This document shows, piece by piece, positions 1 through 64,000 of a stretch of DNA of 64,000 nt. This DNA is from Macrostomum lignano (taxonomy: Eukaryota). The position numbers were made by a program, and so were the translations under genes. Below the pieces are notes generated by a model, which searched no databases, had not been told where the DNA came from, and saw nothing but the letters and a program-made list of their open reading frames with translations. The stretch spans positions 183,846-247,845 of the forward strand of contig NIVC01002656.1 of assembly GCA_002269645.1 (NCBI GenBank), given 5' to 3'. The first letter of the stretch is position 1, and the number at the start of each line of letters is the position of its first letter.

Positions 1-296
1 CAGTCCATTGTGTCTCACTTTCCTGAGACCAGAGCTACAACTGAACCCTTGCAGTCCATTGTGTCTCACTTCCCTGAGACCATTAGCTACAACTGAACCC
101 TTGCAGTCCATTGTGTCTCACTTCCCTGAGACCAGAGCTACAACTGAACCCTTGCAGTCCATTGTGTCTCACTTCCCTGAGACCAGACTACAACTGAACC
201 CTTGCAGTCCATTGTGTCTCACTTCCCTGAGACCAGACTACAACTGAACCCTTGCAGTCCATTGTGTCTCACTTCCCTGAGACCAGAGCTACAACT
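1..296. repeat. ~51-bp minisatellite in KCNH intron 6 (about 6 copies, continues past window start)
   Basis: Unit CAGTCCATTGTGTCTCACTTCCCTGAGACCAGAGCTACAACTGAACCCTTG with 49-52 bp variants. Confidence 0.95.
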
Positions 297-330
297 GAAG
301 TGAAGCGGGACTCACGCTTTGGTTACTCAC

Positions 331-525
331 GCTTTTACGTTTGCCCTCATCGTTCAGTAGAAAGGCGGCCACATAGGGTGTAAAAATGGCCGTGTAGATG
401 ACCAACACCAGGATAAACCAGTCCCATACGGCCTTGAATGGCGAATAGTGCAGTATCGTGCAGCTGTGCACCCGAGGCGACTGCAGCTTGTACTCCGGCA
501 GGGTCTCCGAGCCGAGTGAGAGCAT
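331..525 (-). CDS. KCNH2: ERG-type (KCNH2/6/7-like) K+ channel exon 6: pre-S1 and S1 segment
   Basis: [57 protein letters not shown] matches the hERG LSLGADVLPEYKLQ...[19 protein letters not shown] motif; cag acceptor at 526-528, gtgagt donor at 330; 195 nt, phase 0/0; the gene continues beyond the left edge. Symbol marks the ERG subfamily, not 1:1 orthology. Confidence 0.93.
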
Positions 526-939
526 CTGTGACAGGAAATAAGCAAATCCGCTGCTCATATTACTTTCAACGATTCCCGCTACAAGCTTTGATGCATTCAA
601 ATCCGTGCCTTTGAACTCGCAACAGAAAATCTTTATTTCAAAGTTATTAGGATCAGTATGGATTAGTTGAAGAATTCCGTCATTGTCACAGCACAGCAAC
701 TTGATCAGTTTTTTTCTCCTGCAGGGACAACTAAATTAGTCCCTTTTTTAGTTTTCCCTGTTTTAGTTTTCCCTGTTTTCATGACCAATCAAAATCGACT
801 TACTCGATCGAATTGATTTGCAACATTGACACCGCTCTGCCACGGTGGGTGCATGATGAGCAATGATGCAATTAATGGAGTTAAAACAAAATCAGAGCCT
901 ATATGTTTTGAGCCGATATGGTTATAAATAGCCTCTCAC

Positions 940-1142
940 ATGGGCCACCCTCTCTGAGACGTTTTTTCGCATCGGAGTCGCAGTCGGTGAGAAGCACACG
1001 CTCTGGTGCCTGTGACCGAATGCAGCGGCGCCCGACCCGGGGCCAAAGCCCAGCGTAGATGGCGCGAACAGGCGCCCAGAATCCAGCGACGTTGCCGCGT
1101 CGCTGTGCCGTCTGGAGCGATAAAGATTCTCCGCTGTGTAGC
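940..1142 (-). CDS. KCNH2: KCNH/ERG exon 5 (end of N-terminal linker)
   Basis: Not in the ORF track; manual translation YTAENLYRSRRH...PMRKNVSERVAH resembles hERG THNVTEKVTQ; ttcagcag acceptor, gtgaga donor; 203 nt, phase 1 to 0 fits both neighbours. Confidence 0.85.
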
Positions 1143-1289
1143 CTGCTGAAGGTTTGGGATGTTTTAGTTGCTGTGCTTCCGCTGCTCATGACAAGCTCGA
1201 AATTTGGCACTTTGATGGGGACCGCGTTATGGGAGAAAAGGTAAGAAACACAGGATTAGGATTGGGGGATCTAGGTGTGGGATTTGTAT

Positions 1290-1775
1290 CTGGGAGTGCG
1301 ATTAGAGCTCAGAGTGAGATTGGAGAGCTGGGAGTGAGATTAGAGAGCTCAGAGTCAGACTGGAGAGCTGGGAGCAGATTGGAGAGCTCAGAGTGAGATT
1401 GGAGAGCTGGGAGTGAGATTAGAGAGCTTAGAGTGAGATTAGAGAGCTCAGAGTCAGATTGGAGAGCTGGGAGTGGGATTAGAGAGCTGGGAGTGAGATT
1501 AGAGAGCTGGGAGTGAGATTAGAGAGCTGGGAGTGCGATTGGAGAGCTCAGAGTGAGATTGGAGAGCTCAGAGTCAGATTAGAGAGCTCAGAGTCCGACT
1601 GGATAGCTGGGAGTCAGATTGGAGAGCTCAGAGTCAGACTGGAGAGCTGGGAGTCAGATTGGAGAGCTCAGAGTCAGACTGGAGAGCTGGGAGTGAGATT
1701 AGAGAGCTCAGAGTGAGATTGGAGAGCTTGGAGTCAGATTAGAGAGCTCAGAGTCAGATTGGAGAGCTGGGAGTG
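1290..1775. repeat. 10-nt-module minisatellite (GAGTGAGATT / GGAGAGCTGG / AGAGAGCTCA) in KCNH intron 4
   Basis: Direct inspection; alternating 10-nt modules give 20/30-nt periods. Confidence 0.9.
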
Positions 1776-2030
1776 GGATTGGGATCTGGGAGAGGGATTG
1801 GGATCTGGGAGGGGGATTGGGATCTGGGAGGGGGATTGGGATCTGAGAGGGGATTGGGATCTGGGAGGGGGATTGGGATCTGGGAGGGGGATTGGGATCT
1901 GGGAGGGGGATTGGGATCTGGGAGGGGGATTGGGATCTGGGAGGGGGATTGGGATCTGGGAGGGGGATTGGGATCTGGGAGAGGGATTGGGATCTGGGAG
2001 GGGGATTTGGATCTGGGAGAGGATTGGGGT
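1776..2030. repeat. 20-bp G-rich minisatellite (GGGATTGGGATCTGGGAGGG) in KCNH intron 4
   Basis: About 12 copies, starting ~18 nt inside the donor at 2048. Confidence 0.9.
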
Positions 2031-2048
2031 CTATCCGCTCGCACTCAC

Positions 2049-2417
2049 CCTGATCGTCAAACCTGGCGGACAAGTCCAGGCCGTCGAAGCTAGGACTCAG
2101 CGACAGCAGACTTTCCGCGCACTGGTCGTTCGGCATCAAAGGAATCAGGCCGCCAATGCCGCAGCCGCCGCCACCTCTTCCCAAAGCGCTGCCCACCGAG
2201 CCGAACATGGCGTCATCGACAGCCGGACTTGCCGCACCGGCTTCCATGAAACCCGTCGGCTGTGTCATCGACGATGCGGCTGCAGCGGCAGAGGCCGCTG
2301 AAAAAAAACCGCCGCTGCCGCCGCCGTCGGCGCCGAACGACTCGTCTCGGCGAAGGTGCATCCCGGCGAGGGCGGCGCGCACCATGCCGCGGAAGGTGTC
2401 GCCCAGGCCGAGGCTGC
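2049..2417 (-). CDS. KCNH2: KCNH/ERG exon 4 (N-terminal linker)
   Basis: ttccag acceptor at 2418, gtgagt donor at 2048; 369 nt, phase 1/1; SLGLGDTFRGMVRAALAG...RFDDQG, open and in phase with exons 3 and 5. Confidence 0.8.
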
Positions 2418-2504
2418 CTGGAATTTTTCATTCGACACTTAGTCGGTTCGCAACTGCGGCTTTGAGCTCTGCCGCAAACCAGGACGATAGTGCACCTGGT
2501 CAAT

Positions 2505-3070
2505 TTTGGGTCAGTTTTTGGGTCAGTCTTGGGTCAGTCTTGGGTCAGTCATGGGTCAGTCATGGGTCAGTCTTGGTTCAGTCTTGGGTCAGTCTTGGGT
2601 CAGTCTTGGTTCAGTCATGGGTCAGTCATGGGTCAGTCATGGGTCAGTCTTAGGTCAGTCTTGGGTCAGTCATGGGTCAGTCTTGGGTCAGTCATGGATC
2701 AGTCATAGGTCAGTCATGGGTCAGTCATAGGTCAGTCATGGATCAGTCATAGGTCAGTCCTGTGTCAGTCATAGGTCAGTCTTGTGTCAGTCATAGGTCA
2801 GTCATGGGTCAGTCATGGGTCAGTCCTGTGTCAGTCATAGGTCAGTCTTGGGTCAGTCATGGATCAGTCATGGGTCAGTCTTGGGTCAGTCATGGGTCAG
2901 TCATAGGTCAGTCATGGGTCAGTCTTGGTTCAGTCATGGGTCAGTCTTGGTTCAGTCTTGTGTCAGTCTTGGTTCAGTCTTGTGTGAGTCTTGGTTCAGT
3001 CTTGGTTCAGTCTTGGGTCAGTTTTGGGTCAGTTTTGGGTCAGTCATGAGTCATTCATGGGTCAGTCTTG
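2505..3070. repeat. 11-bp minisatellite GGGTCAGTC(TT/AT), about 50 copies
   Basis: Period 11 seen directly; hexamer variants GGGTCA/AGGTCA/GGTTCA/GGATCA. Confidence 0.95.
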
Positions 3071-3544
3071 GGATATCACTGTATTGTATAATACTACGAG
3101 TAATGCAATGATTCCATAGTTACTAAACTCGGCCTGCTTAATCAGCCCGCCATTCCGAGACGGGGAAACTCAATAAGTCAGATGCGGAGTGCGTGGCCTC
3201 GCTCATCTCAGACTGCACTTTTTGCCCTTCTGAGAGCGGGGCAAGAATCTTGGGCGAAATTTTTATTGCACTTGACTATTCGGCAAATAAAGCAGCCCGA
3301 ATTTCGCTTTCGGCAGACGGGCGCTGGAGCGAAAACTGCATTTCCTCAGGGCGCGGCTCCTCTGTGGGAAACTGAGGCTGCTGGGGCTCGTCATCTGATT
3401 TCCCCTGCTTCTGGGCGCGCCACCCCTCAATTTCATCGCTAACCCTGCGGCTGAGAAATGCTCGCTCAACTGGTCTCGCGGGCACAAATCAATTTGAGCT
3501 CACTCGAGACTTCGGTTACCACCCCCTCAAATTTTGGCGCTAGC

Positions 3545-4138
<594 letters not shown>

Positions 4139-4517
4139 CCCTTAGGCTACAACCCTTTCTCCTGCAGCCGTACAGTTTGGATTGCAGGACTGCAAACAAG
4201 AGCAATCGCTTGTGCTTTAATTGGATAGAAAGACAGCACACAAAGCGAATTGGATGCTTCAATAGAAGAGAAATTGCCAAGAGAAAAATGGCTGATTATG
4301 AAGAGGAAATTATTAATAATTCATTAAGCCGGCTTGGCAGCAAGGAGAACTCATTTTGTCTCAGCTTTTGTTCATTTTTTACACTGGCTCCAGCGCGTCC
4401 GTCTTCGAGGTAGAAAAAGCTGCTGCTTTGTCGCACAGTCCGCGCCAACAGAGTGAAAGAATTCGAAATTCCCAGTGAAATAATTATCCTGCGAATAATT
4501 TCATAACCTGCATAAAC

Positions 4518-4955
4518 TGTGTAGATTGTGCAGTGTGTAGATTGTGCAGTGTGTAGATTGTGCAGTGTGTAGATTGTACATTGTGTAGATTGTGCAGTGT
4601 GTAGATTGTGCACTGCGTAGATTGTGCAGTGTGTAGATTGTACAGTGTGTAGATTGTGCAGTGTGTAGATTGTGCAGTGTGTAGATTGTGCAGTGTGTAG
4701 ATTGTGCAGTGTGTAGATTGTGCAGTGTGTAGATTGTGCAGTGTGTAGATTGTACAGTGTGTAGATTGTGCACTGTGTAGATTGTACAGTGTGTAGATTG
4801 TGCAGTGTGTAGATTGTGCAGTGTGTAGATTGTGCTGTGTAGATTGTGCAGTGTGTAGATTGTGCAGTGTGTAGATTGTGCAGTGTGTAGATTGTACATT
4901 GTGTAGATTGTACATTGTGTAGATTGTGCAGTGTGTAGATTGTGCAGTGTGTAGA
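4518..4955. repeat. 16-bp minisatellite TGTGTAGATTGTGCAG
   Basis: About 27 copies. Confidence 0.95.
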
Positions 4956-5354
4956 TATGTTGACATTATAATTTCGATAAATACCTGTCTGAAGAAATTT
5001 TATGAACATTGAAATTAAGGTCAGTTCGAAAAAGGCTAAAAAACATTTTCCCGTTACTGATGATAGTAATGGCTACTCTTGTCTCTTGTTTGAGTCAGAG
5101 AAAATGAGGTGTTCGGAATAAACATCTGGCTTCATCTCATGTATCGAAGCGAGCTGAAAGCAGAAAAATATGTAGCAATTATTGCAATAGATGTGCATTC
5201 GGCTCACATCTTTGTGTCTTACACTGGTTCGTTAATCCCTTTGTCCAGATAATTTGCACCCTCCTCACCGTCTCAAGGATAACTAAGCCGAATCAGGCCA
5301 GACAAGCATGTTGCTGCCTCATCACTCTGCTCACTTCTTCCCTATTCACCATCT

Positions 5355-5750
5355 CCCCGAGCTTTCTCGTGACCTCCCCGAGCTTTCTCGTTACCTCCCC
5401 GATCTTTCTCGTGACCTCTCCGAGCTCTCTCTCGTGACCTCCCCGAGCTTTCTTGTGACCTCTCCGAGCTTTCTCGTGACCTCCCCGAGCTTTCTCGTGA
5501 CCTCTCCGAGCTCTTTCTCGTGACCTCTCCGAGCTTTCTCGTGACCTCTCCGAGCTCTCTTTCGTGACCTCCCCGAGCTTTCTCGTGACCTCCCTGAGCT
5601 CTCTCTCTCGTGACCTCCCCGAGCTTTCTCGTGACCTCCCCGAGCTCTCTCTCGTGACCTCCCCGAGCTTTCTCGTGACCTCCCCGAGCTCTCTCGCTCG
5701 TGACCTCCCCTAGCTCTCTCTTGTGACCTCCCCTAGCTCTCTCGTGACCT
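5355..5750. repeat. ~21-bp pyrimidine-rich minisatellite CTCCCCGAGCTTTCTCGTGAC
   Basis: About 18 copies with variable CT expansions. Confidence 0.9.
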
Positions 5751-6371
5751 CTCTTCTCTATTTCCTGATCTCTTTACCTATTTCTCTGCTACACTCGCTC
5801 TAATCTACCTAATCCCTGGAACTCCTATTTCGGCCTCTGGCTTCATAGATTAGCAGATCTCTCTCTTCTCTGTCCTTCCTCGATCGCCCCCAAGTGTTCA
5901 TAAACTGTTGTTGGAGCCATCGAATGCCAATAAAGAAGCCGAACAAACACGCACAAGCAGTTAGTTGATAATGCTAACGAATACAGCGGCACAGAATCTC
6001 CAATATCTCTCCATCTCTCTTTCTCGCTGCTTCTCTTGCTAGCAAAATTGCTGCTCCAATGTCATGCTCTCCTCCTTCTCCTCCTCCCCCTTCTTCTTCT
6101 TCTTCAGTACAAGCAGAAAATGACGATTCTTTCCAAAAGTTAGCTTTGTCGTGCACGAGATGTCGAGGAGAAATGGGCAAAGGGAGGGCGGACCAGGAAG
6201 CCTAAAACTAGAACTTGGAGTGGCAGCTCTTCCCCAAATCAGCACACCAATTTTCAGACAACTGAAGTGCGTTTGTGTGCGTCATTTTTTGCTAACGCTA
6301 TCATAATTATCAGTGATTTCTTTTATAGCCCAAGAAATACGATAGGAAGCCAAAGTGAGGGCTTGACTTTA

Positions 6372-7322
6372 AAATGAGTGTCTGCGGCGCCAAAATAACT
6401 GTCTGCGGCGCCAAAATGACTGCCTGCGGAGCTAAAATAACTGTCTGCGGCGCCAAAATAACTGTCTGCGGCGCCAAAATAACTGTCTGCGGCGCCAAAA
6501 TGACTGCCTGCGGAGCTAAAATAACTGTCTGCGGCGCCAAAATAACTGCCTGCGGCGCCAAAATAACTGTCTGCGGCGCCAAAATAACTGTCTGCGGCGC
6601 CAAAATAACTGTCTGCGGCGCCAAAATAACTGTCTGCGGCGCCAAAATGACTGCCTGCGGAGCTAAAATAACTGTCTGCGGCGCCAAAATAACTGTCTGC
6701 GGCGCCAAAATAACTGTCTGCGGCGCCAAAATGACTGCCTGCGGAGCTAAAATAACTGTCTGCGGCGCCAAAATAACTGCCTGCGGCGCCAAAATAACTG
6801 TCTGCGGCGCCAAAATAACTGTCTGCGGCGCCAAAATAACTGTCTGCGGCGCCAAAATAACTGTCTGCGGCGCCAAAATGACTGCCTGCGGAGCTAAAAT
6901 AACTGTCTGCGGCGCCAAAAAAACTGTCTGCGGCGCCAAAATAACTGTCTGCGGCGCCAAAATGACTGCCTGCGGAGCTAAAATAACTGTCTGCGGCGCC
7001 AAAATAACTGTCTGCGGCGCCAAAATAACTGTCTGCGGCGCCAAAATAACTGTCTGCGGCGCCAAAATGACTGCCTGCGGAGCTAAAATAACTGTCTGCG
7101 GCGCCAAAATAACTGTCTGCGGCGCCAAAATAACTGTCTGCGGCGCCAAAATAACTGTCTGCGGTGCCAAAATAACTGTCTGCGGCGCCAAAATGACTGC
7201 CTGCGGAGCTAAAATAAGTGCCTGCGGCGCCAAAATGACTGCCTGCGGAGCTAAAATAAGTGCCTGCGGCGCCAAAATGACTGCCTGCGGAGCTAAAATA
7301 AGTGCCTGCGGCGCCAAAATGA
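6372..7322. repeat. 21-bp minisatellite AAAATAACTGTCTGCGGCGCC
   Basis: About 45 copies; produces the spurious 335-352 aa ORFs on both strands. Confidence 0.97.
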
Positions 7323-7924
7323 ATATCAGATTCTGTAGCTTGGCCGGTGTAAGAACACCGACTCCCAAAATATTATACTAGTAGGGCATATTTTACGTTG
7401 GATGGTTACTTTTCCCCCTCTCCAACCACCATAAAACCCATGGCAACGCCCCTGATTTTTATGTAAACTGAAAAACTGCAGTAAGCCTACAGTTGTCTAA
7501 ATATGGCGGACTCGGGAAAGAGTTTCGCTACTCCAGACTCTGTATCTAGGCCTTCTTGACTCTTTAACTCGGCAAAGCAAGCAGAGCTTTCCCTCGGGTG
7601 ACCAGCTAATCCTCGATTGGTCCTCGGCGTGTCTTTCTGCTCCGGTAGCATCTTTAAACTTCTTCGGCCGGGGGTTCATTTGCAATCACGCGATCTATCG
7701 GCTGAGATACGGGAGAAGTGGGGGCCGCCTGAGCAAGAGAGAGAGAGGGGGGAGAGATAGAGGCGGGAGGGACGAGTTCCCAACCAAGTGCGCAATATTA
7801 AATTTAGTTTGACAGAGCAAAAGCTACCCCAAGTGGATGCCTAATTGCCAACATTGAATTCGAAGTCAGGGGAGACCCCGTCCGCTAGCGGTCACCTCTT
7901 GGCTTGTAAGTTATGTTAAGTCAG

Positions 7925-8770
7925 GATATAACGGATGGTATATAGGGGATAGAACGGATGGTAAATAGGGGATAGAACGGATGATATAGGGGATATAACG
8001 GATAGTATATCGAAGATAGAACGGATAGTATATAGAGGATAGAACGGATGGTATATAGAAGATAGAACGGATAGTATATAGAGGATAGAACGGATAGTAT
8101 ATAGAAGATAGAACGGATAGTATATAGAGGATTGAACGGATGTTATAGGGGATAGAACAGATAGTATATAGGGGATAGAACGGTTGGTATAGGGGATAGA
8201 ACAGATAGTATATAGAGGATAGAACGGATGGTATATAGAAGATAGAACGGATAGTATATAGAGGATTGAACGGATGTTATAGGGGATAGAACAGATAGTA
8301 TATAGGGGATAGAACGGTTGGTATAGGGGATAGAACAGATAGTATATAGAGGATAGAACGGATGGTATATAGAAGATAGAACGGATAGTATATAGAGGAT
8401 AGAACGGATGGTATATAGAAGATAGAACGGATAGTATATAGAGGATAGAACGGATAGTATATAGAAGATAGAACGGATAGTATATAGAGGATTGAACGGA
8501 TGTTATAGGGGATAGAACAGATAGTATATAGGGGATAGAACGGTTGGTATAGGGGATAGAACAGATAGTATATAGAGGATGGAACAGATGTTATAGGGGA
8601 TAGAACGGATAGTATATAGGGGGATAGAACGGTTGGTATAGGGGATAGAACGGATGTTATTGGGGATAGAGCAGAGAGCCTGTGTGGTATAGGGAATATA
8701 ACAGTTTGGGGGATAGAACGGATGGCTAGTTGGGTTTGGGAGATAGAACAGATGGCTATTAGTATAGCAG
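7925..8770. repeat. ~21-23-bp purine-rich minisatellite (GGGGATAGAACGGATAGTATATA)
   Basis: Direct inspection; variant units recur in higher-order blocks. Confidence 0.92.
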
Positions 8771-9149
8771 GGAATAGAATAGATTGCTAATAAACTCGAG
8801 AAGGATGAGGGCCGACAAGAAAATTGGTGAGGCATCAATCATACTTGTCTCTTAAGTCGCTCCAGATGTAATTTATCCGGTAGCATCTTCACCCCGTCAA
8901 TCTCCTGTGGCCTCGATAGCGTGCCAATTAGAGTAGAAAAAAAGTCTTAATAAAGCTGACTGAATCTCCCAGCCTTCTAGCTTGGCTAGCTAGGCAACAA
9001 CTGGCTTCATTTGCCGCCTCTGTGCGCCAATGTCAAAGTCTCACGAACGTTTTCATGGAAAAAAGGATTGAGACTTGCGTCTTGCTTGCTGAGCACGCAA
9101 GCAGGGGGCTCACAGGGGGCGATGTCTTCAGCCCTCAAGTGGGCACCCT

Positions 9150-10925
9150 CAGACTCTTCGTTTGATACCCTCCGACTCTTCAATTGATACCCTCCGACTC
9201 TTCAATTGATACCCTCCGACTCTTCATTTGATACCCTCCGACTCTTCATTTGATACCCTCCGACTCTTCATTTGATACCCTCCGACTCTTCATTTGATAT
9301 CCCCAGACTCTTCATTTGATACCACCCGAACTCTTCATTTGATACCCTCAGACTCTTCATTTGATACCCTCCGACTCTTCATTTGATATCCCCAGACTCT
9401 TCATTTGATACCACCCGAACTCTTCATTTGATACCCTCAGACTCTTCATTTGATATCCCCGAATTCTTCATTTGATATCCTCAGACTCTTCATTTGATAT
9501 TCTCCGACTCTTCATTTGATATTCTCCGACTCTTCATTTGATATTCTCCGACTCTTCATTTGATACCCTCCGACTCTTCATTTGATATTCTCCGACTCTT
9601 CATTTGATACCCTCCGACTCTTTATTTGATATCCCCAGACGCTTCATTTGATACCCTCAGACTCTTCATTTGATATCCCCAGACTCTTCATTTGATATTC
9701 TCCGACTCTTCATTTGATATCCTCCGACTCTTCATTTGATATTCTCTGACTCTTCATTTGATATCCCCAGACTCTTCATTTGATATCCCCAGACTCTTCA
9801 TTTGATATCCCCAGACTCTTCATTTGATATCCCCAGACTCTTCATTTCATATCCCCAGACTCTTCATTTGATACCCTCCGACTCTTCATTTGATATCCCC
9901 AGACTCTTCATTTGATATCCCCAGACTCTTCATTTGATATCCCCAGACTCTTCATTTGATATCCCCAGACTCTTCATTTGATATCCCCAGACTCTTCATT
10001 TGATATCCCCAGACTCTTCATTTGATACCCTCCGACTCTTCATTTGATATTCTCCGACTCTTCATTTGATACCCTCCGACTCTTCATTTGATACCCTCCG
10101 ACTCTTCATTTGATATTCTCCGACTCTTCATTTGATATTCTCCGACTCTTCATTTGATATTCTCCGACTCTTCATTTGATATTCTCCGACTCTTTATTTG
10201 ATACCCTCAGACTCTTCATTTGATATCCCCAGACTCTTCATTTGATATTCTCCGACTCTTCATTTGATATCCTCCGACTCTTCATTTGATATTCTCCGAC
10301 TCTTCATTTGATACCCTCCGACTCTTCATTTGATATCCCCAGACTCTTCATTTGATATCCCCAGACTCTTCATTTGATACCCTCCGACTCTTCATTTGAT
10401 ATCCCCAGACTCTTCATTTGATATCCCCAGACTCTTCATTTGATATCCCCAGACTCTTCATTTGATATCCCCAGACTCTTCATTTGATATCCCCAGACTC
10501 TTCATTTGATACCCTCCGACTCTTCATTTGATATTCTCCGACTCTTCATTTGATACCCTCCGACTCTTCATTTGATACCCTCCGACTCTTCATTTGATAT
10601 TCTCCGACTCTTCATTTGATACCCTCCGAGTCTTCATTTGATATCCCCAGACTCTTCATTTGATATCCCCAGACTCTTCATTTGATACCCTCCGACTCTT
10701 CATTTGATATTCTCCGACTCTTCATTTGATATTCTCCGACTCTTCATTTAATATCCCCAGACTCTTCATTTGATATCCCCTCCGACTTTTCATTTGATAC
10801 CCTTCGACTCTTCATTTGATACCCTCCGACTCTTCATTTGATACCCTCCGACTCTTCATTTGATATTCTCCGACTCTTCATTTGATACCCTCCGACTCTT
10901 TATTTGATACCCTCCGACTCTTCAG
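9150..10925. repeat. 22-bp minisatellite TTTGATATCCCCAGACTCTTCA, about 80 copies
   Basis: Period 22; three interspersed variants (ACCCTCC / ATTCTCC / ATCCCCA). Confidence 0.97.
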
Positions 10926-11305
10926 TGCAACCTTTTAGCAGGCCCTTTGGTAATCCAATGCTATAGTATTCTTATATCAGTGTACCTAATCCAATACGGA
11001 TGTATAAATTTATAAAATCGCGATAATCAATATACAGAAATCGTCCCTCCAACAGAGTTTGCACTTTATAAGTCGACTGTCTCGATTATGTGTTTATCCT
11101 TATATAAATATTATGACAGAAAATCGGGTCAATAAGCGCTATATTTAGGGCCTAAATAGGAGCTCTATTCAGTTATACTAGCTAGTATGTTAAGCGCGAT
11201 TTTCCCGACTGCCAGAGGAACCGTCGACTCGAAGCATAAATCAAGTGCGCGGTAAAGTACTGAGAGATCGATTCCGATTTTACAGCCTAAGACTCGAGAG
11301 CTCAC

Positions 11306-11440
11306 CTCTTCTATCGCTTTGGCTTGGCGCATTGAAGTACGAGGCTACACCTTCAGGCGAGAAGGTGAGGATGTAAAACATCACGTCGCCCGTTTCGCTC
11401 CTTACTGGAGCTACCATCGTGTTGGAAACGAATCGGGTGC
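11306..11440 (-). CDS. KCNH2: KCNH/ERG exon 3 (PAC motif)
   Basis: Not in the ORF track; manual translation GTRFVSNTMVAPVRSETGDVMFYILTFS matches hERG [28 protein letters not shown]; cgcag acceptor, gtgagc donor; 135 nt, phase 1/1. Confidence 0.92.
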
Positions 11441-11659
11441 CTGCGGAGGTGTCGAAACGCTCGAAAATAATCGGACATGGCTTAAAAGCTTACATGGCAA
11501 AAGGCATGTATTAAATTAAGACCATAGAATGAGGGTATGCGCTAACCGTGCACCATCTAGACAATAGAAATGCAAGGACCACTAGGAACACTTCGTCTAG
11601 TCTATCCCACCTTTGAAGACGACAGCGTCTTCATTCAGTAGTCTAGTAGTCCTTGTAGA

Positions 11660-12292
11660 AATGATGACCATAGACTATGCGCAGACAGTGCACCATCTAA
11701 GCAATGGAAATGACTGACTATAGACTATGCGCAGACAGTGCACCATCTAAGCAATGGAAATGACTGACCATAGACTATGCGCAGACAGTGCACCATCTAA
11801 GCAATGGAAATGACTGACCATAGACTATGCGCAGACAGTGCACCATCTAAGCAATGGAAATGACTGACCATAGACTATGCGCAGACAGTGCACCATCTAA
11901 GCAATGGAAATGACTGACCATAGACTATGCGCAGACAGTGCACCATCTAAGCAATGGAAATGACTGACCATAGACTATGCGCAGACAGTGCACCATCTAA
12001 GCAATGGAAATGACTGACCATAGACTATGCGCAGACAGTGCACCATCTAAGCAATGGAAATGACTGACCATAGACTATGCGCAGACAGTGCACCATCTAA
12101 GCAATGGAAATGACTGACCATAGACTATGCGCAGACAGTGCACCATCTAAGCAATGGAAATGACTGACCATAGACTATGCGCAGACAGTGCACCATCTAA
12201 GCAATGGAAATGACTGACCATAGACTATGCGCAGACAGTGCACCATCTAAGCAATGGAAATGACTGACCATAGACTATGCGCAGACAGTGCT
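11660..12292. repeat. 50-bp minisatellite filling most of KCNH intron 2, abutting the exon-2 donor
   Basis: About 12.5 near-identical copies of GCAATGGAAATGACTGACCATAGACTATGCGCAGACAGTGCACCATCTAA. Confidence 0.97.
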
Positions 12293-12295
12293 TAC

Positions 12296-12526
12296 CATCC
12301 TTCTTATAAATCAGTATCTGAACCTGTCTCTCGTCTCGACAACCCAGAGCTTCTTTTAGCTCAGCAATGGAGCGCACTGTGGTGAGCGGTCCGTGCAAGA
12401 AGTCCATGCTGGCTGGTTGTTGCATGACATCGGCTCGAGTGTAGCCAACCAGCTCGCAGAAACCGTCATTGCAGAAGATGACAGGCCGATGATCGAGACT
12501 GCCATTGGCGATACAGAACTTCCGAT
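12296..12526 (-). CDS. KCNH2: KCNH/ERG exon 2 (PAS domain)
   Basis: RKFCIANGSLDHRPVIFCNDGFCELVGYTRADVMQQ...DFLHGP...IYKKDG is the EAG PAS signature; 231 nt; cccag acceptor, gtaagc donor. Confidence 0.96.
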
Positions 12527-12678
12527 CTGGGAGCATTATAAATTAGAAAGTAGGTGATATAAGCTGAATTACAAACTAAGCTAATACATGTGTATGTTTG
12601 TTTCGAAGTGCAGAGACTAAATATTCGGCTTATACGAGTGTACTACTAAGAACGATACAAAAGCTACCCAATACTTAC

Positions 12679-12754
12679 TCTGTCCGTCGAACTTTCGAAT
12701 AAGCGTATCCAAGAAAGTGTTCTGCGGCGCGATGTGTCCCCGTCTGACGGGCAT
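12679..12754 (-). CDS. KCNH2: KCNH/ERG exon 1 (PAS cap)
   Basis: [25 protein letters not shown] is nearly identical to the hERG N-terminus; 76 coding nt followed by gtaagt. Confidence 0.97.
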
Positions 12755-13783
12755 TCTCAAGTTTTTTTCCGGACAATACAGGTATATTTAGCCGTGCCAC
12801 TTGGCCAGAAATCGGTCGCTTTATCGTTGTAACTCTAATTTGAATTATCAAGAAAAGTTCATACAACGAATGAAGCTTATTTTAACAATTTTTTTTACTG
12901 TGCGGTTAATTTTAAATAAAGTCATATTCGGGGGACATCTTAGGATTTCAAAGTGAATTTTTTTCGGTAATAGATAGGAATTCTGCTTTGAGTTAGTAGA
13001 ACAAACTAAAGTGGACAAGCTTCAATGTGCGTACGGTAGGAAAGGAAGCTGTATACGTACATTGCGTACAGTGCTGAGCTGAGTGTACACTCCGAGGCCC
13101 TGAATGCACATAGAAAGTATTGATGAAATCCAACCATACAGATGTCTTATTTTTAGACCATGCGCGCATTTTGTTTGAATTCTTCTGCTTCGCACCACAC
13201 ACAAAGGAAATTAATGGAATCAGCTATAGTTACCTAGCTACTCTAATGAACCATTTCTGAGCACAAACGCATCCATCATTTATAATATTTCTGCTTTTTA
13301 AGTCGTGTAGCAACCCTTATTGAAGCGGGCTCAATTCAAGCTCATTATGCTATATAGCCAGCAGAAGCTTCATGAATGATGTTTCTCTTTCCCACACAAT
13401 TCCTCTTAAACATGAAATGGTCAATACAAACGGCTAATGGAGAGAGAGAGAGCCGTGAGAGAGACTGGGGGGCAGAGGAGATTGAGAGTCCGGGTGGACA
13501 AAATTTGCAGGGCAAGGGGAGGGAGGTACTAAATTTATTGCATGCTATGTGATTTTGTGAGCTTGTAGCCAAGCCGTTTATGTACTTATACATGCCATAC
13601 CGCGGGGTATTTAGAAGCGATAGAAGGGACGAGTGACAGAGAAGCAGACAGAGAGCATCGGGATGAGAACAGAAGGAGCGTAGGCGAACATGGCTAGAAG
13701 AGACAAAGGGGCAACAGACAATAAATACTCAAATACGCTAATTCTTGCCCAGACTAGCTGACTCCCGCCCGCCATCCACAAAA

Positions 13784-14299
13784 ATGCTAACAAAACGCAG
13801 TGGCAAAGCCCGTTTTAACGGCTTTGTCACGGTGCACACCGTGTACTACTTGGGCAACTGCAGCGTAGCCGTCAACTCTGCACTAGAAGCCAAAGACGTG
13901 CGATTCGATGCATCCTCGGCGGTGTCGGAGCTTCTAGCTCGCGGCGAAGGTCGCAAAGCCTACATGACGGTGACGCACGAAGGCCTGAAGCTGCACCTGG
14001 CTGATACGGGCGAGAATTGTCTCTCACCACCGGAGAGAATCGCGTACTACTGTGCCGCAGCCGCCGGGTGCGGCCGCATCTTCGCCTGGGTCGACCAGCT
14101 GCCCTCGCTGCAGTTCGTCTGCCACGCGGCCGCGTTTCGCCAATCCGAGCTGGCGCTGGAGATGGTGGCGCTGACGCGACACTTCCTGGCGGTGGCGTAT
14201 CGCGACTGGCGCGACGTCCGAAGGCGACTGGCGGCTGATAGGTCGGCAGCGGGCTCCAGCAGTGCGGGCTCTGCCAGCGGCACCCTGCAAATGAAATGA
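13784..14299 (+). CDS. Intronless PTB/PID-domain protein, 171 aa (ARH/LDLRAP1-like fold)
   Basis: YYLGNCSV ... AYMTVTHEGLKL ... RIAYYCA ... RIFAWV ... FVCHAAAF ... EMVALTRHFLAVAY follows the PTB motif order; first true ATG at 13784 (the track uses an upstream TTG). Confidence 0.7.
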   Translation: MLTKRSGKARFNGFVTVHTVYYLGNCSVAVNSALEAKDVRFDASSAVSELLARGEGRKAYMTVTHEGLKLHLADTGENCLSPPERIAYYCAAAAGCGRIFAWVDQLPSLQFVCHAAAFRQSELALEMVALTRHFLAVAYRDWRDVRRRLAADRSAAGSSSAGSASGTLQMK

Positions 14300-14685
14300 T
14301 AATAGAGCGACGAGCGCGCTTGCGGCCTGGACAGCTAAAAGTAGATGGAGCGAATCGCAAATCGTGTGCTTTTCACTGGAGGCCGCAGCAAGGACAACTT
14401 AAGTAGAAGGACGCAACGCTCGAAATCTATGGTAAATGTTTTGAAGGCAACTTTACGCCGAAAAATACACTACAGAGATAGGAGGTTTTAATTTTTTCAG
14501 CACAAAAATTGTTTTTGCTTTTGATAGGAGACAGATCTAGTGTTCATCTTTTGATATGTTGTGCCTTTCTTATTGCTCTATCGATAATCATAAAGCTTTT
14601 CGTTCAGAATTAGTTTTAAAGGCAGGTTTCACCGGAAAAGTACACTACGGAGATAGGAAATTTCACGATTTTCAACACAAAAACA

Positions 14686-15431
14686 GTGATAGGGTCTCTT
14701 AACAGTGTCAGTGGCATTTCCCAAGCTGAGTACCGCCGACTTGCTTCACTGGATGTGTTCCAGTGGAGGTGTTCAGCTTGTACCATGCTGCTGACTGCGC
14801 CGTCTGCACCCACATCGCCGCCTCTACCTGCCATGGCACCCACATCATCGCCGTCTCTACCTGCAGCCATGGCAACCACATCGCCGCCTCCGCCTGCCAT
14901 GGCACCCACATCATCGCCGTCTCTACCTGCAGCCATGGCAACCACATCGTCGCCTCTACCTGCCATGGCACCCACATCGCCGCCTCGCCTTGCAGCCATG
15001 GCAGCCACATCACCGCCTCCAGCTGTAGCCATGTCACCCACGGCTCCGGAAGAGAGCGCGGTTGACACCGAGAGTGAGAATACCGCTCGTGCTCCAGAGT
15101 TTCAAATTGTGTCTAGCGGCTCGACCAAGAATCGCGACATCTTGTCGTTGATGGCCAGTACAAGTTTGTTTGTCAAAAGCAAAAAATAGGTCAGTGTATC
15201 TATTGGCGGTGTGCACTTCGCAATGGACACCAGACTTGCGGTGCAACAGTTGTGCAGCGCGGAGAAGCCTTCAGCAAACGTTCCGTTCTGCACTGTCATT
15301 TGCCTCTCCACAGGCCTGTGGAGCGAGCGCGGTTGAAGCGGCGCATTGTGGATCGTGCACAGAAGAATCCATTTCTATCTGCAGTTCAGATTGCAAAGGA
15401 CGAGACGCTTGATGTGCTGCAGGAGTTTCAG
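14686..15431 (+). pseudogene. Mutator-like (MULE) transposase remnant, 5' part: half PHD finger, Pro/Ala/Thr repeats, FLYWCH finger, one frameshift
   Basis: GISQAEYRRL...QWRCSAC (second half of a PHD finger); after a frameshift near 15145, VDGQYKFVCQKQKIGQCIYWRCALRNGHQTCGATVVQRGEAF...HCH (FLYWCH); ends CAG|gtatat at 15431. Confidence 0.8.
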
Positions 15432-15784
15432 GTATATTATTGAGCACTATATTATACTACTAGCTGTTGAAACCCCCGATTTTAAACCCGCTGAATTCCA
15501 CACTATAGTTTTGCATAACTTTTAAAAATTTTTTTAAGATTAAAGATTAAGATTTGAGGCCGGCTTCTCTCTTCTCTTACCTCTCTACTCTCTCAACTCT
15601 ACTCTCTCCTTTTATTCTCCATCCTCTCTCCTCTCTACTCTTTACTCTCTCTTCCCTCTACTCTCTTCTCACTCCTACTCTACCCTCTCTCAACACCTCT
15701 CTCATCTCTCTTTTCTCCTATTTTCTCTCTTCTCTGTCGTCTTTGCTGTCCTACCGTGTCAGTGCCTGAGATTGGAGGTGCACT

Positions 15785-16173
<389 letters not shown>

Positions 16174-16314
16174 TTGTATACAGATAGACTGACAGAAACC
16201 ACACAGACAGTTGTTTTGATTTTTATGTGTAGAGATTTTAATAGGTACGAGTATACATGTAGATAAATGCATGCTGAATAAGTCATTAAAAAATCTAATT
16301 TCAAACTTTCACAG

Positions 16315-16626
16315 ACTGGGCCATCGATGCCGAACCCCAACCTTCAGGCACGTACGGCAAATAGGCAGCGTAAGAACGAGCGCCCTGAGGAACCAAACGA
16401 TCTTCAGTGTGAACTGCAGGAGAACGCCCTGCCGGCAGGGTTTCTGCAGAGAGATGTCCACTCAGGAGCTCGGCGCCACATCATCTTTGCAACGAACGAA
16501 GGTCTGGCAATGCTTGCGCAAGCGCAAGACTGGTTCATGGATGGGACTTTCCACATGGAATACAAGCCCTTCGTTCAGCTGTCCATCCACGCTTTCATGT
16601 TAAGAAAGTACAACAAAAGGCGATAA
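16315..16626 (+). pseudogene. MULE transposase remnant, next exon, truncated shortly after the first catalytic Asp
   Basis: ttcacag acceptor in phase 0; TGPSMPNPNLQARTANRQR...RRHIIFATNEGLAMLAQAQDWFMDGTFHMEYKPFVQLSIHAF contains the MULE W-x-x-DGTF motif. Confidence 0.85.
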
Positions 16627-16731
16627 AAAAATTTACAATTTTAGTAATTTTGAGCACTAAATTTTTGGTTGTATAGTAATTAAATTGTATTAAAATTCAA
16701 ATATGTAAAGTTAAATAAATAATATTATACT

Positions 16732-16874
16732 GTTCGCCGAAGTGGTCAATTGCATTCGCTGAAGTGGATCCTCCGAAATGGTCTTTCGCCGAAGTGGCCT
16801 TCGCCGAAGTGGGGTTTCGCCGAAATCGACTGAAAACACCCCCCCCCCCCGCCACCCCCCTGGCTACGCCACTG
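16732..16874. mobile_element. DNA-transposon terminal/subterminal sequences
   Basis: Several TTCGCCGAAGTGG-type motifs ending in GACTGAAAACACC, then CCCCCCTGGCTACGCCACTG (reverse complement CAGTGGCGTAGCCAGGGGGG, a common hAT-type end); partner ends not found. Confidence 0.5.
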
Positions 16875-17007
16875 GTCAAAGCTTAGCTTAAATGGGGCTG
16901 GGAGGGCTGGACTGCATTTTCGCAAAGGTCCTCCCTGTCAGCCTAACGCAGTCTCCCGACAGACTATTAATAGTATATATAAATTTGATACTCTCACGCC
17001 GCTGCTA

Positions 17008-17079
17008 GGGGATGTAGCTCAGAGGTAGAGCGTTCGCTTCGCATGTGAAAGGTCTCGGGTTCGAACCCCGACTTCTCCA
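17008..17079 (+). tRNA. trnA-CGC: tRNA-Ala, anticodon CGC
   Basis: 72-nt cloverleaf: D stem GCTC/GAGC, anticodon stem TTCGC/GTGAA with loop TTCGCAT, T stem TCGGG/CCCGA with TTCGAAC loop, G3:U70 Ala determinant, discriminator A; one T6:T67 mismatch. Confidence 0.93.
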
Positions 17080-17082
17080 AAC

Positions 17083-17088
17083 TTTTTT
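17083..17088 (+). terminator. Pol III oligo-T terminator of tRNA-Ala
   Basis: TTTTTT 3 nt after the discriminator base. Confidence 0.85.
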
Positions 17089-18247
17089 AATTGCTCATCT
17101 AAATTTTAAAAGTCTTCGCTCAATAAATTATGAATCTTACGAATATTACAATCAGAATAAAATGCAAAAAAAACAGCATAGAAAACAGTATTACAATCGA
17201 TTCGCAGATTTACTATTATTTAACAATAAGATCGAAACTGTAGATGTATCAACGGTTAATCGACAATAGCACTTAGCAGAGCATCATTTTTGCAAAAAAT
17301 ATTTCATTATTAGCATATTAGGGAACAATGCTTCCGTACACCTCTTATGCCATTACCAGAAGTAGATTCAAAGAATTCAGAGAAAAATTAGACAACGAGA
17401 AGCACTCTAAAAAGTTTTTCTGGACACAATGTGTGTCACATTTCAGCAGCCCGATATGTATAGAAAAATACTTTGTAGAAAAAATAAAGTTTAATTTGAG
17501 ATTTTGACTCAGAGCTAGGCTAAGACTATACAAACATTTAACCCGTAATAAAATACTTGAGACGTAAAGAGCAGCTGCGAATAAATAAGTTTGAGACTCT
17601 TAAAATTACAAGAATGTAATATTAGAAGCGATCACTCCGCTTTAAACAAGTAATTGAGGTGTGTTGCCAACGTTTCGAATTGGATTTAAATAAATTTCCA
17701 AGGCGTGTATGCAAATTGATAGTTAAAACAAAAGTTATTTTAAACATTGAATTCAGCAGAAATATTGCTAGTTTTAAAATTTTTGTAAAGAATAAATCAC
17801 ATGTTAATTAAATATTTTATAATTTTTACCTTCTACGTATACAAATATTTTTATTTTTGGAGACTTCTAATTTTCTAAATTTTACAGTTCGATCTAATTC
17901 GCTTGCTTATTATTAACTGTCCATGAGAACATGACTTCGTGCAGGCCGGCAGTGCGCCTAATTTCACTGTTAACATCAGATAGTATTGAAGTCGCCTCAA
18001 TAGTCACTTCAATAAATAACCACCTTTGAAAAGATCAAACAATATAATGACTAAAAAAAAATCCATGTCCATATAGATAGGAAACTAGGCATGATATGGG
18101 GCATGGTATTTCGTAATTCGTATTTGCAGCTTTGACAAGCCATTCCAGGAAACAAGTCAGAGCGATTTTAACTGAGTGCTTGTACTGCTTGTACTCCTTT
18201 TTTCGACTACTGTAGGCCTATTCCCCTGACATAGGCCTAGGCAATGG

Positions 18248-18547
18248 CTAGAGTTCCAGCACCGGAACCCATTTTCTAATAGCTATGGATCCAGCAGTCT
18301 TCTGCAGGCAGTTATCTACTAAGGCCTAATGACGTCTTTGAACATTAGAAGTATCTTGTTTTGAATCTCGTTGTTTCGTTTTGATCTTATCTTGAACAAA
18401 ATCTCAATATAAACCACCCATTAAAAAAGTAAAATTTTTCTGCTATAGGCCTATTATTATTAGGCCTATACCCATAAACAGCACTACTAGAATACCACTG
18501 CCAGATCCATAGCCATTAGAAAGTGGGTTCTGGTGCTGGAACTCTAG
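18248..18547. mobile_element. ~300-bp MITE-like element with ~50-bp imperfect inverted ends
   Basis: CTAGAGTTCCAGCACCGGAACCCATTTTCTAATAGCTATGGATCCAGCAGT matches the reverse complement of 18497-18547 with few mismatches; no TSD found. Confidence 0.65.
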
Positions 18548-19472
18548 AGCCTTTACCCTTGACTAGTGATAGTATTATCCAATTTTCATCCTATCACTGA
18601 CACCTAGACCTAGCTACTTGCCTACTTTGATTTGGTCAATTGGGTAGGCCTATTGTGCATATGCATAGGCCTATTGTTATGAGTATAGAGTATATTATCA
18701 ATGCTAGGTTTTTTGCTGGTACTTGGATTCAAAATCATATTTTAGCCTTATGTCTAATTTTAGAATGCTATTTCAAAAGTCAGGATGCAATAATATTTAT
18801 TACCTCTATAGTACATGACCAAGATGGCCACTATATACCAAGATGGCCATAGGCCCTAGCTCTAAATATTTTAATAGATGATAATAAGCATAGGTCTATA
18901 TATTTTACTCATTTCCTATTGGTAATAATTTGTATTAGGTATAGATCTTTAAGTTTTAAGGAGATAGATATTATGGTCTAAAATGGAAATATTTTATATT
19001 ATTATTATATTATAACAATTAAAATTATTCCCATTTCATATCTATTATTAAAACTTAAAGGTTTAGCTTCTAACTCTAGGCTTAGTCTAAATCATTCTAT
19101 TTTATTTGGTATAAGTATTTTTTAATTACTATCTTTAAAAATGTTGAATATATTATGCTTACAAAAAAATTAGATATATTTTTAGAGTTTGTTCTATTTT
19201 ACTTATTGTATTATGAATGTTAATCATATTGAAAAAGCTCCTATATTCAACTTTATAATTTGTCTTTATTATCTATGAGGTCGGGGGGGAAAAAATTTTC
19301 TTGGAACACACGGGTCTTTGCTGACACCAATGAGACAGGCAGATTTCATGTTTGAATTGCCAAAGCAGACAAATCACAACAAAATTCTTTTCTCCTGTTT
19401 TGCTCCAACTGCCAGGGTCCTCAATTCCGGGGGAAGGGTAGTCGTAATTGTAGCAAAGCAGTCATTAGAGTG

Positions 19473-19773
19473 CATACATGCGCAACCTCCAAAATTCAGT
19501 CGGCCATGCGACTTAGTTTTAACAAAAATGCGACGTAGTTTTTGGCCAAAAATGCGACTTACATGTAATTAAAAAAACCATACGCAAAATTAACGCAACT
19601 TTGGGTAAACGGCAGGAGTAACTATGACTGTCTTATTAGGTCAAAATGCCTCGTCAGCTACTTAGTAATACTACTTTGGTATTTTTTCGGGTGGGCATTT
19701 TTGCGACTTCCTTGATTGGCTGCCAAATCGGTCGGCCGGATCGGCCGACTCGGCCGACTGTTGCGCATGTATG
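19473..19773. mobile_element. hAT-type MITE copy 1 (301 bp) carrying a 28S rDNA-like segment
   Basis: 14-bp TIR CATACATGCGCAAC/GTTGCGCATGTATG; perfect 8-bp TSD TTAGAGTG (19465-72, 19774-81); second copy at 42799. Confidence 0.92.
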
Positions 19774-21777
19774 TTAGAGTGGCATGGTCATTCAAAGGAT
19801 AGACACCAGAGATTCTGACATCGTAACTTAATGTGTCATTTTGTTGAGCTGATTACTAACAGTAGGGTAGAGTTGCCACCACCATAATTTATGTATTATG
19901 GAACATTGAAGTCTTAGACTTTCTTTGTATTGAGAACTTTGGGTTGTTTTACACCCCACAGGCAAATAACTTAATATAAAGCTATGGACTTAATGAATGA
20001 ACGATTACTTATTAATATTGCTGTTTTTTGTTATTTTTGGCAATTGATATTAAAATACTAATGAAGTTTAATGTATCAATGCAAAGAGAGCTAAACAGCA
20101 AACAGCAAGGCGGGAGAGCATGGAAAACAAGCACCAGACAACATGGTATAAATAATAATATTTTCTCGCCAGAGGATGGGGCACCCATGGATTCAGTGGA
20201 TAGAAAAATATTAGCCACTACCAAAATCCTTTGCTGGCTATAACGCAAAACCTATTGAAAAATATTATTAAGGAGAATTACATTGTTTGGGGCAGGAATT
20301 GGGGCATAGCGTAGAGAGACAAAAATATATTTGATGGGGCAGAGCCCGGGCCAACTAGTGGCATGATGTCAAGACTCAGGAGCTTGCAGTGGCAAATGTA
20401 TGTAAAAATTATTTGAAATTAAAGCAAATTGATATTATTAATATCAAGTAAATTAGGCAAAAGTTAATTAATGGGGAATTAATGGGGAGCTCATAAGAAT
20501 TAAATTTCCAGTTTTATCAACTTCATTCTCAGTGGTAGATGCACTACCACTATCTACTTATTGACTTTATTGATAAATATTAGCATTGGTTAGTGTCTAG
20601 CATTGAAATGATTTTGAAAACAATTTCTTGATTTCTCGATTTTGAATTTATGGTAATAGTTGTATCTAATACCATACAATTATTTATCATATGCCTTTGA
20701 CCAAAGCTTAAAGTGATTAGTCTATGCATAGTAAAGTAATGTAGCAAAACTAAGTTAATAAAGATAATATATTAAAAATTGTTTGTTTATAGGTTTTTTA
20801 TCTATATGTGTATATGATTGATTAAAAAAGACTCAATGGAAACAAAGCGTCATTCAAATTGTTGGTTTTAAAAAAATATTTTGTAATTATAAAGGTTTTT
20901 TGCATATAGTTTTATATTACTATTATAGTTATAAGTATATAAAATATCATACTTGGGATTATGTTGGGATTAAAAATGATAAAGGATTTTTTGTTTTATC
21001 AATATGATTTAGTAAATTTGCATCTAGTACTAGTATAGCTAGCAAGCTATAAGGCGGGTACATGCTAGAACAAAATGGTCTTGCAATCTGCTAAGATGCG
21101 CAGGGTTGAATATATATATTTGGGAGTCACATAAGACTGCAACCTTGTTTGTTAGTATGTAGGGCTAGCTAACCCCTCAGTTTATTGCATTTGATGATAT
21201 GACTATCATGAGTACTCTTTCCTTAGTTTTGATTTGTGTCTTATGTTTGTTATGTGTATTTATATTAGTTTTGAAAATATAGTTATTATAAAGATAAAAT
21301 GAAATTTTAACATATGCACAACTGGCTAGGCCTAACCCAGCTAGGTGACAAGGCTAGTATATTGCAAAACTTATCAACTTAGCACCAAAAAATTGCAAGG
21401 GGTACATATGAAAATCTGAAAAAATGAAATGAATAAAATAAAACAAGAGAAAAATGAAGAAAAATGAAAGAAAAGTAGGAATAACTTATATAAGGGCCTA
21501 AAAAAACAACCAAATCAAAAGAAAAAGAGCATTAAATAGTTAAAGCCAATGAAAGAAAATATTTGAATTGCATTCAGAGCAAAGCTATGCTGCAAAAAGG
21601 CTCTCCAGATAAAGTTGTCATATTTTTTAGGAAAACTGTTGCACTAGCTGGTTAAGATTCAGGAGGTTTTGTGCATGTATATAATATTAATATTATTTTA
21701 TTTCTTCTGTTTTGTATACTACTGAAATTAGAAGCTCTTGCATTTAATTGAACAATTTAACTAATTCAGTTCAGCCA

Positions 21778-21957
21778 ATGAACCTGTCAGCAGCTGACGA
21801 CTCCAGCAATGAAGATAACTTAGCATTAGGCCAGCTTAATGCCACTGAGTTTTTGCCAGCAGATAGTGTCAACAGTGTTAATTCCATGATGAAGGCAGCT
21901 GATGTGCCTATTTTACCTGTGTCAGCATCAGCAGATGGCCTTAAGCTAAAACTGAAG
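21778..21957 (+). CDS. Uncharacterised C2H2/Cys-His low-complexity protein (~1042 aa), exon 1
   Basis: ATG at 21778, AAG|gtaagc donor in phase 0, joins 22130 in frame. Confidence 0.6.
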
Positions 21958-22129
21958 GTAAGCAATTTCTATTGTTTACAACCCCTGATTTCTTTTATAA
22001 TCTGTTAGGTACATGTAGTTGAGTAAATGCTCAATTTAAGGGTTATTAACAGCTGTCAATAAAAAGTCTAGTTAAAAACCAAAGGTGTTTGTCTAGACTC
22101 AATATTAACTGTTTCGCTTATTCTTACAG

Positions 22130-22534
22130 CTACGGACTCCATCAATGTCCGCTAAACGTTGCTGTCTGCAGTCAGTGGGGCCAGGCGGACCCAAACTGCT
22201 CCGGCAGACAATTGAGCAGCTTTCTGTTGATTTAGACGACGAGGATAGCGAGTCCTCCGCAGAACTCGCTTCGTTAGTGGTCTCTGCCGACGATGATGAA
22301 AAGTGCAAGAATATCGAATTCGGTAGTAACGGCAGCAGTTGTCACTATGATAGCGAAGACGCAGACCGGCAATTGAATTCCAATTTGCCAAAGCCGCTAT
22401 TTGACTCCTGGCTGACGATGTCTAAACGAGGGATGTCCAATTGTTGTCTTCGGGGCCAGGAAGCAACGTTTAAGTGGCGCATAGAAGCTGCCTGCCGCGA
22501 TCTGATGCACATGACGTTTGAAGAGGCTGTACAG
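22130..22534 (+). CDS. Same protein, exon 2
   Basis: ttacag acceptor, CAG|gtaggt donor, phase 0/0, acidic segment. Confidence 0.7.
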
Positions 22535-22621
22535 GTAGGTGTGTGTGTAGTATTCTGTAGCATTCCTGTCTACACTTATAGAGAATACAATTTGGCGTTT
22601 TTATTCACCATTTTGCCACAG

Positions 22622-24583
22622 GAGAGCCGCAGAAGGCCATTTGGTGGCGTATTGACTCGATATCGGTGCTGGAAAACTCCTGGCAGACAGCGTAGCTCGC
22701 TAGCTCTGGCTTCAACTGCGACCGCTTCCGCTAGTGAAAACCAAGACGAATCTACCGGTATAGAGTCTTTCTTAGCTTTGCTCGCTCCGCCACCGATGAC
22801 GCCTCCGGTGTCGACAGCGGCTTTGTCACAACACCCACCGCCGCCTCTGGTGTCGACAGCGGCTTCGTCACAACACCAACCACCTTCTTCGGTGTCGACA
22901 GCGACTTCATCACAACACCCACCGCCTTCTTTGGTGTCGACAGCGGCTTCGTCACAACACCCACCGCCTTCTTTGGTGTCGACAGCGACTTCATCACAAC
23001 ACCCACCACCTTCTTCGGTGTCGACAGCGACTTCATCACAACACCCACCGCCTTCTTCGGTGTCGACAGCGGCTTCGTCACAACACCCACCGCCTTCTTC
23101 GGTGTCGACAGCGGCTTCGTCACAACACCCACCGCCTTCTTTGGTGTCGACAGCGGCTTCGTCACAACACCCACCGCCTTCTTCGGTGTCGACAGCGGCT
23201 TCGTCACAACACCCACCGCCTTCTTCGGTGTCGACAGCGGCTTCGTCACAACACCCACCGCCTTCTTCGGTGTCGACAGCGGCTTCGTCACAACACCCAC
23301 CGCCTTCTTTGGTGTCGACAGCGGCTTCGTCATATCATTCACCGCCACGGCCTCAGTTACCGACAGCGGCTTCGTCACATCACCCACTGCCGCCGCCTGT
23401 GGTATCAACAGCGACTGTGCCAAAACACCCACCGCCACCACCACCATTGACTATTGCTTGCTCACCACGTCAACACCTCGGTGAATCTCCAGATCGCGAT
23501 GAAAATTACGGCCAATTCAGTTTGAAATCTTTCCTAAGCAAGCCGGCCAGGCGTGGCGAGGAGGAGTTTATCAATTTGCTTAGCGACGAAGATGAAGAGC
23601 CTCGAACAGTGGCTGCGGAATCTACTAGCAAGTCTTCGGCGTCAGCACGGGGACAGCAAACAGCGCTTGAAAGCTCATTGCAGGTGCTGATTGCTACCGA
23701 CTCGCTGCATTTGCAGCAGCCGCAGCAACCACAGCAACCAGAGCAACAGCCGCAGCAACCGCAGCAACCACAGCAACAGCCACAGCAATGGCCGCAGCAA
23801 CCACAGCGGCAGCCACAGCAACAGCCGCAGCAACCACAGCAACAGCCCCAGCAACCACAGCAACGGCCGCAGCAACCACAGCGGCAGCCACAGCAACAGC
23901 CGCAGCAACCACAGCAACCACAGTCACAGCCCCAGCAACAGCCCCAACAACCACAGCAACGGCCGCAGCAACCACAGCAACAGCCCCAGCAACCACAGCA
24001 GCAGCCGCAGCAACCACAGCAGCAGGCGCAGACTCAACCGTCTCAGCTGTCACCACAGCAAGACCTACATCGAGTAGAAGTGTTTCAGCTGCAGCAGCGG
24101 CGAATACTCCAGCACTTGCTGCAGCAACAGCAGCCGCAGCAAAGTGTGCAGCTCCTGCTGAGAAATAATGAGATCAGCCGCGGCATGCTGCTGCGCTGCC
24201 TTAGCGGTAGCTCAGTAATTTACGTTTGCCTTTCTTGCCGTCAAGTTAGCGATGGCCCGCCTGCCGCCCTGTGGCACTCGAGTGTATCCAATGCCGGCCA
24301 CTACTGCCTCACCTTGCCGTCTGGCTGGGTTGACCTTGCCTCTCTTCGCCTGACTTGCCACACCTGCACAGACAGCTGGGAGTCCAACCTGTCCATGGGC
24401 TCATTAGCCTCACTGATTGTTCATGCATTTTCTGCTCATCCGATCACCACTAGCGGACCTCTTTTGTGCGTCAGGAATACCGCATCGGGCGAGAGCTGCC
24501 TACTGACAGGGGATTGTATGGCGCGCTGTCTTCTGTACAATAAACTGTGCTTTGTCTGGCTCGAAGAAACTCCGTTGTTACAG
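22622..24583 (+). CDS. Same protein, exon 3: 14-aa repeats, poly-Q/P and a Cys/His cluster
   Basis: cacag acceptor, CAG|gtgcga donor; long open frame; YVCLSCRQ...WH...GHYC...TCHTC. Confidence 0.7.
22805..23400 (+). repeat. Coding 42-bp minisatellite (SSVSTAASSQHPPP, about 13 copies)
   Basis: Frame-preserving tandem unit inside exon 3. Confidence 0.92.
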
Positions 24584-24754
24584 GTGCGAGATTTGCTTTT
24601 TTATTACTAAGCTGATAAGTTTTGTAAAATGGGTGCCAGCATTAGCTGGGATAATTGAGGGTCATTGGACTGAACAGCCGTACGCAGCAGCCTTCAGATG
24701 CGCCGCGCAATTTAGGCAGGTGTAATAAAAAATGACTTTGCTCCCTACTCGCAG

Positions 24755-25336
24755 GTGTGCGACATTGTCCGGTCTATGACCAGCCAGCCTCCTCCACCCA
24801 CCGGCGCCGTCAGTTCGCCCCTCGCCTTCGCCTTCGTCGCCGTCTGCCGGTTCTGTCACCGATTCGCCGTCCCGTTCGCTTGGAGCCTACCGAATTGTTC
24901 CAACTTGCTCGGCATCATCCGGCAGCGTGGCCTGATTAACAACAAGCCCTGCCAGCTAGTGCTGGTTGCTATGCAGCTGCTGGGCAATCCCTTAGCCAGT
25001 ACTCGCGCATTCGGCTGCCCAGTAGCCGACTGTGTGCAGCAGTTCTCCGACGCTGCGGCCTGCGCCAAGCACCAGATTGAGCAGCACAAGCTGACCTGCT
25101 CACTGGTTTGCTCCCGCTGCCGGCTGGTGCATGATTGCGTCACAACCGGCCTGCTGCACTACCGAATCTGCCAGTCTAGCGGGGCCCAGCAGCAGCTTAT
25201 AGCTAGCCTGACTTGGAAATACTTGGACAGCTCAGACACTAATCATTTGCCAGTTATGCGATTCTCATCTGGCTGCCTGCTGACTCTGATGCCGGATGGC
25301 AATACCATCGGGCTGCGGCTGATGTTTGCGCACTAA
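24755..25336 (+). CDS. Same protein, exon 4, with C2H2-like zinc fingers
   Basis: tcgcag acceptor in phase 0; FGCPVADCVQQFSDAAACAKHQIEQH fits F-x-C-x4-C-x3-F-x8-H-x4-H; a second CxxC...H follows; TAA at 25334. Confidence 0.72.
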   Translation: MCDIVRSMTSQPPPPTGAVSSPLAFAFVAVCRFCHRFAVPFAWSLPNCSNLLGIIRQRGLINNKPCQLVLVAMQLLGNPLASTRAFGCPVADCVQQFSDAAACAKHQIEQHKLTCSLVCSRCRLVHDCVTTGLLHYRICQSSGAQQQLIASLTWKYLDSSDTNHLPVMRFSSGCLLTLMPDGNTIGLRLMFAH

Positions 25337-25599
25337 ATAACTAGTTTCACTTATATTACCTTGTATTTGCCCCTCTCTGTTTGTTTCCTTTTTTCATGCT
25401 CGTGCTTCTGTTACTACTGAACAGTAGCGTTGCTGGCGAATAGTCATTTATTTGTTTTAAATTAAAATTTCGAGGGATACGTGGAATATTTCGTAGGCTG
25501 TATGTTTCTGACATAATATATCGATTGACTCTACAGCTGATTCCAGTCAGAATCTCTGATTCCAGTCAGAATCTCCAAAGCAATCCAATCGACTAGGTA

Positions 25600-27326
25600 G
25601 ACTCTAGGGTTTAGAATCCAAATCAATTGGTTAGATTCTAGTGTCAGAATCCAATCAATTGGGTAGATTCCGGGGTCAGAATCCAATCATTTGGGTAGAT
25701 TCCAGGGTCAGAATCCAAATCAATTGGGTAGATTCCAGTGTCAGAATCCAATCAATTGGGTATATTCCAGTGTCAGAATCCAATCAATTGGGTAGATTCC
25801 AGTGTCAGAATCCAATCAATTGGGTAGATTCCAGTGTCAGAATCCAATCAATTGGGTATATTCCAGTGTCAGAATCCAATCAATTGGGTAGATTCCAGGG
25901 TCAGAATCCAATCAATTGGGTAGATTCCAGGGTCAGAATCCAATCAATTGGGTAGATTCCAGGGTCAGAATCCAATCAATTGGGTAGATTCCAGTGTCAG
26001 AATCCAATCAATTGGGTAGATTCCAGGGTCAGAATCCAATCAATTGGGTAGATTCCAGGGTCAGAATCCAATCAATTGGGTAGATTCCAGTGTCAGAATC
26101 CAATCAATTGGGTATATTCCAGTGTCAGAATCCAATCAATTGGGTAGATTCCAGGGTCAGAATCCAATCAATTGGGTAGATTCCAGTGTCAGAATCGAAT
26201 CAATTGGGTAGATTCCAGTGTCAGAATCCAATCAATTGGGTAGATTCCAGTGTCAGAATCCAATCAATTGGGTAGATTCCAGTGTTAGAATCCAATCAAT
26301 TGGGTAGATTCCAGTGTCAGAATCCAATCAATTGGGTATATTCCAGTGTCAGAATCCAATCAATTGGGTAGATTCCAGTGTCAGAATCCAATCAATTGGG
26401 TAGATTCCTGTGTCAGAATCCAATCAATTGGGTATATTCCAGTGTCAGAATCCAATCAATTGGGTAGATTCCAGGGTCAGAATCCAATCAATTGGGTAGA
26501 TTCCAGTGTCAGAATCCAATCAATTGGGTAGATTCCAGGGTCAGAATCCAATCAATTGGGTAGATTCCAGTGTCAGAATCCAATCAATTGGGTAGATTCC
26601 AGGGTCAGAATCCAATCAATTGGGTAGATTCCAGTGTCAGAATCCAATCAATTGGGTAGATTCCAGTGTCAGAATCCAATCAATTGGGTAGATTCCAGGG
26701 TCAGAATCCAAATCAATTGGTTAGATTCTAGTGTCAGAATCCAATCAATTGGGTAGATTCCAGGGTCAGAATCCAATCAATTGGGTAGATTCCAGGGTCA
26801 GAATCCAAATCAATTGGGTAGATTCCAGTGTCAGAATCCAATCAATTGGGTAGATTCCAGTGTCAGAATCCAATCAATTGGGTAGATTCCAGTGTCAGAA
26901 TCCAATCAATTGGGTATATTCCAGTGTCAGAATCGAATCAATTGGGTAGATTCCAGTGTCAGAATCCAATCAATTGGGTAGATTCCAGTGTCAGAATCCA
27001 ATCATTTGGGTAGATTCCAGTGTCAGAATCCAATCAATTGGGTAGATTCCAGTGTCAGAATCCAATCAATTGGGTAGATTCCAGTGTCAGAATCCAATCA
27101 ATTGGGTAGATTCCAGTGTCAGAATCCAATCAATTGGGTAGATTCCAGTGTCAGAATCCAATCAATTGGGTATATTCCAGTGTCAGAATCCAATCAATTG
27201 GGTATATTCCAGTGTCAGAATCCAATCAATTGGGTATATTCCAGTGTCAGAATCCAATCAATTGGGTAGATTCCAGTGTCAGAATCCAATCAATTGGGTA
27301 GATTCCAGTGTCAGAATCCAATCAAT
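25600..27326. repeat. 32-bp minisatellite CCAGTGTCAGAATCCAATCAATTGGGTAGATT, about 54 copies
   Basis: Period 32; each unit contains the quasi-palindrome CCAATCAATTGG. Confidence 0.97.
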
Positions 27327-27764
27327 TGTTTACAATTGCTTATTAAGCGTTTACTAAAGCATTGAATTAGTTTTAATTTGATTTTTTACTTAAATGGATC
27401 AAATATCAGTGCTTTCAGTTTGTGAAGTGCTGCTTTTTGAAGGTCAAAATGCTTCCAGTTTTCAATTACGCAAAAGGGTTTTTTAGCATTTATTGTTGCC
27501 TTCTTTCAAGTCATACCATTATAAAAGTATGACTAATTAATTGGAATTCTTGTCAACTATTATTCGGTTATATTCTGTAATAGGCAACCGCTTACAAGCG
27601 TTTAGTTATTTTGAAATTAAAAAAATAATAAAATACTTCAAATCTGTAATACTTTGTTTGTTCAAAAGTTTCAAAGTAGTAGCTAATTTTATTATTTTAC
27701 TGTTTATTGTTTAGCTAAGATAATTAATGCATGGGAACTAATCTCTCATGCCTGTCATATAGTA

Positions 27765-28936
27765 CTCACTGGCACCTGTGATATTAGCACACTGGCACCC
27801 GTGATATTAGCACACTGGCACCCGTGATATTAGCACACTGGCACCCGTGATATTAGCACACTGGCACCCGTGATATTAGCACACTGGCACCCGTGATATT
27901 AGCACACTGGCACCTGTGATATTAGCACACTGGCACCTGTGATATTAGCACACTGGCACCCGTGATATTAGCACACTGGCACCCGTGATATTAGCACACT
28001 GGCACCCGTGATATTAGCACACTGGCACCTGTGATATTAGCACACTGGCACCTGTGATATTAGCACACTGACACCTGTGATATTAGCACACTGGCACCCG
28101 TGATATTAGCACACTGGCACCTGTGATATTAGCACACTGGCACCTGTGATATTAGCACACTGGCACCTGTGATATTAGCACACTGGCACCTGTGATATTA
28201 GCACACTGGCACCTGTGATATTAGCACACTGGCACCTGTGATATTAGCACACTGGCACCTGTGATATTAGCACACTGGCACCCGTGATATTAGCACACTG
28301 GCACCTGTGATATTAGCACACTGGCACCTGTGATATTAGCACACTGGCACCTGTGATATTAGCACACTGGCACCTGTGATATTAGCACACTGGCACCTGT
28401 GATATTAGCACACTGGCACCTGTGATATTAGCACACTGGCACCTGTGATATTAGCACACTGGCACCTGTGATATTAGCACACTGGCACCTGTGATATTAG
28501 CACACTGGCACCCGTGATATTAGCACACTGGCACCTGTGATATTAGCACACTGGCACCTGTGATATTAGCACACTGGCACCTGTGATATTAGCACACTGG
28601 CACCTGTGATATTAGCACACTGGCACCTGTGATATTAGCACACTGGCACCTGTGATATTAGCACACTGGCACCTGTGATATTAGCACACTGGCACCTGTG
28701 ATATTAGCACACTGGCACCTGTGATATTAGCACACTGGCACCTGTGATATTAGCACACTGGCACCTGTGATATTAGCACACTGACACCTGTGATATTAGC
28801 ACACTGGCACCCGTGATATTAGCACACTGGCACCCGTGATATTAGCATACTGGCACCTGTGATATTAGCACACTGGCACCTGTGATATTAGCACACTGGC
28901 ACCTGTGATATTAGCACACTGGCACCCGTGATATTA
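27765..28936. repeat. 23-bp minisatellite A (CACTGGCACCTGTGATATTAGCA), about 50 copies
   Basis: Direct inspection. Confidence 0.97.
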
Positions 28937-28984
28937 TTACCCTCTCACACGGGATAATAGTACCCTGTAACCCGTGATATCATA

Positions 28985-29678
28985 ACCCTGTCACACGGGA
29001 TATTAGTGCCCTGTCACACGGGATATTAGTGCCCTGTCACACGGGATATTAGTGCCCTGTCACACGGGATATTAGTACCCTGTCACACGGGATATTAGTA
29101 CCCTGTCACACGGGGTATTAGTGCCCTGTCACACGGGATATTAGTACCCTTATCACGCGGGATATTAGTACCCTGTCACACGGGATATTAGTGCCCTGTC
29201 ACACTGGATATTAGTACCCTGTCACACGGGATATTAGTGCCCTGTCACACGGGATATTAGTACCCTGTCACGCGGGATATTAGTGCCCTGTCACACGGGG
29301 TATTAGTGCCCTGTCACACGGGATATTAGTACCCTTATCACGCGGGATATTAGTGCCCTGTCATACGGGATATTAGTGCCCAGTCACACGGGATATTAGT
29401 ACCCTGTCACACGGGATATTAGTGCCCTGTCACACGGGATATTAGTACCCTGTCACGCGGGATATTAGTGCCCTGTCACACGGGATATTAGTGCCCTGTC
29501 ACACGGGATATTAGTACCCTGTCACACGGGATATTAGTGCCCTGTCACACGGGATATAAGTACCCTGTCACACGGGATATTAGTGCCCTGTCACACGGGA
29601 TATTAGTACCCTGTCACACGGGATATTAGTGCCCTGTCACACGGGATATTAGTACCCTGGCACATGGGATATTAGTAC
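28985..29678. repeat. 23-bp minisatellite B (CCCTGTCACACGGGATATTAGTG), about 30 copies, related to A
   Basis: Same period and shared GATATTAG core; short transitional zone at 28936-28985. Confidence 0.95.
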
Positions 29679-29838
29679 ACGTGCACCCACGATAAACGGG
29701 TAGATACTAAAGCCAAAAAGTGGCGCAGAAGCTCCTATCATACTAATACATAGGCATTTCTGTATATTACTAATATATCTTTACCATCTCGACGCAACCA
29801 TTGGGATTTTCAGTTGCAAATCGCCTAAAGAATCTGTC

Positions 29839-30004
29839 ATGGACGATCTGTCTGAGGAGAACACATTCAGCGTTGACGAAGTGTCCCAGATTATTAAAGA
29901 GGGCGTTGAAACTTGCATCGGCACCAGTCAGTTTCAGCAGAACAAGGTCAATCAGTGGACTTCTAGCATCATTGAGCACTGTCTCAATCAGCTCACTAAG
30001 CTGG
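29839..30004 (+). CDS. DYNLT1: Dynein light chain Tctex-type, exon 1
   Basis: TFSVDEVSQIIKEGVETCIG...KVNQWTSSIIEHCLNQLTKLG; G|gtaagt donor, phase 1. Confidence 0.95.
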
Positions 30005-30067
30005 GTAAGTGCAGTGTTTTAGCTTATTGCCTAGTCATCATTTGGGTGAAAGATAAGGTGCTACTAA

Positions 30068-30600
30068 AGTGTCTACTATTGGTATAGTAGTGCGGCGGTA
30101 GTGTCTACTATTGGTATAGGAGTGCAGCGGTAGTGTCTACTATTGGTATAGGAGTGCGGTAGTAGTGTCTACTATTGGTATAGGAGTGCGGCGGTAGTGT
30201 CTACTATTGGTATAGGAGTGCGGCGGTAGTGTCTACTATTGGTATAGGAGTGCGGCGGTAGTGTCTACTATTGGTATAGGAGTGCGGCGGTAGTGTCTAC
30301 TATTGGTATAGGAGTGCGGCAGTAGTGTCTACTATTGGTATAGGAGTGCGGCGGTAGTGTCTACTATTGGTATAGGAGTGCGGCAGTAGTGTCTACTATT
30401 GGTATAGGAGTGCGGTAGTTTCTACTATTGGTACAGGAGTGCCGTAGTGTCTACGATTGGTACAGGAGTGCCGTAGTGTCTACTATTAGTACAGGAGTTC
30501 CGTAGTGTCTACTATTAGTATAGGAGTGCCGTAGTGTCTACTATTAGTATAGGAGTGCGGGAGTGTCTACTATTGATTTAGGAGTGCCGTAGTATCTACC
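30068..30600. repeat. 32-bp minisatellite in the DYNLT intron
   Basis: TAGGAGTGCGGCGGTAGTGTCTACTATTGGTA, about 17 copies. Confidence 0.93.
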
Positions 30601-30680
30601 AATTGGTATTGTTTCTACCACAGCTCTAGCAATGACACTGAATGGCACCAGCAGTGGCATTTTCCCAACCCCACTCGCAG

Positions 30681-30850
30681 GCAAGCCGTTCAAGTACGTG
30701 GCTAACTGCGTGATCATGCAAAAGAACGGGGCTGGCCTGCATACGGCCTCATCCTGCTACTGGGACAACCAGACTGACGGCTCCTGCACCATCAAATGGG
30801 AGAATAAGACAATGCACGTCATTGTCACCGTGTTCGGCTTGGCCATTTAA
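30681..30850 (+). CDS. DYNLT1: Dynein light chain Tctex-type, exon 2 (111 aa in total)
   Basis: [55 protein letters not shown]; tcgcag acceptor; DYNLT1 versus DYNLT3 not resolvable. Confidence 0.96.
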
Positions 30851-31959
30851 TTCGCCTGTGTTTGGCTAGCCAAACAGCGTGCCTCCTGTGACTCGTTTTG
30901 ATTTCAACTCTAAAAAATTTTTTGCTCCATAGCTTACCCCTATTTTATGTGTGTTTTGACCACAGATTCAAGAATAGCTACTAGATATTTCACTCGCAAA
31001 AAATGCACTATACTACTGTTTTTCAGTAGTGGAATTAGCATTTTTGTCTCCATATTAGTAAAACTAAAATAAATATAAAAAACACAAATAAGTTTACATA
31101 TAGGGCTGACTATTGAAGTAAAACTTGAAAAAACCTTTTCAAACTTGAAAAAACGCTTGTGTCTGCCTGACTTTGACCACTCTCCTTACTGCTCTCTCAT
31201 TGGCTAAGCTAGACTGGGCCTGCCCCACCCCGAGGCTAAGTTTCGTCCGTCTGACTTTAACTTCTCTCCTTTCTGCTCTCTCATTGGTTGAGCTAGATTG
31301 GCTTGCCCTAGGCTGAGTTGAACATCAAGTTAATGCTCGCAAACCCCGGCCAAAGAAGGAAAGTAAATTTTAGTGGCATTGTGCAGGCAAACTACTGAGA
31401 AAAGAGTAGGCGCTCTGCTTTTTTCACAATTTTAATTGCGAGTGACATATCTAATAATCTAGTATGTGTTTTGACCAACAAAATACTTTGTATTTTTTAT
31501 ATAAATAAGTTAGTAGTTAGTAATAAAGTAAGTCCGGCACTTTCTTTAACTTACCACAGTTCGCAGAGCTGAGCAACAAGCCGTCCACCCCCACTCTTTT
31601 TTGTTTATCTGTTCAACAAAAATTAGCATAGACTCAGTGTTTTTTTTTCTATACAGCGTGTCCATGCGTTTCATTCCAAAATTATGACCGAATAAAACCT
31701 GTTTGAACATTTGTGCGTTCAATTTTACACATTTTAAAAAGTAAAAAACACTTTAAGCCTGTTATAATAATACTGAACTTAATTCTCTAATTCCCTCTAA
31801 TTTACTGATTAGTTGTTTTTTTCTTTCGAATACAAATAACATGTTTTCAACGAAGTGTTGCATAAAATTTTAAGCTGCTTTACGAGCTAAGTTGATAATT
31901 CTATCCGGACTCTGACTTCTCATCTTGTTAGCTTAGATTGGGTTGATTGAATCGGATAA

Positions 31960-32300
31960 AGCTTTGTTGATAGACTCTATGGATAGATTTTGTGGCTAGA
32001 CCTTGGATGAACTTTGTGGATAGACGCTGAGATGCCCTAGATAGACTAGGGATAGACTTTGTGGAGAGACCTTGTGGATAAAAACTCTGAATAGACCTTG
32101 TGGATAGACGTTGAGGATCGACTTTGCGTATAGACTTCGTAAATAATCTGTCGATAGACTTCGTGGATAGACTCTTAATAGACTGTGGACAGACTTTGTG
32201 GGTAGACTCTTAATAGACTTTGTGGATAGACTTCGTGGATAGACTTCGTGGATAGACTTCGTGGATAGACTCTGAATAGCCTGTTGATAGACTGTGGATA
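31960..32300. repeat. Degenerate repeat built on GTGGATAGACT
   Basis: About 15 recognisable cores with irregular spacing. Confidence 0.7.
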
Positions 32301-32427
32301 TATTGTGAGGCGCTTCTCTAAAGAAATGATCACGTCTCTGGCAACCATTTCTTGACTTCTGTCTGCTCTCTAATTCCATCCTGAGGTCGAATAATCCCTC
32401 AACCAGAACAAGCAGCAGAAAAAGTCG

Positions 32428-32841
32428 ATGAAGACGGACTCAGGGCCAGCGGCGGACGAGAAGCAGCCGCCAGCCGCTGCCCTGTCAGACAGGCTCAGTT
32501 TAGGCGGCGGCGGCGGCGGCGGTGGTGGCGGCCTACGCTTCATCTACCCTGTGCTGCACACGTCTCTGCTGGCGCTAATCTGCACGTTGCAGGAAAGCAT
32601 CAATCCGAATCGCCTCGGCCTCAGCGTCGGCAGCGGCATCCCCGAAGGCTCCTATTACAGTCTGGCTGCTGTTCTATTCGACTGGCTGGCTCACATGAGC
32701 CTGGCCGGGCAAAGCTGGTCTCTGGCTGCCAATCTGACACTCGGCCGGTGCTTTGTACTGGAATCGGCTGTGTACGCCTGCGTGCTGGCCACCGTGATCG
32801 ATGTTGACCACTTCCTGGCTGCTGGCAGCCTCAATCCATGG
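32428..32841 (+). CDS. TMEM267: Transmembrane protein 267-like, exon 1
   Basis: FDWLAHMSLAGQSW...LATVIDVDHFLAAGS matches TMEM267 DNAVH...LASVIDVDHFFLAGS; TGG|gtgaga donor, phase 0. Confidence 0.85.
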
Positions 32842-32857
32842 GTGAGATTTGGGGAGA

Positions 32858-33205
32858 GGGCCGTAGCCTAGTGGTCTAGCGCTCTCATTTGCAAGCGGCC
32901 CAGGCTCGATTCCAAGTGCAGTCGCATTAATTTGGGGCTAAATTGGAATCTCAGCTTGGCTCCGCTCGTGCAATTAACGCCCTTGAGGACCAACCCCCAA
33001 GGCACAGTGAAGTGTACATGCCTAGCGATAAATCAAGTTAGGGCCGCTGTACACTCCTGTGTGAGTGTGTGCCTGTGCGTATGACTGCGGGGGGAGTCGG
33101 CGGAATGGGCAGTAATGCCTCTCGCCGGTTGTGTGACAATGTCGCTTAAAGTGCGTCATGGAGCACATGCACACAGCACCCCGCCAACATGCTTAACAAT
33201 AGTTA
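32858..33205 (+). mobile_element. Probable tRNA-derived SINE in the TMEM267 intron
   Basis: A-box-like TAGCCTAGTGG (32864) and B-box-like GGCTCGATTCC (32903) at tRNA spacing, no intact cloverleaf, followed by a GC-rich body; 3' end uncertain. Confidence 0.55.
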
Positions 33206-33361
33206 AGTGTCCAAGATAAATGATTAACAAAATCTCAATTAAGGCAATTCTTGAGCAGTAGTTCTAGTATACTTTAATGCTTCAATTGTCGGGCTGAGCG
33301 ACTTGCTGACAGCTTTTCTTGAGGTTGTTGTGTCGTGCAAATCACGCCCCATTAGGGCCAG

Positions 33362-34263
33362 GGGCCCGTGCTATAGAATCAGGAGTTAGAAGTTGGAGCT
33401 AGGACTCAAGAGTACTCTTGACAAGGAGTGGATGAATTTTGTGTGCTATAGATTTCAGGAGTTAAGAAGAGTTAGGAGCTATAGGAGTTTTTGCAAGGAG
33501 TTCAGCCTAGGAGTGGGGGTGTGTTCAAGGAGTGTTGCGCAATCGTTTAAGGATGATAGAGAATTGTGTGCTATGTCACAATCCTAACTTTACGGTCCTT
33601 AAGGATTGAATCTCAGGAGTGAAAATGCAAATTGCTCTAAAAATATCATTTGTGAGAGCCGTCGCTGCACGCAGAGGTTCTCTTTGGTGCGTTTAGTACA
33701 ACCATAACTAAGAATGCGAAGATTGCTGTGTGCACCGTGTTGGATGTTCGATTCTGTGTCGAATTCTATATGTTAGGCTTGAAAGCTGGATCTCGTTAAG
33801 TCTAAAACGCATAGCACTCTCGGCTGGATCTTCTTCAAAAAAATTAATTATTGCCTTAATTGTCGACAGTGTCCATCATTGTCTCCTTCCTCATCAGAAT
33901 CCGATTCGCTGTCCGAAAACATTATAATCCTAGCTTGTCTAAGAGTGAAAATTGGCCCTTGAACTCTTGCTTAGGAGTCAAGAGTTAGGAGCGAATTTTC
34001 TCATTCTATAGGACACGCGCTCATAGAATCACTCCTAAAAGCCAACTCCTAGCTCCTAGACTTCCTCTCCGAATTCTATAGCATGCCACGGACCTTAATG
34101 AGTTCTCCTAAATTCACCCAGGAGTCTCCTAACGTCCTTAAGGAGCCTCCTAGCTGTTAAAATTTACTCTTGATTCTATAGCACAGAAAAGCCAGCTAGG
34201 AGTTAGGAGTTAGGATCCACTCTTAAGGATTTAGGAGTTAAGAGTATTCTATAGCACGGGCCC
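33362..34263. mobile_element. PIF/Harbinger-type non-autonomous element (902 bp)
   Basis: Perfect 18-bp TIR GGGCCCGTGCTATAGAAT; 3-bp TSD CAG (33359-61, 34264-66); many subterminal AGGAGTT/AACTCCT motifs. Confidence 0.88.
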
Positions 34264-34428
34264 CAGAGCCTAAGACGCAAGATTTATACACGCTCAGTGG
34301 TCAGCAGAATGAGCGTGACTGCCGCCACCTAGCAACTAAAATGACACAATAAAAATCTGCCTTTTCATGTCTTATAAATGTACGAGTCCAAATTTAAAGT
34401 GGCCAAAATATTAAAACCTATTTTACAG

Positions 34429-34791
34429 CGCGTAATCAACTGTTCAAATTGTCCTCGCGGTGTATTGCACAACAGCCTATTACTGCTGGTCATTGTCGGC
34501 CTATTCCTGGCCTATGAGCGGGGTCATCAGCGCTATCGCGGCAAGCCGCCAGCTGTGCCCGGCCTGGCCTGGCTGACCCTTGTCGCCTGGGGCAGCCATC
34601 AGCTGCGCGACGCTCGTCGCCGCGGCCTCCTATTATGGCCGTTGCAATCTACTCAACCGTTGGGTTTTCACGCCTTTCTACTGTCAATCCTGGGTCTGGC
34701 CTGGTCTGTCAGACTGCTGCTGGCCTGGTTGCGCTACGATGTGCGCAGCATCACTATTAGGCCGCCGCCTGAGGAGCTGCAGCTGGTCTGA
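34429..34791 (+). CDS. TMEM267: TMEM267-like exon 2 (258 aa in total)
   Basis: ttttacag acceptor in phase 0; RGVLHNS...VAWGSHQLRDARRRGLLLWP matches RPFLHCS...[20 protein letters not shown]. Confidence 0.87.
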   Translation, partial: RVINCSNCPRGVLHNSLLLLVIVGLFLAYERGHQRYRGKPPAVPGLAWLTLVAWGSHQLRDARRRGLLLWPLQSTQPLGFHAFLLSILGLAWSVRLLLAWLRYDVRSITIRPPPEELQLV

Positions 34792-34874
34792 GTGACGGCT
34801 CGGCTCTTTGGAATTTGATTGTCTCGCAATCAGGGTGTCATGGCATGTAGGAGGGCAGGAAGTGACGAGTGGAT

Positions 34875-36456
34875 GTCTATCCTGAGGATCATGTGTGTGT
34901 GAGTGGATGTCTATCCTGAGGATCATGTGTTGGTGAGTGGATGTCTATCCTGAGGATCATGTGTTGGTGAGTGGATGTCTATCCTGAGGATCATGTGTTG
35001 GTGAGTGGATGTCTATCCTGAGGATCATGTGTTGGTGAGTGGATGTCTATCCTGAGGATCATGTGTTGGTGAGTGGATGTCTATCCTGGGGATCATGTGT
35101 GTGTGTGAGTGGATGTCTATCCTGAGGATCATGTGTTGGTGAGTGGATGTCTATCCTGAGGATCATGTGTTGGTGAGTGGATGTCTATCCTGAGGATCAT
35201 GTGTTGGTGAGTGGATGTCTATCCTGAGGATCATGTGTGTGTGTGTGTGAGTGGATGTCTATCCTGAGGATCATGTGTTGGTGAGTGGATGTCTATCCTG
35301 AGGATCATGTGTTGGTGAGTGGATGTCTATCCTGAGGATCATGTGTTGGTGAGTGGATGTCTATCCTGAGGATCATGTGTTGGTGAGTGGATGTCTATCC
35401 TGAGGATCATGTGTTGGTGAGTGGATGTCTATCCTGAGGATCATGTGTTGGTGAGTGGATGTCTATCCTGAGGATCATGTGTTGGTGAGTGGATGTCTAT
35501 CCTGAGGATCATGTGTGTGTGTGTGTGAGTGGATGTCTATCCTGAGGATCATGTGTTGGTGAGTGGATGTCTATCCTGAGGATCATGTGTGTGTGAGTGG
35601 ATGTCTATCCTGAGGATCATGTGTTGGTGAGTGGATGTCTATCCTGAGGATCATGTGTTGGTGAGTGGATGTCTATCCTGAGGATCATGTGTTGGTGAGT
35701 GGATGTCTATCCTGAGGATCATGTGTTGGTGAGTGGATGTCTATCCTGAGGATCATGTGTTGGTGAGTGGATGTCTATCCTGAGGATCATGTGTTGGTGA
35801 GTGGATGTCTATCCTGAGGATCATGTGTTGGTGAGTGGATGTCTATCCTGAGGATCATGTGTTGGTGAGTGGATGTCTATCCTGAGGATCATGTGTTGGT
35901 GAGTGGATGTCTATCCTGAGGATCATGTGTTGGTGAGTGGATGTCTATCCTGAGGATCATGTGTTGGTGAGTGGATGTCTATCCTGAGGATCATGTGTTG
36001 GTGAGTGGATGTCTATCCTGAGGATCATGTGTTGGTGAGTGGATGTCTATCCTGAGGATCATGTGTGTGTGTGAGTGGATGTCTATCCTGAGGATCATGT
36101 GTTGGTGAGTGGATGTCTATCCTGAGGATCATGTGTTGGTGAGTGGATGTCTATCCTGAGGATCATGTGTTGGTGAGTGGATGTCTATCCTGAGGATCAT
36201 GTGTTGGTGAGTGGATGTCTATCCTGAGGATCATGTGTTGGTGAGTGGATGTCTATCCTGAGGATCATGTGTTGGTGAGTGGATGTCTATCCTGAGGATC
36301 ATGTGTTGGTGAGTGGATGTCTATCCTGAGGATCATGTGTTGGTGAGTGGATGTCTATCCTGAGGATCATGTGTTGGTGAGTGGATGTCTATCCTGAGGA
36401 TCATGTGTTGGTGAGTGGATGTCTATCCTGAGGATCATGTGTTGGTGAGTGGATGT
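34875..36456. repeat. 34-bp minisatellite GAGTGGATGTCTATCCTGAGGATCATGTGTTGGT, about 46 copies
   Basis: Highly homogeneous; several units carry a (GT)n expansion; begins ~80 nt after the TMEM267 stop. Confidence 0.98.
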
Positions 36457-37037
36457 CCATCATAATATCTGATGATCATGAAATGGTCATGCACTCCCGA
36501 AACAGCCATATTTGTTTGGGGTTGGGCGCAACTTTATGTATTCGTATCTCTTTCTCTTTCATATTCTACAATCAACCATGGTTAATTGACAGCACTTGCA
36601 GTGCAGGGAGGAAAGCGCTCTCACTCTCTGTAATGCGTTCTTCCTTATTTAGTTTTTTCTCCAAATGTACAAATATTCTGCCTGAGTATCCGTATTATTC
36701 TTTAATCTCCGTACATTGCAGATAGTTGTTTCAAAAGCACTAAACAACAGCACCTGCATGGGTTACTATTTGTTCCGTTTGTTGCATCATTTTTATCATT
36801 TTTTAGGATAATTATGTTAATTTAGCTTTGTCGCTGAAATATGATCGTCAATAAGAATTTGTAAGTTATAACAGTATTGATAGATTTTAACATAACGCAA
36901 ATACAGTCACTGGTGATTAATTTTAAGGTTTGTTTAGGCTCTGATCGCGCCTTTGTGAATCATAGAAATTAAATTTTTAATAGTATATCATTTCAGAGCA
37001 TTTGTCCGCCACTCCTTGGACTTTGGTGTTCGAATTA

Positions 37038-38043
37038 CGAAATTATTTTTGGGTGTCCAAAAAGTAGTGATACTTTTAACTGTAGCTCTCATTCTATAGC
37101 TTCCTGTGTGATTTAAAATTTTATGAACTGATAGCGGCAAATCTCTTCTACAGATTGCTTTTTGAATTTTAAAAATTGATACTAGAGAACAAAAGTTATA
37201 CCCACAAAAGTAACAGTACCTGTACCATAGAGTTACACAAATTATATCGAAATTTATAATAGTCGACTTCTGCACTCATTCATTAAGATAGCATCGATAA
37301 ATGTCTTGTTTAAGCAATACCAAAGCCCAATTGCAAAATGATGCTCACTGCGACTGACTGAAATTTGTCTATTGACGGGATCATGCGCAGAAAAATAAAG
37401 CATTAAATTCATTACTTTACTTGCAAACAGAGGAGCTTGCATTTTGCAATTCATTCATGATTTCATTGCCCATACTCGACAACACACATGCATGTGCACT
37501 CAGTTGTTGCTCAGCAAAGTACCATCTTCACTCTCTGGGGTGCTGGCCATAGTGCCTCAGAAATTCACGTAAAACTTTGCTCTGCGCACGGATCCTCTGT
37601 GGTCAGCAAAATGACATGAGTTTATCGATGGATGGAGCAGTTCAGCGAGGGAAGGACTGACTTGGCAGATCAGCATCGGATGGGGCGGCCATACGTTCAT
37701 CGACCTGATGTACTGGTGGACTCCATTCTGAATCTTCTTGACGAGGACTCCCGAATGACCATTAGAGAGATCGCTGACAGGTTGGACAAGCCGAAATTAA
37801 CAATTCATCGAAGCTTACTCGGAATGGATCTCGTGAAGCTCAGCCTATAATTTGTGTAACTCTATGGTACAGGTGCTGTTGCTTTCGTGGGTATAACTTT
37901 TGTTCTCTAGTATCAATTTTAAAAATTGAAAAAGCAGTCTGTAGAGGAGATTTTCCACTATCAGTTCATAAAATTTTAAATCACAGGAAGCTATAGAACG
38001 AGAGCTACGGTTGAAGGTTTCACTACTTTTTGGACACCCCTCG
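37038..38043 (+). mobile_element. Internally deleted Tc1/mariner derivative with ~200-bp inverted arms
   Basis: 37051-37246 is the inverted copy of 37846-38043; right end reads TA-CGAGGGGTGTCCAAAAA; internal frame QQSTIFTLW...SASEIHVKLCSAHG...*VYRWMEQFSEGRTDLADQHRMGRP...EDSRMTIREIADRL is a mariner double-HTH N-terminus with a stop. Confidence 0.88.
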
Positions 38044-40289
38044 TACTTTTCTATTTTTGTTATTGTGGATGGATACATTAAAAAATTATACACGCTTGAC
38101 TTTATTCGAAATGCCGTGTACCACTAGCTATATGTATTTTTCATATATTACTATGATAGTACGATTATAGCTCGCATAGTACAATGCATTCGATTTCGCG
38201 TTTTTGGCGCAATTTGGTTGCACACATTAAGACCATTTGCTGACTTAGTGTGCATTTACGAGTACGTCTACTTCGAAGTATTCAAATATAATGAAGGACT
38301 AAACTTAACTGATGGTATTTTATTTGTGCTCCCTATTAAATCTTACTTCGCTTTCTTGGTTTTCAAATCCTTAACCTCTTGAATGTGATGACCATACAGA
38401 AAAAGAGTAGCTAACAATCTTGAAAATTCAGGCAATAAACATATTTACTGATTAACTGGAAGTATCACGCTGGTTTGGTTCTGTAAAGTCTGAAGAATGC
38501 GGTTTAAGAGGAGCGAAAAAACGATCCCCAAAATGGCCTAGTCGGCGATTCATATAATTATAGGTGTTCTAAAAGTGAAAGATTTGTGACGTTCATGTCC
38601 ATGAATTATTGACCGCGTATAAGGTGTACACTGATACTAAAATATAACTGACTTAGAGCAAATCAATAACATTATTTATTTGTCAGTGTTTACGGCAACT
38701 ACATATTCCACTTCGTTAGCTGACATACTGCTGCATCATGTAGTTTCATGTTATACATGTGCAGTAGTCTAATATAAACACTTCAATGCGATACTAACTT
38801 ATTTAGAAGCACACATAGTAGCCATTCTTTAAACTATGTTAACTTAAAAAAAGCTTGCAGCATCAGCATGGCGTGTCAAATAAAATTAAATATAACTTGA
38901 TCTGGACAGTTTCAAACCTAATTAAATTATTCGATGCTGCACATGCAGCTAAAAAGTACTATTTTAGAAACAACTAAGTATTTCAAAGTTTTTGATAAAA
39001 TATTTGTAAAGATACTTTTGAACTTTGTTGCTTTTCATTCTTGTACTTTAGTTTTACTGTCTTATCTTTGCCGTAAATTTGAATGCATTCTGCATGGACT
39101 CGAGCGGACCAATCGGACGCACTAATATGTCACGATATGCACTTCTACTACTGCTAGCTAGGCCTAGTACAGTTTCGTAGTCTCCTCAAGCGCAGTCATG
39201 ATTCCAATTACTTGTATTCTTGTTATAGTCATAGAGGCAGAAGATAAAAGATTAGGGGGGGGCTACTATTTCATTTTTTGTCATTACTACATGAGGTAGG
39301 CTATCCTGCAGAATCGTTCGTTAAACTCAATGTTCGCACATTTCATTATGCCAGTATTTTAGAAGTGTTTTTGGATTAGAATTGCATCTGTAGGCCTAGG
39401 GGTTGTAAGTTAACTTTTATTACAATTTCTAGGTTTTTCTGGATTTTCTAGACTTCTGCCCCAACATGGATTGTGCCACCTCAAGAGGTTTGTGAATTGT
39501 GCAGCCCTTGAACTAACAAATATAGACACTTCTAAACGCTTCTAAAATGTTGACATAATGAAAATAAATATTCATTTTTGGAAAGTTCATGTCAATAGAT
39601 AAAAAAATATGCATACAATGAGTTTAATGAATGATTCGTAGGATAGCCGGGTTGTGTCACTGTTATATTATTAGTGTTCTGCCATAGCTATAGTATAAGT
39701 ATAGCTATGCCTATGATATGAGGTCTTATGACAAATATAGTAAAATAGGTGCTTATGGCAACTATGGAGATACCTATAGTAGATAGGCCTAGCTGCTCTT
39801 ATGGCTACAACTACTATGAAAATATAACCTCGAGTATTTACAGACTGCAGTCATATTCTATAGATTCTTATAGCTGTAAATATAGTTATAAGTTAAAAAA
39901 ATTAAAAATATCAAAAATAAAGTAAGCTTAAACAAAAATAGGCCTAGGCCTACTTGGTAAACTGTATAATAAAGATTTAAAAACTTATATGTCCTAAATT
40001 ATATCTAACCTAGGCCCTAATATAATACAATAAAACATTAGGCCTAGCAAATTCTAACCTATCTAACTTTTAATCATGTGAAAAAAGTTGTATCTATCTT
40101 TTACTAATAATTGATTTTCAGTAGTAAATAAAAAAAATAATCTAAAAAAGTCAAAAGGCAATCAAGTAGTTGTTTAAGTTTCTACCTTAATTTGTAATTG
40201 TTTAAGTATTGGGAATCTTATTGATTGATTAAAAGTATTTTATTTCCTAGACTTTTTGTTAGAACTATAGCTACAACTATAGGAACTAC

Positions 40290-42420
40290 TAGCAATCAGC
40301 ATCCCTTGTTAGGGAGCCAAAAAAATGCAGTATAAGTTTTTTTAATAAACTACATGTAAGTGTCTCTTTGCATTATACCTTATAAGCCTTGATATGTCAG
40401 AAAATCCTCCCACAAGCCTTAGCATATCAACCCCCTTGACATCTTAGCAATGCCCCATAAGCCTTGAAATCTTAAGAAATCTGTCAACCTTCTAACCCTA
40501 ACCCTAGCCTAACCCTAGCCTAACCCTAACCCTAACCCTGAACCTAACCCTAACCCTAACCCTAAAGCATTGACATTTCAGTAATTCTCTCCAACAGTCA
40601 TTATAGCACTACAGCATTATAGCGATTCCCTGCAAGCCTCAACATTGTAGGGATTCCCAAATGAATCTCTTAACTTCAACATGGAGCTTCTTTTATTTTT
40701 TACATTACACTTTTTCTATCAGCGATCCCTCCCATGAGGAGCCAACAAATAATGAAAAAAAGTTTTCAATAGACTACATGTAGCTTCTGACTTTAGCCTT
40801 GACATCTCATTTATACCCCCATGAGCCTTGACATCTCAGCTATTCCCCCCATAAGCCTTGACATGTCAGCAATGCCCCCCATAAACCTTGATATCTGAAA
40901 AATCCCCTGTTAACCTTGGCACCCGCTAAAATCTAACCCTCAACCCAAACCTGACCTAAACCTAACTTTAACCCAACCTATAAAAGCCTTGAAATCTCAG
41001 TAATTCTTCTCCCCTAAGCCTTGACAATTTAGTGATTCTTTCTTCAAGAATCATAGCACTATAGCAATTCCCTCCAAGCCTTGACATCGTAGCAATTCCC
41101 AAATGAATCTTTTAACTTCGACATGACTCTTCTTTTATGTATACATAGTGCTTCTTTTCTTTTTTACATGACTCTTCTATTAGCGCCCCCCCCGTGGCGA
41201 GCCAACAAAGAATATAATAAAAAATTGAGTAAAGTACATGTACTTTGAAGTAGCTTCTGACTTTTGCTTTGACATCTCAGAAACCCCCCTTCCATAATCT
41301 CAGTTATTCTCTGTGAACCTTGACATCTCAGTAATTCTCCCCAGCACAGCATAATAGCTTCATTTAATTTTTACATGATACTTCCTTCATGTCTGACATG
41401 ACGCTTCTTTTGATTTTGACATGACGCTTCTTTTGATTTTGACATGACGCTTCTATGATTTCTCAAATGACACTTCCATTAGTTTTTATATAAGGCTTCT
41501 ATGATTTTTTACATGATGCTTCTATGATTGTTTACATGATGCTTCTATGATTTTTTACATGACGCTTCTATGATTGTTTACATGATGCTTCTATGATGGT
41601 TTACATGACGCTTCTATGATTTTTTACATGACGCTTCTATGATGGTTTACATGACGCTTCTATGATTTTTTACATGACGCTTCTATGATTTTTTACATGA
41701 CGTTTCTATGACTTTTTACATGACGCTTCTATGATTTTTTACATGACGCTTCTATGATTTTTTACATGACGCTTTTATGATTTTTTACATGACGCTTCTA
41801 TGATTGTTTACATGACGCTTCTATAACTTTTTACATGATGCTTCTATGATTTTTTACATGACGCTTCTATGATTTTTCATGACACTTCTATGATTTTTTT
41901 ACATGACGCTTCTATGATTTTTTACATGACACTTCTATGATTGTTTACACGACGCTTCTATGATTATTTTAAATGACGCTTCTATGATTATTTTAAATGA
42001 CGCTTCTATGATTTTTTACATGACTCTTCTTCTATCAGTGCCCCCCCTGTGGCGAGCCAACAAAGAATGTAATAAAAAAATTGAGTAAAGTACATGTACT
42101 TTGAAGTAGCTTCTGACTTTTGCTTTGACATCTCAGAAACCCCCCCCCACGTAATCTCAGTTATTCTCTGTGAGCCTTGACATCTCAGTAATTCTCCCCA
42201 GCACAGCACAATAGCTTCATTTAATTTTTACATGATACTTCTTTCATGTCTGACATGACACTTCTTTTGATTTTTACATGACAGGTCTTTTATTCTTCTA
42301 TGACACTTCTATGATTTCTCAAATGACACTTCCATTAGTTTTTATATAAGGCTTCTATGATTTTTTACATGACGCTTCTATGATTTTTATATGACGCTTC
42401 TATGATTTTTAATGTAGATA
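40290..42420. repeat. Hierarchical satellite: four related GAGCCAACAAA-containing blocks, GCCTTGACAT motifs and a ~24-bp CATGACGCTTCTATGATTTTTTA array
   Basis: Related starts near 40300, 40720, 41170 and 42020; the last two are highly similar over ~350 bp. Confidence 0.8.
40492..40565. repeat. Interstitial telomere-type (CCCTAA)n tract, imperfect
   Basis: About 12 hexamers with CCCTAG/GCCTAA variants. Confidence 0.85.
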
Positions 42421-42798
42421 TTAATTGTGAACATTCAATGCAAACTAGAACAGTTTAAAAACAGCAGTATGAGCAGCAGTTTAAGCAATTAGGGTATATG
42501 ATATAGCTATACATGAAAATTTAGCATGAAAATTGCAAGCTAGAATAGTTTAAAAATAGCAATATGAGCAGCAGTTTAAGCCTCAAACAACAGGCAACCT
42601 ATACTTTAGCGGATAATAGGTGTCGCAGCTTTCATTGTTCTGCTAAAGCTGTATTTGTACTGTGAGCTCCACATTTCTGGCAGCTCAAAGTAATACCTAT
42701 TGAGCTTTGCACCAGTGATTTAAATGCAGTATGCAGACGTGTGTACAAAGATGAGAAAGACAAAAGCCATTCCTTTGTATGCTCACTATTGTGTAGAT

Positions 42799-43096
42799 CA
42801 TACATGTGCAACCTCCAAAATTCGGTCAGCCGTGCGACTTAGTTTTAACAAAAATGCGACGTAGTTTTTGGCCAAAAATGCGACTTACATATAAAAAAAC
42901 CCAAAAGCAAAATTAACGCAACTTTGGGTAAACGGCAGGAGTAACTATGACTGTTTTATTAAGCTAAAATGCCTCGTCAGCTACTTAGTACTACTCTTCA
43001 GGTTATTTTTTGGGTGGGCATTTTTGCGACTTCCTTGATTGGCCGCCAAATCGGTCGGCCGGATCGGCCGACTCGGCCGACTGTTGCGCATGTATG
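42799..43096. mobile_element. hAT-type MITE copy 2 (298 bp) carrying a 28S rDNA-like segment
   Basis: TIR CATACATGTGCAAC/GTTGCGCATGTATG; perfect 8-bp TSD GTGTAGAT (42791-98, 43097-104); colinear with 19473-19773. Confidence 0.92.
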
Positions 43097-43214
43097 GTGT
43101 AGATGTAGCTCAATTGCAGCAGCTGCTTGTGCTGTAGACTGGACTCGGGCACTGATATAGATTCCCTTCCATACTCTAAACAATTCTTGCACATTGCAAA
43201 TCTGGTCAAAAACT

Positions 43215-43450
43215 ATCTCTATCTTTTAATTTTGAGTCTCTTATTATATATCGGTTATAACAATCCTAATACTAAAGTTGGTGCGATGATTGTTTGTTTG
43301 TTTGTTTGTTTGTCTGTTTGTTTGTGTGTTGCATAACTCCTCCTAGAATACTTGCAAGTCAGCGTTGAAACTTATATGGGTAAACTGCAAATTTTCCAGG
43401 GACTGCAGTGGGCTATTTCAATTTTTTATTTTCACATTTTAAGATCCCTA
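43215..43450 (+). mobile_element. Possible 5' part of a non-autonomous Helitron-like element
   Basis: TC-start AT-rich head, (TTTG)n tract, then GCATAACTCC...GAAACTT, a layout common in Helitron-derived elements; no 3' hairpin/CTRR located. Confidence 0.3.
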
Positions 43451-46400
43451 AAAAAGCAGAAAACTGCAATCTTGACCTTTGATAATCTTATTTGTCCCCT
43501 CTTTCTGCTCGGAGCTGATAAAATGCATCAATTTTGATTGCTTGCGCCATAACTTTCTCCTATCTCGCCAGTGCATTTCTCTCCAGTTGGGGGATGGGGC
43601 GTTCTAAGTGGCTGCGTGTGTACAATTGGACCCTAGCTCACTGGCGCACTGTATAGATGATTGCGCAATGATTTGGCTACTGTTAAGTTGTTCTGCCTTT
43701 CAATATGAAGCCTGTGTATTGTAGGACAGTTAAATTCATTGCATAACCTGCGAGTCGCTTTAACAGGCGGTGAGCGTACACTCGATATTTCAATGCTTTA
43801 AATCGGAAAGTTGTAAACGCTAACTGCTCCTCGAGTTCTAAACTTTAAGAGAAGAGACTTATATTGCCGGAAAGAGCTTGCAACACTGAGTTTGGAGGTA
43901 TAAGTTGTTTGCTTTAAATATGAAAACAAAAAGGACAGCATTCAAAAACTATTTCCGAACTTTTAACTTTCTGCAAAGATTGCACTTAGTTTCGCGAGAC
44001 GTAATAGATAAAGTTATGGGAAGGGTTCAACTTTTTACTGCCACTGTGTATTGGAGGGTTGATTTAGATTGCGCAATCATTTTGTTAACTTTACCTGAGC
44101 CTGAACTGACTAAATGAGAAATCGGTTGCGCAATAAATTGATTCAATTAATTCAATATTCTTATCGGCGGCTTTCAACCCGCAGCTCTGTGCAGCTCTAA
44201 CCCTAACCCTAGACCACTGATGGCACTGAACCCTGAGAGTTGAGTTCTTTTTGACGGAGAAAATTTTGATTGAGTCCAGTTTTACGGAGAGGATTTCGAT
44301 GGTTTTCAGTTTCACGGAGAGGATTTCTGTTTCACGGAGAGGAGTTTGATGGATTTGGAGATGTTTTGATGATGGGATTCGGGTCATGGGATTCAGCTAA
44401 GGGGTTTCAGGGAATGGAATTCCGGTGATGGGAGTTCTTCCCCTTTCTCCTCCATCAGAGGAGTTGGCCTCGTACTCAAATAATTTTACTTCAGCTATAC
44501 AACAAATTTGAGCATTGATTGAATTAAAAAATCATTATATAAAATAAGTACTAAAATAAATATACTATAAAATATTTTATAATATTATATTTATAATATT
44601 TTATAATAAACCTTTGTATTGTATAGTTTTTTATACTTTAAAAAAAACTAAGATGTATTCTAAATTTATTTTTAATGAGCATTCTGACAATTAAATACTA
44701 TACAGTGTACCATACAAAAATATTACTTAAATAAGTAATGTAAATAGTAGTAATGTAACCACTCAAATCCACAAAGTCTTGTTATGAACTTGTGAATATA
44801 TGTAATATATGACAGTGTGACCAACATATACAATGGTACAACATGTATAACAAAGGGCCCTTGTAGAAATGAATGATGTATAATGTATACAATAGCCAGC
44901 CTTAATATACCATAGAAATTTCCATTATATGTCTATCCTTCCTTCTATCCTTCTATCCTTCTTTCTCTATATCTATCCTTCTGCACTATGTTAGCTATAG
45001 CATATGGGCCCTATTTATAGTAGAACAATATATATATAGCTATAGGTTTAACTGCAATCAATCAAGTGTAGACTGCAATATAGCAGAACCTAGAAAAACT
45101 ATTGAAAGAGGCATCTAGGCATGCAAGATGCTTAGACCAATGTCAATGAACTGACAACTACCACAAGGACAAACTTAGGGTCCTTTTTTGGATAAAGAAG
45201 CCCCGATGCTAATCTAAATGCTAGGCAAATAAAATATAATTAATCATATTAAAATATTCAGTAGGCCCTAAGTTATACTATAGGCATTGGAACATTTTAA
45301 AAATTGAGAAAGGCAACTGGCAAGACCATTGATGCTCCTCTTGCCTCTCTGTTCTGATATCTATGATCATGATATCCTATTCATTTGTTATAATCAATTA
45401 ATTACTAATCAAATAGATCTTGGATCTTAGATCTAACTAAATCTAATCTATATTTTAGTCTTTGTCTCTATGAGATATAAGAGTAGCAAATAGCTATTTA
45501 AATAGCTAAAAAATTATAATTTTAGCCTCCTATTTAGAAAATATATATTAAAAGTTCCTAAAAAAGGAGGGGTGATAAGTACTATTGATGCTCCCTTCCC
45601 ACTTTCAAAGACATCCCCTTTCTCATTAGACAACACCAATAAGCCAGATGGCACTTCCATTGCAAGGGGCCAATCTGTGCCAGATGCTGTCTACAATAAT
45701 GGCCCTTGGCTATAAAAGGCCATAGCTAAGCCTATAGCAAATTCCCACTCCTGAATCCTGAATCATTCATTTTTTCCAGTGTATAGTAGACCTAAAAATA
45801 TGTTGGCAATATAGTATCTAGCATACCCAATAGCTATTTCATCATAAATTTATGCACCACTGTGCTGGCATATGGCATAGCAATAGTGGCATAATATAAA
45901 TTACTTTTTAAAGCAATTTTTGTTAAAAGTACTAAAACAAAATACAAAAAAACACGAAAACAATCACTATTCTTTCATTTAAAGATTCCTCTGTTTAAAA
46001 ATAGCTTTAAAATTGATACCTAAAATGTGAGTTAAATTTGGCATAGCATTGCAATTTTGTGCAACATTTTTTCTGGCATAAACTTTAATATATAGCATAA
46101 AAGGTCATTTTTCTAGCATACGATATAATAGATTTGAGAGTGTGATAGCAAGTCTATTTGTATTAGATTTATTATTAGTCTTTTTATTCAAGCAAATGAG
46201 ATTTATAAAATGAATTAAAAATATTTTTAAAAATAACTTTGAAAGTCTCACTGGAATCTTTTATTATATTTAGCTCTGTAATTATACTTAAGTAGATTTA
46301 ATAATATAGTTAGGTAAATGCTTTTGTATTAGGTCAATAAATGTTTTAGTTTGCCAATTTTAGATCTAGCCTTAGTTGGCACTTAGTGTTTTAAATGTAC

Positions 46401-46809
46401 TATAAAATTGTACAAACATTCATTTTAAAATACAAAAAGTGAATAATGCATTTATTTTAATTAAATATAATGCACATTTGAATTGTGTCCTAGATTAATT
46501 TCTAACAAAAACCTATCTAAGTAACAAAGACCAGATCCCAAGCAGGCCTCCCACATCCCAATGACAATCCTAAAGTATAGCATGATTTGAAACATCATTG
46601 CCTTGTAGACATCTTTTAGATAAAAAGCAAACTCCACTCCATTAGTAGCCATGGGCATAGATCAAAGAGGTTCCTTTTTGACGACTAAAGTTTTTATTAT
46701 GACAAAAGTATATAAATCTTTATTAAGTTGATGCATGAGTAAAATGAAACAGTAATCACTCAACAAGCCTTGGTTTTCATCCTTATTGTTAAAATTAAAT
46801 TGTTTCCAG

Positions 46810-46952
46810 TCGCAGCCACTACTAGCTGCAGACGAGTCTGGTTCGGCTTTTGCCGACGAAGCCAAATTACTTAATGATGACGCTCTGGAGCGGCTGGCCA
46901 GGCGTCGGTCGCAGGCGGCTCCATCGGATCCTCTGCAGAGAATGACGGCTAG
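46810..46952 (+). CDS. NCAPH: Condensin I kleisin (CAP-H/barren), first recognisable exon
   Basis: LLNDDALERLARRRSQ matches NCAPH NDDEKERLQRRRSR; ttccag acceptor, AG|gtgagc donor (phase 2; see finding on phase mismatch); start codon not located. Confidence 0.7.
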
Positions 46953-46970
46953 GTGAGCGTATTTGGCTGT

Positions 46971-47563
46971 GAGGCTGTACAATGGCCCTGCTGATAGATT
47001 TTACAGGCTGTACAATGGCCCTGCTGATATCTAGATTGTACAGGCTGTACAATGGCCCTGCTGATATCTAGATTGTGCAGGCTGTACAATGGCCCTGCTG
47101 ATATCTAGATTGTACAGGCTGTACAATGGCCCTGCTGATATCTAGATTGTACAGGCTGTACAATGGCCCTGCTGATATCTAGATTGTGCAGGCTGTACAA
47201 TGGCCCTGCTGATAGATTGTGCAGGCTGTACAATGGCCCTGCTGATATCTACAGTGTAGATTGTGCAGGCTGTACAATGGCCCTGCTGATATCTAGATTG
47301 TGCAGGCTGTACAATGGCCCTGCTGATAGATTGTGCAGGCTGTACAATGGCCCTGCTGATATCTAGATTGTGCAGGCTGTACAATGGCCCTGCTGATATC
47401 TAGATTGTGCAGGCTGTACAATGGCCCTGCTGATAGATTGTGCAGGCTGTACAATGGCCCTGCTGATATCTAGATTGTGCAGGCTGTACAATGGCCCTGC
47501 TGATATCTAGATTGTACAGGCTGTACAATGGCCCTTCTGATATCTAGATTGTACAGGCTGTAC
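46971..47563. repeat. 37-bp (33-bp variant) minisatellite in NCAPH intron
   Basis: GGCTGTACAATGGCCCTGCTGATATCTAGATTGTGCA, about 16 copies. Confidence 0.95.
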
Positions 47564-47760
47564 GGGGTCATGCTCATCTTGTATTGTGTCCTGTACATGA
47601 CTGCTGCTGTTCACTGTGTTAGTCTGTAGTAAATATGTACATGGCAGCATGTTAGAGAATATCTTGTCTGCGCCTGTTTTATCCAATTCACCTTGCTCGA
47701 GATTAGAAGTACATTGTGTATAGTTCATAATTCTAATAGCTTTAATTGAGTCACTAACAG

Positions 47761-48079
47761 TTCGCTAACGCTGCTCTAACAATGCCGAACCTCAGGGAGC
47801 TCAGCGACCACTACGAGAATTGCATCAAACTATCGGTCGAAGGGAAGATCTCTTCCAAGAATGCCTTCGCATTGCACCTGATCGACTACCTGCAGGGCAC
47901 GGTGAAGGGCATCGACAATTTCCAGCTGGCCAGCAGTTCGCTGGACGCCGGCGCCAAAATCTACGCCGGCCGAGTGGACGCCGTCCACCGCGAAGCTTAC
48001 AAAGTCATGGGCGGACTTGGCCGAAACGATGCCAACCCGGCTGCTGCGGACTCGGACGGTGATGAGGAGGCCGGAGGAG
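47761..48079 (+). CDS. NCAPH: NCAPH exon, conserved N-terminal kleisin domain
   Basis: DHYENCIKLSVEGKISSKNAFALHLIDY...NFQLASSSLDAGAKIYAGRVDAVHREAYKVMGGLG; G|gtaggt donor, phase 1. Confidence 0.95.
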
Positions 48080-48121
48080 GTAGGTGGAAGTGCGAGTAGC
48101 TCAGTGCTACCTGAGCCAGTT

Positions 48122-48385
48122 CATGTACATTCCTCTTATATCTGCACCCATTCCAAATGCACATTCCCCATCCGCTATGTACATTCCCTCATATCTGCAC
48201 CCATTCCAAATGCACACTCCCCATCTGCTATGTACATTCCCTCATATCTGCACCCATTCCAAATGCACATTCCCCATCCGCTATGTACATTCCCTCATAT
48301 CTGCACCCATTCCAAATACACACTCCCCATCTGCTATGTACATTCCCTCATATCTGCACCCATTCCAAGTGTACATTCCCGATCT
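48122..48385. repeat. 53-bp minisatellite in NCAPH intron, about 5 copies
   Basis: TGTACATTCCCTCATATCTGCACCCATTCCAAATGCACACTCCCCATCTGCTA. Confidence 0.93.
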
Positions 48386-48501
48386 ACAATGCACATTCCA
48401 TCACGACTGTCACCCATGCGCAATGGACATATCATAGCCACCAGTCAAGCGCGTTCTTTCTTACAGAATCAATCTATCTACCATTTTAAATCGCTCTCCA
48501 G

Positions 48502-49189
48502 CCGCCGCAGCCGAAGTCGCAGGTGACGACGAGGCCATGCTGGCAGCCCGCGCCGCCGCCGCGGCCAAACGGCGCCAGCGCAAGCGCAAGGCCGTAATCG
48601 CTACTAGCCTGACGCGCATCCGCCTGAAGCCGGCCTCCCTACGCTTTGATGTTGACCCGCTGTTCCACCAGCAGGCGGCCGCCTACGATAACGGCGGCAC
48701 CGGGGAGATGCGTCTTAACAACGTGTGCGTCATTGACAATGACTGCGAGATCCTGCTGGACTCCGATGCTACGCTCAATCTGGGCCGCCAGTCCGTGCTA
48801 GCCATCGCCAACGTGGCCTGGTCGGATCCGCCTTGCGACCTGCCCACGCCTGGAGTGGGAGCCCTGGCAACCGTTGCTAGGTCGGCTGCGCATACTATCT
48901 GCGGTCACTATGCGAACTTTGTGTTTGCCAATCCGACAGCTCGCGTTAATGGTGCCGAAAATGACGAGTCGTTGATTGCGACTGTGGCTCCGGTGGCCTC
49001 CCAGGCCCAGGATTTGTCTGCTGCCGATCCTCCCGATGTCGATATGGTCGATGACGACGACGACATTGTCGATGACGATGCACGCGACGACCACGCTGGC
49101 GTTGATGCGACGCTGGCGTCCGCGGTTGCTGATGATAACGCCGGTGGCGATGTCACAATTGTGCCAGGTGGAGCCACCAGCGCCACTGT
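48502..49189 (+). CDS. NCAPH: NCAPH exon
   Basis: ctccag acceptor, phase 1; LRFDVDPLFHQQAAAYDNGGTG (DPLF motif), ICGHYANFVF; GT|gtgagt donor, phase 2. Confidence 0.9.
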
Positions 49190-49249
49190 GTGAGTGCCAT
49201 TTTGTGAGTGACGTTATGTCACTCCTGTGCTAGCGTCCGCTGTGCGTCA

Positions 49250-49755
49250 CTAGTGTGCGTCACTCTAATGTTAGTGTGCGTCACTCTAGTGCCACTGTGC
49301 GTCACTCTAGTGCCACTGTGCGTCACTCTAGTGCCACTGTGCGTCACTCTAGTGCCACTGTGCGTCACTCTAGTGCCACTGTGCGTCACTCTAGTGCCAC
49401 TGTGCGTCACTCTAGTGCCACTGTGCGTCACTCTAGTGCCACTGTGCGTCACTCTAGTGCCACTGTGCGTCACTCTAGTGCCACTGCGTCACTCTAGTGC
49501 CACTGTTCGTCACTCTAGTGCCACTGCGTCACTCTAGTGCCACTGCGTCACTCTAGTGCCACTGCGTCACTCTAGTGCCACTGTGCGTCACTCTAGTGCC
49601 ACTGCGTCACTTTAGTGCCACTGCATCACTCTAGTGCCACTGTGCGTCACTCTAGTGCCACTGCGTCACTCTAGTGCCACTGCGTCACTCTAGTGCCACT
49701 GCATCACTCTAGTGCCACTGTGCGTCACTCTAGTGCCAGTGTGCGTCACTCTAGC
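49250..49755. repeat. 21/19-bp minisatellite GTGCGTCACTCTAGTGCCACT in NCAPH intron
   Basis: About 25 copies. Confidence 0.95.
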
Positions 49756-49822
49756 TACATGTAAACAGATTAACTCATTTTATTACCAAAGCCAGCTCTT
49801 TCTCTCACTTAACTCTTACCAG

Positions 49823-50373
49823 CTGCTCCGTAAGCTTCATCGATGGCCTTCGCGATTTACTATGGGGCGACGAGTCCGATTGGGAGCTGGGCGGGCAGCG
49901 GCAGGCCAGCTTCCGGCTTGGCGCTTGGACCGGGCCCGCTCAGTGGCGGCGCAAATGCCGCCTGACATCTATCGGCGGCGTGTTCGGACCGGCCAGGCTG
50001 CCAGCAGCCGCCGCAGCCGAACAGTCGCATGACAATCCGGCTGACCAGGGCGAGTCCGCTGCCGGCCCGCCGTCTGCAAAGCGGCCTCGTCGATCAACAA
50101 CGGCTGCCGCGGCCGCCTTGAAGGCCCAAACCAACCGACTGTTAAGCGCCGAACGGATCGACTGGCTCGCCAAGCTGGCTAAGCCGCAGCGGACCGACAA
50201 TAAAATGAGCGACTGCGTTGTGAACGCCAATATGAATCGGGTCCTGGATTTGCCGCCACCAGCTGCGCCTCGGGCCTCGACTATTGGCCCGGATAATTCT
50301 GTTGCTTTTTTTAAGGGCGGCTTATTGAGCCTTACTATTGATAGTCGGCACGTGGTTCGGTTTAGCGCCGCTG
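49823..50373 (+). CDS. NCAPH: NCAPH exon
   Basis: taccag acceptor, phase 2; GAWTGPAQWR matches NCAPH WAGPDHWR; G|gtgagt donor, phase 1. Confidence 0.88.
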
Positions 50374-50499
50374 GTGAGTTTTAGTCATTCTTGATTGGTG
50401 GAGAGATTCGCGAGCTCTGATTGGCTGCGGGTCGCTTTACAATGTCGAAATTTTACATCATTGGAATCAAATTCATGGGACAATGGGATCTCTAATTAG

Positions 50500-50950
50500 G
50501 GAATCATACCTGACTAACAGGCTCTAATTAGCAATTAGTACCTGACTAGCGGGGTCTCTAATTGGGGATTAGTACCTGACTAGCGGGGTCACTAATTAGG
50601 TATTAATACCTGACTAGCGGGGTCTCTAATTACGTATTACTACCTGACTAGTAGGATCTCTAATTAGGGATTAATACCTGACTAGTAGGATCTCTAATTA
50701 GGGATTAATACCTGACTAGTAGGATCTCTAATTAGGGATTAATACCTGACTAGTAGGATCTCTAATTATGGACAGTGGGACCTCCATAATTAGGGATTTA
50801 TACCTGAGTAATAGGATCTCTAATTAGGGATTAATACCTGACTAGCGGGGTCTCTAACTAGGGATTACTACCTGTCTAGTAAGGATCTCTAATTATGGAC
50901 AGTGGGACCTCCATAATTAGGGATTTATACCGGAGTAATGGTATCTCTAA
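50500..50950. repeat. 34-bp minisatellite AATACCTGACTAGTAGGATCTCTAATTAGGGATT in NCAPH intron
   Basis: About 12 diverged copies. Confidence 0.88.
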
Positions 50951-51119
50951 TTAGATTTTATTAACTGAATAGTTTTTGACAGTGTGAAAATTTTGACGTT
51001 TTGAAATTTCGACAATGGGAAATTGAGTCGTTGGTTGTGTAGCAAGAGAGTGAAGGTTGAGGGGGGCTGTACACCGAGGCTCATTTAAGCTCCACATTGA
51101 ATAAACGATGAACTCTCAG

Positions 51120-51526
51120 ATGTCGGCAAGCAGACGGACACTGGCAGCGACGAAGAAGATTGTAGCGACGACTCTAACAACAATCGGCGCCCTGCTCTGC
51201 ACGACTTTGCCGGCGTTAACGAAGACGAGGACGATCATCATGGCGGCTATGAAGAATTCGACGAAGGCTACGAGGGCGCGACGAGGTCTTTTGCTAATTT
51301 TCGAACTGCTCTCGACGCTGAAGGCGTTGGAGATAATCAGGACTACGATATGCTGAACTGCTCTGATCAGCAGCGGCTTTGGCAGCAGCAGAAGAGCGGT
51401 TTCCTAGATAATATGTCGCAGGCGCCTGGCTATCAGGTGCGTCAGGTCATGATCGACTACGCCAAGACTGCTAAGCGGATTAACGTTAAACGGCTTAAGA
51501 CTAGCATGTGGCGACTGTTGGCTCAG
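51120..51526 (+). CDS. NCAPH: NCAPH exon
   Basis: ctctcag acceptor, phase 1; acidic stretch then IDYAKTAKRINVKRLKTSMWRLL (C-terminal kleisin motif); CAG|gtacaa donor. Confidence 0.92.
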
Positions 51527-51616
51527 GTACAAAATATTTGTTCGAGGCACATTGATTCTGATGCAGTCCTTGAAATTTTCCACAACATTGTTCCATTGTT
51601 GCTGAGCAGTGCACCA

Positions 51617-51962
51617 TGATTTCAATCCTGTACACAATGATCTCAAATCCTGTACACTATGATCTCCAATCCTGTACACTATGATCTCCAATCCTGTACA
51701 CTATGATCTCAAATCCTGTACACTATGATCTCAAATCCTGTACACTATGATCCCAAATCCTGTACACTATGATCTCAAATCCTGTACATTATGATCTCAA
51801 ATCCTGTACATTATGATCTCAAATCCTGTACACTTATGATCTCAAATCCTGTAGACTATGATCTCAAATCCTGTACATTATGATGTCAAATCCTGTACAT
51901 CATAATCACAATCCTGTACAGCATTATCTCAATCTTGTACACCATGACCTCAATCCTGTCCA
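51617..51962. repeat. 22-bp minisatellite ATGATCTCAAATCCTGTACACT in NCAPH intron
   Basis: About 15 copies, degenerating to the right. Confidence 0.92.
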
Positions 51963-52089
51963 ATCAGCATGACCCAATTCCTATGGCGCTATCTTCTACA
52001 ACACACCTTTAAAATCAGTATACTGCTGCCCAATACTGAGTGCAACCGCCTGTCATTTCCAACTGTTTGCGCTCTCTCACTAAATCCAG

Positions 52090-52308
52090 CCGGACGGCAT
52101 AGGAATTGAGAATCAGCAGCAGCCCGCCAGCAGCAGTCAGGAAAGCGCCGCTGCCGCGGACGCCGAGGATCAATGGATGCCCGACTCGCCGGCTTCGTTT
52201 GCCAGCATGCTGGAGCTGCTGCCTCGTCAACTTGGCAGCGCTGCCGCTGTGGAGGATCTGTCCGTGTCTATAGTGTTCACCTGTCTGCTGTACCTGGCAA
52301 ATGAGAAG
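52090..52308 (+). CDS. NCAPH: NCAPH exon
   Basis: atccag acceptor, phase 0; FASMLELLP...LSVSIVFTCLLYLANEK; AAG|gtgagg donor. Confidence 0.93.
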
Positions 52309-52438
52309 GTGAGGACCAGAGAAATCCATCTTTCTTTCATAGCTTATCGAAAATTTTGATGGTAAAATGCGATGATAGGCTACTATCAGTAGCGTACAGA
52401 GGCCTGATTTTTCTTATCTCCCCGTGATCACCTTGCAG

Positions 52439-52678
52439 AAACTGGATCTATCTTCATCGGCTAGTCTAGCTGATATCATCGTGAGTCCAAAAGCTCCCGA
52501 CGATCCGGAACTGCTGGCTGCGCAGGGGCTGAAACTGCTGACAGCCAAGAAAAGCAAGACAAAGATGAAGAAACTAAAGAAGCCCGCTCGCAGTGGTCAG
52601 GGTGAAAAGCGCCAATACACCCTGAACGAAATCTGGGGATCCAGCGATGAAGATGATGAGGCAGATGAAGTTGTCTGA
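52439..52678 (+). CDS. NCAPH: NCAPH last exon with a basic/acidic C-terminal extension
   Basis: ttgcag acceptor, phase 0; KLDLSSSASLADIIV continues the kleisin C-terminus; TGA at 52676. Confidence 0.85.
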   Translation, partial: KLDLSSSASLADIIVSPKAPDDPELLAAQGLKLLTAKKSKTKMKKLKKPARSGQGEKRQYTLNEIWGSSDEDDEADEVV

Positions 52679-53132
52679 TTTAAAAAATAATTAAGATTCC
52701 AATTTTTAGACTAAAGGAAAGCTGATTAGTTTAAGCAAAAGGTGCAGCAAAACATTTCTTTAGAATTAGAATCCAACCTTGGTCGAATTAGCATCTGCGT
52801 TTTTATCTGTTTAGGTGCTCAAATTTCGAAGAGCCTACTGCTAGTAGCTCTTTTTGTCAAACTTATTTTCAAAAAATGTTCCAATTTTGTTCTCAAGATC
52901 TTTGTGTGCCTATTATTTTTCACATTTAAATGCTTCTTTGCAATTTGATTCACATTGTAGTGCACGCCAATTACAAATAGGCTTTGCAATTGTTTTTTTG
53001 TGCAGTCTAGCACTGTCTATTATTCTATTTGTAATGTGACTGTTGATCACATTGTACCCATTTTTGTTCACCTTTCAGGTGTGAGAGACAGATCGGAGTG
53101 CCAGTGCAATAGTGTTAGTGCGTAGTGTCAAT

Positions 53133-53692
53133 GTGGCAGCCAATCACAGTGCATCTAGGAGAGAGATAAGAGTCACAGTGTTATCAGTAAAGTGCGGCAG
53201 CCAATCACAGTGCATCTAGGAGAGAGATAAGAGTCACAGTGTTATCAGTAAAGTGCGGCAGCCAATCACAGTGCATCTAGGATAGAGATAAGAGTCACAG
53301 TGTTATCAGTAAAGTGCGGCAGCCAATCGCAGTGCATCTAAAAGAGAGATAAGAGTCAGTGTTATCAGTAAAGTGCGGCAGCCAATCGCAGTGCATCTAA
53401 AAGAGAGATAAGAGTCAGTGTTATCAGTAAAGTGCGGCAGCCAATCACAGTGCATCTAGGAGAGAGATAAGAGTCACAGTGTTATCAGTAAAGTGCGGCA
53501 GCCAATCGCAGTGCATCTAGGATAGAGATAAGAGTCACAGTGTTATCAGTAAAGTGCGGCAGCCAATCGCAGTGCATCTAGGATAGAGATAAGAGTCACA
53601 GTGTTATCAGTAGAGTGCGGCAGCCAATCGCAGTGCATCTAAAAGAGGGATAAGAGTCAGTGTTATCAGTAAAGCGCGGCAGCCAATCACAA
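53133..53692. repeat. 61/59-bp minisatellite with CCAAT and GATA motifs, about 9 copies
   Basis: GCAGCCAATCACAGTGCATCTAGGAGAGAGATAAGAGTCACAGTGTTATCAGTAAAGTGCG. Confidence 0.95.
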
Positions 53693-54252
53693 TGCTGCTA
53701 AAGCGATAAAACAAAGGTCCTCGTGTACTTTCCGAGCTTTATTTTCATTCTTTTGCAATATCGGAAAACATTTGTAGCATTTGTTTATTTTTTGCAAAAA
53801 CATATCCTAAAGCGCACCTAATTTGTTTTCTATTGTTCTTTATTATCACTTGCTTTTCTAAGCAGTTTCGTCCAAGTTTAACATCAATTGCAATTCCCGC
53901 AAAGCATAAGCAAATCTGCATTAATATTAGCCAGTAAAAATCTCACAGTAAATTGGTGCTGTATTTTTCCAGATATTCAGTTTTTTAGTTTTGCTGTTTA
54001 AAAGAAAGCATTTTTATTTGGTTTTTCTTGCAAAAGAATGGCTTGCCAAAATACAAGCAGCTTGCTCAACTGCTTCTCGCAGCTTTTTACGCTGTTCTGA
54101 ATTTCAGAAGTACTATTTGTACTTTGATTGCCAGTACAACTACAATAGAAATATAGAATTTGTAAGCATTGGTATCCCCTGTGAGACTCTTACTTCGGAG
54201 GCTAATGAGATCTCTGCACATTGTGGTACGCTTTTCTCTCAGAAATCTCCCT

Positions 54253-54665
54253 CATGAGATTCCACCCACAATCTCCACCCATGAGATTCCACTTACAATC
54301 TCCACCCATGAGATTCCACTTACAATCTCCACCTATGAGATTCCACCCACATTCTCAACCCATGAGATTCCACTTACAATCTCCACCCATGAGATTCCAC
54401 TTACAATCTCCACCCATGAGATTCCACTTACAATCTCCACCCATGAGATTCCACTTACAATCTCCACCCATGAGATTCCACCCACAATCTCCACCCATGA
54501 GATTCAACCCACAAATTTCCATCCATAAGATTTCACCCACAAATTTCAGCCCATGAGATTCCACCCACAATCTCCACTTATGAGATTCCACCCACAATCT
54601 CCACCTATGAGATTCCACCCACAATCTCCACCTATGAGATTCCAACCACAAATTTCCATCCATGA
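54253..54665. repeat. 27-bp minisatellite ATGAGATTCCACTTACAATCTCCACCC, about 15 copies
   Basis: Direct inspection. Confidence 0.94.
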
Positions 54666-54782
54666 TATTCCACAGTTTTTATGAAGTTTTATGCATTTTT
54701 TTTCTATTTTACTTCAATTTTGCATCAAAATAGTTCATTATTACTACTTAACTACTTACAGCGGCAGTAGTACAGCTGCGAC

Positions 54783-55097
54783 ATGGATCGGTTTCGGGCT
54801 TCGCTAACAGCCGGGGAGTTGCATTATTTGTCTAGCAGCAACACTAAGCCCTATCGGCTATTTAAGCAGGACAGATCTCCGGTTATCGCTGCGGCTGTTA
54901 AAGGCAAAGCTTTCGATCGGAAGCTCAAGTCTGAGTGGGCCGCGCTGGACTTGTCGTCTAAGCTATACTACTGCCAGCGTGCCGACTGCTTTCCTGACAA
55001 GAGGAAGCTGGACTTCATCCGCCAGTGCAGGTTTCATGCGGCGTCTTCGTCAACTAGCGAAAACTATGATTTAGACTTCGAGCGGAAGCCTTGTGGG
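54783..55097 (+). CDS. HMG-box-like protein, exon 1
   Basis: KPYRLFKQDRSPVIAAAVKGKAFDRKLKSEWAALDLSSKLYYCQRA fits the HMG-box pattern (Y-x-L-F...W-x-x-L...K-x-x-Y); GGG|gtgagt donor, phase 0. Confidence 0.65.
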
Positions 55098-55415
55098 GTG
55101 AGTCACCGGAGCTATAGTTGTGTGTGTCTTCGGCTCAGCGGAAGCCTTGTGGGGTGAGTCACCGGAGCTATAGTTGTGTGTGTGTGCGGCTCAGCGGAAG
55201 CCTTGTGGGGTGAGTCAGCGGAGCTATAGTTGTGTGTGTGTGCGGCTCAGCGGAAGCCTTGTGGGGTGAGTCACCGGAGCTATAGTTGTGTGTGTGTGCG
55301 GCTCAGCGGAAGCCTTGTGGGGTGAGTCACCGGAGCTATAGTTGTGTGTGTGTGCGGCTCAGCGGAAGCCTTGTGGGGTGAGTCACCGGAGCTATAGTTG
55401 TGTGTGTGCGGCTCA
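55083..55415 (+). repeat. 56-bp tandem repeat made of the exon-1 end plus donor, 6 copies
   Basis: CGGAAGCCTTGTGGG|GTGAGTCACCGGAGCTATAGTTGTGTGTGTGTGCGGCTCAG. Confidence 0.97.
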
Positions 55416-55459
55416 CTGGCCCCATAGTTTCGCTTATTCATATTGGGCAGAAACACTTT

Positions 55460-56105
55460 GATTCTCAACTACACCCTCAGATCCTCAGCAATGCTCTCAG
55501 ATCCTCAGCAACACTCTCAAATCCTCAGTACCACTCTCAGATCCTCAGCAGCACTCTCAAATCCTCAACCACACTCTCAGATCCTCAGCTGCACTCTCAG
55601 ATCCTCAGCAGCACTCTCAGATCCTCAGCTGAACTCTCAGATCCTCAGCAACACTCTCAAATCCTCAGTACCACTCCCAGATCCTCAGCAGCACTCTCAA
55701 ATCCTCAACCACTCTCTCAGATCCTCAGCAATACTCTCAGATCCTCAGCAACACTCTCAGATCCTCAGCAACAATCTCAGATCCTCAATCACATTCTCAG
55801 ATCCTTAGCAACACTCTCAAATCCTCAGCAACACTCTCAGATCCTCAACAATACTCTCAGATCCTCAGCAACACTCTCAGATCCTCAGCTGCACTCTCAA
55901 ATCCTCAGCCACACTCTCAGATCCTCAGCAACACTCTCAATCCTCAGCTGCACTCTCAAATCCTCAACCACACTCTCAGATCCTCAGCCGCACTCTCTGA
56001 TCCTCAGCAGCACTCTCAAATCCTCAATCACACTCTCAGATCCTCAACCACACTCTCAGATCCTCAGCTGCACTCTCAGTTCCTCAGCAACACTCTCTGA
56101 TCCTA
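55460..56105. repeat. 20-bp minisatellite CACTCTCAGATCCTCAGCAA, about 32 copies
   Basis: Direct inspection; same intron as the 56-bp array. Confidence 0.93.
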
Positions 56106-56159
56106 AGGCTGAGCCGTACCTCTCAATTGTCAAAGTTAATGTCCATTAAAATATCCCAG

Positions 56160-56804
56160 CCGCTATCCCCTATCCATGAGCAACCCTATCCAACTCCTCA
56201 TTGGCAAACAAAGACACCAAAAGCAGCTCCGGGCAAAGCTGCATCGTCTGCTTCAACATCGGCTTCGGCTTCTTCCGCTGCTGCAACTGCCGCTAGCGGC
56301 ATCGGGCGCTACCAGCCGATCCGGCCGCGCCTGCTGCCGCCATTCCAGTCGCTTCTGTCTCGCCGAGTCGCTTCAGACCCGGCCGGCAGCAGCTCGGTTG
56401 ACGACTCCGTACAGCTGATTGGCATCGAGTATCCGCCTGCGGCTAAGCGGCCCCGAGTTGCCGCTAGTAGCACTGTCCGGCCGCCGCCACTATTGCCAGC
56501 GTCCTCAGCCACATCAACGCCATCGTCGGCCAATTCAACTGCCGCGTTTCAATTGCCGCTGCCGCCTCAGCAGCAGCAGCAACAGCAGCAACAGCCTATC
56601 GCGCTATCTTTGCCAGTTCCTCACTACTGCGCCTATAACAGTCATCCTGGCTTCAATAATAATTGTTCGCTTCAAATTTCTCCGCCCTCAATACAGCCGC
56701 CGCCGCCGCCGCCGCCGCAATTTCAACAACCCCGATATCAGCAGCAGCAGCAATCTGTTTACAATTCTTACTGGCAATTTTATTATTCGGCCTATTGCGC
56801 CAAT

Positions 56805-56838
<34 letters not shown>

Positions 56839-57587
56839 TACCGCAGCAGTCGATGCCGAGTTATTACGATCAGGCGCGTTACTACCAGCATCCTTATCAG
56901 CAGCAGCATCGGCCAGTCGCCTATACCGCCTATACTGCACCCAGCCCTGCTGGCTACTATGGAAGACGCGATGTCGCCTCCCAGTTTCCATCGGCTACGC
57001 CTCCGCCGCCACCGTCTCTTCCTCAGCCCCCGGCTCAGGCCTCGATGACGTCATCGGCTTTCTACTCGTATTCTCCAGACGCTTATCTCTTTAGTAGCGA
57101 CTGCGGCCTGGACGAGCAGTTTCAGCGGCAGTTTTTGTCGGATTCGCCATCGACGCTGATGCAGTATCATCATCAGCAGCAGCCGCAGCAGAAGACAGCT
57201 TGCTTTTGCCAGCAACAGCATCAACAGCAGCAGTCGCGAGAACAACAAGATTCTAGCAGATTCTCCAGTGCCGACAGTAGCGGATTGTCCGACAATTATT
57301 ATTATAACTACGGTTCTTATTATGGCAATGACGGTGGCCGCTCGCCCAACACTCAGCTGCTCAATAACAACGACAACAACAACAACAACAATAACAATAA
57401 CAGCAGCAACGATTGCCGACTATCCACACCGGAGTGCCCCGTGCCAACCGAATCGCGTGATTTTCAATTTGAAGACGATGACGAGGATGATGAAGAAGAG
57501 AGCCTGGAGACTGACCCCAGCGACGGAACAGCTGTGGTTAGCGAAAGCGCCTACGTTAAAGCTGAAGATACAAAGCCGTTTGATTGA
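56160..57587 (+). CDS. HMG-box-like protein, exon 2: long P/Q/S/Y/N low-complexity region (~580 aa in total)
   Basis: atcccag acceptor in phase 0 with exon 1; 1.4-kb open frame with GC-rich codon style, acidic tail and TGA. Confidence 0.72.
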
Positions 57588-58234
57588 AAGTAATCGGAGT
57601 TTTTTTAGATTGCTCTCAGGCATTTTCGCCGGCTTGATTTTTTGTAGAACATTTTGTACTTTTTAATATAGCGACCAAAAGACATTTATTTTCTATATCC
57701 GGTGCTAAACATTGCGTCCGCGTTTTTTTGTTGTTGTTTTTGTTTTGTTTTCACGTTTTCTCTGTAGTATTTTGAGCTGTTTGAACGATTTCTTTCAAGT
57801 CCGAGTGATCATAAAAAAGCAGGATTAACCTACAGCTCACGCTAGCATTTAGTGAAAAATTAAATAATGCTTTTTTGTCCTCTGTTTACTTTTTGTTCCT
57901 ATTGTTCTCTGTGTCTGATTATGCTGCAGTGTGTTTAAATTGGATTTTTACCAGACCTCGCCAACCTGATTATTCAATCATAGACTGACGCGCCTTGCAC
58001 TCTGGTTTGTACACTTAGCATTGCATGGGTGCGTTTGCATTTGACTCTGTCAGAATAGGTACTTGCTTTTCAGTTTTTTTTCAACTCTTTATATAATCTC
58101 TGTCACTCTTGCTGCTCCTGCTGGAGCTTTTCACCGAAATATATAAGTGCACAATTTTGTTCAATTAATACTGTCTGTTGTGGCGGCTGATGTTGTCTTC
58201 ATCAGTTTTAGTATATGGATTATGTGAAATTATC

Positions 58235-59205
58235 TGTCTTTCTGCTCCCCTCAGTGTCCTTGAATGTGCCTCTCCGCTCCCCTTAGTGTCCTTGAATGTG
58301 GCTCTTCGCTCACCTCAGTGTCCTTGAATGTGCCTCTCCGTTCCCCTCAGTGTCCTTAAATGTGGCTCTCCGCTCCCCTCAGTGTCCTTGAATGTGGCTC
58401 TCCGCTCCCCTTAGTGTCCTTGAATGTGGCTCTCCGCTCCCCTCAGTGTCCTTGAATGTGGCTCTTCGCTCCCCTCAGTGTCCTTGAATGTGCCTCTCCG
58501 CTCCCCTCAGTGTCCTTGAATGTGCCTCTCCGCTCCCCTCAGTGTCCTTGAATTGCCTCTCCGCTCCCCTCAGTGTCCTTGAATTGCCTCTCCGCTCCCC
58601 TCAGTGTCCTTGAATGTGCCTCTCCGCTCCCCTCAGTGTCCTTGAATTGCCTCTCCGCTCCCCTCAGTGTCCTTGAATGTGCCTCTCCGCTCCCCTCAGT
58701 GTCCTTGAATCTGCCTCTCCGCTCCCCTCAGTGTCCTTGACCCTGCCTCTCCGCTCCCCTCAGTGTCCTTGAATCTGCCTCTCCGCTCCCCTCAGTGTCC
58801 TTGACCCTGCCTCTCCGCTCCCCTCAGTGTCCTTGAATGTGCCTCTCTGCTCCCCTCAGTGTCCTTGAATTGCCTCTCCGCTCCCCTCAGTGTCCTTGAA
58901 TGTGCCTCTCCGCTCCCCTCAGTGTCCTTGAATGTGCCTCTCCGCTCCCCTCAGTGTCCTTGAATCTGCCTCTCCGCTCCCCTCAGTGTCCTTGAATCTG
59001 CCTCTCCGCTCCCTTCAGTGTCCTTGACCCTGCCTCTCCGCTCCCCTCAGTGTCCTTGAATTGCCTCTTCGCTCCCCTCAGTGTCCTTGAATGTGCCTCT
59101 CCGCTCCCCTCAGTGTCCTTGAATGTGCCTCTCCGCTCCCCTCAGTGTCCTTGAATCTGCCTCTCCGCTTCCCTCAGTGTCCTTGAATCTGCCTCTCCGC
59201 TCCAT
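58235..59205. repeat. 32-bp minisatellite CGCTCCCCTCAGTGTCCTTGAATGTGCCTCTC, left array, about 30 copies
   Basis: Direct inspection. Confidence 0.96.
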
Positions 59206-59459
59206 CTTTCAGTCCCTAAATCTGCCTCTTTGCCCCTCAATTATATCCAGTCTATTACGTAATCGGTAATATAGCTATTCTAAAAGCAGGCACATGAACC
59301 AGTGAAGCAGTCAGTTTCAACGTAAAATTGAAAAACAAAAGCCAACAATTTCAGCCGCTAATCGCCAAGACTCTGTCCACAGCCGGACCAGCTCTCTCAC
59401 TATTAGCTACTATCAGTAGACATTCAAGCTCTAGCTTTAAAAACATCAAAACTATAAAA

Positions 59460-60086
59460 ATGATTGCCCCAGCAGCGGAGCGCAACAAGGAGCCAATCTT
59501 GGCCATCATGCGGCAGTACGTGCCCGCTGATGGAGCCGCCTGCCGAATGCTGGAGATCGCGTCCGGCACCGGACAGCACTGTGCTCATCTGGCCGCCGGC
59601 CTGGCCGATCGCGGCCTTCAAATCCAGCCGTCCGAGATTGACAATCAAGACCAGAGCAGCAGCAGCAGCTTTGCCAGCATTGAGGCGCACTGCCGCAGCC
59701 TGTCTAATGTCTGCCTGCCGCCCATGCGGTTGGACATTTCTAAACGGCCGTGTCCGGAGCCGCCTTTCGGCCGGCCGGACATTATATTCTGCGCCAACAT
59801 GATTCACATCAGCTCCACGGCCGCTGTTGAAGGCCTGTTCGCCAATGCTGGCAACCTGCTGCCTGCCGGTGGCCGCCTCATCACCTACGGACCCTACGCT
59901 ATTGACGGCGCCATCTATCCGCAGAGTAACGCCGATTTTAATCGGTCGCTTCGCGCCCGAAATCCCGACTGGGGCCTGCGGGACACGGCCTATCTGGCCG
60001 GCTTGGCCGAGGCCGCCGGGATGGCCCTGTCGGCCAGGCACGAGATGCCGGCCAATAACTGGATGCTGGTCTTTGATAAGAGCTAG
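59460..60086 (+). CDS. METTL26: Methyltransferase-like 26 (DUF938 family), 208 aa, intronless
   Basis: MIAPAAERNKEPIL...LEIASGTGQH...ANMIHIS...LITYGPY...QSNADFNRSLRARNPDWGLRD...EMPANN matches METTL26 throughout; ATG at 59460 aligns with the family start. Confidence 0.96.
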   Translation: MIAPAAERNKEPILAIMRQYVPADGAACRMLEIASGTGQHCAHLAAGLADRGLQIQPSEIDNQDQSSSSSFASIEAHCRSLSNVCLPPMRLDISKRPCPEPPFGRPDIIFCANMIHISSTAAVEGLFANAGNLLPAGGRLITYGPYAIDGAIYPQSNADFNRSLRARNPDWGLRDTAYLAGLAEAAGMALSARHEMPANNWMLVFDKS

Positions 60087-60173
60087 ATAGGCTTTCTCTC
60101 TCAACTCGATGTAGGCATGAGCACGAACATTGATAGCAATGCGATGTGCTATTTGGAGCGCAGGTTATAACTA

Positions 60174-60589
60174 CTTGAATGTGGCTCTCCGCTCCCCTCA
60201 GTGTCCTTGAATGTGCCTCTCCGCTCCCCTCAGTGTCCTTGAATCTGCCTCTCCGCTCCCCTCAGTGTCCTTGAATCTGCCTCTCCGCTCCCTTCAGTGT
60301 CCTTGAATTGCCTCTCCGCTCCCCTCAGTGTCCTTGAATTGCCTCTTCGCTCCCCTCAGTGTCCTTGAATGTGCCTCTCCGCTCCCCTCAGTGTCCTTGA
60401 ATGTGCCTCTCCGCTCCCCTCAGTGTCCTTGAATCTGCCTCTCCGCTTCCCTCAGTGTCCTTGAATCTGCCTCTCCGCTCCCTTCAGTGTCCTTGAATGT
60501 GCCTCTCCGCTCCCCTCAGTGTCCTTGAATTGCCTCTCCGCTCCCCTCTGTCCTTGAATGTGCCTCTCCGCTCCCCTCAGTGTCCTTGA
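60174..60589. repeat. Same 32-bp minisatellite, right array, about 13 copies
   Basis: Same unit and orientation as 58235-59205. Confidence 0.96.
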
Positions 60590-60794
60590 TTCTTCATGTT
60601 TAGTACTGTTTATAGTAAACTGAATAATGGTTCAAGCATAATTTTTTTGTAAATTAATAGTTTTATTTAGTATGGACCTATTTATGAGCTTAATAAATAT
60701 ACTAGTTAGGATGTCTTCATTGTGTACAGTAGCTTGCTTATTAAATTATTTAATACTTCGGCTTTTTTCCAGAATTCCTATGTCTTTGTAGTAT

Positions 60795-61166
60795 ATCTCT
60801 GTCATCTCTTTCGCCTCTCCGACTTATTTGTCTACTCATATATACGAGTACTTATCTGTCTACTCATTTCTCTACTTACATGTCTACGGCTCGTACTCAT
60901 CTCTCTACTCATCTCTACTTATCTGTCTACTCATCTCTACTCATCTCTCTACTTATCTGTCTACTTTTCTGTCTACTCAACTCTCTACTTATCTGTCTAC
61001 TCATCTGTCTACTTTTCTGTCTACTTATATGTCTACTCATCTCTCTACTTATCTGTCTACTCATTTCTCTACTTATCTGTCTACTCATCTGTCTACTCAT
61101 TTCTTTACTTATCTGTCTACTCATCTCTCTAATTATCTGTCTACTCATTTCTCTACTCATCTCTCT
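60795..61166. repeat. Degenerate ~24-bp repeat (CTACTCATCTCTCTACTTATCTGT) ending ~33 nt before the RFC3 ATG
   Basis: Direct inspection. Confidence 0.88.
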
Positions 61167-61198
61167 GTCGCGCCACCCCTCAGAGCTGACCAGTCACA

Positions 61199-61589
61199 AT
61201 GAGTCTCTGGGTAGACAAGTACAGGCCCAAGCGGCTGGACAAGCTAGACTATCACACTGATCAAGCCGACCGCCTTCGAGCCCTGGTGGAGTCTGGCGAC
61301 TTCCCCCACCTGCTGGTGTACGGGCCCCCTGGGGCGGGCAAGAAGACTCGCATTCACGCGCTACTGCGGGAGCTGTACGGAGCCGGCGTTGAGCGGCTCC
61401 GGTTGGAGCAGCAGAGCTTCACCGCGCCGTCGAAACGGAAAGTTGAAATTGAAACTGTTTCGTCGAATTTTCATCTGGAGGTCAGTCCAGGCGATGCCGG
61501 CATCTACGATCGGGTTGTTGTCATGGAGTTGATTAAACAGGTGGCCTCGGTTAATCAGCTGGATGCCAGTCAGCAGCGCGAGTTTAAAG
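61199..61589 (+). CDS. RFC3: Replication factor C subunit 3, exon 1
   Basis: MSLWVDKYRP...DFPHLLVYGPPGAGKKTRI...SNFHLEVSPGDAGIYDRVVVMELIK; G|gtgatt donor, phase 1. Confidence 0.97.
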
Positions 61590-61674
61590 GTGATTTTGCT
61601 GTGTATTTGGGCAGCTGATTTGATTGTTGGTAGCAATATCTCTTTATAGATTACCGGTTATACTGGCTCCTTTT

Positions 61675-62215
61675 CCTGCATACAGGGGTGTCTCCTACCT
61701 GCAGACAGGGGTGTCTCTTACCTGCAGACAGGGGTGTCTCTTACCTGCAGAAGGGGTGTCTTACCTACATACAGGGGTGTCTCTTACCTGCATATAGGGG
61801 TGTCTCTTACCTACATACAGGGGTGTCTCTTACCTGCATATAGGGGTGTCTGTTACCTGCATATAGGGGTGTCTCTTACCTGCATATAGGGGTGTCTGTT
61901 ACCTGCATACAGGGGTGTCTGTTACCTGCAGAAGGGGTGTCTCTTACCTGCAGAAGGGGTGTCTCTTACCTGCAGAAGGGGTGTCTCTTACCTGCAGAAG
62001 TGGTGTCTCTTACCTGCAGAAGGGGTGTCTCTTACCTGCAGAAGGGGTGTCTTACCTACATACAGGGGTGTCTCTTACCTGCATACAGGGGTGTCTCTTA
62101 CCTGCAGACAGGGGTGTCTCCTACCTGCATATAGGGGTGTCTCTTACCTGCATACAGGGGTGTCTGTTACCTGCAGAGAGGGGTGTCTCTTACCTACAGC
62201 CAAGGGGGTCTCTTA
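61675..62215. repeat. ~23-25-bp minisatellite GGGGTGTCTCTTACCTGCATACA in RFC3 intron 1
   Basis: About 22 copies. Confidence 0.94.
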
Positions 62216-62359
62216 CCGACAAACAGGAGTGAATCATTCATACATACACCGATCCTTTCCCTCTGCTAAATAGCAGTATCCTTTGCGACAAAAAACAGTT
62301 CTTTCCTATTAAACGGGGATTAATTAAGGCGCCGTCACATTCTCCTGTTTCTGTTTCAG

Positions 62360-62541
62360 TGGTGGTGCTAAACGAAGTCGACCGGCTTACAAAAGACGCC
62401 CAGCACGCTCTGCGCCGCACCATGGAAAAGTACATGGCCACCTGCCGGCTCATCCTGTGCGCCAACAGCACTAGCAAAGTTATTCAGGCCATTCGCAGTC
62501 GATGTTTGGCTGTTAGAGTATCTGCGCCTACAGAGGATGAG
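62360..62541 (+). CDS. RFC3: RFC3 exon 2
   Basis: [25 protein letters not shown]...[25 protein letters not shown]; tttcag acceptor, GAG|gtcagt donor. Confidence 0.97.
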
Positions 62542-62574
62542 GTCAGTTTTATTGCGGGTCTACGGATTCGCTGG

Positions 62575-63022
62575 GAGTGGGTTTCGGTGGGGAATGAGCG
62601 CCGCTGATTGGCTGGGAGTGGGTTTGGTAGGGAACGAGCGCCGCTGATTGGCTGGGAGTGGATTCGGTGTGTAATGAGCGCCGCTGATTGGCTGAGAGTG
62701 AGGTTTGTATGGAATGAGCGCCACTGATTGGCTTGGAGTGGATTCGGTGGGTAATGAGTGCCGCTGATTAGCTGGAAGTGGGTTCGGTGGGGAATGAAAG
62801 CCGCTGATTGGCTGAGAGTAAGGTTTGTATGGAATGAGCGCCGCTGATTGGCTGGGAGTGGGTACGGTGGGAAATGAGCGCCGCTGATTGGCTGGGAGTG
62901 GGTTCGGTGGGGAATGAAAGCCGCTGATTGGCTGAGAGTGAGGTTTGTATGGAATGAGAGTTGCTAATTGGCTGGGAGTGAGGTGGGTGTGGAATAAAAG
63001 CCGCCGATTTGCTGGAAGTGAG
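62575..63022. repeat. 40-bp minisatellite with CTGATTGGCT in RFC3 intron 2, about 11 copies
   Basis: CCGCTGATTGGCTGGGAGTGGGTTCGGTGGGGAATGAGCG. Confidence 0.93.
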
Positions 63023-63069
63023 GTGGGTTATTTTTAGAACTGTGGATTCCCCACTCTCTACCCTTACAG

Positions 63070-63564
63070 ATTGTTCAGGTGCTGCAAGGCACCTGCCGCA
63101 AGGAGGGCCTGAGCCTGCCGGACAGTCTGGCCCGCCGCATCGCCCAGGCGTCCGAGCGCAACCTGCGTCGAGCCCTGCTAATGGCCGAGGCCTGCAGAGC
63201 CCAGCAGCAGCCCTTCGATCCGGACCAGTCAGTTTGCCTGGGCGATTGGCAGCTCTACCTGAAAGAGACGGCCAAGAAAGTGCTGGAAGAGCAGAGCCCG
63301 GCTCGCCTGCTGATTGTCCGAACTCGCCTGTACGAACTGCTGAGCCACTGCGTCCCGCCTGACCTCATCATGCGCTGCCTGGTCACCGAGCTGATCAGCT
63401 CATGCGACGGTACGCTGAAGGCCGAGGTGCTGACTCTTGGCGCCGAGTACGAGCACAGGATGCGGCTTGGCCAGAAGGCCATCTTCCATCTGGAGGCTTT
63501 CGTGGCCAGGTTCATGGCCGTGTATAAGAAGTTCATGGACGAGGTTATCATGGCCGATTGGTGA
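63070..63564 (+). CDS. RFC3: RFC3 exon 3 (355 aa in total)
   Basis: ttacag acceptor, phase 0; RNLRRALLMAEAC...DWQLYL...RTRLYELLSHCVP...YEHRMRLGQKAIFHLEAFVARFM; TGA at 63562. Confidence 0.97.
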   Translation: MVQVLQGTCRKEGLSLPDSLARRIAQASERNLRRALLMAEACRAQQQPFDPDQSVCLGDWQLYLKETAKKVLEEQSPARLLIVRTRLYELLSHCVPPDLIMRCLVTELISSCDGTLKAEVLTLGAEYEHRMRLGQKAIFHLEAFVARFMAVYKKFMDEVIMADW

Positions 63565-64000
63565 GAGCGGTTGGCTCCGCTATTCACGATGCGTTTACAA
63601 ATACGACACCTGGCATTTTTACTCCGCAAGCAGTTTATTCTTCTATTGACTATTTCTACTCGTAATTGATTTGCTTTGAACTGCTCTGTAATACAAAATA
63701 ACGGCGATTAATAAATGATCAATATACCTGTAATAACAGCCAGCTTTGCGCGGGTTCTGATAGTTTATATTTATAATCAGTTAATATATAGTAATAAATT
63801 CGCAATAATTATCTTCATCCTGTCATTCATTCTGTTTAGAGCGACACTTTCTGCTATACAGTGCTGCTGTGCATCTGGTCAATGCAGTCTTCTGTTAGTA
63901 GGCAGTTTGGTGTCCTGAATGACAACTGCAGTCCTGCTCGGTTGGTCTGCAATGGGAACAGAAATTAAAAGCTTTTCGTCCTCTGTTCCACCTGCGCCCC

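Follow-up and report, generated by a model that had tools for sequence, protein, structure and literature searches.

A small element in the genome of the flatworm Macrostomum lignano holds, between terminal inverted repeats (TIRs), a piece of DNA that reads like the stretch of the 28S rRNA gene spanning the R2, Pokey and I-PpoI site. How did a fragment of an rRNA gene come to lie inside a DNA transposon, and is it a passive load or a working part of the element? We followed these questions in a stretch of 64,000 nucleotides (the window; positions 3762-67761 of NIVC01001664.1, assembly GCA_002269645.1, Mlig_3_7), to which all coordinates refer unless another locus is named. About 0.25 Mb of the host genome was examined, comprising the loci L001, L002 and L123-L131, which were reached through proteins.

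The element and its copies

The preliminary description of this DNA reported a 301-bp element with a 14-bp TIR and an 8-bp target-site duplication (TSD), and exactly this structure is present at 19473-19773 (copy A). It is intergenic, with a tRNA-Ala gene (17008-17079) as its left neighbour and a low-complexity 821-aa ORF (22145-24610) as its right neighbour. The 64-mer quoted there as 28S-like is found, letter by letter, at 19603-19666. The features of copy A and of a second copy, B, are the following.

19465-19472, no strand: left TSD of copy A, TTAGAGTG, by direct reading; same letters as 19774-19781
19473-19486, plus strand: left TIR of copy A, CATACATGCGCAAC, an inverted repeat complementary to GTTGCGCATGTATG at 14/14 positions
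19497-19505, plus strand: 9-bp subterminal inverted repeat CAGTCGGCC, which pairs with GGCCGACTG at 19752-19760 (9/9 complementary) and prolongs the TIR
19506-19574, plus strand: subterminal direct repeat ATGCGAC(T/G)TA..., present three times at a spacing of 22-24 bp (repeat families D1-D3)
19587-19666, plus strand: 28S rDNA-derived module, in the sense orientation of the rRNA (blastn against real LSU, Rfam, alignment)
19630-19643, plus strand: altered core of the module, 28S CTCTCTTAAGGTAGCC changed to CTGTCTTATTAGGTCA, spanning the I-PpoI/Pokey TTAA and the R2 site (alignments)
19702-19714, plus strand: right-hand copy of the subterminal repeat, TGCGACTTCCTTG, with GCATTTTTG just before it (repeat families D6, I6 and I7)
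19731-19759, plus strand: right subterminal CGGCCGA repeats and palindrome (repeat families I2 and I5)
19760-19773, minus strand: right TIR of copy A, GTTGCGCATGTATG (inverted repeat and TIR pattern search)
19774-19781, no strand: right TSD of copy A, TTAGAGTG (direct reading)
42791-42798, no strand: left TSD of copy B, GTGTAGAT; same letters as 43097-43104
42799-43096, plus strand: copy B of the MITE, 298 bp, 92% identical to copy A, with TIR matches of 13/14 and 14/14
42926-42989, plus strand: 28S-derived 64-mer of copy B, identical to that of copy A at 60/64 positions and to 28S, ungapped, at 51/64
43097-43104, no strand: right TSD of copy B, GTGTAGAT (8/8)

The subterminal direct repeats are presumed to be binding sites of the transposase. 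On the right side of copy A, GCATTTTTG is inverted relative to 19523-19531 and 19547-19555, and an additional copy of the subterminal repeat reads TGCGACTTCC. No ORF inside the element exceeds 45 aa (the longest have 43-45 aa), and its six-frame peptides, searched as a chimeric query against 5.8 billion proteins, gave zero matches. Folding of the single-stranded DNA gave the expected pairing of the TIRs in both copies (z = -5.1 in copy A and -3.1 in copy B).

The TIR pattern occurs four times in the 64-kb window, against an expectation of 0.46. Copies A and B are bordered by different perfect 8-bp TSDs (TTAGAGTG and GTGTAGAT) and lie in unrelated flanks. Because copy B has its own TSD and flanks unrelated to those of A, the family is genuinely mobile, and a fortuitous inverted repeat can be dismissed. 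With its TIRs, differing TSDs, small size, absence of coding capacity and multiple insertions, the element is a MITE. Copy B lies 128 bp upstream of a gene call for condensin subunit 2 (Cnd2, 43224-49986). Five isolated substitutions between the two copies (element positions 9, 26, 30, 34 and 249) are all changes of CpG to TpG or CpA, which may point to cytosine methylation or deamination at this repeat; the remaining A/B differences are gathered in three clusters.

A partial and diverged relative, copy C, about 70% identical, was found at about 9303-9521 of locus L125 (contig NIVC01000032.1), roughly 480 bp upstream of a Cnd2 paralogue. It has a right TIR (GTTGCGCATGTACG) and the same 28S-like module, which is about as diverged (~70%) as the remainder of the element. 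Apart from this diverged partial copy, no young copies were detected in the seven further M. lignano loci L124-L130 (~195 kb), and the whole analysis of variation presented here draws on the three copies A, B and C. A weak nhmmer match in L124 was rejected as a further copy, being an artefact of copy C flank that had been included in the profile. We also rejected the idea that B and C are one old insertion in front of duplicated Cnd2 genes, as B is 92% identical to A and its TSD is intact. The position of both copies near Cnd2 genes may reflect a promoter-proximal preference or a sampling bias around Cnd2. Outside the host sequences, a MITE-specific 25-mer was absent from metagenome contigs, and the 28S pattern was absent from viral contigs.

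Instead of a clean empty site, paralogous loci have a complex replacement at the position of copy C. Relative to L125 9340-9538, the loci L124 (2825-2889) and L130 (4037-4101) have about 65 nt of unrelated sequence with an 8-bp palindrome in it (ATCTTATC...GATAAGAT); this stretch could be an excision footprint or a replacement. A further insertion or deletion of 356 bp distinguishes L125 (8874-9229) from L124 and L130.

The element was initially called a hAT-type MITE. Its MITE nature is borne out by the TIRs, TSDs and copies, and the 8-bp TSD, a feature of hAT elements, is present in both A and B. The TIRs of hAT elements begin with 5'-YARNG, and the start of this TIR, CATAC, does not fit at positions 3 and 5. 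Because the TIR departs from the hAT motif, the hAT label is left with the 8-bp TSD alone. The hAT target preference is nTnnnnAn; T is found at position 2 in 3/3 sites (TTAGAGTG, GTGTAGAT and the right flank of copy C, CTTGTATA) and A at position 7 in 1/3. Pfam scans of 30 ORFs of the window detected host genes only and no transposase domain. The superfamily is presumably one that makes 8-bp TSDs, with hAT as a first guess. The P superfamily, which has an 8-bp TSD and a THAP-domain transposase, may be an alternative, as the TSD length fits.

The surroundings of the two copies have features of their own. Part of the region is held more than once in the assembly: L002 (NIVC01002656.1) is 100% identical to 49373-64000 over 14,628 bp, and the end of NIVC01000815.1 (L123) is 99.66% identical to 45075-59027 and stops before the copy B site. 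These duplicate contigs could be assembly redundancy or a very recent duplication in a neopolyploid genome. Minisatellites are dense between 49230 and 63030 (at about 49230-49754, 50485-50954, 51609-51966, 53132-53702, 54240-54673, 55081-55415, 55448-56112, 61672-62217 and 62565-63028), and one repeat of about 32 nt occurs, by self-matches, on both sides of a DUF938 gene (58232-59229 and 60174-60593). This gene (59376-60086, plus strand) is a single-exon gene for a DUF938 / METTL26-like methyltransferase whose gene call starts upstream of the first ATG; beyond M. lignano, even the best matches of its protein, with vertebrates, green algae and bacteria among them, reach an identity of only about 50%. 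The 821-aa ORF to the right of copy A (plus strand) encodes about 15 tandem PPPS(S/L)VSTAASSQH units and a long QQPQQP tract, with cysteine-rich, non-repetitive ends.

Origin and age of the 28S-derived module

As a reference for the 28S gene, we retrieved 120 environmental eukaryotic rDNA loci from metagenomes with a conserved 41-mer and built a column consensus from the 63 loci that had enough flank; the consensus represents environmental eukaryotes and not the host's own 28S. It reads GGGTAAACGGCGGGAGTAACTATGACTCTCTTAAGGTAGCCAAATGCCTCGTCATCTAATTAGT, which is, letter for letter, the 28S sequence given in the preliminary description. The alignment figures given there are likewise exact against the 63-locus consensus: the 64-mer of copy A has 53/64 identities ungapped, and seven of the 11 mismatches fall inside AGGTAGCC. 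One of the reference loci, L103, is a complete rDNA unit, with an LSU match of 2998 bits. In this environmental unit, 5S rRNA, U2 snRNA and 13 tRNA genes follow within the next 2.3 kb, an unusual linkage that is unrelated to the MITE.

When the whole 64-kb window was compared by blastn with 25 long rDNA loci (~250 kb), only two places matched, 19587-19666 (E 3.6e-13) and 42910-42989 (E 1.9e-10). The module and 28S share collinear exact runs of 11, 15 and 13 nt. Rfam cmscan places the piece at positions 2255-2310 of the LSU_rRNA_eukarya model (RF02543) with 13.3 bits (E 0.99), covering 56 of 3401 model positions and not reaching the gathering score of 50. Because the score is far below gathering, the piece in copy A is a fragment and not an rRNA gene. 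Homology is solid over the 64-mer and weaker over the 16 nt upstream of it (19587-19602), so that the module occupies element positions 115/131-194; on the other side, in each of the copies A, B and C, it breaks off abruptly after ...TTAGT. In the helix at model positions 2255-2273, two changes disrupt base pairs with no compensating change, and nothing suggests a conserved RNA fold or an RNA function of the module.

The three copies share derived changes relative to 28S. GGCGGG has become GGCAGG, 3 nt have been gained before TTAAG (giving TTA-TTAAG or ATA-TTAAG), and GTAGCC has been replaced by three nt, a loss of 3 nt. At CTCT and CATCT, copy C still has the letters of 28S and copies A and B do not; conversely, A and B retain the 28S state at several sites that are altered in C. 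Since the derived changes are common to all three copies and each side retains 28S states of its own, the piece was captured once, before the subfamilies split. Comparison of the copies indicates that, at the time of this single old capture, the flanks hardly differed from 28S and the core had already changed. The view that a DNA transposon captured an rDNA piece spanning the R2/Pokey/I-PpoI site and dispersed it, as first proposed for this locus, thus holds for two copies and a diverged relative.

Acquisition of the 28S piece and alternative explanations

We consider it likely that the element is a non-autonomous, cut-and-paste MITE, a multicopy 'Pack-TIR' in which the 28S piece is a passive filler passenger. 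A transposase encoded elsewhere would recognise the 14-bp TIRs and the subterminal repeats, excise the MITE and reinsert it with duplication of 8 bp of target. The source of these 64-80 bp or so, copied a single time, would be a 28S rRNA gene or an rDNA pseudogene with a small scar already in it. The likely route of capture would be template switching as an internally deleted element underwent gap repair, and the piece would since have been carried along passively. A parental element with these ends that lacks the piece was not found in the host sequence examined (about 0.25 Mb). It lies mid-element, between sequence derived from the left end and sequence derived from the right end, and is read as filler because filler is expected between end-derived parts in the products of gap repair. 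rDNA is an abundant template for such switching. As in other Pack-TIRs, a segment derived from a host gene, here of 64-80 bp, is found between the two ends of a TIR element. For most Pack-TIRs of animals, a majority of them hAT elements, gap filling or template switching has been inferred (PMC8277862).

A less passive role for the piece is conceivable and, in our judgement, unlikely: it may have been co-opted as a cis-acting part, a putative transposase-binding or spacing module, and kept as it helps mobilisation. Its 3' half reads AAAATGC...GCTACTTAGT, which resembles the subterminal repeat AAAATGCGAC(T/G)TAGT, and the A/B-specific changes CATCT>CAGCT and CTAATT>CTACTT raise the match to the repeat from 7/10 to 9/10. 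When 19643-19666 is set against 19506-19560, the A/B substitutions turn TCTAATTAGT into GCTACTTAGT, the repeat being GCGACTTAGT. These two substitutions, which bring the 3' end of the piece closer to the subterminal repeat, may hint at co-option. The flanks of the piece are also invariant between A and B, like the subterminal repeats, and the A/B differences cluster in three other zones. However, these arguments are post hoc and draw on two or three copies, the module of copy C has diverged about as much as its surroundings, and nothing shows that a protein binds the repeats.

It is distinctly unlikely that the choice of the piece was non-random, the ancestral element lying in or next to a 28S gene and its transposase using a TIR-like stretch of 28S either as a cryptic end or for a template switch. 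The stretch in question follows the captured piece directly in real 28S: 14 nt, GACGCGCATGAATG, match the right TIR GTTGCGCATGTATG at 11/14 positions in the same orientation. This motif is present in 57/63 LSU loci (for example beside the captured stretch at L103:3346-3470, minus strand); for the rest of rDNA, the rate of equally good matches is about 0.03 per kb per strand. The 28S homology of A, B and C stops exactly at the motif boundary. The layout of the element speaks against it. Between the piece and the real TIR lie about 95 bp of subterminal sequence, an arrangement that neither simple cryptic-end use nor TIR-primed switching produces. In addition, the left side has no TIR-like motif better than 8/14, and the observation was made post hoc. 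Together, the TIR-like motif and the resemblance to the repeats would fit either a putative microhomology-guided switching or a putative later co-option as a binding site.

The core of the piece needs separate consideration, also where the piece is taken as passive filler. If the mismatches to 28S were placed at random, at least seven of 11 would fall in some 8-nt window with P = 1.35e-4. In a gapped alignment this run of mismatches resolves into a gain of 2-3 nt, a loss of 2-3 nt and one substitution, which is very few events. Between A and B, the 64-mer differs by four length-preserving transitions, all at element positions 160-170, in the core, with no difference at the 49 flank positions (P about 6e-4, post hoc). 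A variable triplet in the core reads TCA in A, CTA in B and ACT in C. The core is the most variable spot in the three copies, although the data behind this are very few, and a purely neutral passenger does not predict the A/B clustering. No conserved structure that would account for the variability appeared when A and B were folded as single-stranded DNA. The intact core CTCTCTTAAGGTAGC(C) of the I-PpoI, Pokey and R2 target is absent from A, B and C, which show the 3-nt gain, the 3-nt loss and substitutions. The 15-bp I-PpoI site (properties in PMC9587614) is destroyed in all three.

In a reading that we hold to be very unlikely, the dispersed copies would preserve flanks recognised by a nuclease or retrotransposon specific for the 28S site, or by the transposase of the element itself, which may see a TIR-like and repeat-like stretch in 28S. 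Repeated hits at the core would then have given each lineage its own core variant. If true, the MITE family would be a genome-wide target mimic, or a DNA transposase would have a natural pseudo-end inside the rRNA gene.

Highly improbable is the proposal of the preliminary description that the dispersed copies are decoys or ectopic landing pads for R2, Pokey or a homing endonuclease, the mutated cores being scars or escape variants. No R2, Pokey or homing endonuclease is known from M. lignano. In favour of the proposal, the TTAA / AAGG-TAGCC core has changed most relative to 28S; all A/B differences within the 64-mer lie there, and C carries yet another version of it. The 64 bp do not diverge uniformly in any of the three copies, their changes being concentrated in the core, so this check does not refute the idea of an escape from cleavage, but no positive evidence speaks for it. 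The changes themselves argue against it: the 3-nt gain and loss are common to A, B and C and were made once, before the family diversified, and the later A/B differences are four length-preserving transitions and not end-joining indels. The I-PpoI site is gone from every copy, and insertions of other elements, including the R2-like or piggyBac insertions that had been suggested as a check, were found in none of the three copies, which are far too few to rule them out. R2 lineages are present in other flatworms (Platyhelminthes; PMC5035012). KolobokP, which encodes an I-PpoI-like nuclease, was considered as a link and rejected, since its paper mentions neither 28S targeting nor flatworms.

A chance resemblance to 28S with a fortuitous TIR and TSD, to which the low Rfam score might point, is refuted by the blastn matches to real LSU (E 1e-10 to 1e-13) at the sole rDNA-like spots of the window, the three collinear exact runs, the excess of TIR patterns and two full copies with separate TSDs, and is next to impossible.

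Significance and comparison with known systems

If the element is, as we think likely, a Pack-TIR with a 28S filler, it is a clean example of a rare class, with rDNA as cargo instead of a protein-coding gene, in a flatworm model with working transgenesis. It would also explain a scatter of short rRNA-like fragments near genes, as in the case of copy B and condensin subunit 2, which is relevant to repeat masking, to rRNA-contamination filters and to the mapping of small RNAs. Should the core variability or the TIR-like motif hold genome-wide, it would connect, in a testable way, a DNA transposase with the rDNA site that is the most heavily targeted in eukaryotes.

In the literature searched, we found no published description of this MITE family and no paper linking M. 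lignano with MITEs. The initial statement that no family like this has been described is nevertheless too strong, as rDNA-derived modules of transposable elements and multicopy animal Pack-TIRs are both on record (PMC10946416, PMC4994717, PMC8277862). Modules derived from rDNA are found in SINE28 (PMC4994717), in the IGS repeats of Pokey and in 5S-derived SINEs (all in PMC10946416). Multicopy Pack-TIRs are rare, with 4 cases (1.4%) in a survey of 100 animal genomes that does not mention M. lignano (PMC8277862).

The animal Pack-TIRs of that survey (Tan et al. 2021, PMC8277862), which are non-autonomous hAT or Tc/mariner elements, resemble the M. lignano MITE in having host DNA between end-derived parts, several copies and distinct TSDs. 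Their capture is likewise explained by gap filling or template switching, and hAT is their commonest carrier. Their cargo is protein-coding, whereas the M. lignano MITE carries a piece of an rRNA gene. In Drosophila, the hAT MITE Mar (PMC3517528) shares the small size, 8-bp TSD, short TIRs and absence of coding potential; the M. lignano MITE differs from it in the CATAC start of its TIR, which is not YARNG, and in its rDNA piece.

Other systems share the rDNA component. The mammalian SINE28 (Longo et al. 2015, PMC4994717) is, like this MITE, a dispersed family with a segment derived from 28S rDNA, but it is a retrotransposed class I element, in contrast to a cut-and-paste TIR element with an 8-bp TSD. 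A fish R2 lineage whose 3' UTR contains 28S-like sequence (Kojima et al. 2016, PMC5035012) has also taken up 28S sequence from close to its target. It is a retrotransposon with a specific target, and its 28S piece is linked to a target shift, whereas any targeting role of the piece in the M. lignano MITE would be hypothetical. Pokey and mPok of Daphnia (piggyBac; PMC10946416), a DNA transposon and MITE family, likewise have internal sequence derived from rDNA and are connected with this same 28S site. Pokey inserts in the TTAA of 28S and carries repeats derived from the IGS, whereas the M. lignano MITE has 8-bp TSDs, is inserted outside rDNA and has the target region of 28S as its own cargo.
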